Of a stretch of DNA of 64,000 nt, positions 1-64,000 are shown piece after piece. Numbering within the stretch: the first letter of the stretch is position 1; each line of letters starts with the position of its first letter. A program made the translations under genes and the position numbers. Source of the DNA: Nitrospirota bacterium (lineage in GTDB: Bacteria; Nitrospirota; Thermodesulfovibrionia; UBA6902). The DNA is taken from NCBI GenBank assembly GCA_016215115.1, contig JACRLN010000024.1, positions 35,337 through 99,336 of the forward strand, written 5' to 3'. Under the pieces are notes generated by a model. That model was not told the origin of the DNA and did no database searches. It was given only the letters and a program-made list of their open reading frames with translations.

Positions 1-1
1 T

Positions 2-295
2 ATCGGCAGGGCCGAAGTGAGAAACCTGTTCCATATATCCAGGCTCGGAACGGTTGCCGGCTGTTATGTGCTAGACGGGAAAATTACAAGAGCAAATTCA
101 AGCGTAAGGATCATAAGAGACAATGTCGTTGTTTATGAGAGCAAACTATCATCGTTAAAGAGATTCAAAGAAGATGCAAGAGAAGTGCAGGCGGGATTTG
201 AATGCGGCATAATGGTTGAAAACTTCAATGACCTAAAGGTCGGCGATATAATTGAAAATTATGTCAAAGAAGAAGTCGCCGCCAAGTTTGAATAA
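2..295 (+). CDS. infB: translation initiation factor IF-2, C-terminal fragment (5' end outside window)
   Basis: Open frame from the window edge; translated peptide matches the conserved IF-2 C-terminal domain ([27 protein letters not shown] ... GFECGI ... DLKVGDIIE). Followed by DUF503 as in the nusA-infB-rbfA operon. Confidence 0.85.
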
Positions 296-342
296 ACTTA
301 TTCCTGATTAATATCATCCCTTATTTAGCAATGCTGAGTTTC

Positions 343-419
343 AAAATCCCCCTTAATCCCCCTTTTCCAAAGGGGGAGATTCAACCCCTCTTTGAAAAAG
401 AGGGGCAAGGGGAGATTTT
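343..419. repeat. Family A MITE-like repeat, copy 1 (terminal AAAATCCCCC / GGGGAGATTTT, internal CCCCCTTTTCCAAAGGGGG and CCCCTCTTTGAAAAAGAGGGG hairpins)
   Basis: Seen directly. Near-identical architecture recurs at 21563-21638, 53572-53670 and 62295-62445. Confidence 0.8.
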
Positions 420-427
420 ATAATAAT

Positions 428-709
428 ATGATCGTCGGTCTCCTTACTTTGGATTTACATATACAAGAGTCCCATTCCCTGAAGGAGAAACGCTTCGTTA
501 TAAAAAGCTTAATAGACAGGATAAAAAACAAATTCAATGTCTCTGTAGCAGAAGTTGACGCCAATGATCTCTGGCAGCGAAGCGTTATCGGAATAGCTTA
601 TGTCTCAAATGAGACAGTAATGATAAACAAGGTCTTTGAGCAGATTAAAAACCTGGTTGTCAGCATCCATTCGGTAGAATTGATCAATGCCAACATGGAA
701 CTGCTGTGA
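428..709 (+). CDS. DUF503 (YlxP-like) small protein
   Basis: The ORF-track start at 392 lies inside the family A repeat, so the ATG at 428 (MIVGLLTLDL) is more plausible. The position immediately after infB is typical for DUF503. Confidence 0.65.
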   Translation: MIVGLLTLDLHIQESHSLKEKRFVIKSLIDRIKNKFNVSVAEVDANDLWQRSVIGIAYVSNETVMINKVFEQIKNLVVSIHSVELINANMELL

Positions 710-831
710 TGTGGAATAGAGTTAACGCATTGATACATACAAGACATCCTCTTGCGAGGCAAAGAAATATCTTAAGGATAGGTTTATTGGGAAGGCTTGA
801 CATTGGAAGACAAGAGTAGTATATTGGTAGT

Positions 832-1062
832 ATGAAAGTTAAGACATCTATAACTCTTTCAGAAGACCTGATTCACAGCATTGATGAGAAAGTTGGTAAG
901 CAGAAAAACTTATCGGAGTTTATTGAGAAGGCAGTATGGGATTTCATTGAAAGACAGGAACGAAAGAAAAGAGACCTGAAAGACCTTAAGATACTCAATA
1001 AAAAGGCTGAGAAACTTAACAGAGAAGCAGAAGATGTTCTGTCTTATCAGGCTGATTTATGA
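832..1062 (+). CDS. ribbon-helix-helix (CopG/MazE-like) antitoxin
   Basis: 76 aa. N-terminal beta-strand/RHH-like start ([19 protein letters not shown]) and a charged C-terminus. Its stop overlaps the start of the downstream MazF-like gene by 4 bp (ATGA). Confidence 0.55.
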
Positions 1063-1385
1063 GACGAGGCGAGCTTTATCGCGTGCATAAGGGAACGCCT
1101 CATGATCCTAAAAAGTTTCGTGTATTTGTCATAGTAAGCCGCCAGGTGCTTATTGATTCAAGGCTCTCAACAGTAATCTGTGCGCCGATTTATTCAAGTC
1201 ATGACGGCTTATCTACTCAGGTAAAAGTCGGTATTGAAGAAGGTCTGAAACACGACAGCAGTATCCACTGTGATGAACTTGTCAGCATCCCAAAGTCATT
1301 ATTAACCTATTATGTAAGTTCTCTTTCTCCTGAAAAAATGCAGGAACTGAATGACGCATTGGGAGTTGCGTTAGGTTTACATTAG
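1059..1385 (+). CDS. mazF: MazF/PemK-family mRNA interferase toxin
   Basis: 108 aa with PemK/MazF hallmarks (GELYRV ... PHDPKKxRxFVIVS ... [10 protein letters not shown] ... CDELVSIPK). Translationally coupled to the upstream RHH gene. Confidence 0.65.
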
Positions 1386-1895
1386 GCAGCACACCCACGC
1401 CCACTCAAACAGCGTAATTCCAGTGTAACAGGCAATAGTCCAGTAAACATTGCCTATAATCAAGCTGCCCGTGAATATCTTCCAGTCTCTTCCACTCATG
1501 CCGTTGAATTTGCCGTGGCGCATATAGGCAGTGGTAATGAACGGGTCGAATTTTATAGATAAAAACAGGAACACTACCGGAACGCTCTTTTTCATGATCC
1601 ACGTAGTCAACCGCCCTATTCTTTTGCCGCCCTCATATCCTTTGATTCCTTTTATCGCCTCAATGCCGAGCCAATCCTTTTTTGACCAGTCGTAGAATTT
1701 CATAGACAGGATACAGACTATAAATGAAAGAACTGTCATCACAATGCCGCCCTTGAGAATGCCGAATTTATAAATGATATAAGGATAAAGAACGTAACTG
1801 AAAGCGCCTCCCATCAGACCAAGAGCGGTTATGCCGATAGTTAATTCAGACATTCTGCCTTTATAGGTCAGGACTTTTTCGATAAACTTGTTCAT
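1377..1895 (-). CDS. hypothetical multi-pass membrane protein
   Basis: 172 aa with 4-5 predicted hydrophobic helices and no recognisable motif. Confidence 0.4.
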
Positions 1896-1938
1896 GCTAT
1901 TACCCTCTGAAAGAGGGATGAAAGGAGATTTTACAGAA

Positions 1939-3273
1939 TTATTTCAATCTATTAATCCGCTGCAAACATTTGTTCACTTCTTCCTCCAGATGCACTGGAT
2001 AACACCGCCAGTATTTATCAGCAGCTTTATCCGAAGGCAGTAATTGTACTACTAATGGTTTAACGCCAAAATGCTTTATTACCTGTTCATAGGCAGGCAT
2101 AACAACTGTGTTTAAAAATATTTCTTCTTCTTTTGACGTGACAAAGTTCTCAAAAAGGACTCCGTGACATATAAAGAGGGAAAGAAAATATTTATAGTAT
2201 TCTTTTGCCTTTTTACCGTGTGTTTTATACCATGATGAAGCATCATATATATCAATAGTCGGCAACCCCGATTTTAATAACCTGTGATGAAAGTCAACAA
2301 GATTCTCACCAAAGATCGTCTTAATTTCGTTTAACATTTTCTTTTCAGCCGTCATAAGGTCGATGATTTTTCGGTAGTGAAATATCATATGCTCTTTTCC
2401 ATTTCTTCTATCAAGAAAAGGCATCTTTCCCAGAGCGACCTTGTCTGCATTTCTTGTACAAAACTTATCCTCTAAATATTCCCAACCAAGTGGTTTGAGA
2501 TTTGTCTTGTTAGCTAACCCCTGAAAATGCATATTTTCAATATTAGATGTCATTATATGTCTAAACAGGACAGCTCTTGGTTCTTTTTTCAATGCTTCAG
2601 GTATTTCACCTAAATAATCCAAAACCTTCTTACTGAGTGATACATTATTCCAACGTTTCCAAACTTCTACTTTTGCTTCTTCAAGAGATGTATATATGCC
2701 CATTATCTCTTTATGCTGAGAATTCTGTTTATTCGTTGCCGGGTTGTAATATATCGCTTCAATATAATCCGCCGGTTCTTCATGATTGTAATAACGCCAC
2801 CTTTCAACCCTTCTAATCTGAGTAAACAGATATTCTTTATTAAAAACTTTTTGAATCACCTTACTTAATCCATTACTGACTCTTGCATGCATTGAAAACT
2901 TGTTAACTCCAAATCGTTTCTCCGCTTCATCCCTCATTTTATAAAGCATTCTGGAAAAACCACTTCCTTTTTGAAATTCAGGAAGTATTACCAAAGTTTC
3001 AACATAATATCTTCCGGAATCTTCTTTCATCTCAGGATCATCTTCCCCTATTTCGCAAAAAGCTTCATTATGAGGGATTGCGAGGAGATAGCCCGCTGTC
3101 TTTCCATTATCCTGCAGAAGAATATTTATGTTCTTATCTTTTTCAAGCATACTGCCGTAATATTCCTTTTCATCGTCATATGTCCAGCCATTAGGGAATG
3201 CCTTGCCCCTGACAAGTATAATCTCTCTCAGCGCCTTCTCATCAAAGCAATTTAGAACTTCAACTGTAAGCAT
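1939..3273 (-). CDS. GNAT N-acetyltransferase domain fused to a C-terminal domain of about 290 aa of unknown function
   Basis: 444 aa. The N-terminal 150 aa have a GNAT motif A (LPEFQKGSGFSRMLY). The C-terminal part has no motif I can assign. Divergently transcribed from the XRE regulator. Confidence 0.6.
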   Translation of the reverse strand: MLTVEVLNCFDEKALREIILVRGKAFPNGWTYDDEKEYYGSMLEKDKNINILLQDNGKTAGYLLAIPHNEAFCEIGEDDPEMKEDSGRYYVETLVILPEFQKGSGFSRMLYKMRDEAEKRFGVNKFSMHARVSNGLSKVIQKVFNKEYLFTQIRRVERWRYYNHEEPADYIEAIYYNPATNKQNSQHKEIMGIYTSLEEAKVEVWKRWNNVSLSKKVLDYLGEIPEALKKEPRAVLFRHIMTSNIENMHFQGLANKTNLKPLGWEYLEDKFCTRNADKVALGKMPFLDRRNGKEHMIFHYRKIIDLMTAEKKMLNEIKTIFGENLVDFHHRLLKSGLPTIDIYDASSWYKTHGKKAKEYYKYFLSLFICHGVLFENFVTSKEEEIFLNTVVMPAYEQVIKHFGVKPLVVQLLPSDKAADKYWRCYPVHLEEEVNKCLQRINRLK

Positions 3274-3478
3274 AGTTTTAGCGTTTATACCAGTAAAGAG
3301 ACTTTTTATTAATTATTGTGATGGGAGCTATTGTTCTAATAGATATAATTTAAGCTCGATAATAGCCCTAATGAATACAATTCTATCCCCAATAAGAACT
3401 TATTGTCAATAAAATAGTTCTTACTAAGCCGTTCATATTTTGTTTCTTTAAAGGGTATTTTTGAAAGGAGAAATAAAT

Positions 3479-3796
3479 ATGAACGAAAAGAAATTAATAG
3501 GACGACGGATTAAAGAGTTAAGGAGAAGTAAAGAATTATCTCAGGAGAAGCTCGCAGAATTGGCAGAAACAAGCCCTAATTATCTAAGCCGTATGGAGCG
3601 AGGCACGGAAAACCCCACGCTTGACATGCTCATAAAACTCTCCAATGCCCTTGAAGTGGAAATGTGGGAGATATTTGACTTCGGTCATGTCACAGAGCGC
3701 AAGGCTCTGAAAGAGTCCCTCCAAGCATTCCTCAAAACCGCAGACGAACCTACCCTCCGCCTCGCCCTGAAAATCATCAGAGCAGTTGCGAGATAG
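3479..3796 (+). CDS. XRE-family helix-turn-helix transcriptional regulator
   Basis: HTH_XRE signature (LIGRRIKELRRSKELSQEKLAELAETSPNYLSRMERG). AAGGAG ribosome-binding site upstream of the ATG at 3479; the ORF track began at an upstream TTG at 3461. Confidence 0.7.
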   Translation: MNEKKLIGRRIKELRRSKELSQEKLAELAETSPNYLSRMERGTENPTLDMLIKLSNALEVEMWEIFDFGHVTERKALKESLQAFLKTADEPTLRLALKIIRAVAR

Positions 3797-3860
3797 AATA
3801 GTTTTAGTCTTCTGCTCATTCGATTTAATAAATATGCTACAATTAAACAACTGGAGGTGT

Positions 3861-4106
3861 ATGATGCCGACAACAAAAAAGACATTTTATCGAGAACCTA
3901 ATGATACATATTTCAGAGAGCATTTATCTGAATTTGTTAAAGAACACGGCGGCGACTATGTTGTCATTGCAGGCGGACAATTAATAGGATTTGCCCGTAA
4001 GGATAACATCTCCTCACTTATGAAGAAAGCACGGGAAATGTTCCCTGCCGATATACCAATGTTATCTCCCATACCACGAGAGGAAGAATTAGAGTGCATT
4101 CTCTAA
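3861..4106 (+). CDS. small hypothetical protein, partner of the retropepsin-like gene
   Basis: GGAGGTG ribosome-binding site precedes the ATG at 3861 (MMPTTKK). About 81 aa. Its 3' end overlaps the next gene by 13 bp. Confidence 0.5.
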   Translation: MMPTTKKTFYREPNDTYFREHLSEFVKEHGGDYVVIAGGQLIGFARKDNISSLMKKAREMFPADIPMLSPIPREEELECIL

Positions 4107-4501
4107 TATTCCCCTACCAGTTAATAAATAAAAGGCATATTCCAGTAATCCCTTTAATTCTTCATGGTTCTCGAAATACAAAAATAAGAACAGAGGCATT
4201 TGTTGATTCCGGCGCAACATTCAGTATTTTTAATGTAGATATTGCAAAAAGTCTGATGCTCAATCTCAAAAATGCACGTGAACAGTTTTTCGTAGTCGGA
4301 GACGGCAGCTTCATACCTGCAAAGGTTATAAAAATACCGGTTGAGATAGGCAACGAAAAAATTATCTCAGATATTGCCTTTTCTGAAAAACTGAATATCG
4401 GCTTTAATTTGCTCGGCAGAAAAGGAATATTTGAATATTTTGATGAAATAGCTTTTAATGAAAAAGCAAAAGAAGTTATTTTTAGATGGAAAGCGAGATA
4501 G
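4094..4501 (+). CDS. retropepsin-like (clan AA) aspartic protease domain protein
   Basis: Contains the aspartyl-protease active-site signature FVDSGATFSIF (D-S/T-G-A) followed by the hydrophobic-Gly pattern. GTG start overlaps the upstream small gene. Confidence 0.6.
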   Translation: MHSLIFPYQLINKRHIPVIPLILHGSRNTKIRTEAFVDSGATFSIFNVDIAKSLMLNLKNAREQFFVVGDGSFIPAKVIKIPVEIGNEKIISDIAFSEKLNIGFNLLGRKGIFEYFDEIAFNEKAKEVIFRWKAR

Positions 4502-4507
4502 TAAACT

Positions 4508-4885
4508 ATGCACCCATATAAACGTTCAGCAAGGGTCGGTGATTTAATACGGGAAGAAATCGCTGACATTATATTGAATAAGATCAAACACAAAACACTC
4601 GGCTTCATTACAGTTACCGGAGCAAAGGTTAGCGATGACCTGAGAAATGCAACAGTATTCCTAAGCGTTCTTAATAGCGAAGACGCGGACAAGACAGTGC
4701 GGAAACTCACTGAATCATCGGCTTTTATCAGAGGCGAACTCGGCAGAAGGCTGAAGATGAAGTTCGTCCCGTCTCTTACTTTCAGGATTGACGAGTCAAT
4801 TCAATACGGGATGAAAATTGACAAATTACTCAATAACATTAAATCAGAAAGGAACGCACCTGACGAAGATGAAGATCTCTTCTAA
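4508..4885 (+). CDS. rbfA: ribosome-binding factor A
   Basis: 125 aa. RbfA-like sequence (RVGDLIREEIADII ... ITVTGAKVSDDLRNATVFLSV) in the conserved position after infB and before truB. Confidence 0.85.
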   Translation: MHPYKRSARVGDLIREEIADIILNKIKHKTLGFITVTGAKVSDDLRNATVFLSVLNSEDADKTVRKLTESSAFIRGELGRRLKMKFVPSLTFRIDESIQYGMKIDKLLNNIKSERNAPDEDEDLF

Positions 4886-5849
4886 ACTGCTCAATGTTAT
4901 CAGGCAGAATAAATCTTTTCTTATTGTGGGACATATTAATCCGGAAGGCGATGCAATCGGTTCAGTATTGGCGCTTGCGCTCGGATTGAAAAAGATGGGA
5001 AATAATAACACCTATCCCCTGAGCAAAGACGGCGTGCCTGAAATCCTGAAGTTCCTGCCCTCATCAAGAACAATAAAACAAACTCCCCCTAAAAAAGAAG
5101 TTGATGTCTTATGTATAGTAGACTGCAATACACTGGAACGAACCGGCTTTAAGGAATTAAAAGCGAAACACACCGTTATTATCGATCATCATATCCCGCC
5201 TGATGATGCGGATAAATCCGAACTGTACAGGAAATCGGCGGCAAGCGTCATTGATACCGGAGCCGCGGCAACAGGGATGCTCATTTATAAGCTTTTGTCT
5301 GCGCTCAAGATATCCATCGATAAAAACATTGCCACAAATTTATACACAGCATTACTTGTAGACACCGGAGGATTCAGATATTCCAACACCTCGCCTGAAG
5401 CCTTAAAGATTGCATGTCATCTCATTCAGGCCGGCGCAAGACCGTGGGATATAGCAAAAGAATTATACGAAAGCATCCCCTTCAAATCAATGAAGCTTTT
5501 AGGCCTTTCACTCGCTACCCTTGATAAAAAAGACGGCATAGCGTGGATTACCGCTGCTACGGACATGTTCAAAAAGACAGGCACAACCTACGAGGATTCT
5601 GAAGATTTTGTCGATTTTCCCAGAAAGGTCAAGGATATCGAGGTGGCTGTTTTTTTCAGGGAAGATGATAAAAATGTATTCAAGCTCAGCCTCCGTTCAA
5701 AAGGCAGGATTAATGTCGAAAAGATCGCAAAAAGTTTCGGAGGCGGCGGACATTTCGCAGCCGCAGGATGCAAGATAAAAGGGACTTTGCAGGAAGTACA
5801 GAAAAAGGTCTTTGCGGAAGTAAGGAAAGCTATAAAGGATGCGAAATGA
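4869..5849 (+). CDS. nrnA: DHH-family phosphoesterase NrnA (bifunctional oligoribonuclease / pAp phosphatase)
   Basis: DHH motifs (VGHINPEGDAIGS, IIDHH) and the DHHA1 GGGH motif. The ORF-track start at 4818 overlaps rbfA, so the internal ATG (MKISSKLL) is preferred. Confidence 0.75.
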   Translation: MKISSKLLNVIRQNKSFLIVGHINPEGDAIGSVLALALGLKKMGNNNTYPLSKDGVPEILKFLPSSRTIKQTPPKKEVDVLCIVDCNTLERTGFKELKAKHTVIIDHHIPPDDADKSELYRKSAASVIDTGAAATGMLIYKLLSALKISIDKNIATNLYTALLVDTGGFRYSNTSPEALKIACHLIQAGARPWDIAKELYESIPFKSMKLLGLSLATLDKKDGIAWITAATDMFKKTGTTYEDSEDFVDFPRKVKDIEVAVFFREDDKNVFKLSLRSKGRINVEKIAKSFGGGGHFAAAGCKIKGTLQEVQKKVFAEVRKAIKDAK

Positions 5850-6000
5850 ACTACTTAGTTGAAATCGGAGCTACAAGTTTGTCATTCCGTACTTGATGCG
5901 GAATTCAGTAGGGGCAATTCATGAATTGCCACTACATATTCTCTGGATTCCCGTTTACACAGGAATTACAGAAGAACTGGAATTACTTGTTTACAACCTC

Positions 6001-6903
6001 ATGGACCTTATAATCGCCCTTAACAAACCCAAAGATATCACATCTCAAGACGCTGTTACAAAAGTAAAAAAGATTTTAAAAATAAAAAAGGCCGGCCATA
6101 CCGGCACGCTTGACCCGATGGCAACAGGGCTTCTGCTTGTATGTATAAACAGGGCCACGCGGCTTGCTTCATATTTTTGCAACCTCGATAAAGAATACAG
6201 GGCTGTAATGAAACTCGGTGAGACAACTGATACGCAGGATGCTTACGGTAAAATTATTGCTAAGAGCGATAAAATTGAAATCGGCAACACCATAATAGAA
6301 GAGTGTTTAATATCATTTAAAGGCAACATATTACAGCAGCCACCTATGTTCTCTGCATTAAAACACGAAGGGCAGCCGCTCTACAAATTGGCAAGAAAAG
6401 GAATTGAAGTTGACAGGAAACCAAGAGAAGTAAGCATATATGATATTGATCTTATTAATATTAACTTTCCATATGTGACGTTCCGTGTTGTGTGTTCAAA
6501 AGGAACTTATATAAGAACACTATGCGATGATATAGGCAAAAAACTTGGTGTTGGCGCACACCTTTTTGAACTTGAGCGCACAGCAATAGGGTCCTTCAGA
6601 ATTGCAAACAGCTTAACTATTGAAGAATTAATAAGTTTAAATATAAATGAACCAGACGGAAAAGGTGTTTACACAATGGATAAGGCTTTATCATGGATGC
6701 CGGCATTTAAAATAGATGATGCAACAATAAAAGCTGTCAAGCATGGAAATCCGATCAGGATTCTAACTCTTTCTGATGATTACAAAAAAGCAGAAGGCAT
6801 AAGAATAAAATCACCTGATGATGAATTTCTTGCAGTCGGCAGTTTTTCCCCTGAGAGAAATACTATTAAAATGGATGTGGTATTTGCATGTGAAAAAAAC
6901 TAA
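6001..6903 (+). CDS. truB: tRNA pseudouridine(55) synthase
   Basis: TruB catalytic motif (GHTGTLDPMATGLLLVCI) and a PUA-like C-terminus. The start was chosen at an internal Met (MDLIIALNKP), and the upstream extension is uncertain. Confidence 0.8.
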   Translation: MDLIIALNKPKDITSQDAVTKVKKILKIKKAGHTGTLDPMATGLLLVCINRATRLASYFCNLDKEYRAVMKLGETTDTQDAYGKIIAKSDKIEIGNTIIEECLISFKGNILQQPPMFSALKHEGQPLYKLARKGIEVDRKPREVSIYDIDLININFPYVTFRVVCSKGTYIRTLCDDIGKKLGVGAHLFELERTAIGSFRIANSLTIEELISLNINEPDGKGVYTMDKALSWMPAFKIDDATIKAVKHGNPIRILTLSDDYKKAEGIRIKSPDDEFLAVGSFSPERNTIKMDVVFACEKN

Positions 6904-7174
6904 ATTACAAAATAAAAACGAATTAACCCTGAAAATTAAAGTTGAACCCCGCTCATCCAGGGCAGGCATCATCGGTCAATACGGCGATGCCCTGAAAGTC
7001 AAACTCACCTCCCCTCCTGTTGAAGGAAAAGCAAACAAGGAACTAATTGAAATCCTTGCAAAAGAATTTAGCATTGCCAGAAAAGATATTGAAATAATTT
7101 CGGGGCAGAGTTCCAAAAATAAAATTGTAAAACTCTACGGTGTGAAAAGCGTTAAGGACAGATTGGAAAAATGA
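6875..7174 (+). CDS. DUF167 (YggU-like) protein
   Basis: Conserved DUF167 core (LKIKVEPRSSRAGIIGQYGDALKVKLTSPPVEGKANKELIEILAKEF). The start is uncertain and overlaps the truB 3' end. Confidence 0.6.
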   Translation: MWYLHVKKTKLQNKNELTLKIKVEPRSSRAGIIGQYGDALKVKLTSPPVEGKANKELIEILAKEFSIARKDIEIISGQSSKNKIVKLYGVKSVKDRLEK

Positions 7175-7185
7175 GAATCCTGTTT

Positions 7186-8412
7186 TTACAGAAAGGTTCC
7201 TTTTTTATTCTTTTTATTGCTGTACATAAGTTTATCTGCCTCAGCCAGCAGCTCATCGGCAGAAAGAGGCGATGTCGGATCAAAACACGATATACCGACA
7301 CTGATTGAGAGCTTGTAACCGTGTTCTTCCTGTACATTGTAAGCATCGATGTTTTTCTGCAGTCTATCCATAATTATTTCAACATGGCCCTCTGAGGTCC
7401 CTACGGGGAAAACCACAAACTCATCGCCGCCGATGCGGGCGATAATGTCGGATTCACGGTACGTTGCTTTCAGGATATTGGCTGTCACAAGCAACACCTC
7501 ATCACCATTATTGTGTCCCAGGGTATCATTGATTTCTTTCAGATTATCCAGGTCCGCATAAAGCAGCATAAGTTTCATGTTTTGACGTTTGGCTAATTTC
7601 AGATGATGCTCAATCAGTTTGAAGAAACCCCGTCTGTTGTAAAGCCCTGTCAGTTCATCGGTAATTGAAAGGCTGTGCAGTTGCTTTTCTATCTTCTTGC
7701 GTTCAGTGATATCCCTGACTACATGTATCAGACCTGTTATCTTATTATTTCTGTCCCGTCGCGGGATCGCCCGTATTTCCATAAACATATTTAAATGAGG
7801 CTCAAATATTTCAGAATTGCAGGGTTCACCTGTAGTTAGGGAATTGCAGCTCGGACACCCCCGCAAAGGCTTTTCTGTGCCATGATAATGCGTATAACAT
7901 TTTGAATTAAATATCTTATCCAGGACAGGCAATTGAAACTTTTCCAGCGCTGACCTGTTGGCCCGTATGATATTAAAATCCTTGTCATGAATTGTGACAA
8001 TGTCTGTGATGGAATTGAAGACGTCTTCCCAGTCTTGCTTGGCCTGAAGGATGGTTTCTTCCGCTTTCTTAAGCTCGACTATTTGCCGTTGAAATGGCTT
8101 TATCAACAAAATGTAAATTATCGGGAATATTGTTAATGTCAATAAAGACGCATCAAGGAGAGCCCCCCGAAACTTCAATGAAAAAGACAAAATAGGAAAA
8201 ACAAGCATGACAACAACTTCTGTCAGGAATATCGACACCACAGCAATGAGAAAGAGATGAAGAGGTTTGCTGTAATTTAATTCAGTCCTTAGGGATAGTG
8301 AATCCCTTGAGTCCTTGTTTGAAGAATTCATATTTGCCATGTATTCAGATTTCATATAATAATATCCCGTCGGTCTGCTATTTGTGACTCTTATCGGCAT
8401 TTCAATCACCAT
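7186..8412 (-). CDS. membrane-anchored PAS-GGDEF diguanylate cyclase
   Basis: Two N-terminal TM helices, a PAS-like domain with a Cys cluster (CYTHYHGTEKPLRGCPSCNS) and an intact GGDEF active site (RIGGDEFVVF). Confidence 0.8.
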   Translation of the reverse strand: MVIEMPIRVTNSRPTGYYYMKSEYMANMNSSNKDSRDSLSLRTELNYSKPLHLFLIAVVSIFLTEVVVMLVFPILSFSLKFRGALLDASLLTLTIFPIIYILLIKPFQRQIVELKKAEETILQAKQDWEDVFNSITDIVTIHDKDFNIIRANRSALEKFQLPVLDKIFNSKCYTHYHGTEKPLRGCPSCNSLTTGEPCNSEIFEPHLNMFMEIRAIPRRDRNNKITGLIHVVRDITERKKIEKQLHSLSITDELTGLYNRRGFFKLIEHHLKLAKRQNMKLMLLYADLDNLKEINDTLGHNNGDEVLLVTANILKATYRESDIIARIGGDEFVVFPVGTSEGHVEIIMDRLQKNIDAYNVQEEHGYKLSISVGISCFDPTSPLSADELLAEADKLMYSNKKNKKGTFL

Positions 8413-8503
8413 ACATTAGCATGAGAGTTAAAATAAATATGGTTATGCGGGAAAGAGGGTGGATACACTATATTGAGGACAGGATATTAATGACAGGTAT
8501 CAA

Positions 8504-9202
8504 CTAAGGATTCGGCAAGACCCTTACAAATTCATTCCAGTACTCAAACAGTTCCTTTGTAGCGTACAAATCTCCGACACAATATTTTGCAATTGCAAGG
8601 TATTGCTGCTGCTTGAAGAGATCATTTACCTGATACCCTGTTACACCTTCTTCCTTTGGACTCTTGATTCCAAAGGCCCTGCACCACATGTGAAGGCTGA
8701 ATTTCCTTCTGACGGAACCGTAGAATGTCAGCTGATCAAGCAGGTCTACATGTGACAGGTTATAACGGTTGGGCATAAGTTCTTTCGAGGGCTTTATCCT
8801 GTGGACCGCAGAGCGCAGCATTATAAAAGGGGCGTCAAATCCCCTGCCGTTAAAGGTTATTATCTGATCATAATGCTTAACCGTTTCCCAAAATCTCTTG
8901 AGAATCCCTGCCTCTGTGTCAGCTATATACTCTATGCCATCTTCTTTCAGGGGTTCCTGAAGGACCTCGGGTGACTGGAAATATACAGCGCCGTTGCCGG
9001 TGTCAGGATTGAGCATGCCTATTGCAACTATCTCACCTGTCAGCGGGGAAAAGCCAAGCCCCTCTCTGGCTGCCTTTATATCTTCCTCCGACTCAGCAAA
9101 TTTCAGCAGATATTCCTTTGATATTTCATCGAGGGAATCAAAATCTTTACCGACTGTCTCGATATCAACGACGAGCTTCCTGGACATAGAAGGTTTTAAC
9201 AT
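8504..9202 (-). CDS. predicted 3'-5' exonuclease of the RNase H-like fold (PolB-exonuclease-like)
   Basis: DEDD-type Exo I motif VVDIETVG near the N-terminus and an FNGRGFDAPF Exo II-like motif. Confidence 0.55.
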   Translation of the reverse strand: MLKPSMSRKLVVDIETVGKDFDSLDEISKEYLLKFAESEEDIKAAREGLGFSPLTGEIVAIGMLNPDTGNGAVYFQSPEVLQEPLKEDGIEYIADTEAGILKRFWETVKHYDQIITFNGRGFDAPFIMLRSAVHRIKPSKELMPNRYNLSHVDLLDQLTFYGSVRRKFSLHMWCRAFGIKSPKEEGVTGYQVNDLFKQQQYLAIAKYCVGDLYATKELFEYWNEFVRVLPNP

Positions 9203-9342
9203 TTTTCATGGAAAAGATGCAATGGGTTTTGCAATCAAACCGCTTTGGGCAAACCCTTGCAAATAATTCGTATTATAGGCTATATTAAATTTTCAAATTT
9301 TTTATCTTTTTTTTTGCAGAAAAAATATCGGAGGATAATGAA

Positions 9343-9918
9343 ATGGCAAAAACAATTGAGATTCGCTGGCACGGCCGCGGTGGTCAGGGAACGGTTACTG
9401 CTGCAAAGGTTCTGGCTGACGCCTGTCTGAGCGGCGGGAGATATGTTCAGGCGTTCCCTGAATACGGACCTGAGAGGGCGGGCGCTCCGATCAGGGCCTT
9501 TAACAGGGTTAGTGAACATGTAATAAGAATGTATGGTCCTGTTCTCCATCCGAAGGTGGTAAGCATCGCGGATGCCACACTGATGGATGCGATAAATGTT
9601 ACTGAAGGGGCCCCGGACGATGCGATATTTATTGTAAACACATCAAAAGACCCTAAAGAGGTAAGAGAGAAGCTGGGCGCCAGGGATACCCAGAAAGTAT
9701 TCACAGTCAACGCTTCGAAAATTGCTGTAGAGTGTTTTGGAAAACCGCTCCCGAATTCCTCGATGCTGGGAGCGATCATTAAGGTGACCGGGATTGTTGA
9801 AATGGATGCGCTTCTGGAGAACGTCAAGAAGAGCTTTGGCAAGAAGTTTGCCCAGAAGATCATTGACGGAAACCTCGACGCCACAAAACGCGGATATGAG
9901 GAGGTAAAAGAAGGATGA
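9343..9918 (+). CDS. porG: 2-oxoacid (pyruvate):ferredoxin oxidoreductase, gamma subunit
   Basis: 191 aa. The gamma-subunit P-loop-like motif (IRWHGRGGQGTVTAAKVLA). First gene of a gamma-delta-alpha-beta cluster. Confidence 0.85.
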   Translation: MAKTIEIRWHGRGGQGTVTAAKVLADACLSGGRYVQAFPEYGPERAGAPIRAFNRVSEHVIRMYGPVLHPKVVSIADATLMDAINVTEGAPDDAIFIVNTSKDPKEVREKLGARDTQKVFTVNASKIAVECFGKPLPNSSMLGAIIKVTGIVEMDALLENVKKSFGKKFAQKIIDGNLDATKRGYEEVKEG

Positions 9919-10211
9919 GTAAGAAATTTTGGGAAACACTTCCACAGGGCTCTGTTGTACTGGAGGCCGGAAGTTCAGCTAAATTCAAGACAGGCACATG
10001 GAGGTCGGTGAGACCGAAGTGGATAGAAGAAAACTGTATACAATGTTTATTCTGCTGGATGTATTGCCCTGACATGTCGGTCAAGGTAAATGCGGAAGGT
10101 AAACGAGAAGATTTTAATTACGATTACTGCAAGGGCTGCGGGATCTGTGCCCTCGAATGCCCCGGTAAAAAGGGCAAGAAAGCAATAGTAATGGAAGAGG
10201 AGGGGAAATAA
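9915..10211 (+). CDS. porD: 2-oxoacid:ferredoxin oxidoreductase, delta subunit (2x[4Fe-4S] ferredoxin)
   Basis: Two Cys clusters, CIQCLFCWMYCPD and CKGCGICALECP. Confidence 0.85.
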   Translation: MSKKFWETLPQGSVVLEAGSSAKFKTGTWRSVRPKWIEENCIQCLFCWMYCPDMSVKVNAEGKREDFNYDYCKGCGICALECPGKKGKKAIVMEEEGK

Positions 10212-11390
10212 ATGGGTAAGATTGTTGCAGTTACAGGAAATGAAGCATGCGCACAGGCCCTGAAGCAGATCAACCCTGATGTATGCGCCGCATACCCTAT
10301 CACACCGGCAACTGACCTAATGCAGAGGTTTTCCGGCTTTGTCTCGGACGGCAAAGTGGACACAGAGCTGGTGCTTGTAGAGAGTGAGCATAGTGCGATG
10401 AGCGCCTGCATAGGCGCCGCGGCAGCAGGCGGACGGGTTGCCACAGCAACTTCATCACAGGGTCTGGCCCTGATGTGGGAGATGCTTTATATAGCAGCAG
10501 GGACAAGACTTCCTATAATCATGCCTTTGGTGAACAGGGCCCTTTCAGCTCCCCTGAATATTCATGGCGACCATTCCGATGGTATGGGCGCGAGGGACAC
10601 GGGCTGGATCCAACTCTATTCCGAGAATGCCCAGGAGGCATATGACAACACAATCCAGGCCTTCAGGATTGCGGAGCACCTGGACATCAGACTGCCTGCA
10701 ATGGTCTGCATGGATGGTTTCATAGTCAGTCACTCTATCGAGAGGGTCGAATATATTGATGATGCGGATGTAAAAAACTTTGTGGGAAAATTCCAGGCGG
10801 TACATCCGCTGCTTGATCTGGACAACCCCAAAAGCTACGGTCCTCTGATCCTGACCGACCTGTATCATGAGTACAAGAGGGCCCAGCATGAAGTCATGAC
10901 GAAGGTCCCGAAGGTTGTGCTGGAAGTAGCGTCTGATTTTGAAAAAATGACCGGCAGAAAGTACGGTCTCTTTGAAACATACAGACTTGAAGATGCAGAA
11001 ATAGCAGTCGTAGTCATGAGCTCGGCAGCAGGTACCACCAAAGACATAATCGACCAGTACAGAGACAAAGGCGTCAAAGCCGGCCTCCTGAAGCCCAGGA
11101 TGTTCAGGCCTTTCCCGTATCTGGAAATAGCCGACGCCCTTAAGCATCTGAAGGCGATAGCTGTTCTGGACAGGGCTGATTCCTTTGGCGGCTACGGACC
11201 ATTGTTCATGGAAATCTCAAGCGCGGTTATGTCCATGGATACAAAACCTGCCATGATAAACAAAATCTTCGGTCTTGGTGGAAGAGACTACCTCCCTGAC
11301 CAGGCAGAGCAGGTGCTTGATGAACTGGTAAAGGTAGCTAAAACCGGAAAAGTCCAAACCGTAAAAGAGTATATCGGAGTAAGAGAATAA
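10212..11390 (+). CDS. porA: 2-oxoacid:ferredoxin oxidoreductase, alpha subunit
   Basis: 392 aa. Pyruvate-flavodoxin/ferredoxin oxidoreductase domain I-like sequence, immediately downstream of the delta subunit. Confidence 0.85.
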   Translation: MGKIVAVTGNEACAQALKQINPDVCAAYPITPATDLMQRFSGFVSDGKVDTELVLVESEHSAMSACIGAAAAGGRVATATSSQGLALMWEMLYIAAGTRLPIIMPLVNRALSAPLNIHGDHSDGMGARDTGWIQLYSENAQEAYDNTIQAFRIAEHLDIRLPAMVCMDGFIVSHSIERVEYIDDADVKNFVGKFQAVHPLLDLDNPKSYGPLILTDLYHEYKRAQHEVMTKVPKVVLEVASDFEKMTGRKYGLFETYRLEDAEIAVVVMSSAAGTTKDIIDQYRDKGVKAGLLKPRMFRPFPYLEIADALKHLKAIAVLDRADSFGGYGPLFMEISSAVMSMDTKPAMINKIFGLGGRDYLPDQAEQVLDELVKVAKTGKVQTVKEYIGVRE

Positions 11391-11431
11391 AGCTGACAGC
11401 TGTTTGCTGATAGCTTATAGGAGAGATAAAA

Positions 11432-12388
11432 ATGACAACTAAACCGCTTAAACTTAGAGAACTTGCAAAAGGAGAAGACAGGTTCACACACGGTCACAGG
11501 ATGTGCTCAGGCTGTGGAGCTCCGATCATTGTCAAACAGGTGCTCATGGCAACCGACTATCCCATTATCGCATCAAATGCAACCGGATGCCTTGAGGTAT
11601 CCACATGCATTCAGCAATACACCGCGTGGAAGATCCCATGGATCCATAGCGCCTTCGAAAATGCGGCAGCAACAATATCCGGAGTTGAGGCCATGTACAA
11701 GTCTTTAGTGAAACAGGGGAAAATAGAGGACAAACAGGTAAAGTTTATCGCCTTTGGCGGAGACGGCGGAACATATGATATCGGCTTTCAGAGCCTTTCA
11801 GGCGCTATGGAACGCGGACATGACATGATGTATATATGTTATGACAACGGCGCATATATGAACACCGGCATACAGCGTTCAAGCGCCACTCCGTTTGGAG
11901 CCAACACAACAACCTGCCCAGCAGGGGATATTATACCCGGCAAACCGCAGCAAAGGAAGGACCTGACCAGGATCATGGCTGCACATGGCATTCCTTACGT
12001 GGCCCAGGCATCACCGGCACACTGGATGGACCTTATGAAAAAGGTGCAGAAGGCCTTTGAGATAAAAGGCCCCAAGTTCATGAATGTTATTTCACCATGC
12101 AACCGGGGCTGGCGCTCAAGGACGGACGATGCAATTATGCTGAGCAAGCTCGCTGTTGATACATGCTACTGGCCGTTGTATGAGGTTGAAAACGGTGTTT
12201 TGAAAATTACTGTTAAACCGAAAGAGAAAAAACCGATTGTAGACTTCCTGAAGCCTCAGGGCAGATTCAAACACCTCTTCGCCCCGGAAAACGCAGCGAT
12301 GCTTCTGCAGATCCAGGCGGACATTGACAGCGAATGGGAAAAACTCCAGAAGCTTGCAGCCTTCTACGGCACTGAAGAAAAGCAATAG
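11432..12388 (+). CDS. porB: 2-oxoacid:ferredoxin oxidoreductase, beta subunit (TPP-binding)
   Basis: TPP-binding motif GGDGGTYDIGFQSLSGAMERGHDMMYICYDNGAYMNTG and N-terminal Cys ligands (CSGCG). Confidence 0.85.
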   Translation: MTTKPLKLRELAKGEDRFTHGHRMCSGCGAPIIVKQVLMATDYPIIASNATGCLEVSTCIQQYTAWKIPWIHSAFENAAATISGVEAMYKSLVKQGKIEDKQVKFIAFGGDGGTYDIGFQSLSGAMERGHDMMYICYDNGAYMNTGIQRSSATPFGANTTTCPAGDIIPGKPQQRKDLTRIMAAHGIPYVAQASPAHWMDLMKKVQKAFEIKGPKFMNVISPCNRGWRSRTDDAIMLSKLAVDTCYWPLYEVENGVLKITVKPKEKKPIVDFLKPQGRFKHLFAPENAAMLLQIQADIDSEWEKLQKLAAFYGTEEKQ

Positions 12389-12418
12389 GAGCAAAAATAG
12401 AGTAGAATAAGTACATAA

Positions 12419-12493
12419 GCGCGGAAGAGCAGAAGCGCGGAAGTAAAGAAAATAAAAAGACTTTCGGGCTTTCGGGCTTACGAACTTCCGAGC
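12419..12493. repeat. Family D element: imperfect inverted repeat made of degenerate 7-8-mers (GGAAGAG CAGAAGC GCGGAAG ... ACTTTCG GGCTTTCG ... GAACTTCC)
   Basis: Seen directly between porB and tRNA-Asn. Similar elements at 26421-26510, 37461-37540 and 63481-63550. Confidence 0.7.
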
Positions 12494-12502
12494 TAAAAAT
12501 GT

Positions 12503-12578
12503 TCCCGGGTAGCTCAGCCGGCAGAGCAGGTGGCTGTTAACCACCCTGTCGGGGGTTCGAATCCCTCCCCGGGAGCCA
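12503..12578 (+). tRNA. tRNA-Asn (anticodon GTT)
   Basis: Manual cloverleaf: acceptor TCCCGGG/CCCGGGA, D-arm GCTC..GAGC, anticodon stem GGTGG/CCACC with loop CTGTTAA, T-arm GGGGG TTCGAAT CCCTC, encoded CCA. Confidence 0.85.
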
Positions 12579-12834
12579 TTTTTAGGTTATTGTACCCCTT
12601 ATTTAGAACCTACCCTGTTTTAATGCTTTTTGTATTATATTTTATACTCCTTGCAGTTAATTTCTATACAACTTTAGAAAACAAAAAACCAGTATCCATT
12701 CCAACACTTTAAAGATTTCAAAGAAAAATACCGAATATAATTTAGTCAAAGTTATATATAGTGTAATGAGTGGAGAGAATACTAAAAGGCGTACTCTCAA
12801 TGAGGATATTATTCTAATAATATAAAGAGCTGCC

Positions 12835-14652
12835 ATGAAATTATCATTGAAAAAAAGTTTTACTCTTTTAATTTTTCCGATTGTAGCGCTCATTGCTATA
12901 TTGTGCATCGCAGTATTTCCCTCTATCAGAAACATATGGTCTGACTGGGGCGTTATTGTTTTCTTTCTTATAGTCAGTGCAATTTGTATAGGAAGCCTGA
13001 TTTTTTTTTACAGAAAAACAATACGTCCCGTTCTTAAACTCAAAACTGCAACATCAAAGATAGGTGATGGAGATCTTGATGCCGGTTTAAATATTTCTTC
13101 AGAAAATGAGCATGGAGAATTGGCACAATCTTTTAACAGGATGACAAAAACTCTTAAAATTTCCAGAGATGAGCTGGAAAGCGTGGTCCGGAAACGTACT
13201 CTTGAACTTACCATTACCAATGAAAAGTTACTGCAGGAAATTAGCGAGCGTAAGCGTGCGGAAGAGCAATTACAATATGATGCATTTCATGATTCTCTAA
13301 CAGGCTTGCCCAACAGGGCCTTATTCATGGACCGCCTGGCACATCTTCTGATTCTTTCAAAACGACGTTTAAATCATCCTTTCGCAGTTTTGTTTTTGGA
13401 CGTCGACCGTTTCAAGATTATCAATGACAGCCTCGGTCATACAGTTGGGGACCAATTACTGATTGCGATTGGTCAACGGCTGCTGTCAAGCCTCAAGCCC
13501 GGAGATACGGTTGCACGTTTTGGAGGAGATGAATTTGCAATTCTCCTGGAAGACATAAGTGATCTCAACAACATTTTAAATGTTGCTGAACGCATACAAA
13601 TGGAGATTTGCAAGCCCTTTAATATGAATAACTTTGAAATATTCACTACAGCAAGTATCGGTTTGGCAATGAACTCAACAGATTATGAGAATCCTGAACA
13701 GATATTGCGCGATGCTGATATTGCAATGTACCAGGCAAAAGCCAAGGGAAAATCCTGCGCGGTAGTTTTTGAAAAAGGTATGCACACCATGGCTGTCGAA
13801 CTTCTGAAATTGGAGACTGACTTGAGAAAGGCAGTTGAAAGGAATGAATTCGTGGTTTATTATCAGCCTGTCGTATCATCTATCGCCAACTGTGTCATTG
13901 GTTATGAAGCGCTCGTACGCTGGAAACATCCGGAACGCGGACTTCTTTATCCAGGGGATTTCATCCATATAGCAGAAGAAACCGGCCTCATTGTATTTAT
14001 TGACAGATTTGTCCTCAGGGAAGCCTGCTCGCAGATGAGCAAGTGGCAACGGCAATTTCCTCAAAGTGCACTCAAGTTCATCAGCGTAAACATTTCGAAT
14101 AAGCAGTTCCTTCAGCCTGACCTGGTTGAATATGTTACAGGGGTTATTAATGAAACCAACATTGATAAGAAAAGTTTAAAGATCGAGATAACAGAAAATG
14201 TCATCATAGAAAACCCTGAAGCTCTGATAGAAATATTTTCCCAGTTGCGAAATATCGGCATTCAGCTTTATATTGATGATTTTGGCACAGGATATTCATC
14301 GTTAAGTTATCTTCACCGCTTGCCTATTGACGGTATAAAAATTGATCGCTCTTTCATACAACGAATTGGTAATAAGGGAGAAAATCATGAAATAATTAAA
14401 ACGATCATGCTGCTGGCGCAGGATATGAATGTGGATGTTATTGCTGAAGGCATAGAAACAGAAAATCAGCTTGCAAGCATTAAAACGTTGAAATGTGACT
14501 ATTGGCAGGGATTTCTCTTTTTTAAACCTGTGGACAGCGAGCATGCAGAGGCTTTAATCAAAACAGCTCCGAATACAAATAAACCTGCAGATTACAATCT
14601 ACATTCCCAACAGAAAAAAAGTATAATTTCAGACATTGCGAGTGATGTTTGA
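12835..14652 (+). CDS. membrane HAMP-GGDEF-EAL c-di-GMP turnover protein
   Basis: TM helices, HAMP, GGDEF (RFGGDEFAIL) and EAL (YEALVRW ... conserved downstream motifs). Confidence 0.8.
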   Translation: MKLSLKKSFTLLIFPIVALIAILCIAVFPSIRNIWSDWGVIVFFLIVSAICIGSLIFFYRKTIRPVLKLKTATSKIGDGDLDAGLNISSENEHGELAQSFNRMTKTLKISRDELESVVRKRTLELTITNEKLLQEISERKRAEEQLQYDAFHDSLTGLPNRALFMDRLAHLLILSKRRLNHPFAVLFLDVDRFKIINDSLGHTVGDQLLIAIGQRLLSSLKPGDTVARFGGDEFAILLEDISDLNNILNVAERIQMEICKPFNMNNFEIFTTASIGLAMNSTDYENPEQILRDADIAMYQAKAKGKSCAVVFEKGMHTMAVELLKLETDLRKAVERNEFVVYYQPVVSSIANCVIGYEALVRWKHPERGLLYPGDFIHIAEETGLIVFIDRFVLREACSQMSKWQRQFPQSALKFISVNISNKQFLQPDLVEYVTGVINETNIDKKSLKIEITENVIIENPEALIEIFSQLRNIGIQLYIDDFGTGYSSLSYLHRLPIDGIKIDRSFIQRIGNKGENHEIIKTIMLLAQDMNVDVIAEGIETENQLASIKTLKCDYWQGFLFFKPVDSEHAEALIKTAPNTNKPADYNLHSQQKKSIISDIASDV

Positions 14653-14826
14653 GCTTGTTTGAGCTTTGACTTTTTAAAAACTTTCCTTTAAACTTCAATT
14701 GACAAAAATGCGATTTGACGCAGACAAACGCTAAAAACACAAGGATCAAATTTTTATGGATTCTCTGATTTAATCCTTGTGATGACTTATTAAGGTTCTC
14801 ATAATAGTCTGAACATTATTATAAGC

Positions 14827-14905
14827 GTCATTCCCGCATGTCGTTAGCGGGAATCCAGTAATTTCTATCCTCTGGATGCCCGATTAAAGTCCTCGGGCAT
14901 GACAG
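14827..14905. repeat. Family B double-hairpin repeat (GTCATTCCCGC...GCGGGAATCCAG ... GGGCATGACAG)
   Basis: Seen directly. Related copies at 22852-22932, 25689-25806, 29317-29400, 56866-56957, 57420-57512 and 58372-58445. Confidence 0.75.
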
Positions 14906-14977
14906 ACAAAGGCCGACAGTTTGTAAATACTGTTTTGCACAGATTATTGTATATATGCATTCATCAGATATTAAACT

Positions 14978-15628
14978 ATGAACGGAGATACGGTACTAAC
15001 ACTCATATTTAAAGCAGGGCTGATTGTTAAGTTTGTCCTTTTACTATTATTGTTTTTTTCTGTATTCTCATGGGCCATAATATTTTACAAATTAAGATTA
15101 CTGTCAAAAATCGAAAAAGAATCTAAAGAATTTTATCAGGCTTTTCTAAAAGACAAGCAGTGGGATGCATTATATAAATCCACAAAAAAACTCACGATCA
15201 GTCCTCTGGCAAACCTGTTCAGGGCTGCATATTCCATCGAAGATGCGGGCATAGATGAGATAAAGAGCACATTAAAAAAGATTGAGTCCATGGAAGCGGC
15301 CCGGATCGAAAAATATCTTACATTCCTTGCAACAACCGGTTCAACCACCCCGTTCATCGGTCTTTTCGGCACAGTCTGGGGGATCATGAATTCATTTATG
15401 GGTATCGGCAGGATAGGCGCTGCCTCCCTTGCTGTGGTCGCCCCGGGTATTGCGGAGGCCCTTATAGCCACCGCTGCCGGTCTTGCTGCTGCAATCCCTG
15501 CTGTCATTGCATATAACTACTTTCTAAGCAGGACCCGCAGTATTATAATCATGACGGAAGATTTTTCACAGGAATTAATAGATCAACTCTTGAGGAAGCA
15601 TGGTGAAACGCAGACAGGCTCTTTCTGA
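14978..15628 (+). CDS. tolQ: Tol-Pal system protein TolQ (MotA/TolQ/ExbB proton channel)
   Basis: 216 aa, three TM helices, conserved MotA/TolQ/ExbB C-terminal region (TTGSTTPFIGLFGTVWGIMNSF). Confidence 0.85.
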   Translation: MNGDTVLTLIFKAGLIVKFVLLLLLFFSVFSWAIIFYKLRLLSKIEKESKEFYQAFLKDKQWDALYKSTKKLTISPLANLFRAAYSIEDAGIDEIKSTLKKIESMEAARIEKYLTFLATTGSTTPFIGLFGTVWGIMNSFMGIGRIGAASLAVVAPGIAEALIATAAGLAAAIPAVIAYNYFLSRTRSIIIMTEDFSQELIDQLLRKHGETQTGSF

Positions 15629-15989
15629 AATTAATGTTACCCCTTTTGTAGACGTTATGCTCGTCCTTCTTATTATCTTCATGGTAACAGCTCCACTGCT
15701 TCAGCAGGGAATTGACGTAACTCTTCCCCAGGCAAGAGGGAAAGAAATGCCTCCTGCAGAAAGGGTCATCATAACCGTAAAAAAAGACGGCAATATATAC
15801 CTGGATAAAACAACTGTGACTTTAGAGACCCTCAAATCAGCCTTAAGAAAAACTTCTGACAAGGAAGTTTTTCTTAAGGCTGACAAAGATGTTCCTTATG
15901 GTATTGTAGTGACAATCATGGGTGAATTGAGGGAAATCGGCATAGAAAAATTGGGGATGGTGACGGAGCCGAAGGCTCGTATTCAATGA
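15600..15989 (+). CDS. tolR: Tol-Pal system protein TolR (ExbD/TolR family)
   Basis: 129 aa with a single N-terminal TM helix (INVTPFVDVMLVLLIIFM). Overlaps the tolQ 3' end. Confidence 0.8.
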   Translation: MVKRRQALSEINVTPFVDVMLVLLIIFMVTAPLLQQGIDVTLPQARGKEMPPAERVIITVKKDGNIYLDKTTVTLETLKSALRKTSDKEVFLKADKDVPYGIVVTIMGELREIGIEKLGMVTEPKARIQ

Positions 15990-16675
15990 GGAACACCCTG
16001 AATATTGGTAAAGAACCAAATTTCCAGATAATAGTCATAACATCTGCAATCCTGCATCTGCTTCTGATTACCCTTATAGTCGTTCCGCTAAAAACAAGGA
16101 AAGATGAGTATAAAAGCTATTTTGTGAATCTTGTAGGTCCCATTGAATCTGTCAGAGAAACAAAAGGCAATGAAAATAATCACCTATCCCCTTTAGTAAA
16201 AGAGAATGAACTAAGCAAACCTCTGCCAAAAGCGGATATGTCTTTGGAGCCTTCCGACAAAGTATCAAAAGAAATAAGTAGGATGAGCGCCATAAGTGTA
16301 TTATCAAAACTGAAAAAGAAAAAAGAAGCGGGGACGGCTCATGAGATAGAAATTATAAGGCAAAAAATACAGGCAAGCGTTGCAAAGGGTCCCGGTATTC
16401 CAGGTGCTGTACAATCAATGAAATCCGATTCATATTATTCATTGATTACTCGCAAGATTTGGAGTGAATGGATTTATCCTGAAACCGGTTCTGCAGGACT
16501 TGAAGTGATTATAGCTGTAAAGTTAGACCGGGAGGGAAAGGTTATTTCACACGAAATTGAAAAATCTTCCGGCAACAGCCTCTTTGACCGCTCTGCCTTA
16601 AAAGCAATATCGAAAGCCAGCCCACTGCCGCCGCCTCCCGTTGAAATTGAAATAGGCGTGAGGTTTTATCTGTGA
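15986..16675 (+). CDS. tolA: TolA/TonB-family protein (C-terminal TonB-like domain)
   Basis: N-terminal TM anchor, charged linker, and a C-terminal TonB_C-like domain ending in PPPVEIEIGVRF. Position between tolR and tolB. Confidence 0.6.
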   Translation: MRNTLNIGKEPNFQIIVITSAILHLLLITLIVVPLKTRKDEYKSYFVNLVGPIESVRETKGNENNHLSPLVKENELSKPLPKADMSLEPSDKVSKEISRMSAISVLSKLKKKKEAGTAHEIEIIRQKIQASVAKGPGIPGAVQSMKSDSYYSLITRKIWSEWIYPETGSAGLEVIIAVKLDREGKVISHEIEKSSGNSLFDRSALKAISKASPLPPPPVEIEIGVRFYL

Positions 16676-17949
16676 AAAGTCAGCAGTCAGAAACAAGGAG
16701 TAAGGGGTCAGGAATAAGGGGTTTAATTTCAAATTTTAAATTTCAAATTTTTATTTTTTTACTTATTACTTGTCACTTGTCGCTTGTCACTGTTTCTGAC
16801 GCCAAAGTCTACATCGACATCACATCACCTGCTATTCAGAAGCTCCCAATATCAATAACAGCTAAAGGCGCTCCTGAGGCAAAAGAGATTGAGTCGATCA
16901 TAATAAATGACCTTGATTTCACAGGACTATTTTCTTTTGTCGCTCCGGAGGTCCCCGGGGCTGAGATCATTGTGCGATCTGATGTTGATGTTTCATTAAA
17001 TGAAATAACTGTTCTCTGGTCTATCATTGATTTAGTTGAAAACAAAGAAGCGCTCAAGAAACGAAATACCGCATCCAGAAAAAGTATCCGTGCAATAGCC
17101 CATAACATATCAAACGATATTTATAAATTTATAACTGAAAAGGAAGGGGTTTTCAGGACAAAAATTTCCTATCTTGTATCCGTATCACCGGGGAATAAAG
17201 AACTGTATTTAATGGACTGGGATGGATATAGCCCGATAAAGGTAATACCGGTCGGTTTAACCTCAAGTCATGCATGGTCGAATGACAGCCGTTTTCTCAT
17301 ATATTCATCAGAGAGAAACAGGGCCTGGAAGATATATTTCTTCGATATTAATGATTTCAGAGAAATTGTGCTGTTTTCCTCAAACGGACTAAACCTTGTC
17401 GGGAACTCCTCACCGCGGGATGAGATAGCGTTCTCATCATCCAAAGACGGCAATTCAGAAATATATACTATAAATAAAGACGGAAGCAATCTTCGAAAAC
17501 TTACGCATTCATTCGGAATTGATGTTTCCCCGGTGTTTTCTCCTGATGGATCCTCCATAGCCTTAGTATCAGACAGAGGAGGTTCTCCGCAGATATATAT
17601 AATGGATTCAAATGGAAGCGGGATAAGAAGAATAACGTTTGAAGGTTCATATAACACATCTCCCACATGGTCTCCTGACGGAAAATGGATAGCTTATACC
17701 GGAATGAAGGATGGCAAAAATCAGATTTTCATGGTAAAATCTGACGGAACAGGACTAAGACAACTTACTTTCAACGGTAATAACGAAAGTCCATCATTGT
17801 CTCCCGATGGTCTGTTTTTAGCATTTGATTCTGACAGAGATGGCAAGCGCGGTATTTACATTATGCGACTCAATGGAGATGAACAGAGAAGGATTACACC
17901 AAAGGATACAAAAGCCATGGCGCCAAAATGGTCGCCGTATTTTAATTAA
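16672..17949 (+). CDS. tolB: Tol-Pal system beta-propeller protein TolB
   Basis: TolB N-terminal domain plus a WD40-like propeller with repeated SPDG motifs. The N-terminal extension and signal-peptide region are encoded by a 7-mer tandem repeat (ACTTGTC x3). Confidence 0.8.
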   Translation: MKSQQSETRSKGSGIRGLISNFKFQIFIFLLITCHLSLVTVSDAKVYIDITSPAIQKLPISITAKGAPEAKEIESIIINDLDFTGLFSFVAPEVPGAEIIVRSDVDVSLNEITVLWSIIDLVENKEALKKRNTASRKSIRAIAHNISNDIYKFITEKEGVFRTKISYLVSVSPGNKELYLMDWDGYSPIKVIPVGLTSSHAWSNDSRFLIYSSERNRAWKIYFFDINDFREIVLFSSNGLNLVGNSSPRDEIAFSSSKDGNSEIYTINKDGSNLRKLTHSFGIDVSPVFSPDGSSIALVSDRGGSPQIYIMDSNGSGIRRITFEGSYNTSPTWSPDGKWIAYTGMKDGKNQIFMVKSDGTGLRQLTFNGNNESPSLSPDGLFLAFDSDRDGKRGIYIMRLNGDEQRRITPKDTKAMAPKWSPYFN

Positions 17950-17982
17950 AAAAACACATTTTTCTAAAAGGAGGATTTTGCC

Positions 17983-18528
17983 ATGAAAAAAACCTTGATT
18001 GTACTTCTGATGATCTTTGCAGCCGGCTGTGCAAAAAAACATTTACCACCACCTCAAGAACCTGCGGTGCAAAAAGAGACAGTAAAAAAAGAAACAGTCG
18101 AGCCGGTAAAAAAAGAATTCGTGAAAGAGGTTGTTGAACCAAAAGAAGCCAAACTGCAGGAGAGCGCTGTAATTGCCAAGGCGGAGGAACCTTCTGTTCT
18201 CAAGGATGTATTGTTTGATTATGACAAATATAACATAAGAGATGATGCCAGACCTGTTCTGGATACAGTTTCTTCTTTTCTCAAGAAAAATGGAACCATA
18301 AATGTCGTAATTGAAGGACACTGCGATGAAAGAGGAACAAACGAGTACAATCTTGCACTCGGTGAAAAAAGGGCGAAGGCTGCAAAAGATTATCTCACAT
18401 CCCTCGGGGTCATGCCCGCAAGGTTATCAATTATAACGTATGGAGAAGAAAAACCTCTCTGTACCGAGCAGAATGAAACCTGCTGGCAGAAAAACAGAAG
18501 GGCACACTTTGTGGTTACAGGGAAATAA
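17983..18528 (+). CDS. pal: peptidoglycan-associated lipoprotein Pal (OmpA-like)
   Basis: Lipobox LLMIFAAGC and an OmpA_C peptidoglycan-binding motif (NLALGEKRAKAAKDYL). Confidence 0.85.
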   Translation: MKKTLIVLLMIFAAGCAKKHLPPPQEPAVQKETVKKETVEPVKKEFVKEVVEPKEAKLQESAVIAKAEEPSVLKDVLFDYDKYNIRDDARPVLDTVSSFLKKNGTINVVIEGHCDERGTNEYNLALGEKRAKAAKDYLTSLGVMPARLSIITYGEEKPLCTEQNETCWQKNRRAHFVVTGK

Positions 18529-18594
18529 CATTCAATTAACCACAGAGAACACTGAGGATCTGAATAGAAGATATGAAGTTGAGAAGTTAGGAAG

Positions 18595-19632
18595 ATGAAA
18601 AGGAAATTATATATGAGATTAAAGAATCTTAAAAACAGCCTTTTCATTCTATCCGCTGTCTTCTGTCTTCTTTGTTCTGTTCTAATATTCACCGGATGCG
18701 CTACAACAGAAGATGTGAATAGAACGCAGTATGATACCAATTTATTAAAAACCGAGGTCCGGGATATAAAGGAAAAATTATCTTCACCGCTTCAAAAGGA
18801 AAAACTTGTCACGCTTGACAAAAAACTGCAGGAAATTCAGAGCACACAGGAATTAACTTCTAAATCAGTTTCAGACCTGCTGATTCAATTCCAGTCTCTC
18901 ACAACAGAATTCCGTGTTCTTACCGGCCGCTTTGAAGAATCACGCTATTATGCTGAAAAAGTTTCGACAGAAATGAAGTCTGAAAAAGAAAAACTTGCCG
19001 CTCAATTGAAGGAGTTGGAACTCTCAATTGATGATTTAAAGAAAAGGGTTGCATTAGCGGAAAAAATAGCCTCTCCTGACTTGAAGGAGGAAGCAAACCC
19101 GGCAGAAGAGAAGAAAACTGTTGAAGAAGCAAAGACGGTCGAGGAAACGAAAAAGGCTCAGGAGTCAGAAAAGAAAGGGCTCGAGAAACCTGAAGATAAA
19201 AAAGAAGCTCAAAAAACTGAACGCAAGAAAGAAATAACAAAAACGGATGTGAAAGATGTCTATCTAACCGGTTATCAGGCCTTCAAGGAAGGCAAAACTG
19301 CGGAGGCAAGAGAAAACTTCATGTCTGTGCTCAAAGATTATCCTGACAATGAATATTCGGACAATGCGCGTTTCTGGATGGCTGAAAGTTACTATAAGGA
19401 AAAGAACTATGAAGACGCCATCCTTGTATATGAAGAACTTTTAAAAAAGAATCCTAAAAGCGACAAGGCGTCAGGCGCATTGTGGAAGCAGGGATTGTCT
19501 TTTTATGCTTTGAAAGACGAAAAGACAGGCAAGATAGTTCTGGAGAAACTGATAGAGCAATTCCCAAATTCTGAACAGGCACTGCTTGCAAAAAAGAAGC
19601 TTGGCAAAACCCCCCCTTCAAAGAAGAAATAA
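18595..19632 (+). CDS. cpoB: Tol-Pal cell-division coordinator CpoB/YbgF (coiled coil + TPR)
   Basis: Lipoprotein-like signal (LIFTGC), a long coiled-coil region and C-terminal TPR repeats, last gene of the tol-pal cluster. The start may be at the downstream Met (MRLKNL). Confidence 0.7.
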   Translation: MKRKLYMRLKNLKNSLFILSAVFCLLCSVLIFTGCATTEDVNRTQYDTNLLKTEVRDIKEKLSSPLQKEKLVTLDKKLQEIQSTQELTSKSVSDLLIQFQSLTTEFRVLTGRFEESRYYAEKVSTEMKSEKEKLAAQLKELELSIDDLKKRVALAEKIASPDLKEEANPAEEKKTVEEAKTVEETKKAQESEKKGLEKPEDKKEAQKTERKKEITKTDVKDVYLTGYQAFKEGKTAEARENFMSVLKDYPDNEYSDNARFWMAESYYKEKNYEDAILVYEELLKKNPKSDKASGALWKQGLSFYALKDEKTGKIVLEKLIEQFPNSEQALLAKKKLGKTPPSKKK

Positions 19633-19771
19633 TCGCAATAGTGCCTTTTGGGGGTTAATCGAAATAATGCCCAATAGCTACCCGCCTGGATTTTGTGTAT
19701 AATACCAATTAACAAATAAAATTAACTTCGGATGAACAGTTTTGTTGCAATCCTTTGGAGGTATTAAATTA

Positions 19772-20894
19772 ATGTTTACTTATGATGAGTTAAAAGATAA
19801 ATTAAATGAACTTCAAGCAAGAATCGATACCCTCAGGAGGTATCTTTGATGTTTCCACTCAACTGGCGCGTCGTGAAATACTGCAAAAAGAACTCTCGGT
19901 TGAAAATTTATGGGAAGACCCTGCAAAGGCACAGGAACTGCTTAAGGAAAAATCAGTTGTAGAAAATTTCCTCCAGCCTTTTAATTCGATAGAGAAAAAA
20001 TACGAAGACCTCCATATCCTGCTTGAACTTTCAGGCGAAGAAGGCGGAGAGGGTTTTCTACAGGATGCAGAGAAGGATATCGGGAATCTGATATCTGAAA
20101 TGGACGATGTAGAATTAAAAAGCACTCTCTCGCTGGCAGAAGACAAAAATAACGCAATAATGACCATCCACCCCGGCGCAGGCGGTACCGAGAGCCAGGA
20201 CTGGGCGCAGATCCTGATGAGGATGTATCTCAGATGGGCTGAGCGGAAAGGATTTAAAGTGGAAATAGTAGACCTGTTGTCCGGCGAAGAGGCTGGGATA
20301 AAGAGCGCCACTTTGACCATTAGCGGGCCCTATGCATACGGCTATTTAAAATGTGAAGCCGGTGTTCACCGCCTGGTGAGAATTTCACCATTTGATGCCA
20401 ATAAAAGACGTCATACTTCATTTGCCGCCATCCTTGTTTATCCGGAAATCAGCGAAGACATTGAAATAGAAGTAAAAGAAGATGATCTGAAAATAGATAC
20501 CTTCAGGGCCTCCGGCGCAGGCGGTCAGCATGTAAATAAGACCTCTTCTGCGGTCAGGATAACCCATATTCCCTCCGGTATTGTTATAAGCTGTCAGAAT
20601 GAACGCTCCCAGTATAAGAACAAGGCAACAGCACTGAAGATCCTCAAGGCACGTCTCTACACCATGAAGAAAAAAGAACAGGAGGAAAAAATCGAAGGAT
20701 ACATAGGGGAGAAAAAAGACATTGCATGGGGCAGCCAGATCAGATCATACACCCTCCAGCCATATCAGCTTATTAAAGATCACAGGACCGGTTTTGAGGC
20801 AGGAAACGTGAATGCCGTACTGGACGGAGGTATAGACGGTTTTATTAAAGAGTACCTGTTGTTTAAAAAAGAAAAGAAAAATATGCCTGCATAA
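19772..20894 (+). CDS. prfB: peptide chain release factor 2, with programmed +1 ribosomal frameshift
   Basis: Frame 1 runs ATG 19772 ... AGG AGG TAT CTT TGA (stop 19847-19849). The +1 frame continues GAT GTT TCC ... with RF2 motifs including SPF and GGQ (RASGAGGQHVNKT). Classic CUU UGA shifty site with an upstream SD-like AGGAGG. Confidence 0.85.
19835..19850 (+). promoter_or_regulatory. prfB autoregulatory +1 frameshift site (SD-like AGGAGG, then TAT CTT TGA T)
   Basis: Seen directly in the sequence. Confidence 0.8.
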
Positions 20895-20900
20895 AAATCT

Positions 20901-21545
20901 ATGCTCAAACTCCTGATATTTGACCTTGATGGAACACTTACAGACACAGCTCAGGACATAGCGGATGCAATCAACTATGCATTAAAACCCTTCGGGCAAA
21001 AAATCTATTCGGTAGAGGAGACCAAGGCGATGGTGGGCTCCGGTATTTCAAAGCTGCTTGAATCTCTGCTGCCGGTAAAAGATAACAGATCAAAGGAAAC
21101 AGTTACCAATAGATTCCTTGAATATTATTCCGAGCATCTGCTGGATAATACAAAAGTCTATCCGTATGTAAAAGAGACCTTGTCAAAACTGGATAATTAC
21201 AAAAAGGCGGTAGTGTCTAATAAGAGAGAAGCTTTTTCAAAAAGTATACTCGAGGGACATGGAATCTTAGAGTTCTTTGATATAGTCTTCGGCAGCGACA
21301 GTGTGCCGGAAAAGAAGCCTTCTCCGGTCCCGATATTGAAACTTTTGGAAAAATTTCATGTCACTTGTGACGAAGCAGTAATAATAGGAGACAGTAATTA
21401 TGATATTGAAGCAGGTAAGGCTGGGGGGATCAAAACCATTGCTGTTACATATGGCTTTCGCAGCAGGGAAGTCCTGAAAGACGCAGACTTCATAATTGAC
21501 AGTTTTGATGAATTGTTGAATGTTCTTCCTAAAATCAATGAATAG
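20901..21545 (+). CDS. HAD-superfamily hydrolase (phosphoglycolate phosphatase-like)
   Basis: HAD motif I LLIFDLDGTLTDT, motif II-like S/T, and the C-terminal GDSxxD motif (IIGDSNYDIEAG). Confidence 0.7.
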   Translation: MLKLLIFDLDGTLTDTAQDIADAINYALKPFGQKIYSVEETKAMVGSGISKLLESLLPVKDNRSKETVTNRFLEYYSEHLLDNTKVYPYVKETLSKLDNYKKAVVSNKREAFSKSILEGHGILEFFDIVFGSDSVPEKKPSPVPILKLLEKFHVTCDEAVIIGDSNYDIEAGKAGGIKTIAVTYGFRSREVLKDADFIIDSFDELLNVLPKINE

Positions 21546-21562
21546 ATGTAATCATCTTTATA

Positions 21563-21638
21563 AAATCTCCCCTTACCCCTCTTTGCCAAAGAGGGGAATT
21601 AGTTCCCCCTTTGAAAAAGGGGGAGAAAGGGGGATTTT
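21563..21638. repeat. Family A MITE-like repeat, copy 2
   Basis: AAAATCTCCCC TTA CCCCTCTTTGCCAAAGAGGGG ... CCCCCTTTGAAAAAGGGGG AGA AAGGGGGATTTTTT. Flanked by the HAD stop and the methyltransferase start. Confidence 0.8.
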
Positions 21639-22367
21639 TTGAAACAAGAACAAAACGAAACCCTTGACAGCATAAAAGACATAAAGCTGTTTCAGGCAAA
21701 AAACGGTTATCGCTTCAGCGTAGACGCCCTTTTACTTGAAAATTTTATTTCTGCCAAGCGGCTTGAAAAAGGCATTGAACTTGGTACCGGTTCAGGCATC
21801 ATATCAATCTTACTTGCAAAGAGGTTGAAAAGCACAAAAATTATTGCTGTAGAAATTCAAAGCAATCTCGCTGAACGTGCAATAAGAAATGTGAGTCTGA
21901 ATAGTCTTGATGAGAGGATAGAGATACTTCAAAAAGACATCAAGGATTTGAAAAAGATTTATCCGGCCAATAAATTTGACTTTGTATTTTCAAACCCTCC
22001 TTTTAGAAAAACAACGACCGGTCGCTTAAGTATCTACGAAGAACGTGCTGTCGCAAGACACGAGGTTGAAATAACACTCCCTGATTTAATCAGGACAGCA
22101 TCTTATCTGATTAAACATTCAGGGAAGTTTTTCCTGATCTATCATCCCTTCAGACTTGCAGAATTAATAAGCCTCTTGCAAAAAGCAAAACTTGAACCGA
22201 AAAGGATGAGATTTGTACATTCAAAAATGGGCGAGGAGGCTAAAATGGTTTTGATTGAAGCAGTAAAAGGTTCAGGCACATGGCTTAAAATTGCCCATCC
22301 CTTATTTATCTATGAAAAAGGCAGTGAATATACTTCAGAGTTAAAAAAGATTCTTTCGGTACCCTGA
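21639..22367 (+). CDS. N6-adenine-specific SAM-dependent methyltransferase (TrmN6/YfiC-like small methyltransferase domain)
   Basis: SAM-binding GxGxG (ELGTGSGIISILLA) and the catalytic motif FSNPPF. TTG start abuts the repeat, so the start is uncertain. Confidence 0.6.
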   Translation: MKQEQNETLDSIKDIKLFQAKNGYRFSVDALLLENFISAKRLEKGIELGTGSGIISILLAKRLKSTKIIAVEIQSNLAERAIRNVSLNSLDERIEILQKDIKDLKKIYPANKFDFVFSNPPFRKTTTGRLSIYEERAVARHEVEITLPDLIRTASYLIKHSGKFFLIYHPFRLAELISLLQKAKLEPKRMRFVHSKMGEEAKMVLIEAVKGSGTWLKIAHPLFIYEKGSEYTSELKKILSVP

Positions 22368-22379
22368 TATCAGCTCTCT

Positions 22380-22778
22380 CTAAGTCCTGAAGAAACTGGC
22401 TCCGATCCCTCCCAACAGCGCACCGACAAAGTCAGCAAAAGCATCACCGATACTGGAATCCCTGCCGGGGACAAAGGATTGATGAAACTCGTCTGTAACT
22501 CCATAAAAGACTGTTAAAATAACCGCTGCTAAAAAGACATATCTTTTAATACCGCTTCTGTTGAGCGAAAGATAAAACAAAAAAGCGAGCGGGAAATAAA
22601 TACAAACATGAATGAACTTGTCAGAATTATCGGGAAGTTCAGGTAGATGGAAATTCCGGGAAGATAAATAAAAAATAATACCCATATATCCTATTGTAAT
22701 AAACCAGAAAATAATGGCTTTCTTTGTATATGTCTTTTCTGCCCTGTACATTATGTCTAAATCCTTTGGTCTTCTCAT
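22380..22778 (-). CDS. VanZ-like family membrane protein
   Basis: 132 aa with 3-4 TM helices and the VanZ signature (VTDEFHQSFVPGRDSSIGD). Confidence 0.55.
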   Translation of the reverse strand: MRRPKDLDIMYRAEKTYTKKAIIFWFITIGYMGIIFYLSSRNFHLPELPDNSDKFIHVCIYFPLAFLFYLSLNRSGIKRYVFLAAVILTVFYGVTDEFHQSFVPGRDSSIGDAFADFVGALLGGIGASFFRT

Positions 22779-22851
22779 GGCAAGTTGCTACTACTTAGAA
22801 TTACATAGCAAACGAGCCTCTTGCAAAAGTATCGTGAAAATCGCTTTTGCC

Positions 22852-22932
22852 GTCATACCCGCGAAGGCGGGTATCCAGAAGTCTTTGGTTTTATAGAATA
22901 CTGGATTCCCGATAAAGACATCGGGAATGACG
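22852..22932. repeat. Family B double-hairpin repeat copy
   Basis: GTCATACCCGCGAAGGCGGGTATCCAG ... CTGGATTCCCGATAAAGACATCGGGAATGAC. Confidence 0.75.
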
Positions 22933-23030
22933 AATAAAGACTATTGCAAGAGCTTCAAACTACAAGATTAGTTATAATTTATAAGTTGATTTAATAATAT
23001 ATAATTATAACTAAACTTATTTATTTTAGC

Positions 23031-25007
23031 TCAATTGAATATTTTTATCCATAACAAAAATCTGTGAAGCAGTCCGCCTACAAGGAATGAAAAGGGAAAT
23101 ACAAAACCGGCAATTGCCAAAGCTGCTTTTAATCCTCTCTCCTTTATTATCATGAACAGATTGGCAATACAGGGTATAAAAAGTGTAATGGTCGCAAGAC
23201 TCACTACCACCTGTTCTGTATTAAGAAGTCCCTGTTCCTGCAAAGCAAAAAGTCCTGCGGCGCCATAGTCACGTCTTAAAAATCCCATTATAAACGATTC
23301 AGTTGCCTTTGCAGGCAAACCCAGGACATTGACAATTAAAGGAGATGCTGCATCCTGTAAAAAAAGGAGTATTTTTAATTTTTCAGCAATAAATAATATT
23401 ACAGTGCCGAGTATAAAGAGCGGTACAGCCTCTTTGAGATACCATTCGATACGGTTTAAAGTTTTTAAAAGAACGTTTGAAAATTGAGGCATCCTGATTG
23501 GAGGCAATTCAAGGATGAAATCCGTCCTCTGTCCCGGAATGATTCTTGCAGCGATAAATCCGACAAATAACATTACAATTATCAGCATGAAAATCCATAC
23601 GAGCAGCGCTTCAACAGGCTGTTTCCCGAACATGCCGAGAACTACGCCAAGCTGTGCTGAACAAGGGACCCCGAGGGCCAGGAGCAGCGTAACTATTATG
23701 CGTTCCTTCTTCGTATCAAGGATTCTGGTTGTCAAAGTAGCCATAGTATCGCAGCCGAGCCCGAGGACCATTGGAAGGACAGCCTTGCCGTTCAGCCCCA
23801 TTGTCTGAAATATTTTGTTCAGCATGGCTGCGAGTCGCGGCAGATAGCCGGAATCTTCCATGATGGAAAATGCGATAAAAAAGGTGGCTGTTATCGGTAG
23901 TATTATGGCAATTGCATATGTAAGTGCCATTGTAACAATACCGTAAGGACCAATGAGTAGTTCCTGCAAGATTTGCACAGGAATGAGAGAGGTCACAATT
24001 TTTCCTGCCCACGGGTTCAAATATTCACCAAACACAACTTTTTCCAGATAATCGACCAAAACTTTAGCACCAAACCTTCCGACAAATTCATACATAAGAT
24101 AAATGATAAGAACAAGGAAAGGTATGCCCCATACAGGGTGTGTTGTAATTTCACCAAAAAATCTGGAAATGCCTTTCTTTTCTGTTGCCGCTTTTGTTAG
24201 TACTTCTCCTGCAATGCCGTCAACTATTTTGAGTCTCTGTTCACTGATGATATAGCTCAACTGCATAGAATATTTTTCTGCGGCACTGTCTCTAAGAGAT
24301 TCAATCAGGTTTATTTTTTCTGTTGATACATTCTTGAGAAGCCAGTTCTTTAATGTTTTGTCTCCTGAAAGTATCATTATGGCAATGGACCGTTTTGATA
24401 TGTTCGATAGGGGAAGAAGGGGCTCTATTTTTTTGATGTGCTCCTCAATATTGGGATCATACGAAAACTTGTAATGAGAGACCTTTGGTTGAGCGGTGGT
24501 CTTCTTCAGAGAAGATATCCCTTTCTTCTGAACAGCAATAGTTGAAACAACTTCCACCCCAAAGATGTTACTGAGACGGAAGTCATTAATCTCGATTCCC
24601 CTGTTTAATGCTTCATCTTTCATATTAAGGTCCAAAACGAGCGGCACTCCCATCTCAATCAGCTGCAAAGTAAGAAAAAGCGCCCTTTTAGTGTTTTTTG
24701 CATCGATAACCTGAATTACTGCTCTCGGTTGTTCTTCGAGAAGTATATCCCTTGTAACTTTTTCATCCTCACTCATGGGGACAAGGCTGTTGACACCGGG
24801 GGTATCTACAACCAATAACTTTTCCTTGTGAATTTCCATTTCGCCTCTTGTTATCTCAACAGTAGTGCCCGGATAGTTTGAGACAACCACGTACCGGCCG
24901 GTTAAGAGGCCGAAAATCGCGCTTTTCCCGACATTCGGGTTGCCTACAAGAAATATTTTGGGCCTGTCAGTCCTTATCTCTTCCTGCTTATGAGAATGAT
25001 CATGCAT
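23031..25007 (-). CDS. feoB: ferrous iron transporter FeoB (GTPase + permease)
   Basis: 658 aa. N-terminal G-domain (G1 motif GNPNVGKS, G3 motif DTPG), then a polytopic membrane domain with two gate motifs. Confidence 0.85.
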   Translation of the reverse strand: MHDHSHKQEEIRTDRPKIFLVGNPNVGKSAIFGLLTGRYVVVSNYPGTTVEITRGEMEIHKEKLLVVDTPGVNSLVPMSEDEKVTRDILLEEQPRAVIQVIDAKNTKRALFLTLQLIEMGVPLVLDLNMKDEALNRGIEINDFRLSNIFGVEVVSTIAVQKKGISSLKKTTAQPKVSHYKFSYDPNIEEHIKKIEPLLPLSNISKRSIAIMILSGDKTLKNWLLKNVSTEKINLIESLRDSAAEKYSMQLSYIISEQRLKIVDGIAGEVLTKAATEKKGISRFFGEITTHPVWGIPFLVLIIYLMYEFVGRFGAKVLVDYLEKVVFGEYLNPWAGKIVTSLIPVQILQELLIGPYGIVTMALTYAIAIILPITATFFIAFSIMEDSGYLPRLAAMLNKIFQTMGLNGKAVLPMVLGLGCDTMATLTTRILDTKKERIIVTLLLALGVPCSAQLGVVLGMFGKQPVEALLVWIFMLIIVMLFVGFIAARIIPGQRTDFILELPPIRMPQFSNVLLKTLNRIEWYLKEAVPLFILGTVILFIAEKLKILLFLQDAASPLIVNVLGLPAKATESFIMGFLRRDYGAAGLFALQEQGLLNTEQVVVSLATITLFIPCIANLFMIIKERGLKAALAIAGFVFPFSFLVGGLLHRFLLWIKIFN

Positions 25008-25012
25008 TGTTA

Positions 25013-25516
25013 TTATCTCCTGTCAAATCGTTCTCCCCTTAAAACGTCCTTCTTGCACATCCTGCAATATCCGTATAATTCCATTTTGTGTGTAACCGTG
25101 TTAAAACCGAATTCATTCGCAATCCTTTCCTGCAATTTTTCAATCTTGGGGTTTTCAAATTCAGTTATTGACCCGCAGTTCAGGCATATAAGATGATCAT
25201 GATGGTCCTCCGCAGAGAGAGACTCGTATCTCGTAAGATTATCGGCAAAAACCCTTTCTGTTGCTAAGCCTGATGCTGCAATGAGTTTTAATGTTCTGTA
25301 TACGGTTGTAAATCCGATATTTTTGTGCTTATTGCTGATTTTTTTATAAAGTTCTTCTGCTGTAACATGCTCACTGCACTTGAGAAATTCACCGGCAATA
25401 ATATCCCGCTGACGGGTAGACTTGAATCCCTTCTGTCTTAAGAATTTTCTTAACTGTTCTTTCTTTTCAGCGATCGTAGGGACGGCAGCAGGCTTGCTTT
25501 CATCAGAATGTATCAT
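25013..25516 (-). CDS. fur: Fur-family transcriptional regulator
   Basis: Fur-like DNA-binding helix (STRQRDIIAGEFL ... HVTAEELY), a metal site (HHDHLICLNCG) and C-terminal CxxC (CRMCKK). The ORF extends to 25552, so an internal Met start (MIHSDE) is preferred. Immediately upstream of feoB on the same strand. Confidence 0.7.
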   Translation of the reverse strand: MIHSDESKPAAVPTIAEKKEQLRKFLRQKGFKSTRQRDIIAGEFLKCSEHVTAEELYKKISNKHKNIGFTTVYRTLKLIAASGLATERVFADNLTRYESLSAEDHHDHLICLNCGSITEFENPKIEKLQERIANEFGFNTVTHKMELYGYCRMCKKDVLRGERFDRR

Positions 25517-25554
25517 GTTATTAGTATTAGCACAGCAGCTGTCGTTTGTCAAGG

Positions 25555-25577
25555 AAATTGAAATTCATTTTCAATTA
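25555..25577 (-). promoter_or_regulatory. candidate Fur box (AT-rich palindrome AATTGAAATTCATTTTCAATT) upstream of fur-feoB
   Basis: A 9-10 bp inverted repeat resembling the 7-1-7 TGAAAAT-n-ATTTTCA arrangement, located in the fur 5' region. Inference only. Confidence 0.3.
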
Positions 25578-25688
25578 TTTTACTCGGCGTAAGTTATAAT
25601 CTGGGTTATTTTAATTTTGAAATTGCTTCGTAATTCGAACTGAGGAGTTCATAAGTAAATAGAGTCTGTTTATTAATGTCGTAAATGT

Positions 25689-25806
25689 TCAAACGCGTGT
25701 CATGCCCGAAGCCTGCCCTCGAATGTCGTAATCGGGGGTCTTTAATCGGGCATCCAGAACTTATTAAAAAGACTGGATTCCCGCTCAACAGACTGCGGGA
25801 ATGACG
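25689..25806. repeat. Family B repeat, extended copy with three hairpins
   Basis: GTCATGCCCGAAGCCTGCCCTCGAATGTCGTAATCGGGGGTC ... GGGCATCCAG ... CTGGATTCCCGCTCAACAGACTGCGGGAATGAC. Confidence 0.75.
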
Positions 25807-25863
25807 CTTCAGTGTTTGATTTCATGGACAGACTCTAACCTGGATTTGAAAATCAGGCAAAAA

Positions 25864-26055
25864 TTATTGGAAAGTTATGGCCTCTGACGGGCATGTATCA
25901 GCAGCTTCCTGGCAATCACATGTATCACATTTGTCCTCTGCTTTAACAAAAGCTTTCCCATCGTCACCGAGTTCAAATACCTCAGGACATATTTCGACAC
26001 ATGTGCCGCACCCTGTACACGCATCATAATCAACGACTGGTTTTTTCATATACAC
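25864..26055 (-). CDS. small [4Fe-4S] ferredoxin
   Basis: About 62 aa with CTGCGTCVEICP and a second Cys cluster (CDTCDCQEAADTCP). Confidence 0.6.
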   Translation of the reverse strand: MYMKKPVVDYDACTGCGTCVEICPEVFELGDDGKAFVKAEDKCDTCDCQEAADTCPSEAITFQ

Positions 26056-26196
26056 CTCCTTAAATAATTAATTACTGCATCTGTCTTGTAAGACATAGTG
26101 GATTTTTTAAGCCAGAGATAATAATACCATATTTTACAATAATTAAGTTTAGTTAAAATTTGACGGAACAATAAAAAATCTTTTAAAATCAACCAT

Positions 26197-26273
26197 GCGC
26201 CCATAGCTCAATTGGATAGAGTGCCGGACTACGAATCCGTAGGTTGCAGGTTCGACTCCTGCTGGGCGCGCCA
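26197..26273 (+). tRNA. tRNA-Arg (anticodon ACG)
   Basis: Manual cloverleaf: acceptor GCGCCCA/TGGGCGC, anticodon stem CCGGA/TCCGT (one C-U mismatch at the stem base), loop CTACGAA, T-arm GCAGG TTCGACT CCTGC, encoded CCA. Confidence 0.75.
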
Positions 26274-26420
26274 TTTTTTTGTTTTCTCACCTCAAAGTTT
26301 ACAAAAACTGTCTCTAATTGTTATTATTTAAATTCAGATTGCATGCTTTAACCGTTCAGTAGCTTCTGTAACCACCAATATGTTTTAAGGAATGGTATAG
26401 ACGTTTTTTTATCTGGAAAG

Positions 26421-26510
26421 ACGAGTGAGAAGTAGAAAGTGGGAAGTAAAGAAAGAAAAATTTAATATGCCTTTTTTACTTCTTACCTCTTACTTCCTAC
26501 TTCTTACTTA
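26421..26510. repeat. Family D element: (GAGTGAG AAGTAGA AAGTGGG AAGTAAA GAAAGAA) ... inverted (TTTTTACTTCTTACCTCTTACTTCCTACTTCTTACTTA)
   Basis: Seen directly. A long imperfect hairpin built from heptamer units, sitting between tRNA-Arg and the glutamate synthase genes. Confidence 0.7.
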
Positions 26511-26522
26511 AGGAAAGAAAAC

Positions 26523-27632
26523 ATGTGCAGGCTTGCTGCTATAACATCATTTGAATATTTTTCACCGATAGAAAATATCATGGCCCTTGAAACCATGAAG
26601 GAAGGGCATGACGGTTCCGGCATGGGGCTTATCCTGAAAAGGCTCGGCGGTGAATTTGAGGACCTGAAAGACTATCCAATCCTGTCCGGCATTTGCTCTA
26701 AAGACGGGATGAAGACCCTTGATGATTACATGAACAAGCTCGGGTTCAAACTGAAGTACACCTGGACCCCCAAGATCAGAACTGTCAGAGGGATCACAGG
26801 CCGGGACCATTATTTTGCGCGGGTCTATGATTATCCCGACGTCTACAAAGACAGGGCTTGGGGCGACAAGGAAGACCTGCTCCTGAAGACTAGACTGGCC
26901 CTCAGGAAATTCGGGGAAGGCGATGAGTCAATCATTGTATTTTCTTTCTACCCGGATATACTTACGCTGAAAGAGGTCGGCGACCCTCTGCAGCTTGCGG
27001 AGTTTTTCGGCCTTGATAAATCCCCGCTCAAAGCAAAGATTATCTTTGCCCAGGGAAGACAGAATACCAATTATGCCATCAATATGTATGCATGTCATCC
27101 TTTTTTTATTCAGGGTTACGGTTCGATGACAAACGGAGAGAATACTGCGTTTGTGCCTATAAGAGAATTTTTAATGAGCAGGAATTTCCCCGGCTATATC
27201 GGCTATAACAGCGACAGCGAGGTGTTCTGTCATATTCTTCACTACACCTGCAAGCAGTTAGCTTATCCGCTTACGTACTATAAAGACGTAATCACACCGC
27301 TAAAACAGTCGGAAATCGACAAAAGGACTGACAGCGAGGTTGCAAGATTGTTGAAGATATCGCTAAGGCCGCTTTGCATAGACGGCCCCAATTGTGTTAT
27401 TGCATTTACTCCCGACGGGACCTGCCTTATGGTTCAGGATGCCAAGAAACTCAGGCCGGGCATTGTCGGCGGCATGAAGGGCAAATACGGATTCATGTCC
27501 GAGGAGTGCGGGCTTGACAGCGTAATACCTGAGAGAGATAAATCTCAGGACGTATTCCCCATGAAATACGACATGGTTATTGTCAAGCCGGACGCACAGG
27601 AGGTGATGGTATGGAACCAGCTTCACGGTTAG
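26523..27632 (+). CDS. glutamate synthase, glutamine amidotransferase subunit (archaeal-type GltB domain 1, class II Ntn amidotransferase)
   Basis: Begins Met-Cys (MCRLAAI), the nucleophile Cys of class II amidotransferases. 369 aa, followed by the FMN and GXGXG subunits. Confidence 0.75.
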   Translation: MCRLAAITSFEYFSPIENIMALETMKEGHDGSGMGLILKRLGGEFEDLKDYPILSGICSKDGMKTLDDYMNKLGFKLKYTWTPKIRTVRGITGRDHYFARVYDYPDVYKDRAWGDKEDLLLKTRLALRKFGEGDESIIVFSFYPDILTLKEVGDPLQLAEFFGLDKSPLKAKIIFAQGRQNTNYAINMYACHPFFIQGYGSMTNGENTAFVPIREFLMSRNFPGYIGYNSDSEVFCHILHYTCKQLAYPLTYYKDVITPLKQSEIDKRTDSEVARLLKISLRPLCIDGPNCVIAFTPDGTCLMVQDAKKLRPGIVGGMKGKYGFMSEECGLDSVIPERDKSQDVFPMKYDMVIVKPDAQEVMVWNQLHG

Positions 27633-29272
27633 ACCATAATCATGAGCTTTCAGTAAAAGATTTACCATATATAGTCAGATGGCGTGACGACAGGTGCAAA
27701 CGCTGCGGCAGATGCACAGCCGTTTGTCCCATGCTTTCGATAGAACCGACTGTTGTTGTAAAACGGGTTTTACAGTCAGAGGGGGTGACGCCTGAACCCA
27801 AAGCAGCGCGGGCCGTCACTACCATGGTCAAACAAACTACCAACATCGAACGCTATTGCATAGGCTGCGGCACCTGCACTCTTGTTTGTCCAAACGAGGC
27901 GATAGAGCCGGAGTATAACCCTCAGCATAAATTTAACTTCCATAAAAACAAGGGCGGGCATCCTTACAGAAGGGGCGGCAGGAGAAACGACCCGAATCCT
28001 TCCACGCTTGACAGGCTCAGGTTCACAAGAATCTCCATGCTCACTGACCCTGCGCTTGATGCGGGAAGACACGAATTCAGGATAAGAACGTACCTGGGCA
28101 GGATACTTCCTGCAGAAGAACTGCCGTTGAAAATGATTGACGGCAAACTCGCTGCTGATAAAACTTCAGGAAAATTTATACCGCCTGTCCGTGAAATATA
28201 TCCCGTGATGATAGGCAGCATGTCCATAGGCGCGCTTTCTCCCACCATGTGGGAAGGGCTTGCAATGGGCATCACGTATCTTAACGAAGTTGAAGGCATG
28301 CCTGTTGTGATGTGCTCAGGTGAAGGCGGGATGCCGCAGAGACTTCTTAAGTCCCGGTTCATTAAATATTTTATTCCGCAGATTGCCTCAGGTTATTTCG
28401 GCTGGGATGAAATAGTGAGGACGCTTCCCCACATGATTGAAGACCCCTGCGCAATAGAGATTAAATACGGTCAGGGCGCAAAGCCCGGAGACGGCGGACT
28501 CCTTATGGCGCACAAGGTTCTGAAATTAATCTCTGAGATCCGCGGGGTGCCGATGGGCGTAGACCTTCCGTCGCCACCAACTCACCAGACCAAGTACTCG
28601 ATTGAAGAGTCTGTCGCCAAGATGATTCAGTCAATGTCAATGGCGTGGGGCTTCAGGGTGCCTGTTTATCCGAAGATTTCAGGAACAAGGACTGCAAAGG
28701 CAGTTCTGAATAATTTAGTCAGAAATCAGTATGCCGCTGCCCTTTCAATTGACGGTGAGGACGGAGGGACCGGAGCGGCTTACAATGTCTCGATGGATAC
28801 AATGGGACACCCCATTGCATCAAATATAAGAGAATGCTATCTCGACCTTGTAAAATATGGCAAGCAGAATGAACTTCCCCTTATTGCGGCAGGCGGCATC
28901 GGGAAAAAAGGGAACCTCGCGGCGAATGCGGCAGCCCTGTTCATGCTTGGCGCATCCGCTGTTTCAATAGGGAAATACATCATGCAGGCGGCAGCGGCGT
29001 GTTATGGAGACGAAATGAACCGCTGCAATGTGTGCAACCTTGGCAAATGCCCGAGAGGAATTACAACACAGGATCCGAAACTCTACAGAAGGCTGGACCC
29101 TGATGTGGTTGCGGAGAGAGTTGTTGAGGTATATAAGTCATTGGATGTGGAACTGAAAAAGATATTCGCTCCTATGGGAAGAAGTATGGAATTGCCAATA
29201 GGCATGTCCGACGGCATCAGCACAGATGACCATGCAATTGCCGAGAGGCTGCAGATAAATTATGTGTGTTGA
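27611..29272 (+). CDS. glutamate synthase FMN-binding subunit (GltB domain 2) with an N-terminal 2x[4Fe-4S] ferredoxin domain
   Basis: CKRCGRCTAVCPM and CIGCGTCTLVCPN, then a glutamate-synthase FMN-domain-like core (VMIGSMSIGALSP ... GEGG ... PGDGG ... IAAGGIG). Confidence 0.8.
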   Translation: MEPASRLDHNHELSVKDLPYIVRWRDDRCKRCGRCTAVCPMLSIEPTVVVKRVLQSEGVTPEPKAARAVTTMVKQTTNIERYCIGCGTCTLVCPNEAIEPEYNPQHKFNFHKNKGGHPYRRGGRRNDPNPSTLDRLRFTRISMLTDPALDAGRHEFRIRTYLGRILPAEELPLKMIDGKLAADKTSGKFIPPVREIYPVMIGSMSIGALSPTMWEGLAMGITYLNEVEGMPVVMCSGEGGMPQRLLKSRFIKYFIPQIASGYFGWDEIVRTLPHMIEDPCAIEIKYGQGAKPGDGGLLMAHKVLKLISEIRGVPMGVDLPSPPTHQTKYSIEESVAKMIQSMSMAWGFRVPVYPKISGTRTAKAVLNNLVRNQYAAALSIDGEDGGTGAAYNVSMDTMGHPIASNIRECYLDLVKYGKQNELPLIAAGGIGKKGNLAANAAALFMLGASAVSIGKYIMQAAAACYGDEMNRCNVCNLGKCPRGITTQDPKLYRRLDPDVVAERVVEVYKSLDVELKKIFAPMGRSMELPIGMSDGISTDDHAIAERLQINYVC

Positions 29273-29316
29273 AGATAAAACAAAGAACAAAGAACACAGA
29301 GCACAGACTAAAAACA

Positions 29317-29400
29317 TGTCATTCCCGCAGTCTGTTGAGCGGGAATCCAGAGTCTTTTTAGAGGGAACTGGATTCCGGCTTAAGGACTGCCGGAATGACA
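29317..29400. repeat. Family B double-hairpin repeat copy
   Basis: GTCATTCCCGCAGTCTGTTGAGCGGGAATCCAG ... CTGGATTCCGGCTTAAGGACTGCCGGAATGACA. About 90% identical to the reverse complement of the copy at 56866-56957. Confidence 0.8.
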
Positions 29401-29440
29401 ACTTTAATAGTATCTTCGGGACAGCGACATCAATTTAACA

Positions 29441-31774
29441 ATGAAAAAGATCACTTTAAAAGGAAACATTAACGGTAAGCGTACTCCTACCCGGATTTTC
29501 GAAGAAGAAATTCAGGACGCGGTTCGCCAGGGCGCGCGTGAACTCCAGGTTATTGCTGACGGACAACACGGCCTCGGCGGCAGGGTTTGGCCCAGAGGCG
29601 AGGTTGTAAGGATAACGGTAGAAGGCCCTGTGGGGCAGAGGCTCGGCAGCATGGGCTTTTTCGGAACCGAAATAGTGGTGAAAGGAAGCGCCTCAGACGA
29701 TGTTGGCTGGATAAACTGCGGGGCCACGATAACCGTTCTTGGTGACGTCACAAACGGCGCTCACAATGCCGCTGCACAGGGAATCCTTTATGTTCAGGGC
29801 GGAGGCGGCGCACGCTGTGACACGATGACAAAGCACAATCCCAAATTCGAACCGCCGCAGTCATGGTACTTTAGAGACGTGGGTGATACATTTGCAGAAT
29901 TCAAGGCAGGCGGAATAGCAGTTGTTTGCGGAGTAAATCCCAGAAATCCTGAAAATATTTTAGGCTACCGCCCTTGTGTCGGAATGGTGGGCGGAGTTGT
30001 ATATTTCCACGGCCCGATTCAGGGCTACAGCGAAGGCGATGTCAGGCTTCTTGAGTTGACGGACCAGGACTGGCAATGGCTCACTGAAAACATGAAGCCT
30101 TATCTTAAAGCGATAGAGCGCACTGAATACCTCGATCCCCTTATCCGCTCAAAAGATGATTGGAAAAAACTTGTCCCTTACTCAGCGCAGGAACGCGCAA
30201 AGAAGAAAGTCTTCAAGATATCCGTTACCGAGTTCCGAAACAGTATTTGGGAAACAGGAGTCGGCAAGGGCGGAATTTTTGCGGAGTATTTAAACCATCC
30301 TTTCACTGTTCTTCCGTATATCACAACCGGCAAGGACAGGAGATACAAGCCTGTATGGAATAATTTCAAGTACGCTCCACCCTGTGAATACGCGTGCCCG
30401 AGCGGAATACCCACGCAAAAACGCGCTCAGCTTATAAGGGCTGGAAAACTTCATGAGGCGTTGGAGCTCGTTCTCCAATACAGTCCGCTTCCCGCTTCAG
30501 TATGCGGAGAGATTTGTCCCAATCTCTGTATGCAGACATGCACAAGGGCGCAGGTTGACACGCCTTTCAATATCAAGGAGCTTGGCAGGGCGAGTGTTGA
30601 TTTAAAGCTCCCGAAGCGTGAGAAAAAGACAAATAAAAAGGTTGCGATTATCGGCGGCGGCCCCGGCGGATTATCTGCCGCATGGCAGCTTGCGCTGAAA
30701 GGGCATAACATTGACCTTTACGAGGCAGCGGAAAAGCTCGGAGGCAAACTCGAACTCTGCATCCCGCGAGAGAGGCTGCCCCGGAAGGTGCTCAGGAAAG
30801 AACTATCACGGTTTGAAGAAATCGGCGTGAAAGTCCATCTGAAGGCAGCAGTGAATAAAAAGAAGTTTGAGGATATATACAAAAAGCATGATGCAGTTGT
30901 TGTCGCCTGCGGAGCGCACAAACCGAGGATGATGAATATCCCCGGCGCAAATGATACGGTTTCCGCATATGACTTTTTGAAAGGAATAAATACCGGCGCT
31001 GCCCCGAAATTGAAAGACAAGAGAGTGGTCGTCATCGGCGCGGGAAATGTCGGCATGGACGTTGCAGCTCAAGCCTTCCACTGCGGCGCAAAAGAGGTAA
31101 CCGCAGTTGATATTCAGAAACCTGCTGCATTCGGCAAAGAGCTTGAGATCGCCCAGGCGCTTGGAACAAAAATCCTCTGGCCGAAATTCACCGGGAAATA
31201 CGTTAAGAAGGAAAAGAAGATTTTCTTCACCGACGGCTCATCGCTTGACGCAGATGTTGTCGTTGTATCCATAGGCGATACGCCGATGACGGAATTCCTT
31301 CCTCCATCAGTTCATACAAACAAACAGGGCTGGATAGAGGCAGACGAAGTCGGGCACACATCCGACCCGAAGGTCTATGCAATCGGCGACGCTACAAAGC
31401 CTGGACTTGTCACTCATGCAATCGGCCACGGCAGAAAGGCGGCGGACGCCGTTCACGCCCTGCTTACGGGAAGGTCTTATTACATGCCCGCCAAAAGACC
31501 GATGGTCCCGTATGACAAGATAAAAACCTCCTATTACGACATCTGCAAAGGCGAACCCTTCAAGCCGGATACAGAGGCAAACCGCTGCATGTCCTGCGCC
31601 GTATGCAGGGACTGCCACATGTGCGAGGCGACCTGCTATTACGGAGCGATCACCAGGAAGGATAATCCTGACGGCTCATATGAATACGTGGTTGACGAAA
31701 ACCTCTGCATCGGATGCAGCTTCTGCGCGGGAATCTGCCCCTGCGGCGTGTGGGAGATGGTGGAGAATATTTAA
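29441..31774 (+). CDS. glutamate synthase GXGXG domain (GltB domain 3) fused to a GltD-like NAD(P)H oxidoreductase subunit with a C-terminal ferredoxin
   Basis: N-terminal GXGXG repeats (GQHGLGG, GFFGTE, YVQGGGGARCDTM). Central 4Fe-4S (CPSGIP, CGEICPNLCMQTC) and a Rossmann FAD/NAD site (VAIIGGGPGGLSAAWQLA, VVIGAGNVGMD). C-terminal CIGCSFCAGICPCG. Confidence 0.8.
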   Translation: MKKITLKGNINGKRTPTRIFEEEIQDAVRQGARELQVIADGQHGLGGRVWPRGEVVRITVEGPVGQRLGSMGFFGTEIVVKGSASDDVGWINCGATITVLGDVTNGAHNAAAQGILYVQGGGGARCDTMTKHNPKFEPPQSWYFRDVGDTFAEFKAGGIAVVCGVNPRNPENILGYRPCVGMVGGVVYFHGPIQGYSEGDVRLLELTDQDWQWLTENMKPYLKAIERTEYLDPLIRSKDDWKKLVPYSAQERAKKKVFKISVTEFRNSIWETGVGKGGIFAEYLNHPFTVLPYITTGKDRRYKPVWNNFKYAPPCEYACPSGIPTQKRAQLIRAGKLHEALELVLQYSPLPASVCGEICPNLCMQTCTRAQVDTPFNIKELGRASVDLKLPKREKKTNKKVAIIGGGPGGLSAAWQLALKGHNIDLYEAAEKLGGKLELCIPRERLPRKVLRKELSRFEEIGVKVHLKAAVNKKKFEDIYKKHDAVVVACGAHKPRMMNIPGANDTVSAYDFLKGINTGAAPKLKDKRVVVIGAGNVGMDVAAQAFHCGAKEVTAVDIQKPAAFGKELEIAQALGTKILWPKFTGKYVKKEKKIFFTDGSSLDADVVVVSIGDTPMTEFLPPSVHTNKQGWIEADEVGHTSDPKVYAIGDATKPGLVTHAIGHGRKAADAVHALLTGRSYYMPAKRPMVPYDKIKTSYYDICKGEPFKPDTEANRCMSCAVCRDCHMCEATCYYGAITRKDNPDGSYEYVVDENLCIGCSFCAGICPCGVWEMVENI

Positions 31775-32013
31775 GATTCCAGACACCAGTTCTTTTTAAT
31801 TTTCAGGAATCCATAGAAACCAGAATAATCAGTTTTCCGTACATTTCCAGCCTTTCACAGTATGAAACATTGCCCCAATCCCGATAATCTCTCAACATTA
31901 CATACCTTAACCCAGAAAATGCATTTTTTGGTTAAGTAATATCCGGATTTGACCGAATTATATATATTTACTGTTAATAACGGGGCAATTGCGTAATTTG
32001 AGGTAATAAAAAA

Positions 32014-33585
32014 ATGAAGCTGCGCTATAAAATAATAGGCATATGCATGGTCTTCTCCTTAATTGCCGGTATTACTATATTCTTCAGTATTGACACAATC
32101 ATTTCTTTGAAAGATAATTTTTCGAGGGTTACAGATGAAACAATGCCGGTTATCAAAAGCCTCGAGGATTTAAGGTTCGCAGCTCTCAGGATAGTCTCTT
32201 CTACACATGAATTTGGCCTTATCATCGCAGAAACGAAAACAGCTGATAAAGCTGAAAAAAATCAGGAACGGAAAGAAGAGAATCATATAAAATCTGCAAA
32301 AGAACTATATGAAAACGCCCTTAAGAGGTATGAATATTTAACAAATATGAATTCTCCGGGAAAAAGAGATCATGTGAAAAACGTGCATGAAGCGGGACAG
32401 CATTTTCTACAACTGAGCGAACAATTCATAGAAATGAAAGAACATGGTTCTGCCGGTTTAGAAATCCTTGAGATAATGAAACAATTTGAAAATGCAAAAA
32501 TATTTTTCCTGAATACAATAAACATGCACCTCGATCAGGAAGGAAAAGAGCTTCAGGAACGAAGAGCGAAAGTTGCATCCATGTATGGGAATGCGATTAA
32601 AACAATATTTATTGTGAGTGGGACCACATTTTTCATGGCCCTGATAAGCAGCTTAATAATGTCAGTGTTCATCACGCGTCCGATTGAGAAATTAAAGCTT
32701 GCTGCTGCCATGATAGGACAGGGCGCTTTAGACACTAAGGTAGATATAAGATCTAATGACGAGATTGGAGAACTGGCAAGGTCTTTTAACAAAATGACCT
32801 GTGACTTGAAAAAATCACGCGATGAATTATCTTCAACAACCGAAAGGCTAAAACAGAGCAACAAAGAACTTCATGAATTTCTTTTCATCGCTTCGCATGA
32901 TCTTCAGGAGCCCTTACGGAAAGTCATGGTATTCGGAGATCGGTTGAAGGACACCGACTCAGAAATTCTCAGCGAAAAGGGACGGGATTATATTGAGCGA
33001 ATGCAGAATACAACAAGGAGAATGCAGGTACTTATCAATGACCTCCTGTCATTTGCAAGAGTAAGCATTAATACCAAACCCTTTATCCCGGTTGATCTTT
33101 CCATGGTAGCTAAAAATGTGACAACTGATATAAAAGCTCTTATTAAACAAACAGGAGGGAGTGTTGAAGTCAAAGAACTGGCTGCGTTGGATGCTAACCC
33201 TGTCCAGATGCATCAACTGTTTTTTAACATTATTGACAATGCTTTAAAATTCCGTAAAAAGAACGAACCACCTGTCGTTACAGTGCAAGGCGCATATATT
33301 CCAAAAAATGGAGCTGACCAAAGCAGCAGTTCTAACGAATGCGGATTATACCAAATCACAATTGAAGACAACGGCATAGGCTTTGATGAAAAGTATGCAG
33401 AACGCATCTTCAGGGTTTTTCAGAGACTGCATGCCAGAAATGAGTATTCAGGGACCGGTATCGGTCTTTCAGTCTGCAAAAAGATTGTAGAGCGCCATGG
33501 CGGAAGTATTTCGGCGAAAAGTGCGCCTGGCGATGGCACGAAATTAATTGTAACCTTACCAGTCAAACAGAGTAATGGGGGATAA
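32014..33585 (+). CDS. membrane sensor histidine kinase (2 TM, HAMP, HisKA, HATPase_c)
   Basis: H-box ASHDLQEPLRKV, plus N/G boxes (DNGIGFDEKYAERIF, GTGIGLSVCKK). Confidence 0.8.
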   Translation: MKLRYKIIGICMVFSLIAGITIFFSIDTIISLKDNFSRVTDETMPVIKSLEDLRFAALRIVSSTHEFGLIIAETKTADKAEKNQERKEENHIKSAKELYENALKRYEYLTNMNSPGKRDHVKNVHEAGQHFLQLSEQFIEMKEHGSAGLEILEIMKQFENAKIFFLNTINMHLDQEGKELQERRAKVASMYGNAIKTIFIVSGTTFFMALISSLIMSVFITRPIEKLKLAAAMIGQGALDTKVDIRSNDEIGELARSFNKMTCDLKKSRDELSSTTERLKQSNKELHEFLFIASHDLQEPLRKVMVFGDRLKDTDSEILSEKGRDYIERMQNTTRRMQVLINDLLSFARVSINTKPFIPVDLSMVAKNVTTDIKALIKQTGGSVEVKELAALDANPVQMHQLFFNIIDNALKFRKKNEPPVVTVQGAYIPKNGADQSSSSNECGLYQITIEDNGIGFDEKYAERIFRVFQRLHARNEYSGTGIGLSVCKKIVERHGGSISAKSAPGDGTKLIVTLPVKQSNGG

Positions 33586-33617
33586 CATATGACTAATTAT
33601 AAGGATAGAGGCATTGA

Positions 33618-35054
33618 ATGTTTAAATCAATAAAACTAAAGATACTTGCCGCGCAAATTGTTATGAGCCTGCTTACGGCTCTTACGATAACCATCTTCAG
33701 AAATGCTGCAATTATTTTCCTCATAGTACTTGGCATAAGCATTATAATCTCCCGGAAACTGTCTTATAGCATAACGGCACCGATTATCAAACTCTCCAGG
33801 ACGACTCAGGGCGATTTTTTACAAAAAGTGCATATCGACTCAAATGATGAAATCGGCTTCCTTGCTGCCTCTATCAACCGGTTGATGGAAACTCTCCAGA
33901 AAACAATGAGGTCCTGCGAGGCATTTCAGGAACAAAGTGAATTCCTCAAGCATGTTGTCAATTCAATCCCCTATCCTTTTATTGTCTTAAATGCTGCAGA
34001 CTTCTCTGTTAAACTGGCAAACTCAGCCGCTTCACAATCAGGAGACTTCAAAAACATGCCCTGTTATGAAATAGCTAAACTGTCTGACATGCCATGCGTA
34101 GGCCATGAGCACAAGTGTTGTCTCGAATCAATAAAAGAGACTAAAGAACCGGTAATCATAGAGTGTCTGCATCATGATAAAGATGACAATAACAGATATT
34201 ACAGAATCCATGCTCATCCGATTTTTAATGACGGGGGGGACGTTACAGAGATAATCGAGTACTCAATTGATGTTACTGAAAGCAAGCGTGCAGAGATTGA
34301 TATCATAATGTATGCGGAAAAACTTAGGATAAGCAACAGGGAATTTCAGGAATTTTCCTATGTGGCCTCCCATGACCTTCAGGAGCCCTTACGGAAAGTG
34401 ACAGCTTTTGGTGACCGCCTGAAAGCCACATGTGGAGATGCTCTCGGGGAGAAAGGCAGTGATTACCTTGAGAGAATGCTGAACTCCGCAAAACGAATGC
34501 AGAACCTGATAAACGGTTTATTGGCTTTTTGCCATGTTACAACAAAGGCCCAGCCTCTTGTTCACGTGGACCTCTCCGTAATAACAAAAGAGGTTCTATC
34601 TGATCTCGAAGTGCGTATCGAACAGACTGGCGGACGGGTTGAAGTCGGAGATCTCCCCACACTGAATGCAGATCCGCTTCAGATGAGGCAATTATTACAG
34701 AACCTTATTGGTAATTCCCTTAAATTCCACAAAAAGGACGAACCTCCTGTTGTCAAAATTTCAGGATCTTTTATAAACAGTAATGGAAATAATCCAACTA
34801 TTGGACTTGATGACGGGAAACCCTATCAGATCATGGTTACAGACAACGGCATAGGATTTGATGAAAAATATGCAGAGCGTATATTTGGCGTATTTCAGAG
34901 GCTGCATGGCAGACAGGAGTATGAAGGAACCGGCATCGGTCTCTCTGTTTGCAAAAAAATTGTCGAAAGACACGGCGGAACCATAACTGCAAAAAGTACC
35001 CCGGGAGAAGGAACAACATTTATAGTGACGCTCCCTGTAAAGCAGTCAAATTGA
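33618..35054 (+). CDS. sensor histidine kinase (TM, HAMP, Cys-containing PAS, HisKA, HATPase_c); paralog of the upstream kinase
   Basis: H-box ASHDLQEPLRKV. The C-terminal 230 aa are near-collinear with the 32014 kinase. The PAS region carries PCYEIAKLSDMPCVGHEHKCC. Confidence 0.8.
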   Translation: MFKSIKLKILAAQIVMSLLTALTITIFRNAAIIFLIVLGISIIISRKLSYSITAPIIKLSRTTQGDFLQKVHIDSNDEIGFLAASINRLMETLQKTMRSCEAFQEQSEFLKHVVNSIPYPFIVLNAADFSVKLANSAASQSGDFKNMPCYEIAKLSDMPCVGHEHKCCLESIKETKEPVIIECLHHDKDDNNRYYRIHAHPIFNDGGDVTEIIEYSIDVTESKRAEIDIIMYAEKLRISNREFQEFSYVASHDLQEPLRKVTAFGDRLKATCGDALGEKGSDYLERMLNSAKRMQNLINGLLAFCHVTTKAQPLVHVDLSVITKEVLSDLEVRIEQTGGRVEVGDLPTLNADPLQMRQLLQNLIGNSLKFHKKDEPPVVKISGSFINSNGNNPTIGLDDGKPYQIMVTDNGIGFDEKYAERIFGVFQRLHGRQEYEGTGIGLSVCKKIVERHGGTITAKSTPGEGTTFIVTLPVKQSN

Positions 35055-35170
35055 GCATATAACCTGCTTTATCCATTTATTTAAGAAATTAATATTTTTT
35101 GCCGATATATAAAAAGTTGCAAGGGGACATAATATTACCTTACAGCAAAATTAATAACAGTTAAAGTGAA

Positions 35171-36961
35171 ATGACTGACAAAGTAATAAAAATACTGCTG
35201 GTGGACGACGATGAGGATGATTATATCATGACCCGGGACCTGCTTTCCGGGGTCGAAGGCACACACTACGAATTGCAGTGGATTAAAACCTATGACAGCG
35301 CCGTTGAAATTATTGATCAGAAAAATCATGATGTTTATCTTTTTGATTATCACCTTGGCGAACACACTGGACTGGAGCTCCTGCTTCAGGTAATCAAAAA
35401 TGGATGCAGGGCGCCGATTATCATGCTGACCGGCCAGGGGGACAAGGAATTAGACATGCAGGCAATGAAAACAGGCGCAGCAGATTACCTTGTGAAAGGA
35501 CACATCAATTCCCCGCTGCTGGAACGGTCTATCAGGTATGCCATTGAACGAAAGCGCTCAGAAGAAGATATATACCGGATGGCATATTATGACATCCTGA
35601 CCAATCTCCCGAACCGTCTTCTTTTCAGGGACCGACTGAAACAGGCGATCGGCCTTGCCGAACGTTATAACAGGCTGGGTGCGGTAATGTTTCTTGATCT
35701 CGACAACTTCAAGCGTATCAACGATACCTTTGGCCACTATACAGGTGACCAGCTATTAAAAAGTACCGCTGAACGTCTAAAAAACTGTATGCGCAAATGC
35801 GACTCCCTGTCCCGGCAAAACGTTGATGATTCGGTCGACACAATTGCCCGTCTGGGCGGTGATGAATTTACAATAATACTTACAGAGATCAAGCACATCG
35901 AAGATTCTGCAAAAGTAGCACAGCGGATTCTCGGCAGCCTGTCAGAGCAGTTTGTGCTGAACGACCATGAAATATTTATAAGCGCAAGTGTCGGCATAGC
36001 CATATATCCGCATGATGGAAAAGATATTGACAGCATTCTAAAAAACGCAGATGCGGCGATGTATCATGCAAAGGCAGAGGGGAAAAATAATTACCAGTAT
36101 TACAAACAGTCCATGAACGCTTCCGCACTTGAAAAACTTACGATGGAAAATGACCTTCGGAAGGCGCTTGAACGGAAAGAGTTTACTCTCTATTATCAGC
36201 CACAGATTGATATCGCAAAGCGTAAAATAGTCGGGCTGGAAGCGCTGATAAGATGGCACAGGACAGACAAGACAGTAGTTTTACCTGCAGATTTTATTCC
36301 ACTGGCCGAAGAAACCGGCTTAATAATTCCAATAAGCAATTGGGTAATACATACGGCCTGTGAGCAAAATAAGGCGTGGCAGGCTGCCGGTTTTTCAAAT
36401 ATTCCCATATCAGTCAACATTTCCAATCTGCAGTTTCAGCAAAAAAATTTCGTAAATACTATTGTTCAGGTTTTGAGAGATACCGGCCTGCGCCCGGGAA
36501 ATATCATACTGGAAATTACCGAAAGCACAATTATGCATAATGCAGATATGGTATTTGCAACATTATATGAACTGTCTTGCATGGGATTACGGCTCACAAT
36601 TGATGATTTCGGAACCGGTTATTCGTCCCTGAGCTATCTGAAACGCATTCCTCTTTATTCCATAAAGATCGACCGTTCTTTTATAAAGGAACTACCTGAC
36701 AGTCCTGATGATGCAGCAATTTCAAAGGCGATCATTTCGATGGCGCATTCTCTGAAACTAAGAGTTGTTGCAGAAGGCGTTGAAACAGAACAGCAACTGG
36801 CATTTTTATCTAAACAGGGATGCGACGAGTTTCAGGGATTTCTTTTCAGCCGTCCCTTGCCTGCAGACGAGATTTTTAAATTATTGACCGGGGAAAGAAA
36901 TGGTGCGGGCCTCATGTTGTCATCTTTGCACAAAATATCGGAACCCGTGCAGAAGACTTAA
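35171..36961 (+). CDS. response regulator with REC-GGDEF-EAL domains
   Basis: REC (ILLVDDDEDD ... phospho-Asp region), GGDEF (RLGGDEFTII) and EAL (LEALIRW ... conserved downstream motifs). Confidence 0.85.
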   Translation: MTDKVIKILLVDDDEDDYIMTRDLLSGVEGTHYELQWIKTYDSAVEIIDQKNHDVYLFDYHLGEHTGLELLLQVIKNGCRAPIIMLTGQGDKELDMQAMKTGAADYLVKGHINSPLLERSIRYAIERKRSEEDIYRMAYYDILTNLPNRLLFRDRLKQAIGLAERYNRLGAVMFLDLDNFKRINDTFGHYTGDQLLKSTAERLKNCMRKCDSLSRQNVDDSVDTIARLGGDEFTIILTEIKHIEDSAKVAQRILGSLSEQFVLNDHEIFISASVGIAIYPHDGKDIDSILKNADAAMYHAKAEGKNNYQYYKQSMNASALEKLTMENDLRKALERKEFTLYYQPQIDIAKRKIVGLEALIRWHRTDKTVVLPADFIPLAEETGLIIPISNWVIHTACEQNKAWQAAGFSNIPISVNISNLQFQQKNFVNTIVQVLRDTGLRPGNIILEITESTIMHNADMVFATLYELSCMGLRLTIDDFGTGYSSLSYLKRIPLYSIKIDRSFIKELPDSPDDAAISKAIISMAHSLKLRVVAEGVETEQQLAFLSKQGCDEFQGFLFSRPLPADEIFKLLTGERNGAGLMLSSLHKISEPVQKT

Positions 36962-36999
36962 AAAACAGAAATCAAAATTATATAAGGAGGCAGAATCAA

Positions 37000-37446
37000 A
37001 TGGAAAAAGACCCCAAATCTATAACAATTCTCATGGCTGATGACGATGAGGATGACCGTCTTATGGCGGAAGAGGCGCTGAAAGAAGCTAAACTGTTAAA
37101 TCCCGTACGCTTTGTTAAAGATGGTGAGGAACTGCTTGATTATCTATATCAACGCGGCGAGTATTCAAACGGAAATAGCGCTCCCCGTCCCGGATTAATC
37201 CTGCTTGATTTGAATATGCCAAGAAAAGACGGCCGTGAGGCGCTCATGGAAATCAAGCAAGACCCTGAACTGAAGCAAATACCAATTGTAGTGCTGACAA
37301 CATCAGTGTCTGAAGAAGATATTTATCGTACTTACGATCTCGGCGTAAATTCATACATTACAAAGCCGGTCGCCTTCGAGGGATTGGTGGAGGTAATGAA
37401 AAACCTGGCAAACTACTGGTTTAATATTGTAAAACTGCCATCTTAA
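37000..37446 (+). CDS. stand-alone CheY-like response regulator receiver
   Basis: ILMADDDEDD ... LILLDLNMPRKDG ... K. Confidence 0.8.
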   Translation: MEKDPKSITILMADDDEDDRLMAEEALKEAKLLNPVRFVKDGEELLDYLYQRGEYSNGNSAPRPGLILLDLNMPRKDGREALMEIKQDPELKQIPIVVLTTSVSEEDIYRTYDLGVNSYITKPVAFEGLVEVMKNLANYWFNIVKLPS

Positions 37447-37460
37447 GGCAGAGGCATGAA

Positions 37461-37540
37461 ATAGAAGAAGTTGAGAAAATTGGAAGATGAGAAGTTGTGC
37501 CCTTTTGCCTTCATAATTTCCGGACATTCCCTTAAGCTTT
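37461..37540. repeat. Family D element (AGAAGAAGTTGAGAAAATTGGAAGATGAGAAGTTG ... inverted CTTTTGCCTTCATAATTTCCGGACATTCCCTTAAGC)
   Basis: Seen directly, 3' of the REC gene. Confidence 0.6.
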
Positions 37541-37643
37541 AACATATTTAATCCGATATAAATAAACGAGAGGAGAGCGCTCGTTTTTCAGCGTGTATAA
37601 TGCATGTGCAGTCTGAAAAAAGTACATATTAAGTGGTAAAAAA

Positions 37644-38576
37644 ATGGCAAAGAAATATTTATTAACTCTGATATGCCTCCTTGTTATTGGAGCATCAGGT
37701 TGCAGCAGAAACGACGATGTTAAAAAAATAAACCTTTCTGAAAAGATAGACGTAAAAAATACCGGGAAGCAATCAGAAAAAAGTCCTGTCCGCATCGCAG
37801 TCGGGGGTATGACTACTCCCAGGGCAGGATTTGTTTATTATAAACAGCTTCTGAATTATATAGGTGAAAAACTCGGAAGAAAAGTAGAATTTGTTGACAG
37901 GGAAGACTATGCGGCAATCAACAACATGCTGCAAAACAGGGAGATTGACGTGGCCTTTGTATGCGGCGGTCCGTATGTTGACGGACATGAAGAGTTCGGG
38001 CTTGAACTTTTAGCCGCTCCTGTGGCCTACGGCGGGACAGTATATTACTCATATATTATAGTGCCGAAAGACAGTCCTGTTAAGAATTTTAAAGAGCTGC
38101 GCGGTAAGACCTTTGCCTTTTCCGATCCTTTGTCCAACAGCGGGAAATTAATCCCCACATATATGCTGGCCAAAATGAATGAGACGCCGGAGAGTTTTTT
38201 TAAAAGTTTTTATTATACACATGCCCATGACAAATCCATAAAGGCTGTGGCCACCGGGGTCGTGGACGGAGCCGCTGTTGACAGCCTTATATGGGAATAT
38301 GCAAATCATACGAATCCCGAGTTTACATCAAAGACAAAGATAATTGAGAAGTCTTCACCGCATGGAATTCCGCCAGTTGTAATTCGTCACGGAATGGACC
38401 TTGAATTAAAAGAAAGACTGCGGCAGATTTTTTTGAACGCCCATAATGACAAAAAAGGGCAGGAGATTCTCAAGGGGATGATGATAGAAAAATTTGTCCC
38501 GATAGATAATAAAGCGTATGATTCTATAAGGGAAATGAAGCAATGGGTGGATAAACAAACAGCAGGAAAGAAATGA
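37644..38576 (+). CDS. periplasmic substrate-binding lipoprotein, PhnD/SsuA-like (PBP2 fold)
   Basis: Lipobox LLVIGASGC. PhnD-like binding-domain core (RIAVGGMTTPRAGFVYYKQL ... DVAFVCGGPYV). Its stop overlaps the start of the downstream kinase (ATGA). Confidence 0.65.
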   Translation: MAKKYLLTLICLLVIGASGCSRNDDVKKINLSEKIDVKNTGKQSEKSPVRIAVGGMTTPRAGFVYYKQLLNYIGEKLGRKVEFVDREDYAAINNMLQNREIDVAFVCGGPYVDGHEEFGLELLAAPVAYGGTVYYSYIIVPKDSPVKNFKELRGKTFAFSDPLSNSGKLIPTYMLAKMNETPESFFKSFYYTHAHDKSIKAVATGVVDGAAVDSLIWEYANHTNPEFTSKTKIIEKSSPHGIPPVVIRHGMDLELKERLRQIFLNAHNDKKGQEILKGMMIEKFVPIDNKAYDSIREMKQWVDKQTAGKK

Positions 38577-41296
38577 AACTACGCAGTAAAATCCTCTTAC
38601 ACACTGTCGGGTTAATTGTGTTTCTGGGACTGACAGTGATCGTTTTTTTAAAAACCACATTCACCCGGACTCTCATGTGCGAATTTAAGGAAAACAGCAT
38701 TTTTCAAACTCAACAATTGGCAAATTTGATTATCAACGATTTGCTGACAGAGAGCAAACTTAGACTACAGTTACTGCTTGATGACTACAAAAGAGAAGAT
38801 GCACATATTCAATATATTTTCATTATGAATGCAAACAAGAAACTGGTAGTTCATACTTTCAAACAGGGATTCCCTGCAGCTCTTTTAACCCTCAATAACT
38901 CCAACATTAAAGAAGGATATCATATCGAACACGTTGTCACAGAAGACGACGATATCTTTGATGTTGCTGCGCCTGTATTGGGAAGTGAAGCGGGAATACT
39001 ACATATTGGTTTTACAGAAGAACCGCTCCACGAAAAGGTTAACGAAATTGTTGCGTTAATTATCGGGATAATAACTGTTGTGTTAGCTTTAGGCGGCACA
39101 GGAGCGTTTGTTTTCGCCTCCAGGATTACAAGACCTCTCTATGACCTCTCAGAAGTGGCAAAAGATATCGGCAGCGGCAACTTGGACCGCAAAGCAGTGG
39201 TCAGAACAAAAGATGAAATTGGACAGCTTGGAACGACCTTCAATAAAATGATGAGGGATTTGAAAGGCACCACTGTATCGCTGGACACGCTGCAGAAAGA
39301 AAGAGATAGGGCGCAAAACTACCTGGATGTAGCAGGCGTCATGCTTATTGCGCTTAATACAAAGGGAAATGTCACACTGATAAATAAAAAAGGCTGTGAG
39401 CTTTTAGGGTATGAAGAACATGAAATTATAGGTAAAAACTGGTTTGACAATTTTATCCATGATAGCCTGAGAGAAGAGACAAAGACTGTCTTTACCGGTC
39501 TTATGGATGGAAGGATTGAGGCTAATAAACAATATGAAAATTCTGTATTAACCCGGAACGGTGAAATAAAAATTATAGAATGGAGAAATACCGTTCTAAC
39601 CGACACAACAGGAAAGATCATAGGCACTCTCAGTTCAGGAGAGGATATAACAAGAAGAAAAGAAGCGGAGAAGGAAGCGTATGAAAGCCGTCAGATGATT
39701 ATAAAAGAGCACGAAGAGTTAAATACAGTCTTTCATAAAATAGAAATTGCAAAGAAAGAATGGGAAAAAACCATAGACTGTATAGGTGACATGATAATGA
39801 TTACTGACAACAGGGGCAAAATAAAGAGGGTTAACCGCGTAGTTAAAGATTTTGTAGAAAAACCCTATCCTGAGATTCTCGGTAAAAACTGGGAAGAAAT
39901 AATAAAAGAAAAGGGACTGGAAAGCCGCACATTTTATGCCGGGGGAGTGGAATTGTATCAAGAATCTACCGGGAATTGGTTCCAACTTAACTCATATCCT
40001 TTCAACTCCGAGGATGTTGGATATTCAGGGACGGTCATAACACTTCACAACACTACAGAATTAAAGCAGATTACGGCAAAGCTTGAGGAGACTACAAAAG
40101 AGATTAACGAAGAGAGGGAAAAACTCTCGATGGCTCTTGAACGTATTTCCAGTCTTATTCAAAATGTCACCCATCAGAAGCAGTATGAAATGGCTCTTGA
40201 TAACCCATATTTAACGACATGCTATGAATTGAAGAATTGCAAAAAGGAAGATTGTCCCTCCTACGGCAAGGGGGCGACAAGATGCTGGCAGACAGCAGGG
40301 ACTTTCTGCGGCGGAAAGGTGGAGGGGGCATTTGCCCAAAAATACAAAAACTGTACAGAATGTAATGTGTTCAAGGCCGCAACATCAAACCCTATTCACC
40401 AGATAGGGGAACAGTTCAACAACATGATGCATGTGCTTGAAGCGAAAAACAGGGAACTTGAGAACGCCTATGCAGAGCTCAAGGAGACTCAGGCGCAGAT
40501 ACTGCAGCGTGAAAAAATGGCTTCAATCGGGCAGCTTGCCGCCGGGGTCGCGCATGAGATTAATAATCCCATGGGGTTTATCTCAAGCAATCTCGCCACT
40601 CTTGGGAAATACGTAAATAAACTAACCGATTTTATCAATACACAAAGTGTGATTATCGAATCTCTTAAATCAGCAGAGGCGTCAGAAAGCCTGAAAGAAC
40701 TTAAAAAAAAGCTTAAGCTCGATTATATCTTTGAAGACATCGGGCAGTTGATAAAAGAATCTCTTGAGGGGGCGGAGAGGGTGAAGAAGATTGTGCAGAA
40801 CCTCAAGAGTTTCTCAAGGGTGGACGAGGCGGAATACAAATTTACAGATATCAACGAATGCATTGAGAGTACGTTAAATATTGTATGGAACGAATTGAAA
40901 TATAAAGCAACGGTGACAAAAGAATACGGAGAACTGCCGCAGATTAAATGCTACCCCCAGCAGATTAACCAGGTCTTTATGAACCTCTTTATCAATGCGG
41001 TTCAGGCTATTGAAAAACAGGGCGAGATAAAGATAAAGACCTGGAACGGCAACGGGCTGATCAATATATCAGTATCAGATACAGGAAACGGAATTCCCCA
41101 GGACAAGCTCAGCAGGATATTTGAGCCGTTCTTTACAACAAAACCGGTGGGGCATGGGACCGGGCTTGGATTGAGCATAACCTACGACATAGTAAAGAAG
41201 CATAAGGGAGAAATTACAGTCGAGAGCGAAGTGGGCCGGGGAACTACTTTTACAGTAAAACTCCCGATCGCTGAGGAGGAAAATAAAAATGGATGA
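38573..41296 (+). CDS. multidomain sensor histidine kinase (periplasmic sensor, HAMP, 2-3 PAS, 7-Cys module, HisKA, HATPase_c)
   Basis: TM1, a periplasmic domain of about 140 aa, TM2, HAMP, PAS repeats, the Cys-rich segment CYELKNCKKEDCPSYGKGATRCWQTAGTFCGG ... CTEC, an H-box (AAGVAHEINNP) and the ATPase G-boxes (GHGTGLGLSI). Confidence 0.8.
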   Translation: MKLRSKILLHTVGLIVFLGLTVIVFLKTTFTRTLMCEFKENSIFQTQQLANLIINDLLTESKLRLQLLLDDYKREDAHIQYIFIMNANKKLVVHTFKQGFPAALLTLNNSNIKEGYHIEHVVTEDDDIFDVAAPVLGSEAGILHIGFTEEPLHEKVNEIVALIIGIITVVLALGGTGAFVFASRITRPLYDLSEVAKDIGSGNLDRKAVVRTKDEIGQLGTTFNKMMRDLKGTTVSLDTLQKERDRAQNYLDVAGVMLIALNTKGNVTLINKKGCELLGYEEHEIIGKNWFDNFIHDSLREETKTVFTGLMDGRIEANKQYENSVLTRNGEIKIIEWRNTVLTDTTGKIIGTLSSGEDITRRKEAEKEAYESRQMIIKEHEELNTVFHKIEIAKKEWEKTIDCIGDMIMITDNRGKIKRVNRVVKDFVEKPYPEILGKNWEEIIKEKGLESRTFYAGGVELYQESTGNWFQLNSYPFNSEDVGYSGTVITLHNTTELKQITAKLEETTKEINEEREKLSMALERISSLIQNVTHQKQYEMALDNPYLTTCYELKNCKKEDCPSYGKGATRCWQTAGTFCGGKVEGAFAQKYKNCTECNVFKAATSNPIHQIGEQFNNMMHVLEAKNRELENAYAELKETQAQILQREKMASIGQLAAGVAHEINNPMGFISSNLATLGKYVNKLTDFINTQSVIIESLKSAEASESLKELKKKLKLDYIFEDIGQLIKESLEGAERVKKIVQNLKSFSRVDEAEYKFTDINECIESTLNIVWNELKYKATVTKEYGELPQIKCYPQQINQVFMNLFINAVQAIEKQGEIKIKTWNGNGLINISVSDTGNGIPQDKLSRIFEPFFTTKPVGHGTGLGLSITYDIVKKHKGEITVESEVGRGTTFTVKLPIAEEENKNG

Positions 41297-42131
41297 GCAG
41301 GTAAGAATTTTATGCGTAGATGACGAGGAAAATGTCCTAAGGTCCCTGAAAAGACTTTTCCTGGACAGCGAATACGAGATCCATATCGCAGCCTCGGGGG
41401 ACGAAGGACTTGAAATCCTCAGAAAAACAGAACCGGTTCAGATAATCATTTCCGATTACAGAATGCCAAAAATGAACGGAGTGGATTTCCTGAAGGAGGT
41501 GTACAGGCACTGGCCCGATACAATCAGGATAGTCCTCTCAGGTTATGCTGATACAGCGTCTATAGTCGAAGCAATAAATGTAGGACATATTTACAAGTTT
41601 ATCCCCAAGCCGTGGAATGACGCTGAACTAAAGGTTGCAATATCCAATGCCCTGGACCGCTATTTTATAAAGCAGAAGAATATTCAGCTCACAAAGGAAC
41701 TGGAAGCAAAAAACAGGGAGCTTCAGGAAATCAACAATAATCTTGAAGTGCTTGTTACAGAGAGGACCGCTGATCTAATGATGCAGAATAAAATACTGAA
41801 CTGCTCCCAGAATATCCTTGACTCGCTTCCTGTTGCCGTTATAGGCATAGACCCGGAAGGGCAAATAGTACAATGTAACAAATTAGGGCTGGAATTTTTC
41901 AGCAGTGAAAAGGGATATATCATGGGAAGGGACAGATGGGATTCATTGCCTGATGAAATAAATACCTTTATTGAAGACGTCACTGAAAAAGGAGCCCTTT
42001 CTGCAAATATACCCAGGAATGGCGCTGACATCAGGATCAAAGGGGTTCACATGAAATACTCCAATGGACAGGAGGGGATCATCCTGATTTTTGACAGAAA
42101 CCGGGTAAATGTTAATGGAAACTGCAAATGA
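41289..42131 (+). CDS. response regulator, REC + C-terminal PAS-like domain
   Basis: REC (ILCVDDEENV ... IIISDYRMPKMNG). The C-terminal roughly 130 aa are PAS-like. Confidence 0.7.
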   Translation: MDEQVRILCVDDEENVLRSLKRLFLDSEYEIHIAASGDEGLEILRKTEPVQIIISDYRMPKMNGVDFLKEVYRHWPDTIRIVLSGYADTASIVEAINVGHIYKFIPKPWNDAELKVAISNALDRYFIKQKNIQLTKELEAKNRELQEINNNLEVLVTERTADLMMQNKILNCSQNILDSLPVAVIGIDPEGQIVQCNKLGLEFFSSEKGYIMGRDRWDSLPDEINTFIEDVTEKGALSANIPRNGADIRIKGVHMKYSNGQEGIILIFDRNRVNVNGNCK

Positions 42132-43449
42132 AATAAAATCTGAAACTCCGGTAGAAATACTCTTTGTCGATGACGAGAAGAACGTACTGCAGTCGCTCAA
42201 GCGGTTGTGCATAGAAGATGATTATTCCGTTATATTGGCAAATTCAGGAGAAGAGGCGCTGGAGATATTGAAAAACAATTCAAATATAGGACTTATAGTC
42301 TCGGACCAGAGGATGCCGGCTATGACAGGCTCCGAATTTCTTGAAAAAGCAAAAGAGATGCTGCCTGATACCATCAGGATTCTGCTCACCGGTTACGCAG
42401 ATATCAACGCAGTCGCTGATGCCATAAATAAAGGCGGCGCCTACAGATATATAACAAAACCCTGGAATGACGAGGAACTCATTCAGATTATAGGAGACGC
42501 TGTCAGGAGATATTCACTCATAAAGGAAAACAAGAGATTACAGGAAATTATCAGAAAACAGAACGAGGAACTTAAAAGATGGAATTCCCAGCTTGAGTTT
42601 TTTGTACAGGAACAGACAATCGAGATACAAAACAAAAATAAGGAACTCGAAAAATTCAATGAGAACCTGAAGAAAAATTTTAAAAACTCTATTTTTGCCT
42701 TTTCAAGCCTCATTGAACTTCGGGACAAAAAAACTGCAAACCATTCAAAAAACGTTGCAGAGCTTTCAGTAAAAACAGCGAGAGCCATGAACTTATCAGG
42801 CAAAGAGATAGAAACTATTACCGTTGCAGCGCTTCTTCATGACATAGGGAAGATCGGCATCCCTGATGCACTGCTCTTGAGGGAAGAAGATGAGATGGAC
42901 AAGGAAGCCCTGCGCGAATATATGCGGCATCCAGTGAGAGGTCAGGCGGCAATTGATTCTATAGAGGACCTGAGAGAATCCGGAATTTTAATAAGACACC
43001 ACCATGAATGGTATAACGGAACGGGATTCCCCGATCAACTCTCCGGCAAGAAGATCCCTCTTGGTGCAAAGATCATTGCCATCGCTGACTTTACAGATAA
43101 AACTATAAGAAATCTGGACAGGGATAATGCCATAGAAATTAGTTTAAAAAAAGTGAAAGACAAGCTTGGTACACGGTTTGATTACGAGATATACCCGTAT
43201 ATCGAAGCATCGGTGAGAGAGGTATATTCAAAAGTCCTGCAACAGACCGGAACCAATATGGTTGAGATGGAACTCAGCGTAAACGACATAAAAGAAGGTA
43301 CGCTGCTTTCGAGAGACGTAAAAAGCGGAACCGGTCTCATCCTTTTGCCTAAAGGGACAATATTGAACTGGAGAAACATTCAGGCGCTCAGACGTTACTA
43401 TCAGCTTGATCCGTCAAATACCGGGATATTTGTGCTGGTGAAGAGGTGA
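42109..43449 (+). CDS. response regulator with an HD-GYP c-di-GMP phosphodiesterase domain
   Basis: REC (ILFVDDEKNV ... LIVSDQRMPAMTG). HD motif (LLHDIGKIGIPD) and a GYP-like motif (HHEWYNGTGFP, a GYP to GFP variant). Confidence 0.8.
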   Translation: MLMETANEIKSETPVEILFVDDEKNVLQSLKRLCIEDDYSVILANSGEEALEILKNNSNIGLIVSDQRMPAMTGSEFLEKAKEMLPDTIRILLTGYADINAVADAINKGGAYRYITKPWNDEELIQIIGDAVRRYSLIKENKRLQEIIRKQNEELKRWNSQLEFFVQEQTIEIQNKNKELEKFNENLKKNFKNSIFAFSSLIELRDKKTANHSKNVAELSVKTARAMNLSGKEIETITVAALLHDIGKIGIPDALLLREEDEMDKEALREYMRHPVRGQAAIDSIEDLRESGILIRHHHEWYNGTGFPDQLSGKKIPLGAKIIAIADFTDKTIRNLDRDNAIEISLKKVKDKLGTRFDYEIYPYIEASVREVYSKVLQQTGTNMVEMELSVNDIKEGTLLSRDVKSGTGLILLPKGTILNWRNIQALRRYYQLDPSNTGIFVLVKR

Positions 43450-43470
43450 ATTTATGAAGGAGGATAAGAC

Positions 43471-44040
43471 ATGGAAGATTCCATACTAATAGTTGATGAC
43501 GACCCTAATGTAATATCGGCGATCAGTAGGTCATTAATGGAAGAACCATACAGTATCTATGCGGCAAATAGCGGCGTTGAGGGTCTCAACATACTAAAAG
43601 GACATAAAATTAAGCTTGTGATCTCTGATGAAATGATGCCGGGGATGTCAGGGACTGAATTTCTGTCAGCAGTAAAAAATATATTTCCTGAAACCATCAG
43701 GATTATGTTAACAGGACATGCAAGCATTCAGGCGGCTATGAAAGCTGTCAACAGCGGCGAGATTTACAGATTTTTTTCAAAACCCTGGGATGATATTGAA
43801 CTGAAGCTTTCCATTCGCTCTGCCATTGAAAAGTATAATCTTGAGGAGGAGAACAGAAGTCTTCTTAAGACTGTAAAGCGTCAGGCGTCAGAGCTAAAAC
43901 AGCTTGAAAAGATGCATCCCGGAATTACAAGCCTGAAAAAAGACACTGAGGGGCACTTTATTCTTCCTGAAATATCAGACACTGACGAAGACATTTCTGA
44001 AATAATAGCACAGTCCAAAATTAAAAAAGATTCTGCTTAA
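43471..44040 (+). CDS. CheY-like response regulator receiver with a C-terminal extension
   Basis: ILIVDDDPNV ... LVISDEMMPGMSG ... K, then an acidic tail of about 60 aa. Confidence 0.7.
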   Translation: MEDSILIVDDDPNVISAISRSLMEEPYSIYAANSGVEGLNILKGHKIKLVISDEMMPGMSGTEFLSAVKNIFPETIRIMLTGHASIQAAMKAVNSGEIYRFFSKPWDDIELKLSIRSAIEKYNLEEENRSLLKTVKRQASELKQLEKMHPGITSLKKDTEGHFILPEISDTDEDISEIIAQSKIKKDSA

Positions 44041-44126
44041 ACAATCCTTCCTTCCCCTCTTTATATAAGATAAAAATATTCCCCTGTTTTATGATATAAA
44101 TATATAAACTCACACAAGGGGGATAA

Positions 44127-44705
44127 ATGATACATTACAAAGGAATCAATCATGTAGCCCTGGCAACAAAAGATTTGGATACCACCATCCGTTTCTGGAG
44201 GGATCTGCTCGGGATGAAATTAATCGCGGGAATCGGGAAACGAGGAAATAGACAATATTTTATCGAGCTCTCGGATAATGTGCTGATAGCCTTTTTTGAA
44301 TGGCCGGAGGCTGAACCGGTGCCTGATAAAGACCCCGGAAGGCCAGCAAAAGGACCAATTATATTTGACCATTTATGCATTGAACTGACGGATAAAGAGC
44401 AATTCTGGGCGCTCAAAGACAGATTGACAGCAGCCGGAATATGGGTCACGGAAGCCATTGATAATGGTTTTATTCATTCTATATTTTCCACCGACCCAAA
44501 TGGGATACAGCTTGAGTTCTGCTATAAAATTGATAAATTTGATGTTCGTGATAAATTCAGAATGAAGGACCCCTCGCCTTCGGATGTTACAAAAGAAGGT
44601 CCCGGGCCATTCCCTGACAAATGGCCTGCGGTTAAAAATCCAACCCCGGAAAATGATAGAAAGGTTTATCCGGGTGAGTTAAGGAAGCTTTTTGAGGGGG
44701 AATAA
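44127..44705 (+). CDS. VOC-family (glyoxalase/bleomycin-resistance/dioxygenase fold) protein
   Basis: N-terminal VOC signature (GINHVALATKDLDTTIRFWRDLLGMKL), paired beta-alpha-beta-beta-beta modules. Confidence 0.65.
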   Translation: MIHYKGINHVALATKDLDTTIRFWRDLLGMKLIAGIGKRGNRQYFIELSDNVLIAFFEWPEAEPVPDKDPGRPAKGPIIFDHLCIELTDKEQFWALKDRLTAAGIWVTEAIDNGFIHSIFSTDPNGIQLEFCYKIDKFDVRDKFRMKDPSPSDVTKEGPGPFPDKWPAVKNPTPENDRKVYPGELRKLFEGE

Positions 44706-44726
44706 GAAAAAGTTTGTAAGATCGTA

Positions 44727-44818
44727 GTAGGGGCGATCCGGTGGATCGCCCCTACGAGAGGACACAAAAAGGGCACGTCGCGACGTGCCCCTACAGGGCG
44801 TATGCCATACGCCCCTAC
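44727..44818. repeat. Family C palindromic (REP-like) repeats, three consecutive palindromes
   Basis: GTAGGGGCGATCCGGTGGATCGCCCCTAC, then the perfect palindrome GGCACGTCGCGACGTGCC, then GGGCGTATGCCATACGCCC. Followed at 44840-44880 by an 8-mer array (CTTTTGCA CTTCTGCT CTTTTGCA CTTTCGCG). Confidence 0.8.
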
Positions 44819-44938
44819 TTTATTGCTTACGCCCTTCCCCGCTTTTGCACTTCTGCTCTTTTGCACTTTCGCGCTCTTGACATTGTTCGGAAATAGCGTA
44901 TGATTTAATATGTAAAGCAAAAAAACAGGAGGTGTGCG

Positions 44939-45358
44939 ATGAAAACTGTAAAACAACTTTTGTTTGCCGCCCTCATAGGGCTTCTCATGGTTTCCGTGGC
45001 AATGGCACAAGAGAAAGCAAGTCAAACTGCCGAGCCGGGCCCAACCACAACCTATCAGGCCAAGTTTCCAATCACCATTCAGGGCGGAGAATATGATATG
45101 AAAACCGTCATAATAGATTTCCCTCAAGGGGTGGGGATGCCTACACATATGCATGGCGGACACGTACTTGTGATAGTACTGAATGGTGAGATGACACTCA
45201 AAGAGAAAGGCACAGAGAGGATAATAAAAGCCGGAGAAAGCTGGACTGAGAATCCCGGCAATCACCACTCAGTCGTCAATGCAGGCTCTACCACTGCCAG
45301 GGTTGTGGTTAACATGCTGCTGCCAAAAGGCGCTGAGGCTACCACGATAATTAAGTAG
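44939..45358 (+). CDS. secreted cupin-domain protein
   Basis: Signal peptide (LLFAALIGLLMVSVAMAQE). A cupin_2-like core (PTHMHGGHVLVIVLNGEM ... NPGNHHS). Confidence 0.6.
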   Translation: MKTVKQLLFAALIGLLMVSVAMAQEKASQTAEPGPTTTYQAKFPITIQGGEYDMKTVIIDFPQGVGMPTHMHGGHVLVIVLNGEMTLKEKGTERIIKAGESWTENPGNHHSVVNAGSTTARVVVNMLLPKGAEATTIIK

Positions 45359-45426
45359 GGGCGATCCGGTGGATTGCCCAAGTGTGGTATCGGGGAAAAA
45401 AGGGCGACCCGCCGGGTCGACCCTAC
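45356..45426. repeat. Family C palindromic repeats (GTAGGGGCGATCCGGTGGATTGCCC ... GGGCGACCCGCCGGGTCGACCCTAC)
   Basis: Seen directly, downstream of the cupin gene. Confidence 0.75.
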
Positions 45427-45489
45427 GAAAACAAAAACCCCGTTAAAAATCTTCATTCTTAACGGGGATAATATTTTAATCCTGATAAA

Positions 45490-46668
45490 TTAATGAAGCT
45501 CAGGCCAGGAAGCGGTCTGCTCTCTTACAGCAATCGCTATCTTGTAAAGAATTGTAAGCACTAAAAACCCTATGGACCATATACCGAGAGTGATCAACGC
45601 CTCTGGCAGTGATGGCCAGTACTCTGTCACCCGCTCGAACATATTCGGAACAAACCCGCCTACGACCAATCCAAAACCCTTGTCGATCCAGAGGGAGATG
45701 AAAACCGCTACACACGCGAACGCAAGCATATTCTCTTTCCTGCGCATGTTAGGATTCACCAGAATGATAAGCGATACAATTGCAAGGATAGTTGACATCC
45801 ACATTAACGGAACCAGTTTTGAGTATCCATCCAGACCGGCATACAGGTAAACGAACGGATGCATGTGACCCGGTATCTGGCTGTAGAACGCAGTGAAGAA
45901 CTCAAGTCCGAGAAGGAACACATTCGCAAACATTGCATAGGTGACTATCTTGCCCAGCGCCTGAATTGCCTCTTTGCCGGGATCAAATTTACTGACCTTC
46001 CTAACTATTAGACACAAGATAATAAGGAGCGCAGGCCCTGATGCAAAGGCTGATCCAAGAAACCGCGCTGCCATAACGGCTGTCAGCCAGAAATGTCTTC
46101 CGGGAAGTCCGGCATATAAGAATGCTGTTACTGTATGAATGCTGACTGCCCATGGAACAGACAGATATATCAGGGGCTTTACCCAATCCGGCGGCGGAAC
46201 TCCTTTACGGTCCGCGGTCAGAGTGGTCCAGCCGACTATTAAGTTAATAAAAAGATAACCGTTTAAGACCATTGCGTCCCAGAAGAGGATCGAGTTAGGG
46301 GTCGGATGCAGTATGACATTCATGACCCTCATAGGCTGGCCCAAATCAACAAAGATAAACAGGATACACATGGTAACGGCTGCTATGGCCAAAAATTCTC
46401 CAAGGATTACAACTTTCCCGAATGTCTTAAAATCATGCAGATAATACGGGATCACCAGCATTACTGCCGAAGCCGCGACCCCGACAAGGAACGTGAACTG
46501 GGAAATATAGAACCCCCAGGAAACATCCCTGCTCATCCCTGTGATACCAAGGCCGTAATCAAACTGACGGAGGTAATTGATAAAACCAACTCCGATAATA
46601 GCAAGCAAAATGAATATCCATGTCCAGTACCTTTTGCTGCCGGTAAGCGCTTTCTCAAGCATGTTCAT
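45490..46668 (-). CDS. dsrP: DsrP, NrfD/PsrC-family integral membrane subunit of the DsrMKJOP complex
   Basis: 392 aa, about 10 TM helices, NrfD-like. Last gene of the dsrMKJOP run. Confidence 0.75.
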   Translation of the reverse strand: MNMLEKALTGSKRYWTWIFILLAIIGVGFINYLRQFDYGLGITGMSRDVSWGFYISQFTFLVGVAASAVMLVIPYYLHDFKTFGKVVILGEFLAIAAVTMCILFIFVDLGQPMRVMNVILHPTPNSILFWDAMVLNGYLFINLIVGWTTLTADRKGVPPPDWVKPLIYLSVPWAVSIHTVTAFLYAGLPGRHFWLTAVMAARFLGSAFASGPALLIILCLIVRKVSKFDPGKEAIQALGKIVTYAMFANVFLLGLEFFTAFYSQIPGHMHPFVYLYAGLDGYSKLVPLMWMSTILAIVSLIILVNPNMRRKENMLAFACVAVFISLWIDKGFGLVVGGFVPNMFERVTEYWPSLPEALITLGIWSIGFLVLTILYKIAIAVREQTASWPELH

Positions 46669-47455
46669 TCCCTCCTATTACGTAGTAAACACTGGGACCA
46701 GACCCGATTTCAGGTTTACGTCTGATGGTATAATTAGCGCTGAGGACCTTCCTTACTTCTGAATTGGAATCTTCGAGATCGCCAAAGACCAGTGCGCCGT
46801 TGGATTTCTCTACACAGGCCGGTTTAAGTCCCCGTGCAAGTCTTTCTGAACAAAAGGTGCATTTCTCTACAACTCCCTTCATCCGGGTCGGGAATTCTTT
46901 ATTTTCTTCTTTTTCTTTGATGAAGGGTCTCGGGTCCCTCCAGTTAAAGCTCCTTGCACCAAACGGGCACGCCGCCATGCAGAAACGGCATCCGATACAG
47001 CGATGGTAATCCATTGCAACAATGCCGTCCGGCCTCTTGAATGTGGCCTTTGTGGGACATACCCTTACACAGGGTGGTTTTGCACAGTGGTTACAGAGCG
47101 CCAGAAAAGGTTTGTGTTTTATGCTCTCAGGTATAAATTCATCGGATACTCCGGGAAAGGTGTTCTCATATTCCTCTTCCCATATCCATTTTACTTCATC
47201 TTTCTTGTTGCCGATATCCGGTACATTATGAATGCTGTGACAGGCATGAATGATTTTCTCATAATCTTCTTTTGTCTTGATTTTACTGACATCAATAACC
47301 ATGGCCCATCTCTTTGCTGTGAGGGCTTCCGGTCCCGGCGAAACAGAGGCTTCAGCATTCGTCGTTAGTAACTCTTCAATAGCAGATGCGCCTGTTAATC
47401 CGAAAAGTGCGGAAGCGCCCGCAATTTTTAAGAATTTTCTCCTGTTTATACTCAT
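46655..47455 (-). CDS. dsrO: DsrO, periplasmic 4x[4Fe-4S] ferredoxin-like subunit with a Tat signal
   Basis: Tat motif (RRKFLKIAGASALFGLTGASA) and multiple CxxCxxC...CP clusters (CNHCAKPPCVRVCP, CIGCRFCMAACP, CTFCSERL). Confidence 0.8.
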   Translation of the reverse strand: MSINRRKFLKIAGASALFGLTGASAIEELLTTNAEASVSPGPEALTAKRWAMVIDVSKIKTKEDYEKIIHACHSIHNVPDIGNKKDEVKWIWEEEYENTFPGVSDEFIPESIKHKPFLALCNHCAKPPCVRVCPTKATFKRPDGIVAMDYHRCIGCRFCMAACPFGARSFNWRDPRPFIKEKEENKEFPTRMKGVVEKCTFCSERLARGLKPACVEKSNGALVFGDLEDSNSEVRKVLSANYTIRRKPEIGSGPSVYYVIGGNEHA

Positions 47456-47850
47456 ATCTCATTCTCCTTTGGTGGGATATGGCACGACCAGCAGTAAGGT
47501 TTTACATTTGCATAGTTGTGGCACTTGTCACAGAATTCCTTTTTGTTGGAATGACAGTGCATGCATGTATTCTGAAGGCTCATTATATATTTTTTTCCGC
47601 CCGTGCTTTCGTATACCAAATTTCCTTCGCGTATAACCAGATCTCTCCAGTTATCCAAAAGCTGCATGTGGTTGGCCCTCATATATTCTTTTGATTCCAC
47701 ACAGCGTTTTTCGACTAACTGTTTAATCACAGGGGTATCGAGTTTTGGTTCAGGCATGGCAGATGTTTTCCCCATGTTATAAAAAATGGGGAATGTAAAC
47801 AGACCGACAAATATGATAAGCCCTGCTATTATCTTTCCTCCGTTATACAT
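47452..47850 (-). CDS. dsrJ: DsrJ, membrane-anchored triheme cytochrome c
   Basis: N-terminal signal/anchor helix and three CxxCH motifs (CMHCH, CDKCH, CWSCH). 132 aa. Confidence 0.8.
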   Translation of the reverse strand: MYNGGKIIAGLIIFVGLFTFPIFYNMGKTSAMPEPKLDTPVIKQLVEKRCVESKEYMRANHMQLLDNWRDLVIREGNLVYESTGGKKYIMSLQNTCMHCHSNKKEFCDKCHNYANVKPYCWSCHIPPKENEI

Positions 47851-49460
47851 TATTCATTGCCCTCCATTCCGGGAAGAGGATCTCCTCGCAGATCTGTGGT
47901 CCTCTCTTTCTCGCCCTTCATAATCATTGCATTTGCTACGAGTTCGTGAACTCCCGTAACTTTTACGCCGGGGACCCAGTAATCCATCGAGGCCGTCAGC
48001 ACCGCCCTGTCGATCGCGCAGATATTTGCGAGCATATTGACGCCATATTTTTCCGCAACGTCTTTTACGGCATTGGCCCTTGGCAATCCCCCTCTCATTC
48101 TGATCTCCATGTTCTCACCTGCGTTCAGTCCTGAACCGCTTCCGCAGCAGAATGTCTTCTCTCTGGTTGTGAGCTCGTCCATTTCGTAGAAATGATTGCA
48201 TACGTTATTGATAATGTAACGGGGTTCTTCAAAGAGTCCCATGCCTCTTGCGGTATTGCAGGAATCATGGAAAGTCACCTTCAGGTTATCATTGCGTTTC
48301 GGGTCCAGTTTCAGTTTCCCGTTTTTAATAAGGTCCGCTGTAAATTCGGCAACGTGCACCATCTTGGTTGATTTTGTATTCTCAAATACCGTGCCGGTTA
48401 TTGGAGACTTCGGCACTTCAAGGAAATCTGCCGGGCCGTTCCATGTATCCATGTACTGGTTGAGGACCCTCCACATATGGCCGCATTCTCCGCCTAATAT
48501 CCACTTTACGCCGAGCCTCCTGGCTTCGGCATATATTTTAGTGTTCAACCGTTTTGCCAGCTCATTGGAAGTAAAGAACCCGAAGTTCCCGCCTTCCGAT
48601 GCGTATGTGCTCCATGTATAATCAAGCCCTAATTCATGGAAGAGCATAAGATATCCCATGCAGGTATAGGTCCCGGGATCCGCGAAAAGATCGCCGGAAG
48701 GTGTTACAAAAAGTATCTCGGCGCCTTTCCTGTTAAATGTCGGTTCAATCTTAATTCCGGTTACGGTTTCGATATCATCCAGCATATAACTCAGATTGCC
48801 CACAATCGTGTGGGGTTCAAGGCCGAGGTGATTGCCCTTCATATAACAATTTGCCGCAGGTCCGGATATCCAGTCAGTGTTTAAACCGAGCAGATTGAGC
48901 AGTTCCCTCCCCATCATAGTAATCTCGGCGGTATCAATCCCGTAAGGGCAAAATACCGAACAGCGGCGGCACTCGGTACACTGGAAGAAATAGTACCACC
49001 ACTCTTTAAGAACTGACAGTGTAAGCGGTCTTGCTCCGGCAATTTTTCCAAGTATCTTGCCCGCTGTTGTAAAATTGCCCCTGTAGACCGAACGGAGGAG
49101 TTCCGCCCTTAGAACCGGCATATTTTTTGGATCTCCGGAGCCGATAAAGAAGTGGCACTTATCTGCACAAGCTCCGCATCTTACACAGATATCCATGAAG
49201 ACTTTGAAAGAACGGTATTTATCAAGCCTCTCCCTCATACCCTGCAGAACTATTTCCTGCCAGTTTTCAGGCAGCTTCCAGTCCTCGTCCTGCACCCTCC
49301 ACTCTCTGGGATTCGGGAAGTGAAGTGTTTCAAGATTTTTCGGCTTTGCCCCATAGCACCAGTTGCCCTCTTTCAGTTCAGCGGGAGTGTCCATCCAGGC
49401 GCTTTGAGGCGGTGTGTAATTTATTTTGCTCAGTTCATCTGGTTTCGGTGTCTTTGCCAT
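47850..49460 (-). CDS. dsrK: DsrK, HdrD-like catalytic Fe-S subunit (CCG domains)
   Basis: N-terminal ferredoxin-like clusters (CVRCGACADKC, CTECRRCSVFCP) and a C-terminal CCG motif (FCCGSGSGLNAG). Confidence 0.85.
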   Translation of the reverse strand: MAKTPKPDELSKINYTPPQSAWMDTPAELKEGNWCYGAKPKNLETLHFPNPREWRVQDEDWKLPENWQEIVLQGMRERLDKYRSFKVFMDICVRCGACADKCHFFIGSGDPKNMPVLRAELLRSVYRGNFTTAGKILGKIAGARPLTLSVLKEWWYYFFQCTECRRCSVFCPYGIDTAEITMMGRELLNLLGLNTDWISGPAANCYMKGNHLGLEPHTIVGNLSYMLDDIETVTGIKIEPTFNRKGAEILFVTPSGDLFADPGTYTCMGYLMLFHELGLDYTWSTYASEGGNFGFFTSNELAKRLNTKIYAEARRLGVKWILGGECGHMWRVLNQYMDTWNGPADFLEVPKSPITGTVFENTKSTKMVHVAEFTADLIKNGKLKLDPKRNDNLKVTFHDSCNTARGMGLFEEPRYIINNVCNHFYEMDELTTREKTFCCGSGSGLNAGENMEIRMRGGLPRANAVKDVAEKYGVNMLANICAIDRAVLTASMDYWVPGVKVTGVHELVANAMIMKGEKERTTDLRGDPLPGMEGNE

Positions 49461-49462
49461 AT

Positions 49463-50455
49463 TTACTCCTTCTCAACTGGTAGTCCAGCGTTTTTCATTT
49501 TATCTCTGAATTCATCTTCATACTCTTGATACGTATGAACCTCAACCGGATAATTCCATGGATTAACATGCCTGACCATACGACTGTTATTGGGAAGATT
49601 CCGTGTCGGGCTGAGCAATACCCCTCCAAGATGCATTATCTTACTGTACGGAATATAAGCAATCAATGTGCTGACGAGTAACAGGTGGATATAAAATATA
49701 ACGCTTATTCCCTCAGGAATCTTGGTATTAAAAGTAACCAGCCCCATTGTCAAAGTTTTTATGCTGACCAAATCCACTCTCAGAAAATACCTCATCAGGA
49801 TGCCGGTAATGGCAATGCTCATAATAAGGAAAAGCGGGAAATAATCAGCGGCAAGAGAAATATAACGGACTTGCGGGACAAAAACCCTTCTCAGAAAAAG
49901 ATAGGTTACAGCTAATAGAAGAACTACCCCGCTTATCAGTACCCCGGGTATTCCTACTTGTAAAAATCCGTCAAGGGCCTCAACGTTCTTCAGAAAGGCA
50001 GGAACCGGTTCAGTAAATAGCCTTATATGTCTTACCAACACAATAAAAAACGACCAGTGGAACGCAAGGCCTCCCAGCCAAAGCCATTTTGTCGATCCGT
50101 AAGAGAGCTTCGGGCCTTCTCTTAATTCAAATTTTGTATTGCTGAAAAGGGATCGGAACAATAAAACTTCAAGGAGCATCCTTCCGACAACTCCAGAGGT
50201 TGTTGAGGGATTGTCAAGTTTGGACTGCTTAATCCATGGCAGGGACTGTTGCTGACCGCAGGTGGTTGGTATACAAAAAGGCACCGGCACGCGTCCCCAT
50301 TTCATGACGCGGGAAATTACTCCAATCAGAAAAACAATAATTGCAATATACGGAACAACTATCCCGAAGAGGAAATGAAGGTTTGCCCCCTTGACTCCTA
50401 TTAAAGGAATTAAAACAAGCCCTATAACAGCTATCAGGGAAAGAATGGCATTCAT
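49463..50455 (-). CDS. dsrM: DsrM, NarI/HdrE-like membrane dihaem cytochrome b
   Basis: 330 aa, 5-6 TM helices, conserved His residues in the helices. Immediately upstream of dsrK. Confidence 0.75.
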   Translation of the reverse strand: MNAILSLIAVIGLVLIPLIGVKGANLHFLFGIVVPYIAIIVFLIGVISRVMKWGRVPVPFCIPTTCGQQQSLPWIKQSKLDNPSTTSGVVGRMLLEVLLFRSLFSNTKFELREGPKLSYGSTKWLWLGGLAFHWSFFIVLVRHIRLFTEPVPAFLKNVEALDGFLQVGIPGVLISGVVLLLAVTYLFLRRVFVPQVRYISLAADYFPLFLIMSIAITGILMRYFLRVDLVSIKTLTMGLVTFNTKIPEGISVIFYIHLLLVSTLIAYIPYSKIMHLGGVLLSPTRNLPNNSRMVRHVNPWNYPVEVHTYQEYEDEFRDKMKNAGLPVEKE

Positions 50456-51021
50456 TTGGCTACCTCTTTTCTTTCAAATTGTATTATTTCATTATGGATG
50501 TCTTCATAGACACATTCCTTCTTGTATATCTCATCTGCCTTCTGCAATCTCCTGAAGGTCCAGCTTTGCAATTCATTTGCTTTTATCTGGTAAAGTTTTT
50601 CACGGCATTTCATGTAGATATCAAAGGCGAGGAGAGATATATCGTCTATTTTCAGCTCAAGCTCAAGCAGTTCAGTGTAAAGATTCTGTTCAATGAGTTC
50701 TTCTTTAATCTCTTCTCTGACCGCTTTTTTAAATAAAATGACAAAACTTATACATTGGGATGGGGTAAATTCCTGTACTGCCCGGATTCGAATAATATTG
50801 TCAAGGAACTGAGAAACCCCCTCCCTCTCACCACCAATAAGGATTTCATTATAGAGATTCTCAATTCCTTGGAATATCGTGCAACCCACAGGATTCAGAA
50901 ATGGGTTTTTCTGTTGTTTCAGGAAACCTGAAGTGTCAGATGGATAGGTGTTGAGGATGGCATCATACCATCTGTTCAAGACAGCAGACTTTTTCGCTGA
51001 TAGAAGGTTATTTAACTTCAT
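50452..51021 (-). CDS. hypothetical protein at the DsrT position (between dsrC and dsrM)
   Basis: 189 aa, soluble and alpha-helical. Translationally coupled to dsrM (4-bp overlap). The DsrT/RsbRD_N-like assignment is inference from position only. Confidence 0.4.
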   Translation of the reverse strand: MKLNNLLSAKKSAVLNRWYDAILNTYPSDTSGFLKQQKNPFLNPVGCTIFQGIENLYNEILIGGEREGVSQFLDNIIRIRAVQEFTPSQCISFVILFKKAVREEIKEELIEQNLYTELLELELKIDDISLLAFDIYMKCREKLYQIKANELQSWTFRRLQKADEIYKKECVYEDIHNEIIQFERKEVAK

Positions 51022-51114
51022 CTCGTGCCTCTATCTTACACAGGGCATTACAATCCTGTACCCTTCAGGTTTAAAGGTTCTTTAAAAAAGATTTTAATTA
51101 TTTAAAGGGTAATA

Positions 51115-51450
51115 TTATACGCAACCAGTCGGCTTTGGCAGCCCGGCATACCTACATGCCTGTTTTGCAGGACCTGCCGGATACAGTTCATAAAGATATT
51201 TTGTATTCCCCTTTTCCGGACCCATAACTTTTCCAATCTCTTTGGTAAGTATCTTAATCATTGGAGCTATCTGATATTTCGCAAAATAATCTCTGAGGAA
51301 TTTGATAACTTCCCAATGTGAATCAGTCAATTCAAGACCGTCATCCTGTGACATTTTCTTGGCAATGTTTTCATTCCATTCCTGCCAGTCCTGTAAATAT
51401 CCGTCCTCATCTACCTCATAGTTTTTCCCATCAACTTCTATAGTTGCCAT
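51115..51450 (-). CDS. dsrC: DsrC (TusE/DsrC family sulfur relay protein)
   Basis: 111 aa ending ...QACRYAGLPKPTGCV, the diagnostic DsrC C-terminal arm with two Cys 10 residues apart and penultimate Cys-Val. Confidence 0.9.
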   Translation of the reverse strand: MATIEVDGKNYEVDEDGYLQDWQEWNENIAKKMSQDDGLELTDSHWEVIKFLRDYFAKYQIAPMIKILTKEIGKVMGPEKGNTKYLYELYPAGPAKQACRYAGLPKPTGCV

Positions 51451-51591
51451 TTTTGTACTCCTTTCTTCTTAATGTATTTGGTATCTTCTATTTCAAACGG
51501 AAGATATTTGTAATGGTTAAACTGGAAAACAGGGTAAAACTATAATACATAACACTGTTACAGGTCAAATAAAAAAATCTTATAAAAACAT

Positions 51592-51924
51592 TTACAAATT
51601 TTTCAACCTCACAAAAATCAGCTTGCCTGTCCTTCCTCTTTTGTCCTCTCTTCTGCTTATTGTATTTGTATGAGTATCATAATCGAGCGTCTCCTCTTCA
51701 TAATCCTCCGGCATCAACGTTAATGCCTTATCAATATCGCCCTTGCATAAAAAAGTCAAAGCATCCAGACATATCTCTCCAAGGTTATGCCCTCTGCGGT
51801 CTAATACATACACTGCCCTGCATGTACATATGCCGCCGGTAATCTCAAGTGATTTAATACGAATGTCAACAGGGTTTGCCAGATAATTATCACAAAATGG
51901 ACATTGTAAAGGTTGTCTTCTCAT
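51592..51924 (-). CDS. small cysteine-containing hypothetical protein (CPFC ... CTC ... C...C)
   Basis: 110 aa with an N-terminal zinc-ribbon-like CPFCDN ... GGICTCRAV. Wedged between dsrN and dsrC, overlapping the dsrN stop. Confidence 0.4.
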   Translation of the reverse strand: MRRQPLQCPFCDNYLANPVDIRIKSLEITGGICTCRAVYVLDRRGHNLGEICLDALTFLCKGDIDKALTLMPEDYEEETLDYDTHTNTISRREDKRGRTGKLIFVRLKNL

Positions 51925-53546
51925 GGTTTTATCGAGGTATCCTTAAACTTCCTTGCACATCTCACCAACCCATCCGCCCATTCAGGCGCTCCAATTGCAT
52001 GAAGATGTGTATATGCAGCCAATACATTTTTGTAGCACATTCCGTCTTTGCCATCTACGATACCCTTCCCGCGTCTGACGTTGAATGCAAAATATATTTG
52101 CTCTGAAAATCCCCCTACATCCCCCATTGTAGGGGCGACCCGGCGAGTCGCCCCTACGGTTGAGAGGGGATCTATTTCAAGAACTCGCGAATAATGAAAC
52201 TCATGTCCCTTAAGAACGGTCTTATCGGGAAAGTATTGATTAGCTTTTTCAACCTCAACAATTGTATAACCATGCGCCTGCGGTTTTTTCTCAAGCCCAA
52301 AAGTTATCGGAAGGGCGCCAACCATCGGATATGTCTTGTTGCCTAAAACAAGACTTTTACCAAGATACATCAGCCCGCCGCATTCGGCATATACAGGAAG
52401 CCCGTCCTGAATTGCATCAAACAATGAATTCCTGAAACTTATATTATCAGCCAATGCTATCGCATGTGTTTCAGGGAAACCTCCGCCCATGTAAAGCGCG
52501 TCTATTTCGGGAAGTTTTGTTTCTCTCAGAGGGCTCACTTCGATCAGACTGGCTCCCCTTTTCTCAAGCTCTTCAAAATTCTCCTGGTAGTAAAATTGAA
52601 AAGCAGAATCTCGGATGATACCGATTTTGACTACGGAGCTGGAAGTTGGAGGTTGGGGGTTAGCTTGACCCTTGACACTAATCCCTAATCCCTTATCCCT
52701 TATCCCTGTCTCCAGAGGAGACGCTTCATTGGCAATTTTCAATACTTGATCGATATCAATATATTTCTCTCCTATGTCAGCAACTAATGCCAAAGATTCT
52801 TCAACGTCCTGCCGTTCCTGGAAAGGGGTTAAGCCCATATGCCTTTCAGGAAAAGGGTCTTTCTTTAATCTTGGGATGGCGCCCACCACAGGCAATTTAC
52901 ACCTTTTTTCTATTGCTTTTTTTATCAGGGTCTCCTGCCTGTTTGTCGCAATCTGGTTAAGAACGATACCACCTATTGCAACATCTGCATCCATCTGCTG
53001 GCATCCCAGGACCATTGCGGCAATTGTATTGGTTGCCTTTGTGCAGTCAACAATAATTATTACCGGAGTTTTTAATAATTTGGCCAGTTCAGCGGTGCTA
53101 TAAGTGCCCTCATCATCAACTCCGTCAAACAAGCCCCTATTACCTTCGATGATGGCAATCTGAGTGGAGAGTGGAGAGTTTGGAGTTAGGAGTTCGGATT
53201 CTTTGATTTTGGATTTCAGATTTCGAATTTCGGATCTCAATTCTGTCTTACTTTTGCACTTCTGCACTTTTGCACTTCTGTACTTATCATATGTATGCGA
53301 GATAAAAGACCCAAGCGCCTGCTCCGGCTTCATCATGAAGAGGTCCAGATTGTAACATGGAGTCCCGGCCGTCTTTGCAAGCCAGCCCGCGTCAATATAA
53401 TCAGGCCCTTTCTTAAAAGGTGTAACAAGCAAGCCTCTTTTTCTGAATAAAGAAACAAGACATAAAGAAAGGATAGTCTTTCCGCTCCCACCCCTGAGAC
53501 CGGAAACAACTATCCTTGGTATTGAGAAATTCTGTGATTGGGTCAT
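51921..53546 (-). CDS. dsrN: DsrN, cobyrinic acid a,c-diamide synthase (CbiA/CobB) homolog, putative sirohaem amidase
   Basis: P-loop (VVSGLRGGSGKT), a CobB/CbiA ATPase domain and a C-terminal class-I amidotransferase-like domain (GHEFHYS ... YTHLHAIG). Carries three in-frame repeat-derived segments (52107-52172, 52640-52720, 53160-53290). Confidence 0.8.
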   Translation of the reverse strand: MTQSQNFSIPRIVVSGLRGGSGKTILSLCLVSLFRKRGLLVTPFKKGPDYIDAGWLAKTAGTPCYNLDLFMMKPEQALGSFISHTYDKYRSAKVQKCKSKTELRSEIRNLKSKIKESELLTPNSPLSTQIAIIEGNRGLFDGVDDEGTYSTAELAKLLKTPVIIIVDCTKATNTIAAMVLGCQQMDADVAIGGIVLNQIATNRQETLIKKAIEKRCKLPVVGAIPRLKKDPFPERHMGLTPFQERQDVEESLALVADIGEKYIDIDQVLKIANEASPLETGIRDKGLGISVKGQANPQPPTSSSVVKIGIIRDSAFQFYYQENFEELEKRGASLIEVSPLRETKLPEIDALYMGGGFPETHAIALADNISFRNSLFDAIQDGLPVYAECGGLMYLGKSLVLGNKTYPMVGALPITFGLEKKPQAHGYTIVEVEKANQYFPDKTVLKGHEFHYSRVLEIDPLSTVGATRRVAPTMGDVGGFSEQIYFAFNVRRGKGIVDGKDGMCYKNVLAAYTHLHAIGAPEWADGLVRCARKFKDTSIKP

Positions 53547-53571
53547 TAATTAATTTAACAAAGGCGCACAA

Positions 53572-53670
53572 AAAATTTCCCCCCTTTAAAAAAGGGGGGC
53601 AAGGGGGGATTTTCAAGAAACATATTTTTCTCAAAATCTCCCCTAACCCCTCTTTGTCAAAGAGGGGCAT
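53572..53670. repeat. Family A MITE-like repeat, copy 3 (two tandem sub-units)
   Basis: AAAATTTCCCCCCTTTAAAAAAGGGGGGCAAGGGGGGATTTT ... AAAATCTCCCCTAACCCCTCTTTGTCAAAGAGGGG. Between dsrD and dsrN. Confidence 0.8.
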
Positions 53671-53697
53671 CAAGGCTTAATGACAAATTTTATGTAC

Positions 53698-53946
53698 TTA
53701 CTTAATAAGCCCTTTTTCTCTGAGGTATTCTTCGCTCGGAATTTCAACAGAGCTGGCGCCTCCGCCGTAAGAATACATGAGCCTTCCGACATCAATCATT
53801 CCCCTCAGGGCTTTTTTAACTGCATCAGGAGCCTCTGCTGTCTCCTCAGCGAGGGCCTTGATAACATCTTTTTCTTTGAGTTTTTTCTTACCCTTCATCT
53901 TTTCCATATAAGCGAAGATCTTGTCTTGTAATTCTGTTGTTTCCAT
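53698..53946 (-). CDS. dsrD: DsrD (small winged-helix protein of the reductive dsr operon)
   Basis: 82 aa, Lys-rich (MEKMKGKKKLKEKDVIKALAEE ... VKKALRGMIDVGRL), immediately downstream of dsrB. Confidence 0.8.
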   Translation of the reverse strand: METTELQDKIFAYMEKMKGKKKLKEKDVIKALAEETAEAPDAVKKALRGMIDVGRLMYSYGGGASSVEIPSEEYLREKGLIK

Positions 53947-53966
53947 ATCCTCACCTCTTTCTATTT

Positions 53967-54000
53967 TTTGTAGGGGCGACCCGCCGGGTCGCCCCTACAT
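53967..54000. repeat. Family C perfect palindrome TGTAGGGGCGACCCGCCGGGTCGCCCCTACA
   Basis: Seen directly between dsrB and dsrD. Confidence 0.85.
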
Positions 54001-54012
54001 GCCTGTGATTAA

Positions 54013-55089
54013 TTATCTTGAATACTTGAATGCTGCCGATGTCCTGAATGTATCTCTTGCGAAAGTGAAATCGTCAATATGCTGGAATGTGAACTCGATT
54101 CCGGTCAGATTGAAGAAGTCTTCCCATCCTATCCTCTCAATCCATTCGCCAACTCTTTCATGCTTCCTTGCATTTTTTGCATATACCTCAAGGATATTCT
54201 TTATTGCAGCAACAACCTTGGGCCATCTCGGCGGTTCATTGTAAAAGAACGGGATTGCCAGTTTCGAGAACTTCGGATTTGTTCTGAGACTGCCGATCTT
54301 TCCGCCCACCACTATCGCCACGCCATCTTCTTCCGGCTTGTGAATGTCAATCGGCGGACATACGGTGAAGCAGTTTCCGCAGTACATGCATTTATCCTCA
54401 TTGATTGTTACTGATTTGTCTTTCGGATTGGGTCTGATTGCCGATGTCGGACACGATGCGACTGTTGTCGGAATCTCACATACTTTAGGCACAAGTTCAT
54501 GATTGATTGTCGGCACTTTTCTGTGCACGGCAACTACAGCTATATCAGAACAGTGAACAGCGCCGCACATGTTAACGCAGCATGCAACTGCAAGCCTTAC
54601 TTTATTGGGCAGTTCTTTTGTTGTGAAATATTCATAGAGATCATCCATTATCGCCTTTACCAATCCTGAGGCATCGGTACAAGCGCTGTGGCAGTGTACC
54701 CATCCCTGTGTATGGACTACGTTACTGACTCTCGGTCCGATACCGCCAACTGAATATTTTTTTGCCTTCAGTTCTGCTACAAGAGGATCTACCTTGCTCT
54801 GGTCGGACACGAGAAATTCCACGTTGTTTCTTGTTGTGAAACGGAGGTATCCGTCACAGTATTTCTCTGACATATCGCAGATTTCACGGATAGTCTCGGT
54901 GCTTAAAATCCTTGGTGATGCAACCCTTACCGTATAAAGCTTATCGCCGCTTTCTGCAACATGCACCATTGTGCCGCCGCTCAAAACCTCATGATATTTC
55001 CATTTGCCGTAGTTTTTCTTTATTACAGGCGGTATAAACTGATCATATTTAGGTGGTCCAATATCTGTTTGTCTTTTTGGTAATGCCAT
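54013..55089 (-). CDS. dsrB: dissimilatory sulfite reductase beta subunit
   Basis: 358 aa. Sirohaem/[4Fe-4S] Cys motifs ([21 protein letters not shown]) and a ferredoxin-like insert ([10 protein letters not shown] ... [12 protein letters not shown]). Confidence 0.9.
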
Positions 55090-55124
55090 GTATTTATTCC
55101 TCCTATTTTTATTTTATTAATTAT

Positions 55125-56309
55125 TTATTTTTTGAAATCGCTTTCTGACCAGAAGAAGAACGGGTCTTTTCTCGGCTCTTTAACCTGCTGTGGCTGAGGC
55201 GGCACACCAATGTGCTCAAGGAAAGGCCTCAAGCCTTTTATTTCAAGAACCTCGCCGATTCTCTCTCTTGGTTTTGCGGTATCATCCCACCATTCAATCA
55301 TGCTGCGGATAAGGGTCTTCAATTCTGTGTATGGCGCCTCCACTTTTATAAATGGAACGATTACCCAGGAAAGCAATGAACCGACAACAATCGGAGCCTT
55401 ACTGCCAACAAGAAGGGTTGCGCCTTTTTCCTTACCTGGTCTTAGCGCCTTTGTCATCTTTGCTATACAATGCATGCACCTGTTGCATTGAACGTCATTA
55501 ATCTTGAGTGTCTTTCCATCGTAAGACATACATTCGGTAGGACACATGTCAATTATCTCTGCATTGATATTCATGCCTGAGTCTGCATACTTTTTCACTT
55601 CTGCCTGATCAATCTGGATATTGCCTTTCCAGGTACCGATGATGGACAGGTCTGCACGGGCAATAGCTGCAACGCAGTCAACTGCGCAGCCGGCTGTCTT
55701 GATTTTAAATTTATAAGGGAATGCCGGCCTGTGAAGTTCATCCTGGAATTCCTGTGTGAGTGCGTATGTAATATCAAGTGTGTCTATACAGGACCATTCG
55801 CAGCGGCCCGGGCCAACGCAGCAACTTGGGGTCCTCATTGCAGAACCTGAACCTCCGAGATCCCATCCGCGTGAAGAATACTCAGCAAAAATGGCTTCGA
55901 GATTTTCAGTCGTGGTCCCGAGAAGAACCAGGTCACCGGTGGAGCCATGCATATTTGTAAGTCCGCTTCCGTATTTATCCCAGATGTCGCAGATCATCTT
56001 TAATGCTTTTGCAGTATAGAAGAAACCGCTTGTCTGGTTAATTCTTACAGTATGAAACTGTGCAATACCGGGGAATTCTTCAGGTAAAGACGAATATCTG
56101 CCGATTACGCCGCCCCCGTAACCGAGAACGCCGACTATTCCGCCGTGTTTCCAGTATCCGCGTTTTGTCTTATACGATTTTTCAAGCTGGCCTAATTCAT
56201 CATCTGCCATTGAGCTTTTTTTCGCAGCCTTTTTTATTTCTGTAACGAAACTCGGCCACGGTCCTTTTTCAAGCTCGTCCAACATTGGTGTTTTATACTT
56301 CCCGCTCAT
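55125..56309 (-). CDS. dsrA: dissimilatory sulfite reductase alpha subunit
   Basis: 394 aa. Sulfite-reductase Cys motifs (PSCCVGPGRCEWSC, TAGCAVDCVAA) and a ferredoxin-like domain (CPTECM ... CNRCMHCIAKM). Confidence 0.9.
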   Translation of the reverse strand: MSGKYKTPMLDELEKGPWPSFVTEIKKAAKKSSMADDELGQLEKSYKTKRGYWKHGGIVGVLGYGGGVIGRYSSLPEEFPGIAQFHTVRINQTSGFFYTAKALKMICDIWDKYGSGLTNMHGSTGDLVLLGTTTENLEAIFAEYSSRGWDLGGSGSAMRTPSCCVGPGRCEWSCIDTLDITYALTQEFQDELHRPAFPYKFKIKTAGCAVDCVAAIARADLSIIGTWKGNIQIDQAEVKKYADSGMNINAEIIDMCPTECMSYDGKTLKINDVQCNRCMHCIAKMTKALRPGKEKGATLLVGSKAPIVVGSLLSWVIVPFIKVEAPYTELKTLIRSMIEWWDDTAKPRERIGEVLEIKGLRPFLEHIGVPPQPQQVKEPRKDPFFFWSESDFKK

Positions 56310-56506
56310 GTATACCTCCTTTTGATTTTTGCCCTTGTAATCTTACAAGAGAATATTTTGCATAGAACTATAAAAAACTGTCCCTTTTTATAGACTTTTT
56401 TCTTGAACTTAGGGTAGAACAGGAAAAAATGGTTTATTACATTAATACAACTTTTATTTTAACGTCAAATAAAAAAATTTAATTAAAACATCATTGATGC
56501 TTATTT

Positions 56507-56857
56507 CTACTTCGACTTTCCTACCTTCCATCCTTCAATAAGAATTAAGGTAAATACAATGGTAAACCCGATTAAAAGTCCAATTACATTTACAATTCTG
56601 TGATATACAAGCATAAATATAGCAACAGATAGCGCCAGCAATCTCGTAATGTTTAAAACTACTATCCTTGCTGTTGCTTTTTCAGGGCCCAGCAGTCCCT
56701 CAACATTCTTCGTAAGAGCCCTCAAATTAACAACCCCGAACAGCCACCCTAAAAAAATGCCGAGCGGCAGCCTCCGGGTTTCAATAAAGAAAGATACTAT
56801 TATTAAAGGGAGAATAATGAAAATGCTTTTTTTGAGTACCCCTTTCAGAATTTCCAT
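56507..56857 (-). CDS. small membrane protein, possibly AtpI-like
   Basis: 116 aa, 3-4 TM helices. Sits between an AtpZ-like gene and dsrA. Assignment is weak. Confidence 0.35.
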   Translation of the reverse strand: MEILKGVLKKSIFIILPLIIVSFFIETRRLPLGIFLGWLFGVVNLRALTKNVEGLLGPEKATARIVVLNITRLLALSVAIFMLVYHRIVNVIGLLIGFTIVFTLILIEGWKVGKSK

Positions 56858-56865
56858 ATGTTAGC

Positions 56866-56957
56866 AGTTTGTCATTCCGGCAGTCCTTAAGCCGGAATCC
56901 AGTTCCTTATGAAATGACTCTGGATTCCCGCTCAAAAGACTGCGGGAATGACAGACA
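56866..56957. repeat. Family B double-hairpin repeat copy (opposite orientation to the 29317 copy)
   Basis: TGTCATTCCGGCAGTCCTTAAGCCGGAATCCAG ... CTGGATTCCCGCTCAAAAGACTGCGGGAATGACA. ORF-track entries 56861-57091 and 56869-57051 are artefacts of this repeat. Confidence 0.8.
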
Positions 56958-57047
56958 AAGAAGTAGATTAATAACCCCGATGCAAAGCATCGAGGAATTC
57001 TGTCGATTAAATAACTTCTTCTTTTCCATAATTTTGATCTTTGATTA

Positions 57048-57305
57048 TTAATCTTTTGAATTTTCCTTATCGTTGCTAATCCTCGATGCAACCTTAAATA
57101 AGTATTTAAACCCGGCCACGATCCCGAGAAGCGTAAATATTACAGTAAGCCATGGAAATGTGTCAAAATATTTATCAAGCAGATAGTATCCGATTGCAAA
57201 TCCAATAAATGTACTTATAACAAGGTTTATCCCGACAGTGCTCGCTATTCCGAGATAGCGGAATAACTCACTCTTTTCTTTTTTGTTCTTCAGAGAGTTT
57301 TTCAT
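57048..57305 (-). CDS. AtpZ-like small membrane protein (ATP-synthase gene-1 family)
   Basis: 85 aa. GxxIGxxLDxxxxTxPWxxxxxxLLGxxAG pattern (IGFAIGYYLLDKYFDTFPWLTVIFTLLGIVAGF). Confidence 0.5.
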   Translation of the reverse strand: MKNSLKNKKEKSELFRYLGIASTVGINLVISTFIGFAIGYYLLDKYFDTFPWLTVIFTLLGIVAGFKYLFKVASRISNDKENSKD

Positions 57306-57419
57306 CAGATTAGAAGTTTAGCAGATAGAAATTTAAAATTGTAAGGGGGCCTGGCATGCCGTGCCCCTACTGGAAACTGGAAATAAAAACTGTTACAATG
57401 AAACCTCTTGCAAAAATCT

Positions 57420-57512
57420 TTATTTGTCATTCCCGAGGTCTTTATCGGGAATCCAGTATTATTTAGAACAAAAGACCCTCGAATGTCGTAATCGGAGGCG
57501 GGTATGACGGCT
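57420..57512. repeat. Family B double-hairpin repeat copy
   Basis: TGTCATTCCCGAGGTCTTTATCGGGAATCCAG ... CCTCGAATGTCGTAATCGGAGGCGGGTATGAC. Confidence 0.75.
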
Positions 57513-57576
57513 AAAGCGATTTTCATGATACTTTTGCAAAAGGCTCAATGTATAAATTAAAATTTTACAGTAATTC

Positions 57577-58368
57577 ATGGAAATAGAAATTCTTAAGGCA
57601 GCAATACTTGGCGTAGTTGAAGGTATTACAGAATTTTTACCCATATCTTCAACAGGCCATCTAATCCTTGCCGGGGATATACTCGGCTTTACCGGTGATA
57701 TCGCAAAAACCTTTGAGGTATTTATTCAGCTTGGCGCAATCCTTGCAGTAGTATGGTTGTATCGTGAAAAGATATCATCTACCATAAAGGGTATAGGCAC
57801 AGAAAAGACAAACCGCTTTATGTTAAATCTCCTGATAGCGTTCCTGCCCGCCGCATTTTTCGGACTTATCACGCATTCATTTATAAAGCATCACTTATTT
57901 AATCCCGTAACTGTTGCTTTTGCACTTATACTTGGCGGCATTGCCATATTTGTGATTGAAAGGGTGATAAAAAAGTCAGTTGTCCTGGATATGGATGATA
58001 TTTCATTTAAACAGGCTTTGGGTGTTGGGCTGGCACAGACCTTGTCGCTTTTCCCTGGTGTTTCAAGGGCCGGCGCTACAATAATGGGCGCTATGTGCTT
58101 TGGATTAGAACGAAAAGTCGCTACAGAATTCTCCTTCTTCCTCGCAATACCCACCATGTTTGCCGCTACATCGTATGACCTCTTAAAAAACCTTAACTAT
58201 TTGACCATAAACGATTTACCCATCTTCGCGGTCGGTTTTCTTGTCTCTTTTTTTTCGGCGTTGATAGTTATAAAAGCATTCCTTGGGTTCGTAACAAAAC
58301 ACACCTTTGACTCCTTTGCAATATACCGCATCATCTTCGGCGCTGTTGTACTTTTTTATTATATGTAA
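57577..58368 (+). CDS. uppP: undecaprenyl-diphosphate phosphatase
   Basis: BacA/UppP motifs (VEGITEFLPISSTGHLIL, PGVSRAG), 263 aa, 7-8 TM helices. Confidence 0.85.
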   Translation: MEIEILKAAILGVVEGITEFLPISSTGHLILAGDILGFTGDIAKTFEVFIQLGAILAVVWLYREKISSTIKGIGTEKTNRFMLNLLIAFLPAAFFGLITHSFIKHHLFNPVTVAFALILGGIAIFVIERVIKKSVVLDMDDISFKQALGVGLAQTLSLFPGVSRAGATIMGAMCFGLERKVATEFSFFLAIPTMFAATSYDLLKNLNYLTINDLPIFAVGFLVSFFSALIVIKAFLGFVTKHTFDSFAIYRIIFGAVVLFYYM

Positions 58369-58371
58369 GGA

Positions 58372-58445
58372 GGATTCCCGACAAGCGGGAATGACAGAAC
58401 CTTTGCTGCCGTCATTCGGCTTGTCCGGAATCTCTCCGTCACTGG
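58372..58445. repeat. Family B repeat, partial copy
   Basis: TTCCCGACAAGCGGGAATGACAGA ... GTCATTCGGCTTGTCCGGAATC. The ORF 58307-58510 is an artefact. Confidence 0.65.
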
Positions 58446-58488
58446 CTTATTATCGTTTTTTACCGGCTTTTGGTATCATATTAGCGAT

Positions 58489-60675
58489 ATGGAGCGGGAA
58501 AGCAGGATAAAGGACGAAATTATAGGCATCCTTGCCATTCTTATCGGTCTCGTTGTCATCATAAGCATTATAAGCCACAACCGCTGGGATCAATCACTTT
58601 TTACCTATAACACTTATGAATTAAAAAATCTTCTGGGCCGTTTCGGGGCCAACCTATCAGAAATCCTTCTGCAGGCTGTCGGTCTTTCCTCCTATATAAT
58701 TCCAATAATCTTTCTGATTTTTGGAATAAAGAAGGTTTTTGGCAAAGCAACAAACCAGAAACCTGTTTTATTTATTGTTACAGTCGTAATCCTGATTATT
58801 TCAACATCCTCGCTCTTTACTCTTTTCCTCGGAGGTGATTCCGGCGGCGCTGCAGGAGTATTAATAACAGAGCTGACCAATAAAACTGTTTCATCAATCG
58901 GTTCTCTGCTGCTTTTTGCAACCTTAACGCTTGTTTCTCTGATGTACATTATTCAATTCTCTGTAGCAGATCTGGTAAGAAAGACAAAAAGCAAAATAAT
59001 TTTTGGCACCCAGGCAATCTCTGCCGTAGCGGCTAAAAAGAAAGAGAAAGAACAGCCACAAATAAAAGAAAATAGCGCCACTTCTGAAATACCGGTTCAG
59101 CCGGAGATCGCAGAGCCGGTAGAAATGCCGGAAATACCAAGTATTCAGGAGCCCCTGCCTCTTGCACCCGAGGCAAGAATGAAACCAAAAGAAAAACCTT
59201 TTATGAAACCCTCGGAAAAGGTCGAAGGAGATTATAAACTCCCCGGCGTTGATCTTTTAAAAGACCCTTCACCGTCAAAGTCCAAACCTACAAAAGAAGA
59301 GCTGTTACAACAGTCTGAATTGTTAGAGAAAAAACTCCAGGACTATTCAATTGAAGGAAAAGTCACTTATGTGTCCCCCGGTCCGGTTGTAACAATGTTT
59401 GAATTCGAACCTGCGCCGGGCATTAAGATCAATAAAATCATGTCTCTTTCAGATGACCTTGCAATGGCGATGAAGGCAACGAGCATCCGCATTTCACCAA
59501 TACACGGCAGGTCCACGCTCGGCATCGAAGTGCCAAATCAGGAACGAGAAGATGTTTGTTTGAAAGAGCTTATTGTCTCTGATATATTCAGGAAAAGCCC
59601 TTCAAAATTGACCATCGCTCTCGGGAAAGACATATTCGGAACGCCTGTCATGGCGGACCTGAGCAAGATGCCTCATCTTCTTATTGCCGGAGCAACCGGC
59701 TCCGGTAAAAGCGTTGGAATGAACAGCATCGTGTTAAGCCTTTTATACAGGGCGACGCCAAAAGAAGTTAAGATGCTTATGATTGACCCCAAGATGCTTG
59801 AGCTCTCCGCTTATGCTGAAATTCCGCATCTTCTCATGCCTGTCATTACCTTGCCAAAAGAAGCTTCAAATGCGCTGAAGATGCTGGTATTTGAGATGGA
59901 GCGGCGTTACAGGCTTCTCGCAGAATCAGGGGCCAGGAACATCGAGACATACAATAAGAAATTTGAAATTTCAAATTTCAAATTTCAAATTAAAGAATCA
60001 GATTTTGAATCTCATTCTGCAACTGAACGTGAACCTCTCCCCTATATCGTTATCTTCATCGACGAACTTGCCGACCTCATGTTTGCGTCAGGACACGAAG
60101 TGGAAGACTCTATTGCGCGTCTGGCGCAGATGGCGCGGGCCGCCGGAATACACCTGATCCTGGCAACGCAAAGACCGTCTGTTGATGTAATCACGGGAAT
60201 AATAAAAGCTAACTTTCCATCAAGGATATCTTTTCAGGTCTCATCGAAACTGGACTCCCGGATAATCCTCGATACATACGGTGCAGATCAATTGTTAGGC
60301 AAAGGCGACATGCTCTTTGTCAGTCCGGGCAAAAAAATCAAAAGAATTCACGGCGCATATGTGAGTGAAGAAGAAATGAAACATGTTGTGGATTTTATTA
60401 AGACACAGGGCGGGCCTGATTATACATTGTTCGAGGATATTACCATTGAATCACGGGAAGGGGAGTTATCTGAGGACAAAGATGAACTCTATCTGCAGGC
60501 AAAAGATATTGTGCTGTCCACCGGTCAGGCGTCGATTTCATATATACAGCGCAGGATGAAAATAGGATACAACAGGGCAGCAAGGATTATGGAAATGCTC
60601 GAAGAAGAAGGCGTTGTCGGCCCTCCGGGTGAAGCTGGGAAACCAAGGGAGATATTATGGAAGAGAAAACAATGA
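58489..60675 (+). CDS. ftsK: DNA translocase FtsK/SpoIIIE
   Basis: Four N-terminal TM helices, a Pro/Glu linker, the motor domain (Walker A AGATGSGKSVGMNS, Walker B IVIFIDELADLM) and a C-terminal winged-helix gamma domain. Contains a heptamer-repeat-derived segment at about 59950-60010. Confidence 0.85.
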   Translation: MERESRIKDEIIGILAILIGLVVIISIISHNRWDQSLFTYNTYELKNLLGRFGANLSEILLQAVGLSSYIIPIIFLIFGIKKVFGKATNQKPVLFIVTVVILIISTSSLFTLFLGGDSGGAAGVLITELTNKTVSSIGSLLLFATLTLVSLMYIIQFSVADLVRKTKSKIIFGTQAISAVAAKKKEKEQPQIKENSATSEIPVQPEIAEPVEMPEIPSIQEPLPLAPEARMKPKEKPFMKPSEKVEGDYKLPGVDLLKDPSPSKSKPTKEELLQQSELLEKKLQDYSIEGKVTYVSPGPVVTMFEFEPAPGIKINKIMSLSDDLAMAMKATSIRISPIHGRSTLGIEVPNQEREDVCLKELIVSDIFRKSPSKLTIALGKDIFGTPVMADLSKMPHLLIAGATGSGKSVGMNSIVLSLLYRATPKEVKMLMIDPKMLELSAYAEIPHLLMPVITLPKEASNALKMLVFEMERRYRLLAESGARNIETYNKKFEISNFKFQIKESDFESHSATEREPLPYIVIFIDELADLMFASGHEVEDSIARLAQMARAAGIHLILATQRPSVDVITGIIKANFPSRISFQVSSKLDSRIILDTYGADQLLGKGDMLFVSPGKKIKRIHGAYVSEEEMKHVVDFIKTQGGPDYTLFEDITIESREGELSEDKDELYLQAKDIVLSTGQASISYIQRRMKIGYNRAARIMEMLEEEGVVGPPGEAGKPREILWKRKQ

Positions 60676-61409
60676 AAAAACAGTCAGCGGTAGGCAGCCA
60701 AAAAAATAAAGCAGAAGGTAAGAAGATAAGAAGATGGGAGGATAAGAAATCTCCACTTCTCAACTTCTTAACTTCTCAACTTCTCATACTCTGTTTACTT
60801 GTCACTTGTCACTTGTCACTTGTCACTATTGTTCATGCTGCCACCGTCGACGAAATTGTCAACGACATCCAGAAGAAGTTAGCTGAGATTCATGACATGA
60901 AAGGCACATTCTCTCAAACAAGCTATCTCAAAGATCTCGAGAAAACAGAAACGTATGCAGGCACATTTTACATAAAAAAACCTTCCGGTATAATGTGGGA
61001 ATATATACCCCCCCGCGATGAAAAAATTATAATTAACGGGACGGAAACGTGGGCTTACAAAAAGTCACAAAAACAGGCAATAAAAACCAGATTCAGCAAA
61101 GAAGCGTATAGCCAGGTCCCTATAGCATTGTTAAACGGTCTCGAAAATCTCGGTGCTGATTTTGACATAACGATCATGGAACAGGACACGCTGCATTTGA
61201 AGCCAAAACATCAGATGGGATTCATTCAGGAGATAATCCTCAAGACAAGCTCCAGGAATTTCCCTGTAAAAATGCTTAAAGTATTGGACGTGTACGGCAA
61301 TAAAATTACCATAGAACTCACAGATATAAAAACTAACAATGGACTTGATGATTCACTTTTTACTTTTACAGCGCCTCCGGGAGTTGAGGTGTTTGATATG
61401 ACCCAGTGA
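60657..61409 (+). CDS. lolA: outer-membrane lipoprotein carrier protein LolA (LolA-like fold)
   Basis: Signal peptide, then an open beta-barrel-type sequence (GTFSQTSYLKDLEKTETYAGTFYIKKPSGIMWEY). The start is uncertain (60657 or 60672). The N-terminal extension and signal h-region are encoded by an (ACTTGTC)x4 array. Confidence 0.65.
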   Translation: MEEKTMKKQSAVGSQKNKAEGKKIRRWEDKKSPLLNFLTSQLLILCLLVTCHLSLVTIVHAATVDEIVNDIQKKLAEIHDMKGTFSQTSYLKDLEKTETYAGTFYIKKPSGIMWEYIPPRDEKIIINGTETWAYKKSQKQAIKTRFSKEAYSQVPIALLNGLENLGADFDITIMEQDTLHLKPKHQMGFIQEIILKTSSRNFPVKMLKVLDVYGNKITIELTDIKTNNGLDDSLFTFTAPPGVEVFDMTQ

Positions 61410-61459
61410 AGAATAGCCCGGAAGTGCTGAAGAGCGGAAGTTCATAAGCAAAAGAGGAA

Positions 61460-62275
61460 ATGAAAAAAAGTAAAACTAAACATCATTACATTTTTATATT
61501 TCTTCTTATTATCGCCGCTATCTTTTTCCTCTATGAAGAATTCGGAAAAGAAAAAAAGCCGAAGGTCACCCCCCGCATAACAAAACCGGATAAAAAGTCC
61601 GAAATGGTTTTGCCCAAACCTTCCAGGCCAAAGGCCGCAATTATAATAGACGATCTGGGTTCAAATAAGAATGCTGCCAAAGAAGTTCTTGACCTGAAAA
61701 TTCCCGTCACACTTTCCATCCTGCCGCAGCAGACTTATAGTGCATGGGTTGCAGAGGAGGGGCACCGGCTTGAACATGATATTATAGCCCACATACCAAT
61801 GGAAGCGGAAAAATCCTACAAGCTTGGTGAAGGGGGTCTGTATATATGGATGACTGACAAAGAAATTGCTGAAACTCTAAATAAGGATATACTCTCAATA
61901 CCCCATGCTCTTGGAGTCAGCAATCATATGGGTTCTGCATTTACTCAGGATGAACGGGCCATGCAGGTCCTGATTTCAGAACTGAAAAAGAAAAAACTCT
62001 TCTTCCTCGACAGCCTCACTTCTCCAAAATCGGTCGGATTTAATCTTGCAAGAATGCAGGGAATAACGGCATTAAATCGTGATATCTTTCTTGATGACAA
62101 GGACGACCCATCTGAAATCGAGGCACAATGGAGGAAGCTGATTAAAATAGCAGATAAAAATGGCTATGCTATCTTGCTGGCCCATCCAAGAAAAAATACA
62201 ATAGAGTTTTTACAAAAGACATTGCAGAACAATAATCAGGTTGCCGTTGTGCCGATCTCGGAATTGGTACGGTAA
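61460..62275 (+). CDS. yibQ: divergent polysaccharide deacetylase (YibQ family)
   Basis: N-terminal TM anchor, then the YibQ-like core (AIIIDDLG ... IPVTLSILP ... GVSNHMGS). Confidence 0.65.
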   Translation: MKKSKTKHHYIFIFLLIIAAIFFLYEEFGKEKKPKVTPRITKPDKKSEMVLPKPSRPKAAIIIDDLGSNKNAAKEVLDLKIPVTLSILPQQTYSAWVAEEGHRLEHDIIAHIPMEAEKSYKLGEGGLYIWMTDKEIAETLNKDILSIPHALGVSNHMGSAFTQDERAMQVLISELKKKKLFFLDSLTSPKSVGFNLARMQGITALNRDIFLDDKDDPSEIEAQWRKLIKIADKNGYAILLAHPRKNTIEFLQKTLQNNNQVAVVPISELVR

Positions 62276-62294
62276 AAGATAACAGTTTCTTGAA

Positions 62295-62445
62295 AAAAAT
62301 CCCCCTGCATCCCCCTTTTTCAAAGGGGGACATTTTTCCCCTCTATTAAGAGGGGTTAGGGGGGTGTTCCCCTCTTTGGCAAAGAGGCTGGGCTCCCGTT
62401 GCAGCGAAGCATCGCAACGGGAAGTGGGGAGATTTTTAAAACTAT
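62295..62445. repeat. Family A MITE-like repeat, copy 4 (largest; extra GC hairpin CCCGTTGCAGCGAAGCATCGCAACGGG)
   Basis: AAAAATCCCCC ... CCCCCTTTTTCAAAGGGGGA ... CCCCTCTATTAAGAGGGG ... CCCCTCTTTGGCAAAGAGG ... GGGGAGATTTTT. Confidence 0.8.
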
Positions 62446-62566
62446 ACCTTTGAAGCAAATTTACATGCATGATATTTTTGGTTGCAATAATTTTTTTTTA
62501 TGGTATAAGATAATCACGTGGTTAAAATGCAGTATAAATAATATTATTTTAAGAAAGGAGGATTTA

Positions 62567-63064
62567 ATGGGAAAAATCAGACTCGTAACAACAATCACTT
62601 GCGCAGCGCTGCTATTGCTAAGCACAGCCATATATGCAGCGGATGACATCCAGAAACAGGTTGACGATATCAGGGGTGCATTGCCCAAATTCGCCGTTCC
62701 GATGCGGGAAGTGGGCGACAGGTTCCAGAACATGTATTTCGCAGCAAAGGAAGGAAACTGGGCTCTGGCGGCATACATGTCCAAATACATGGACAAAGCG
62801 ATGAACCCTGCTAAGGTAACCAAGCCTACTGAATACGAAGCATGGAAGACATTTTATGCTGAAACTTTTGCCCCTGTGAATAAGGCAATACAGGCTCAGG
62901 ACATGAAAGCCTTCGAAAAGGAGCATAACGCTGTGATTCAGCACTGCAATAACTGTCATGCTGGTATGGGTTACGGTTTTATTAAAGTCATCAAGATGCA
63001 GACACCTGCCGATGCGGGGATTGACTACAAAGTAACATCAAAGGCAACCGACGTTCCAAAGTAA
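62567..63064 (+). CDS. periplasmic cytochrome c'-like (class II, four-helix-bundle) haem protein
   Basis: AAGGAGG ribosome-binding site and signal peptide (LLLLSTAIYAADD). A single CxxCH (CNNCH) near the C-terminus, about 165 aa. The ORF-track start at 62399 is unlikely. Confidence 0.55.
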   Translation: MGKIRLVTTITCAALLLLSTAIYAADDIQKQVDDIRGALPKFAVPMREVGDRFQNMYFAAKEGNWALAAYMSKYMDKAMNPAKVTKPTEYEAWKTFYAETFAPVNKAIQAQDMKAFEKEHNAVIQHCNNCHAGMGYGFIKVIKMQTPADAGIDYKVTSKATDVPK

Positions 63065-63272
63065 AAGGTTTAAGAAACTTTAATAAGCCACGGATACCGA
63101 AAGTATCCGTGGCTTATTTTATCCTATTATAATCAGGGACAAAAATCCGGTCTAAAAACTTGTAATTGAAATGGGTGTGTGATAGATTACCAGGCCGGTT
63201 TTACTATATGAGAATTCTTTGAAGATAAATATTATTTAGAATTGAGCAATCAATATTATTTGAGGAGGTTTT

Positions 63273-63428
63273 ATGGAGATTAATTATATGCTGAAAATTC
63301 AGGATGCAAAGGCTGTAGATATACAGAAAGCCTTGCAGGCTGCCAACATTAAAGTCACAAGCATCACTGAGATTTATAAAGAAAAAGGGGAAGAAGCTAC
63401 GCCTGCAGCACCTCAAGCGAATGCATAA
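63273..63428 (+). CDS. possible small protein (51 aa)
   Basis: GAGGAGG ribosome-binding site 6 bp upstream of the ATG. No homolog recognised, and it could be non-coding. Confidence 0.25.
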   Translation: MEINYMLKIQDAKAVDIQKALQAANIKVTSITEIYKEKGEEATPAAPQANA

Positions 63429-63480
63429 TCTCATCATATTGAATATATAATATAAATACCACAGAGACACGGAGTATAAA

Positions 63481-63550
63481 GTTCGGAAGCACGGAAGTTC
63501 AGAAGTTGGGAAGCCTTTTACTTCCGAGCTTCCAGACTTCCGCACTTTTC
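63481..63550. repeat. Family D element (CGGAAGCA CGGAAGTT CAGAAGTT GGGAAGCC TTTT ACTTCCGA GCTTCCAG ACTTCCGC ACTTTTC)
   Basis: Seen directly. An inverted array of GGAAG/CTTCC-containing 8-mers. The ORF 63204-63545 is an artefact. Confidence 0.7.
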
Positions 63551-63577
63551 TCGTCTCAGTGACTCAGTGGTTTTAAC

Positions 63578-64000
63578 ATGGCGCATTTTAATCAAAATAC
63601 GAATATGGAACAAACTAACGTATTATCTCAAAACTGGTACGCGGTACATACAAAATCGCGCCATGAATTTCAGATCCTTGAAAGATTGAAACAAAAAGGG
63701 ATTAACTCTTTTCTTCCAACAGTAGAAAGGCTAAGGAAATGGAAAGACAGGAAAAAAATAATTGCATTTCCTCTTTTTCCTGGTTATATGTTTGTGCACA
63801 TATCCAAAGATTCTCAGAGCCTTCTGAGTGTGCTGAAAGTAAAAGGCGTTGTCAGGCTGTTATGCACTATCCCAGGGAACCCTGACCCCATCCCTGATGA
63901 ACAGATAATATCATTGCAAAAGCTTATAGAAAATAAAGAAGCTCTCGACCATTATCCATATCTGAATGAAGGCCAGAGAGTGAGAATAATCAGAGGCCCT
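63578..64000 (+). CDS. NusG-paralog transcription antiterminator (UpxY/LoaP/RfaH-like), 3' end outside window
   Basis: NGN-domain signature (WYAVHTKSRHEFQ ... GINSFLP ... PLFPGYMFV), then the beginning of a KOW region (GQRVRIIRGP). Confidence 0.65.
   Translation, partial: MAHFNQNTNMEQTNVLSQNWYAVHTKSRHEFQILERLKQKGINSFLPTVERLRKWKDRKKIIAFPLFPGYMFVHISKDSQSLLSVLKVKGVVRLLCTIPGNPDPIPDEQIISLQKLIENKEALDHYPYLNEGQRVRIIRGP

Follow-up and report, generated by a model that had tools for sequence, protein, structure and literature searches.

The GTAG REP superfamily has been described from Proteobacteria, Cyanobacteria, Chloroflexi, and the PVC group (Di Nocera et al. 2013, PMC3733652). Its members lie downstream of ORFs, pair as head-to-head dimers, donate TAG stop codons, occur in frame within genes, and flank the gene for their REP-associated tyrosine transposase, or RAYT (PMC3733652). 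Named relatives are the REP/BIME of Escherichia coli, the REPINs of Pseudomonas, and the SMAG of Stenotrophomonas. In those parts of the REP/REPIN literature that treat the anatomy of the elements (PMC3733652, PMC2817692, PMC5581495), a GTAG head stands beside a GC-rich palindrome of 20–40 bp, and the same arrangement is found in the 64-kb stretch of Nitrospirota DNA analyzed here (hereafter the window). The repeats of the window and its relatives resemble the known systems further in occurring both as singlets and as head-to-head doublets, in lying after ORFs, between unidirectional or convergent genes, in the use of the TAG of the tag as a stop codon, in occasional in-frame intragenic copies, and in flanking a RAYT gene in two relatives (L122 and L166).

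Several traits set the present family apart. Unlike in the described GTAG REPs, many of its units are perfect palindromes whose tag is paired on both strands (GTAG...CTAC), and one conserved GGGGC/GCCCC frame is common to several stem types; unlike REPs of a single lineage, its 29-mer form occurs in ~15 phyla among the matches listed. We class it as a REP/RAYT system, a kind already known, that is unusual both in architecture and in how widely it is spread. Our overall reading, in which we have good confidence, is that the palindromes form a GTAG-tagged REP family with a RAYT partner, and that the copy between dsrB and dsrD most likely acts as an RNA stem-loop.

Repeat family and gene context

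The dsr genes of the window and the two genes next to them are as follows:

44127–44705, plus strand: VOC (glyoxalase-family) gene
44939–45358, plus strand: cupin gene
45490–50455, minus strand: dsrMKJOP-like genes (Pfam)
51115–51450, minus strand: dsrC (Pfam)
51921–53546, minus strand: CobB/CobQ-type amidotransferase gene of 541 codons (Pfam), taken as dsrN
53698–53946, minus strand: dsrD, 82 aa, without a Pfam match, assigned by position and conservation
54013–55089, minus strand: dsrB, one of a Pfam NIR_SIR pair, told from dsrA by order and context
55125–56309, minus strand: dsrA, the other of the NIR_SIR pair, likewise assigned by order and context

Hairpin listing and motif matching revealed nine units of one repeat family in the window:

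5908–5935, no strand assigned: REP variant GTAGGGGCAATTCATGAATTGCCACTAC with one mismatch, between a DHH-family gene (end 5849) and truB
44727–44755, no strand assigned: double-tagged REP GTAGGGGCGATCCGGTGGATCGCCCCTAC, a perfect palindrome (arms 13 nt, loop 3 nt), 21 nt past the VOC stop
44771–44794, minus strand: single-tagged REP with another stem, minus-strand GTAG + GGGCACGTCGCGACGTGCCC
44796–44818, minus strand: single-tagged REP with another stem, minus-strand GTAG + GGGCGTATGGCATACGCCC
45355–45379, plus strand: left unit of a doublet, GTAG + GGGCGATCCGGTGGATTGCCC, one mismatch
45402–45426, minus strand: right unit of the doublet, inverted, plus-strand GGGCGACCCGCCGGGTCGACC-CTAC (minus-strand GTAG + GGGTCGACCCGGCGGGTCGCCC), one mismatch
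52129–52157, no strand assigned: REP in frame in dsrN, encoding the peptide VGATRRVAPT, one mismatch
53970–53998, no strand assigned: double-tagged REP GTAGGGGCGACCCGCCGGGTCGCCCCTAC in the dsrB-dsrD spacer
57341–57370, no strand assigned: degenerate REP GTAAGGGGGCCTGGCATGCCGTGCCCCTAC with two stem mismatches and the head GTAA, in the spacer between the divergent bacA and ATPase gene 1

The units share a plan of GGGGC, a variable self-complementary stem, and GCCCC, with a GTAG head on one strand or, as in the perfect 29-mers, on both. They are 24–30 nt long, form stem-loops with arms of 8–15 bp, and are the most GC-rich hairpins of the window (68–80% for the listed palindromes, compared to 42% for the window as a whole). 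REPs are marked by a GT(A/G)G head directly beside the palindrome, and eight of the nine units show GTAG on at least one strand; in the ninth, one side reads GTAA and the opposite strand GTAG. Their number is in excess of chance, the 14-mer GTAGGGGCGANCCG with at most two mismatches matching eight times in the window where 0.26 matches are expected, a count of eight or more being reached in none of 100 shuffles. The copy number by which REPs are recognized is typically >100 per genome, to be set beside nine units in 64 kb here.

All but one of the nine units are extragenic, and six of these eight lie within ~115 nt after a stop codon. For copies of the 29-mer in other genomes, the covering ORF has a median length of 150 aa, compared to 341 aa at random positions; the copies are thus depleted from long ORFs. 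An earlier reading of the window, made from the sequence only, had placed the copies at gene 3′ ends, as we also find: the VOC stop at 44705 is followed by a repeat from 44727, and the dsrB stop (54013–54015) by a repeat with its edge at 53998. On the strand of these dsr genes, the REP at 53970–53998 lies 14 nt past the dsrB stop and 23 nt ahead of the dsrD ATG. The cupin gene goes one step further, its TAG stop codon (45356–45358) being the TAG of the GTAG head in the left unit of the doublet.

The copies named in the sequence-only reading all exist (44727–44755, 45355–45426, 52129–52157, and 53969–53999), although its description of them as perfect palindromes of 29–31 bp fits only the first and the last. 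The last is a 15+1+15 palindrome, TGTAGGGGCGACCCG-C-CGGGTCGCCCCTACA, around the core 53970–53998; the copy in dsrN has one mismatch, and the supposed pair of perfect palindromes at 45356–45426 is instead two half-tagged inverted units with one mismatch each. Two palindromes set aside there as unrelated (44771–44794 and 44796–44818) share the frame GGGC...GCCC-CTAC and so belong to the same superfamily; with 44727–44755 they are clustered in the interval from the VOC gene to the cupin promoter. Two members were missing from that list, 5908–5935, whose stem type is also found downstream of dsrP in a relative (L123), and the degenerate 57341–57370. The term REP-like, used there, suits the family in its GTAG head, GC-rich hairpin, inverted doublets, 3′-end sites, donated TAG stop, and in-frame copy.

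Three other classes of element were considered and rejected. Integron attC sites are 55–140 bp long, with extrahelical bases and the R″/R′ core sites RYYYAAC ... GTTRRRY; the present units end in GTAGGGG/CCCCTAC, are 29 nt long, and pair perfectly. A CRISPR array does not fit copies dispersed over 52 kb with irregular spacing and differing stems, and HIP1 was ruled out on anatomy.

The window holds further repeats. A second family occurs at 347–425, 21562–21640, 53575–53670, and 62297–62345 in composite units of ~80–90 nt, with two hairpins, TCCCCCTTT-N3-AAAGGGGGA and CCCCTCTTTG-N-CAAAGAGGGG, bounded by AAAATCCCCC...GGGGGATTTT. One of its units fills the dsrD-dsrN spacer, creating a spurious 86-aa ORF (53413–53673), and the family appears in frame in the DsrN of relatives as PPLKKGDVGGF. 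A third, small palindromic family, GTCATTCCCG...CGGGAATCC, is represented at 57424–57453 and by degenerate copies at 5881–5907 and 5946–5968, between which lies the REP at 5908. Two long perfect hairpins are unrelated to the REP family, one at 15837–15883 (20-bp arms, 7-nt loop) and one at 63082–63118 (16-bp arms, 5-nt loop, then a T-run), and an AT-rich tandem (AAATTTC)n with overlapping palindromes occupies 59953–59991.

Insertion polymorphism and a RAYT gene in relatives

We compared the orthologous dsr loci of six relatives (L122–L127), to which L166 was added through its RAYT protein. In the five measured, dsrB is 85–92% identical to that of the window in nucleotides; DsrD, also measured in five, is 94–99% identical in protein.

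The copy inside dsrN, already recognized as in frame by the sequence-only reading, proves to be a genuine insertion that keeps the frame. Its peptide, VGATRRVAPT, occupies about residues 464–473 of the 541-aa DsrN, in a hypervariable site after HEFHYSRVLEI at which most homologs in an alignment of 26 DsrN have no insert. At the DNA level this site is empty in L123, L122 shares the insertion of the window, and L124–L126 have a different repeat there, in a remnant of which, as the older insertion, the REP of the window is nested. The GTAG head contains a stop codon in one frame only, so that only the VGA...APT or RG...RPY frames can survive inside genes. Three to four hypervariable loops are seen in the DsrN of the window's clade, and the repeat-encoded peptides that fill them differ from one relative to the next; among the 120 best matches the length of DsrN ranges from 456 to 561 aa, most having no insert at the site studied. 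The Rickettsia palindromic elements (RPE) likewise place in-frame repeats in surface loops of conserved proteins, as in the three to four loops of DsrN; RPE-1 are longer palindromic insertions (PMC3733652), and no RAYT link is claimed for RPE.

A second polymorphic site follows the dsrP terminator, CCCCGTTAAGAATGAAAATTTTTAACGGGGTTTTT, which is common to the window (45438–45467) and all six relatives. L127 represents the empty state, with a convergent VOC stop directly after the terminator. L122 has at this point an intact 198-aa RAYT-type gene (11583–12179), with a REP 48 nt upstream, a REP across its TAG stop, and a doublet downstream; the gene itself contains another REP doublet in frame (VGATRRVA...GATHRVAPT). 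The layout of RAYT and REPs is the same in L166. Two relatives retain fragments, L124 an HUH fragment of the RAYT followed by a doublet, and L125 a doublet followed by the C-terminal half of the RAYT. The window has the doublet alone (45355–45426), joined to the terminator through the same CGTAGGG junction as in L125 and with the cupin gene on its other side. By this junction, and by its match to the doublet that relatives have within their RAYT gene, the doublet of the window is the last relic of a decayed RAYT gene.

Inverted doublets of this REPIN/BIME type thus occur in the window (45355–45426) and in L122, L124, L125, and L166. The overall REP load varies among the relatives in step with this history of the RAYT gene, from one hairpin each in ~19 kb of L126 and L127 to six to eight in L122, L125, and L166. 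A search for a RAYT elsewhere in the genome had been proposed with the sequence-only reading, and it is at the syntenic site of the close relatives L122 and L166 that an intact RAYT flanked by the repeats came to light. No RAYT gene was found in the 64-kb window, where tblastn with three RAYTs gave only palindrome-encoded peptides. A close RAYT, P0123, was discarded as a candidate gene of the window's own sample, coming as it does from another sample (SRR29366205).

The cupin gene of the window and a promoter-like site upstream of it (44877–44904) are bracketed by REPs, three upstream and the doublet downstream. The whole block 44727–45426 is missing from L127, in which the stop of the VOC gene directly adjoins the dsrP terminator, and it looks like a REP-bounded insertion or rearrangement. 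Elsewhere around the locus, L125 has DarT and a Macro-domain gene adjoining the dsr genes (1243–4351), and in L126 dsrN is immediately followed by a gene for a C39 peptidase / RHS-YD repeat protein (11008–17223); such defense or toxin genes point to a variable neighborhood around the conserved operon. A conserved 110-aa ORF without a Pfam match (51592–51924, minus strand) lies in the dsrN-dsrC interval of the window, overlapping the dsrN stop, and is found in every relative that keeps the dsrN-dsrC neighborhood (all but L126).

The RAYT-like protein and its embedded repeat

By profile comparison and structure modeling, the linked protein is RAYT-like, with an HUH motif and a conserved Tyr in an IS200-like fold. 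It matches the NCBIfam model NF047646 (“REP-associated tyrosine transposase”) at E = 8e-17, scoring 61.6 and 63.1 bits where the cut-off is 80, and Pfam PF01797 (Y1_Tnp) with 22.2 and 20.1 bits against a cut-off of 23. These scores lie under the curated cut-offs, and we therefore treat the proteins as relatives of the RAYT equivalog and not as members. A search of the PDB with the family profile gave a sole match, TnpA-REP (4er8, E = 4e-5), in which the HUH and WQRNYxExxIR motifs were aligned. In the family alignment, P-N-H-x-H and the Tyr in R-x-Y-I-x-N-N-P are invariant. The core of the AlphaFold model has pLDDT >90, and its top Foldseek match is again 4er8_A, followed by the TnpA of IS200, IS608, and ISDra2; many homologs are named “REP element-mobilizing transposase RayT” by JGI. 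The E. coli TnpA-REP (RayT, PDB 4ER8) shares the HUH motif, W-Q-x-x-[FY]-x-[DE]-H-x-I-R, and the Tyr in Y-I-x-x-N-P. Identity to it is nonetheless only ~14%, and the proteins described here differ in having a REP-encoded, low-confidence loop of 20–70 residues between the HUH strand and the next helix. By homology to this E. coli protein, the transposition chemistry of the present REPs would be that of TnpA-REP.

When genomes representing species were scanned for the 29-mer, with a few degenerate positions, it was found in at least 119 stretches; by their record titles, the hosts among the matches listed are MAGs of ~15 phylum-level groups and one isolate, Thauera aromatica LG356 (L117). At seven of the listed loci, all from other phyla, the 29-mer stands in frame in a small RAYT-like gene, right after MPNHxHGII, and mostly not beside the gene. 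We scored the loop, from the HUH motif to the GSIGAIxGQFK helix, with loose regular expressions, and among the 120 best homologs of the L122 RAYT in a word-indexed search, peptides encoded by GTAGGGGC/GCCCCTAC were present in 109 of the 110 that could be scored. A word-indexed search favors shared words, and it was therefore repeated by profile, without a word index, over 1.84 billion cluster representatives; the family so defined has 25,389 members at E ≤ 1e-10. By the same loose expressions, both tag peptides were found in 92 of 130 scorable proteins among the 150 best profile matches, with many different stems, and most of the others had degraded versions of them. The embedded repeats are often paired, and the two halves, as read from the peptides, back-translate to reverse complements (e.g. 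VGAIPTGRP...GRPVGIAPT). In the AlphaFold model the embedded loop has pLDDT of 43–57.

Described RAYTs, so far as the relevant parts of that literature extend, have REPs that flank the gene or overlap its end; here, unlike those, the repeat is in frame inside the ORF and is often a doublet. Keyword searches of the searchable portions of PMC2817692, PMC5581495, and PMC6006769 did not find a REP inside a RAYT gene, and other literature may hold one. Full-text searches for GGGTCGCCCCTAC and VGATRRVAPT returned no paper, and those for GTAGGGGC matched primer lists. The trait does not extend to all relatives: a homolog on a Leptolinea plasmid, 37% identical, has a short loop without a REP, and the embedded repeat is therefore a trait of a subclade. 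A related RAYT is also found in an isolate, Geoalkalibacter subterraneus (P0227). We had compared the nucleotide identity of the REP (98%) with that of the flanking RAYT codons (63%), a contrast rejected as evidence since it is circular, the loci having been selected by the pattern.

We tentatively suggest, at somewhat less than even confidence, that a large RAYT clade keeps its own REP in frame in a disordered loop, and that transposase and repeat move together between hosts. A repeat that travels inside the gene would move with its transposase, which would explain the presence of the 29-mer in ~15 phyla. The embedded copy could be a master that seeds the genomic REPs, or a cis site for sensing or regulating its own gene. 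The search for a vehicle found the RAYT clade in only 6 of 72,556 plasmid records, all at <60% identity (27–37% for those listed), and in one phage record; with the clade so rare on plasmids and phages, no vehicle was identified.

In other genomes, the flanks of the 29-mer extend the palindrome by at least 3 bp in 15% of the 126 copies listed (1.6% expected) and by at least 5 bp in 8%. Some of the extended 29-mers are parts of longer genome-specific repeats (e.g. in the Spirochaetia MAG CAJXGR01); others suggest insertion at the center of existing hairpins.

The hairpin between dsrB and dsrD

The RNA of the dsrB-dsrD spacer folds at −30.1 kcal/mol (z = −5.7), and in all seven close genomes a hairpin lies at the same place, past the dsrB stop and ahead of the dsrD ribosome-binding site. 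A metagenome scan with DsrD added 38 loci, allowing comparison of 34 distinct related spacers, every one of which has a strong GC hairpin 10–25 nt past the dsrB stop. The stems of the more distant loci (DsrD 72–87% identical) bear no relation to REPs and resemble a terminator in the U-rich tail behind them; those of the window's clade are GTAG-type palindromes with an A-run after them. Within this clade 96% of cells are paired, compared to only 41–49% in slid controls, and both sides have changed in 8 of 13 pairs, a result reached by none of 500 shuffles. The tag covaries as well, from GTAG/CTAC to GCAG/CTGC, GTAT/ATAC, or GTGG/CCAT, and the persistence of pairing in spite of such departures from GTAG speaks for selection acting on the stem.

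With hairpins in 34 of 34 distinct spacers and compensatory changes in 8 of 13 pairs, a structural RNA role for the dsrB-dsrD hairpin is plausible, and we infer that the position of an old intercistronic hairpin is now filled by a REP that would serve as an RNA stem-loop. Rho-independent terminators are similar in placing a GC-rich stem-loop just past the stop, and the outgroup dsrB-dsrD spacers share their U-rich tail. We nevertheless rejected this class for 53970–53998: AAAAAA follows it on the sense strand, with no T-run on either strand, and the terminator scan did not call it. An A-run in place of a U-run means that the hairpin is not a canonical terminator. The same scan flags only two of the REP sites (44769–44792 and 45405–45419), both on the minus strand, and Rfam at its gathering threshold finds two tRNAs in the window and nothing at the palindromes.

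Another parallel is the REP between malE and malF of E. coli, reported to set an expression ratio as an intra-operon mRNA stabilizer. There, as here, a stable stem-loop lies between two cistrons, after the more highly expressed upstream gene, although for the dsrB-dsrD copy the function is read from conservation and covariation only.

The main competing explanation for this copy is that it is purely selfish, with no RNA role, such elements favoring insertion into hairpins or their replacement, for example of an ancestral dsrAB terminator. The unrelated GC hairpin with U-rich tail at the same spot in outgroup spacers would supply just such a target, the centering of 15% of listed 29-mers in longer palindromes is in line with such a preference, and the dsrN and 5908 copies are themselves nested in other palindromic repeats. 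The stem moreover changes faster than synonymous sites: by hand count it can differ at ~12 of 29 positions between genomes with 83% identity at the third codon positions of dsrB, whereas other pairs of genomes have identical hairpins. Such change looks like replacement of one REP variant by another, not slow drift, and the covariation could stem from this replacement instead of from selection on the RNA. Against a purely selfish copy, a strong hairpin has been kept in every one of the distinct spacers, and pairing has outlasted the GTAG tag, which favors selection for the stem over recognition by the RAYT. We judge the selfish reading rather unlikely, and retain that of a REP most likely acting as an RNA stem-loop.

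Other explanations for the family

The palindromes might instead be DNA binding sites of a host protein, whether a dimeric regulator or, as for the BIMEs of E. coli, gyrase or IHF, with their positions reflecting chromosome organization. Perfect dyad symmetry would suit such a role, and the part of PMC2817692 that deals with BIME/REP mentions their binding by host proteins. The units are located after genes and in coding sequence, however, not at promoters, and stems that vary freely with pairing kept are better explained by a folded single strand than by a duplex bound in sequence-specific fashion; we regard this explanation as improbable.

Still less credible, in our estimate, is that ordinary terminators or attenuators arose in place at gene ends, with no mobile family behind them. 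Several units do lie at 3′ ends, the hairpin after dsrB is ancestral, and the two units flagged as terminator-like have a T-run after them on the minus strand. Local origin does not account for the eight occurrences of the 14-mer, for the 29-mer in at least 119 stretches of other genomes, or for in-frame copies inside dsrN and RAYT genes; and the real dsrP terminator (45438–45467) is an unrelated hairpin with a U-tail.

Metagenome assembly artefacts, which might come to mind since nearly all of the listed 29-mer genomes are MAGs, can be dismissed, with the same insertion found in independent assemblies (the window, L121 from Logan, L122, L125, and L129), the repeats in frame in conserved genes, and isolates that have the 29-mer (T. 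aromatica LG356) or a related RAYT (G. subterraneus).

Proposed history and significance

The following history would account for the locus as a GTAG-tagged REP family with a RAYT partner. The palindromes would be short non-autonomous hairpin elements served by the RAYT, an HUH single-tyrosine transposase related to the TnpA of IS200. In this Nitrospirota lineage a RAYT gene would have sat just downstream of the dsrP terminator, where it remains intact in two relatives and is reduced to fragments in two more and to its internal doublet in the window. Copies would have landed after genes, once donating a TAG stop codon, and one in frame in a tolerant surface loop of dsrN; the dsrB-dsrD copy would have taken the position of an older intercistronic hairpin. 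As a stem-loop of about −30 kcal/mol in the dsrABD transcript, it would protect the dsrAB part upstream of it from 3′-to-5′ decay and might also reduce read-through. Either effect would set the ratio of DsrAB to DsrD, as with the malE-malF REP.

Read as REPs, these elements account for the odd palindromes of the window, for the 10-residue insert of DsrN, and for the cupin stop codon, and the dsrB-dsrD hairpin becomes a testable control point for the ratio between the sulfite reductase DsrAB and its small partner DsrD. Palindromes of the form GTAGGGGC...GCCCCTAC and their peptides (VGATRRVAPT, RGDPPGRPY, and the like) are scattered in environmental genomes, where they inflate sets of “hypothetical proteins”; their tie to one RAYT clade gives annotators a rule. 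Where the REPIN-RAYT literature touches on inheritance, it describes such pairs as vertically inherited and lineage-specific, with which a transposase and repeat that move together would, if real, contrast. Should the embedded-REP architecture prove real and functional, it would offer a simple route by which a domesticated transposase and its repeats could spread horizontally together.

Follow-up and report, generated by a model that had tools for sequence, protein, structure and literature searches.

In 2000, Ogata et al. reportedly described Rickettsia palindromic elements (RPEs) that lie in frame in housekeeping genes. Among tandem repeats, heptameric SSRs are represented by GGGAATC in Xanthomonas, GGGGAYT in Nostoc, and the STRR heptamers of Calothrix and Anabaena (PMC4692102), and over-representation of 7-nt SSRs in general is attributed to Mrazek et al. 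2007 as cited in that paper (PMC4692102). According to surveys, heptamer-type repeats are depleted from coding regions (PMC4692102). A second well-described group is formed by the TAACTGA direct repeats of marine Beggiatoaceae, some Cyanobacteria, and some Bacteroidetes (PMC4679880). Within open reading frames, nucleotide tandem repeats create amino-acid tandem repeats in Borg elements (PMC9879509), and phase-variable non-triplet SSRs are found in Haemophilus, Neisseria, and Mycoplasma (e.g. PMC12721329). The array analyzed here is a heptanucleotide repeat within ftsK, in a 64-kb window (the whole stretch of DNA that was analyzed) from a Nitrospirota bacterium. It has been passed down at identical codon positions within a Nitrospirota subclade of Thermodesulfovibrionia-like MAGs; rather than being a device peculiar to FtsK, it exemplifies an excess of 7-8-base repeats throughout the lineage. 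The host gene and the elements within it are as follows.

58489 to 60675, + strand: ftsK (728 aa), the host gene of the repeat, a complete ORF encoding 4TM, linker, alpha, RecA-like beta (FtsK_SpoIIIE), and gamma portions

59689 to 59712, + strand: Walker A/P-loop GATGSGKS, aa 401-408, located from motif coordinates and invariant among 74 homologs

59956 to 60039, + strand: variable loop K490-L517, KKFEISNFKFQIKESDFESHSATEREPL, following the conserved helix end NIETYN and preceding the Walker B strand

59959 to 59991, + strand: heptanucleotide array, 4.7 copies (AAATTTG AAATTTC AAATTTC AAATTTC AAATT), encoding KFEISNFKFQI

59992 to 60021, + strand: degenerate tail AAAGAATCAGATTTTGAATCTCATTCTGCA (KESDFESHSA) of the lineage-specific loop, weakly heptamer-periodic and partly conserved in the closest ortholog group

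60043 to 60078, + strand: Walker B strand YIVIFIDELADL, aa 519-530, conserved among all homologs aligned

The product of the host gene is 100% identical to MBI5098897.1, the FtsK of a Nitrospirota MAG, and contains all four FtsK Pfam domains (PF13491, PF17854, PF01580, and PF09397) above cut-off, with the FtsK_SpoIIIE match (PF01580) running unbroken across aa 358-565. It thus displays the features of the FtsK/SpoIIIE class, namely 4TM, alpha, a RecA-like beta with Walker A and B motifs, and a gamma winged-helix. The solved FtsK motors of E. coli (2IUS) and P. aeruginosa (2IUT) match it with E ~1e-117 (4e-117 for 2IUS), and the gene order bacA-ftsK-lolA is conserved across relatives. The sequence string quoted in the first-pass annotation was found at 59959-60011, and the product of the array, K490-KFEISNFKFQIKESDFESH, agrees with the translation given there. 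ORF, Pfam, and motif coordinates likewise bear out its placement of the repeat in frame in ftsK between Walker A and Walker B. It had further described the locus as repeat DNA tolerated in an essential gene. The tolerated in-frame repeat stands, but "essential" is an overstatement, the motor being non-essential in E. coli: the N-terminal membrane domain of E. coli FtsK alone is essential, while the C-terminal motor serves chromosome dimer resolution and cells are viable without it. No internal promoter or terminator was detected within 59700-60900.

Tandem Repeats Finder reports the array at 59959-59991 with period 7, 96% matches, a score of 59, and the consensus AAATTTC. Lag-7 identity is 0.79 in the first 45 nt of the loop versus 0.51 across all 81 nt of it, and the segment ..ESHSAIERE is conserved among group-A orthologs. 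The heptanucleotide read three times gives a peptide heptad. The array occupies an AT-rich stretch (GC is 21% in the loop and 44% in the gene), as would be expected if it were chance low complexity arising from K, F, I, and N codons. The longest lag-7 self-match in the ftsK coding sequence with at most one mismatch, however, is 27 nt, a length reached in 0 of 2000 codon shuffles (mean 7.4, maximum 14), whereas runs at other lags in the real sequence are only 7-11 nt. The periodicity was equally unmatched in 100 dinucleotide shuffles, and about 10 independent orthologs are periodic at the same site. Chance low complexity is refuted by the two kinds of shuffle, and the probability that we would still assign to it is vanishingly small. 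The locus therefore has at least three short head-to-tail units beyond chance, as in a microsatellite. Nor is the repeat an assembly artefact, because the same codons carry related arrays in independent assemblies from other samples.

The DNAs of close orthologs came from 12 exact-protein look-ups; scans of genome and metagenome contigs returned almost only distant relatives, which were used as outgroups and as a 154-gene negative control. Most orthologs down to ~79% identity have a heptamer array at the same place in ftsK. The unit is AAATTTC in the window and in locus L082, AAATTCA in L081, L086, L088, and L083, and AAATTCG in L087 and L090, and the array of L172 is mixed, with AAATTCA and AAACTCA followed by two copies of AAATTCG. 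An edge unit, AAATTAA, is conserved across the orthologous arrays, which are in a common register, while ftsK of L089 has no array at the site. Even between L171 and L172, whose ftsK genes are 95.4% identical, 7 of 35 array bases differ. When 168 FtsK genes are ranked by their longest lag-7 run upstream of Walker B, this clade takes all of the top ten places, and none of the other 154 genes exceeds 10. Outgroup FtsK loops are shorter (~18-20 aa), non-periodic, and begin with AAT AAA AAA ATT GAA, which includes the likely seed AAA-ATT-GAA. The lineage-specific loop is lost or replaced in P0013, P0015/19, and P0024/25/27 and is absent from all outgroups, with the motor otherwise unchanged. By this distribution, the array is old in the clade and not a recent private insertion, and its start on the conserved N-K-K-I-E codons suggests that it formed in situ. 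It may have had one origin followed by three losses, or several independent origins at a hot spot, histories between which a rough neighbor-joining tree does not separate. The first-pass annotation had reasoned that a peptide shared by orthologs would mean that it is not repeat-derived. This argument does not hold: a related peptide, KF-x-I-x-N-x, is indeed common to close orthologs, but their DNA shows that the reason is a heptamer array carried by all of them at the site.

The multiple alignment of FtsK motor domains proposed in that annotation, run here with 120 homologs, shows that the site is a loop varying in both length and sequence, as had been expected. The flanks of the loop are invariant, and the slice containing it spans 41-60 aa. 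Amino-acid identity to orthologs is 6-74% in the loop versus 92-97% in the remaining motor, and the FtsK proteins of E. coli and Pseudomonas aeruginosa have loops of similar length and unrelated sequence at this site. For several close pairs, nucleotide divergence in the loop is greater than synonymous divergence (0.319 vs 0.184; 0.391 vs 0.232); the loop diverges at approximately the synonymous (neutral) rate. An AF2 model of the motor domain was poor (mean pLDDT 60), the underlying alignment being shallow in diversity. It has pLDDT values below 50 at local residues 175-185 (aa 502-512), and extends the preceding helix through K502 with moderate confidence (~73 at local residues 161-170), weakly suggesting a helix to K502 followed by disorder. 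In the usual topology of P-loop ATPases, the loop site would be at the edge of the sheet opposite the ATP site. Together with the poor AF2 model, this topological argument suggests that the loop is solvent-exposed and length-tolerant.

The units of the array evolve in concert. Unit identity is 0.817 within a genome versus 0.687 between orthologous units (permutation p ~1e-4), and at unit positions 6-7 the corresponding values are 0.83 and 0.39. Given a divergence of 0.58-0.63 at four-fold sites, units that were once identical are expected to have decayed to an identity of 0.37-0.42, and the lag-7 identity observed in ortholog arrays, 0.61-0.79, is above this neutral-decay expectation. The periodicity of the arrays is therefore younger than the species splits, and the unit-level evolution and concerted homogenization typical of microsatellites are both present. 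Codon choice follows the same pattern. Within the arrays, 14 of 16 Ile codons are ATT versus 30% outside (p=4e-6), 16 of 19 Asn codons are AAT (44% outside), and 31 of 36 Lys codons are AAA (64% outside). Synonymous positions obey the repeat unit, and the constraint is thus at the DNA level, not the peptide level.

These data bear directly on the alternative that it is the peptide that is maintained, with K-F-x-I-x-N-x acting in the FtsK hexamer as a functional amphipathic helix extension or a surface for interactions, and the DNA period arising as a by-product. The motif is indeed long-lived, the spacing of K, F, I, and N is fixed in most clade orthologs, and the modeled helix runs on through K502 with the confidence given above. 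However, it is precisely the residues specified by the invariant AAATT core that are conserved, the variable ones (E/Q/K, S/Q/R, F/S) change together with the unit type, and synonymous codons track the unit as well. The losses and replacements of the loop, and its absence from every outgroup, left the motor otherwise the same, and the peptide ISNFKFQI recurs in the unrelated signal peptides of TolB and LolA wherever the same DNA unit occurs. Maintenance of the peptide therefore seems quite unlikely to us.

Throughout the closest group, the ftsK array has 4 full units plus the edge unit. No copy-number polymorphism was seen at this locus inside clusters of proteins with at least 90% identity, where loop length is constant; it thus lacks the polymorphism between close relatives that typifies microsatellites, probably because of selection for the reading frame. 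A fixed copy number is odd for a freely slipping microsatellite, for which variants of +/-21 nt might be expected. Seven is not a multiple of three, such that gain or loss of one or two units shifts the frame, and we considered whether ftsK might be a phase-variable contingency locus in which a 7-nt step truncates the protein after the P-loop, reversibly turning off the motor, and spares the N-terminal division domain. It is established that this domain alone is essential in E. coli, and copy number does vary at other arrays of the clade, for example from 4.1 to 9.6 copies of ACTTGTC at the start of lolA. Nevertheless, all 13 ortholog DNAs and ~30 close ortholog proteins examined in consensus assemblies, where minority alleles do not show, are in frame with an unchanged number of units. 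The copies are few (4.7), and the host is a housekeeping gene. Both hallmarks of contingency loci are missing here: there are no out-of-frame variants among the consensus assemblies, and FtsK does not belong to the surface, restriction-modification, or LPS classes. We regard phase variation at ftsK as very improbable.

A truncated product could also result from programmed -1 ribosomal frameshifting at A_AAU_UUC (59973-59979), where the zero-frame codons TCA-AAT-TTC do yield a slippery heptamer of the form X_XXY_YYZ. The -1 frame, however, runs into a stop after 4 codons (CAA ATT TCA AAT TAA), and the ortholog units AAATTCA and AAATTCG lack X_XXY_YYZ, so the pattern is not a conserved one. Nor does an RNA fold of 59930-60040 point to significant structure downstream (z=-1.4, equaled by 20 of 200 shuffles). 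Frameshifting was rejected on the immediate stop and the lack of conservation, and has at most a minute probability. An Rfam search (E<=1) found nothing at the ftsK array, its only results being sub-threshold hairpin look-alikes at 60703-60803. In sum, phase variation, ribosomal frameshifting, a promoter, and a structured RNA all lack support at this array.

The ftsK repeat is not alone in the window. Two other arrays share its vocabulary:

16725 to 16750, + strand: AATTTCA/AATTTTA array, 3.7 copies, of the same unit as the ftsK array, in frame in a TolB-like signal-peptide region

53205 to 53235, - strand: related array GATTTCR/AATTTCG (words of the + strand), translated from the minus strand as EIRNLKSKIKESE

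The first of these belongs to a TolB-like gene (16672..17949) with Pfam PD40 repeats, and encodes ISNFKFQI as in ftsK. The second is in a ~29-aa insert of a CobB/CbiA-like amidotransferase gene (51921..53546, - strand; Pfam CbiA/AAA_26/GATase_3). This insert is missing from the orthologs in L085 and L083, which carry other array-derived peptides at that site. With up to 2 mismatches, the 14-mer AAATTTCAAATTTC has 15 matches in the window versus 3.9 expected (0 of 100 shuffles reach 15), including those at 16724-16751 and 53218-53231. Together with Tandem Repeats Finder arrays at both sites, these matches substantiate the earlier suggestion of a repeat vocabulary common to ftsK, 16725-16760, and 53200-53240. 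In total, 15 arrays of the period-7/8 type were found in the window versus 0.47 expected, and their density reaches 3.4 per 10 kb for clade loci, compared with 1.1 for outgroup Nitrospirota and 0.43 for distant phyla. The clade loci (257 kb) contain 87 arrays with a mode of 4-5 copies and dozens of different units. REP-like palindromes are also in frame elsewhere in the window, and a composite of AAATTTC and ACTTGTC forms the LolA signal peptide in some genomes and the TolB signal peptide in the window.

Given so many related arrays, the ftsK copy might have been imported from a dispersed repeat cassette or gene-converted from another AAATTTC array. AAATTTC-type units are the commonest class in the clade loci (7 of 87 arrays), and L082, L083, L091, and L172 have a perfect (AAATTTC)4.7-4.9 array at their ftsK-lolA junction, ~700 bp downstream. 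Within ftsK itself, AAATTTC is the unit of the window and L082 while most other relatives have AAATTCA, a difference compatible with conversion from such a neighbor. Yet the copies have no flanking homology, the 17-nt junction of array and tail having 1 other match with 3 mismatches in the window when 0.67 are expected, and thus do not share flanks or termini in the manner of RPE-, REP-, or MITE-like elements. In addition, the array begins exactly at the conserved N-K-K-I-E codons, and in L083 the unit types disagree within one genome, an AAACTCA-type array in ftsK being accompanied by perfect AAATTTC at the junction. A mobile cassette shared with the CobB-like insert was rejected as well, since the likeness of ..ATTAAAGAATCAGA.. 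to ..ATCAAAGAATCCGA.. is at chance level. We accordingly give importation a low probability overall: a mobile-cassette origin has no support, although conversion may well contribute to homogenization.

The reading we favor, and hold to be probably correct, is that the ftsK array is a DNA-level heptanucleotide microsatellite that was born in situ, kept in frame, and repeatedly re-homogenized, and that is tolerated as neutral loop filler, as one case of the lineage-wide mutational excess. It could have originated by replication slippage in the ancestral A-rich AAA-ATT-GAA (N-K-K-I-E) stretch with which the loop of every relative begins. The units would then have been re-homogenized time and again by slipped-strand misalignment or short-tract conversion, and purifying selection on the downstream motor would purge length variants that are not multiples of three. 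The array writes ~11 residues (~22 with the degenerate tail) of the loop joining the post-P-loop helix to the N-terminal end of the Walker B strand, and the peptide would be a passive filler that comprises a short helix extension and a disordered segment and plays no dedicated part in DNA translocation. More generally, the 7-8-nt arrays of the lineage (~4-5 copies) settle where insertions are tolerated, as intergenic hairpins, signal peptides, and surface loops. For FtsK itself this has little consequence, being filler at a site already known to be variable. Persistence of the array through divergence deep enough for synonymous sites to approach saturation could nonetheless reflect selection that we do not see.

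A broader proposal is that the ftsK array is one visible product of a dedicated, lineage-specific process, beyond generic slippage, that creates and re-homogenizes 7-8-nt arrays genome-wide to a fixed length of ~4-5 units (~30-35 nt), which are then routinely co-opted as coding sequence. It might depend on a specific polymerase, a repair activity, or a length-measuring protein, and intergenic arrays would form hairpins with periodic stems. If true, Nitrospirota would possess a previously undescribed source of protein loops and signal peptides, but we consider this unlikely. Against the favored reading, copy numbers of the clade arrays peak at 4-5 and then stop, a pattern that is not predicted by simple slippage birth and death.

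The 7-8-nt arrays in this Nitrospirota/Thermodesulfovibrionia subclade are ~8 times denser than in distant genomes. They supply real coding sequence, as loops and as the n- and h-regions of signal peptides, and we found no description of this in the literature searched; a search for heptamer arrays in Nitrospirae/Thermodesulfovibrio returned nothing specific. The lineage is therefore a candidate system for how slippage-prone DNA generates new protein segments. In MAG annotation, frameshift errors and wrongly placed gene starts are also likely to occur at the arrays; lolA, for example, is called at 184-261 aa across relatives.

Compared with the systems described at the outset, the ftsK array has partial counterparts in each. 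With the RPEs, it has in common that in-frame repeat DNA is tolerated in surface segments of conserved proteins without evident functional contribution, but RPEs are dispersed, mobile, ~100-150 bp long, and conserved in sequence, whereas the ftsK array is a local microsatellite without flank homology. The Xanthomonas, Nostoc, and STRR heptamers resemble it in their 7-nt unit, ~4 copies, and many dispersed arrays in particular lineages, and likewise vary in sequence and length among close relatives at conserved positions, for which polymerase slippage has been proposed (PMC4692102). Those arrays are intergenic, with a depletion in coding sequence, and where they are G-rich, G-quadruplex formation is given as the explanation (PMC4692102); the ftsK array, in contrast, is AT-rich, cannot form a G4, and is in frame in a conserved ATPase domain. 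In the papers searched, Nitrospirota do not figure among the lineages in which such arrays are described. The TAACTGA repeats are similar in being heptamers arranged in sets of 2-6 copies, of which a genome has hundreds, with a concentration at gene starts and with indels in 7-nt steps between strains (PMC4679880). TAACTGA, however, is one word genome-wide, with stops in all forward frames that keep it out of ORF interiors (PMC4679880), whereas the Nitrospirota clade uses many words, and none of the three sense frames of AAATTTC contains a stop. The locus thus has the few-copy heptamer unit and the many dispersed arrays of the STRR/GGGAATC/TAACTGA type, but not its intergenic location or its one or few family words, being inside the ftsK domain in a clade with dozens of units. 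In Borgs, fast-evolving ORF repeats also give rise to new, mostly disordered segments and are enriched in extracellular and signal-peptide proteins, but the lengths of their units are all divisible by three (PMC9879509). With its 7-nt unit, the ftsK array is constrained in total length alone and repeats at the peptide level every 7 aa (21 nt). With contingency loci it shares a non-triplet repeat in an ORF in which unit gain or loss shifts the frame, but differs from them in its lack of observed length polymorphism among orthologs, its short copy number, and its housekeeping host. The ftsK array offers a clean natural case in which a highly conserved motor domain has retained a non-triplet, 7-nt microsatellite in its reading frame, with the units evolving in concert.

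The in-frame heptamer repeat that the first-pass annotation had placed in ftsK between the Walker A and Walker B regions was confirmed by the reading frame, the motif coordinates and codon shuffles. The quoted sequence was found at 59959-60011, and its array is one of the three best period-7/8 arrays reported in the window by Tandem Repeats Finder (TRF).

Features of ftsK and its array (window nucleotides or FtsK residues)
58489..60675, + strand: ftsK ORF, 728 aa, complete FtsK, host of the array
59959-59991, + strand: heptamer array; TRF period 7, 4.7 copies, 96% matches, consensus AAATTTC, score 59
aa 401-408: Walker A, GATGSGKS
aa 519-530: Walker B, YIVIFIDELADL
K490-L517: loop between Walker A and Walker B; repeat-encoded part K491-I501

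The product has 4TM, alpha, FtsK_SpoIIIE and gamma domains, is 100% identical to a Nitrospirota MAG protein annotated FtsK, and matches the solved motors of E. coli and P. aeruginosa (E about 1e-117); FtsK_SpoIIIE (aa 358-565) is a single match stretch spanning the repeat. The longest lag-7 self-match in the coding sequence (at most one mismatch) was 27 nt, whereas 2000 codon shuffles averaged 7.4 nt and never exceeded 14, which excludes a chance origin of the periodicity; at other lags it was at most 11 nt. The array is thus in frame in ftsK as described, but the label "essential gene" needs qualification, since essentiality does not strictly extend to the motor domain. A -1 ribosomal frameshift at A_AAU_UUC (59973-59979) is disfavored: the -1 frame reaches a stop after four codons, downstream structure is lacking (z=-1.4), and the pattern is not conserved in orthologs. 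No promoter, terminator or known RNA family was found at the array. An 88-aa ORF (59891..60157, + strand; ..NLKFQISNFKLKNQILNL..) runs through the array in the +1 frame, as AAATTTC has no stop in any of the three sense frames; no sign of its being a gene was found.

A protein search returned a series of FtsK orthologs, every one of them in a metagenome bin of Nitrospirota, whose identity falls gradually from 94% to about 61%. When these are aligned, ..GARNIExYN and LPYIVIFIDELADL on either side do not vary and the slice containing the loop ranges from 41 to 60 aa, so the site is a variable loop, as had been anticipated. A related peptide with a 7-residue period, KF-x-I-x-N-x, is found in most of the closest orthologs (about ≥79% identity), and in remoter ones the loop is shorter, unrelated, and serine- and acid-rich (KKIEAASRSKSSKDDEG..). 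A peptide shared by orthologs had been named as grounds against a repeat origin. Such sharing was indeed found on its face, but the repeat origin stands, since the orthologs have the peptide in common because they have the heptamer array in common. The corresponding DNA was obtained for 12 close orthologs by exact-protein look-up and for a 13th (L091) by a metagenome scan; bacA-ftsK-lolA-deacetylase-nusG is the neighborhood at 13/13 loci. Units were read in a common register that starts at the third codon past ..YN.

Array units in the window and in loci of relatives (L numbers)
Window: AAATTTG AAATTTC AAATTTC AAATTTC AAATTAA
L082: as window, with two point changes
L081: AAGCTCA AAATTCA AAATTCA AAATTCA AAATTAA
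L088, L086, L083: AAATTCA-type
L087: AAATTCG AAATTCG AAATTTA AAATTCG
L090: AAATTCG-type, degenerate
L084: periodicity weak
L089: none
L091: CGAAATY x3, short array

Lag-7 identity over the initial 45 nt of the loop was 0.58-0.79 in genomes with clear arrays, 0.47 in L090, 0.34 in L084 and 0.16 in L089. The bacA-ftsK intergenic space, only 120 nt in the window, is a variable insertion site in relatives.

Contents of the bacA-ftsK gap in relatives
L086 3726-6834: DarT/Macro (DarTG-like) toxin-antitoxin island
L171 3198-5811: small ParE-toxin/DUF2283 genes
L082 552-935: GIY-YIG gene

The array is old and not private to one genome. Loops in ftsK of outgroup Thermodesulfovibrionia and other Nitrospirota (66-69% identity) lack periodicity and start AAT AAA AAA ATT GAA (N-K-K-I-E), and the array of the clade, a Thermodesulfovibrionia-like Nitrospirota subclade including the window's source, begins exactly at these codons (AAG AAA TTT GAA ATT TC..). 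From this start position the array appears to have formed in situ; judging by the outgroup comparison, an A-rich seed would have expanded there with a gain of roughly 21-42 nt. Arrival on a mobile cassette would predict related flanks, but those of the array copies lack homology. Among 168 FtsK genes from all fetched loci, the clade accounts for all of the top ten lag-7 runs upstream of Walker B, and the other 154 genes have runs of at most 10 nt. On a rough neighbor-joining tree, most clade sublineages have array-bearing loops and three are array-less (ortholog proteins P0013, P0015/19 and P0024/25/27). A single origin followed by losses is the simpler reading, with repeated origin at a hot spot a possible alternative. 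The site is filled in FtsK of E. coli (KIAEADRMMRPIPDPYWKPGDSMDAQHPVLKKE) and P. aeruginosa by loops that are similarly long but unrelated. The loop comes ahead of the Walker-B strand at its N-terminal end, which by general P-loop ATPase topology would lie on the sheet side away from the nucleotide. In a poor AF2 model (mean pLDDT 60) the preceding helix runs on to K502 and aa 502-512 have pLDDT below 50, faintly suggesting a helix to K502 followed by disorder.

Units resemble one another within a genome (identity 0.817) more than they resemble units at the same ordinal position across genomes (0.687), and at the two variable unit positions the values are 0.83 and 0.39; with genome labels shuffled within unit positions, the observed value was reached in 0/10,000 trials. 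The edge unit AAATTAA, the last in the array, is conserved orthologously, as expected of array borders. At four-fold synonymous sites of the motor, the window differs from L087 or L088 by 0.58-0.63. By Jukes-Cantor, once-identical units in one descendant would then keep about 0.37-0.42 identity, and because the arrays show 0.61-0.79, their periodicity was not passively inherited. Codon choice inside the arrays is skewed relative to the same genes elsewhere: ATT for Ile in 14/16 (30% elsewhere, p=4e-6), AAT for Asn in 16/19 (44%) and AAA for Lys in 31/36 (64%). Constraint acts on the DNA of the arrays rather than on the peptide. Selection for a peptide motif is accordingly disfavored as the explanation of the repeat: the synonymous-site result, the loop losses and the recurrence of this peptide within signal peptides are all contrary to it.

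Amino acid identity is 6-74% in the loop versus 92-97% in the rest of the motor, and in several close pairs nucleotide divergence of the loop exceeds synonymous divergence (0.319 vs 0.184; 0.391 vs 0.232). Two ftsK genes that are 95.4% identical (L171, L172) differ at 7/35 array bases, and within protein clusters of ≥90% identity loop length is constant and sequence is not. The combined pattern is the signature of a microsatellite repeatedly re-homogenized with its total length held at a multiple of three. Re-homogenization, to which conversion from the nearby array at the ftsK-lolA junction may contribute, would proceed by slipped misalignment or short conversion tracts, and a hard filter would keep the total length a multiple of three. 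Phase variation finds no support: every ortholog assembly is in frame with unit number unchanged, although minority alleles are invisible in assemblies.

In the window, 15 period-7/8-type arrays that do not overlap reach a TRF score of ≥40, versus 0.47 (maximum 2) in dinucleotide shuffles. The fetched clade loci (257 kb) hold 87, or 3.4 per 10 kb, compared with 1.1 in outgroup Nitrospirota and 0.43 in distant phyla. Copy number is sharply peaked rather than geometric, with 4-5 copies in 54/87 arrays (window, L081-L091, L171, L172); for perfect period-7 runs there is a plateau at 3-4.5 copies, and none goes beyond 5. Dozens of different units occur, AAATTTC-type being the commonest class, and orthologous positions often carry different units per genome; at the ftsK-lolA junction these are CAGCAGT, CAGAAGT, CAGCGTT, AGAAGTC, AAAAGTC, AAATTTC or AGAAGATA. 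The repeat vocabulary proposed to link ftsK with the sites at 16725-16760 and 53200-53240 is real, with recurring units in the ftsK, TolB-like and CobB/CbiA-like genes; the peptide recurs because a heptamer array read in any frame gives the same 7-aa cycle.

Genes with translated arrays
16672..17949: TolB-like gene, PD40 repeats
60713-60827: lolA start (ORF 60657..61409)
L083 12181-12254, L082 3255-3343, L091 2305-2400, L172 just after 6436: lolA-start arrays in relatives
18595..19632: CpoB/YbgF-like ORF, start arrays at 18566-18602 and 18656-18680
51921..53546, - strand: CobB/CbiA-like (DsrN-like) ORF, array segments 53162-53285 and 52640-52707

The TolB-like protein starts ..GLISNFKFQIFIFLLITCHLSLVTVSDA before KVYIDI, from an AATTTCA array then an ACTTGTC array, and this AAATTTC + ACTTGTC composite (16696-16791) forms its signal peptide (..LISNFKFQIFIFLLITCHLSLVTVSDA, again before KVYIDI). 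LolA of L083, L082, L091 and L172 starts MKFQISNFKFQIF-LLLVICHLSLVT.. from the same two arrays: in these four relatives a perfect (AAATTTC)x4.7-4.9 encodes the n-region (MKFQISNFKFQIF..), and throughout the clade (ACTTGTC)x4 encodes the hydrophobic core ..LVTCHLSLVT... The composite may be a shared module or a convergence. In the CpoB/YbgF-like ORF, a purine-rich 16-mer array (18566-18602) covers the ribosome-binding region and start, and (CTGTCTT)x3.6 (18656-18680) encodes LSAVFCLLCSVLIF, the core of the lipoprotein signal peptide. Four adjacent arrays in the CobB/CbiA-like gene (53162-53285; GAGTGGA, GAGTTAG, GATTTCG/AATTTCA and ACTTCTGC) are translated from the minus strand as an insert of roughly 29 aa (..EIRNLKSKIKESE..) that is missing in orthologs, which have other array-derived peptides at the site, e.g. 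PYPLPLTPL from (AGGGGTA)x4 in L083; 52640-52707 encodes a further segment of array origin, GIRDKGLGIS. In L083 (3714-5145, - strand) this repeat-rich gene is annotated as two ORFs that overlap (206 and 286 aa), perhaps through a frameshift that marks a genuine pseudogene or an error of assembly. It seems improbable to us that the arrays come from a dedicated process that generates them or sets their length and whose products the clade co-opts as coding sequence; what chiefly speaks for it is the ceiling on copy number, together with one array composite serving in different genes as a signal peptide.

Several intergenic pairs combine a purine-rich octamer or heptamer array with its reverse complement (e.g. 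AAGTTCGG x4.4 ... ACTTCCGAG x2.8; CACGGAGA ... TCTCCGTG) into long "periodic-stem" hairpins whose folds are significantly more stable than those of shuffled sequence (z=-3.3 to -4.4 in the window). No Rfam family matched at these hairpins in the single stretch scanned (59500-61000). REP-like GC-rich palindromes also occur in frame (e.g. GGTAGGGGCGAACGGCCGTTCGCCCGTAC; peptide ..VGATRRVAPTMG..); one gives the CobB-like protein a 21-aa insert, and another takes the place of the AAATTTC array in the LolA n-region of L171, whose ftsK is 95% identical to that of L172. Two relatives have, close to the ruv genes, members of the bAvd / 23S_rRNA_IVP family, whose products are accessory to diversity-generating retroelements.

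Hairpins, palindromes and bAvd-family genes
63470-63550: array pair, z=-4.4
12400-12490: array pair, z=-3.3
18560-18690: joint hairpin of the CpoB/YbgF-like start arrays, more stable than shuffles, z=-3.6
L087 19343-19438 and 20028-20121; L088 14317-14462; L089 18497-18553: periodic-stem pairs in relatives
About 52000-52150 (in ORF 51921..53546, - strand); 57340-57370; L171 just downstream of 8181: REP-like palindromes
L087 18410-18793; L088 13713-14078 and 15550-15906: bAvd / 23S_rRNA_IVP family genes

Heptameric SSR arrays described in other bacteria, such as GGGAATC in Xanthomonas, GGGGAYT in Nostoc and STRR in Calothrix/Anabaena, are intergenic and depleted in coding regions (PMC4692102), whereas the ftsK array lies within coding sequence. 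In Beggiatoaceae, TAACTGA arrays are found immediately before start codons and are barred from ORFs in forward orientation (PMC4679880), unlike the ftsK array, which is inside an ORF. In Borg elements, ORF-internal repeats all have units divisible by three (PMC9879509), in contrast to the 7-nt unit found here. The ftsK array is an ordinary long-unit SSR; what is unusual is its place and its lineage.
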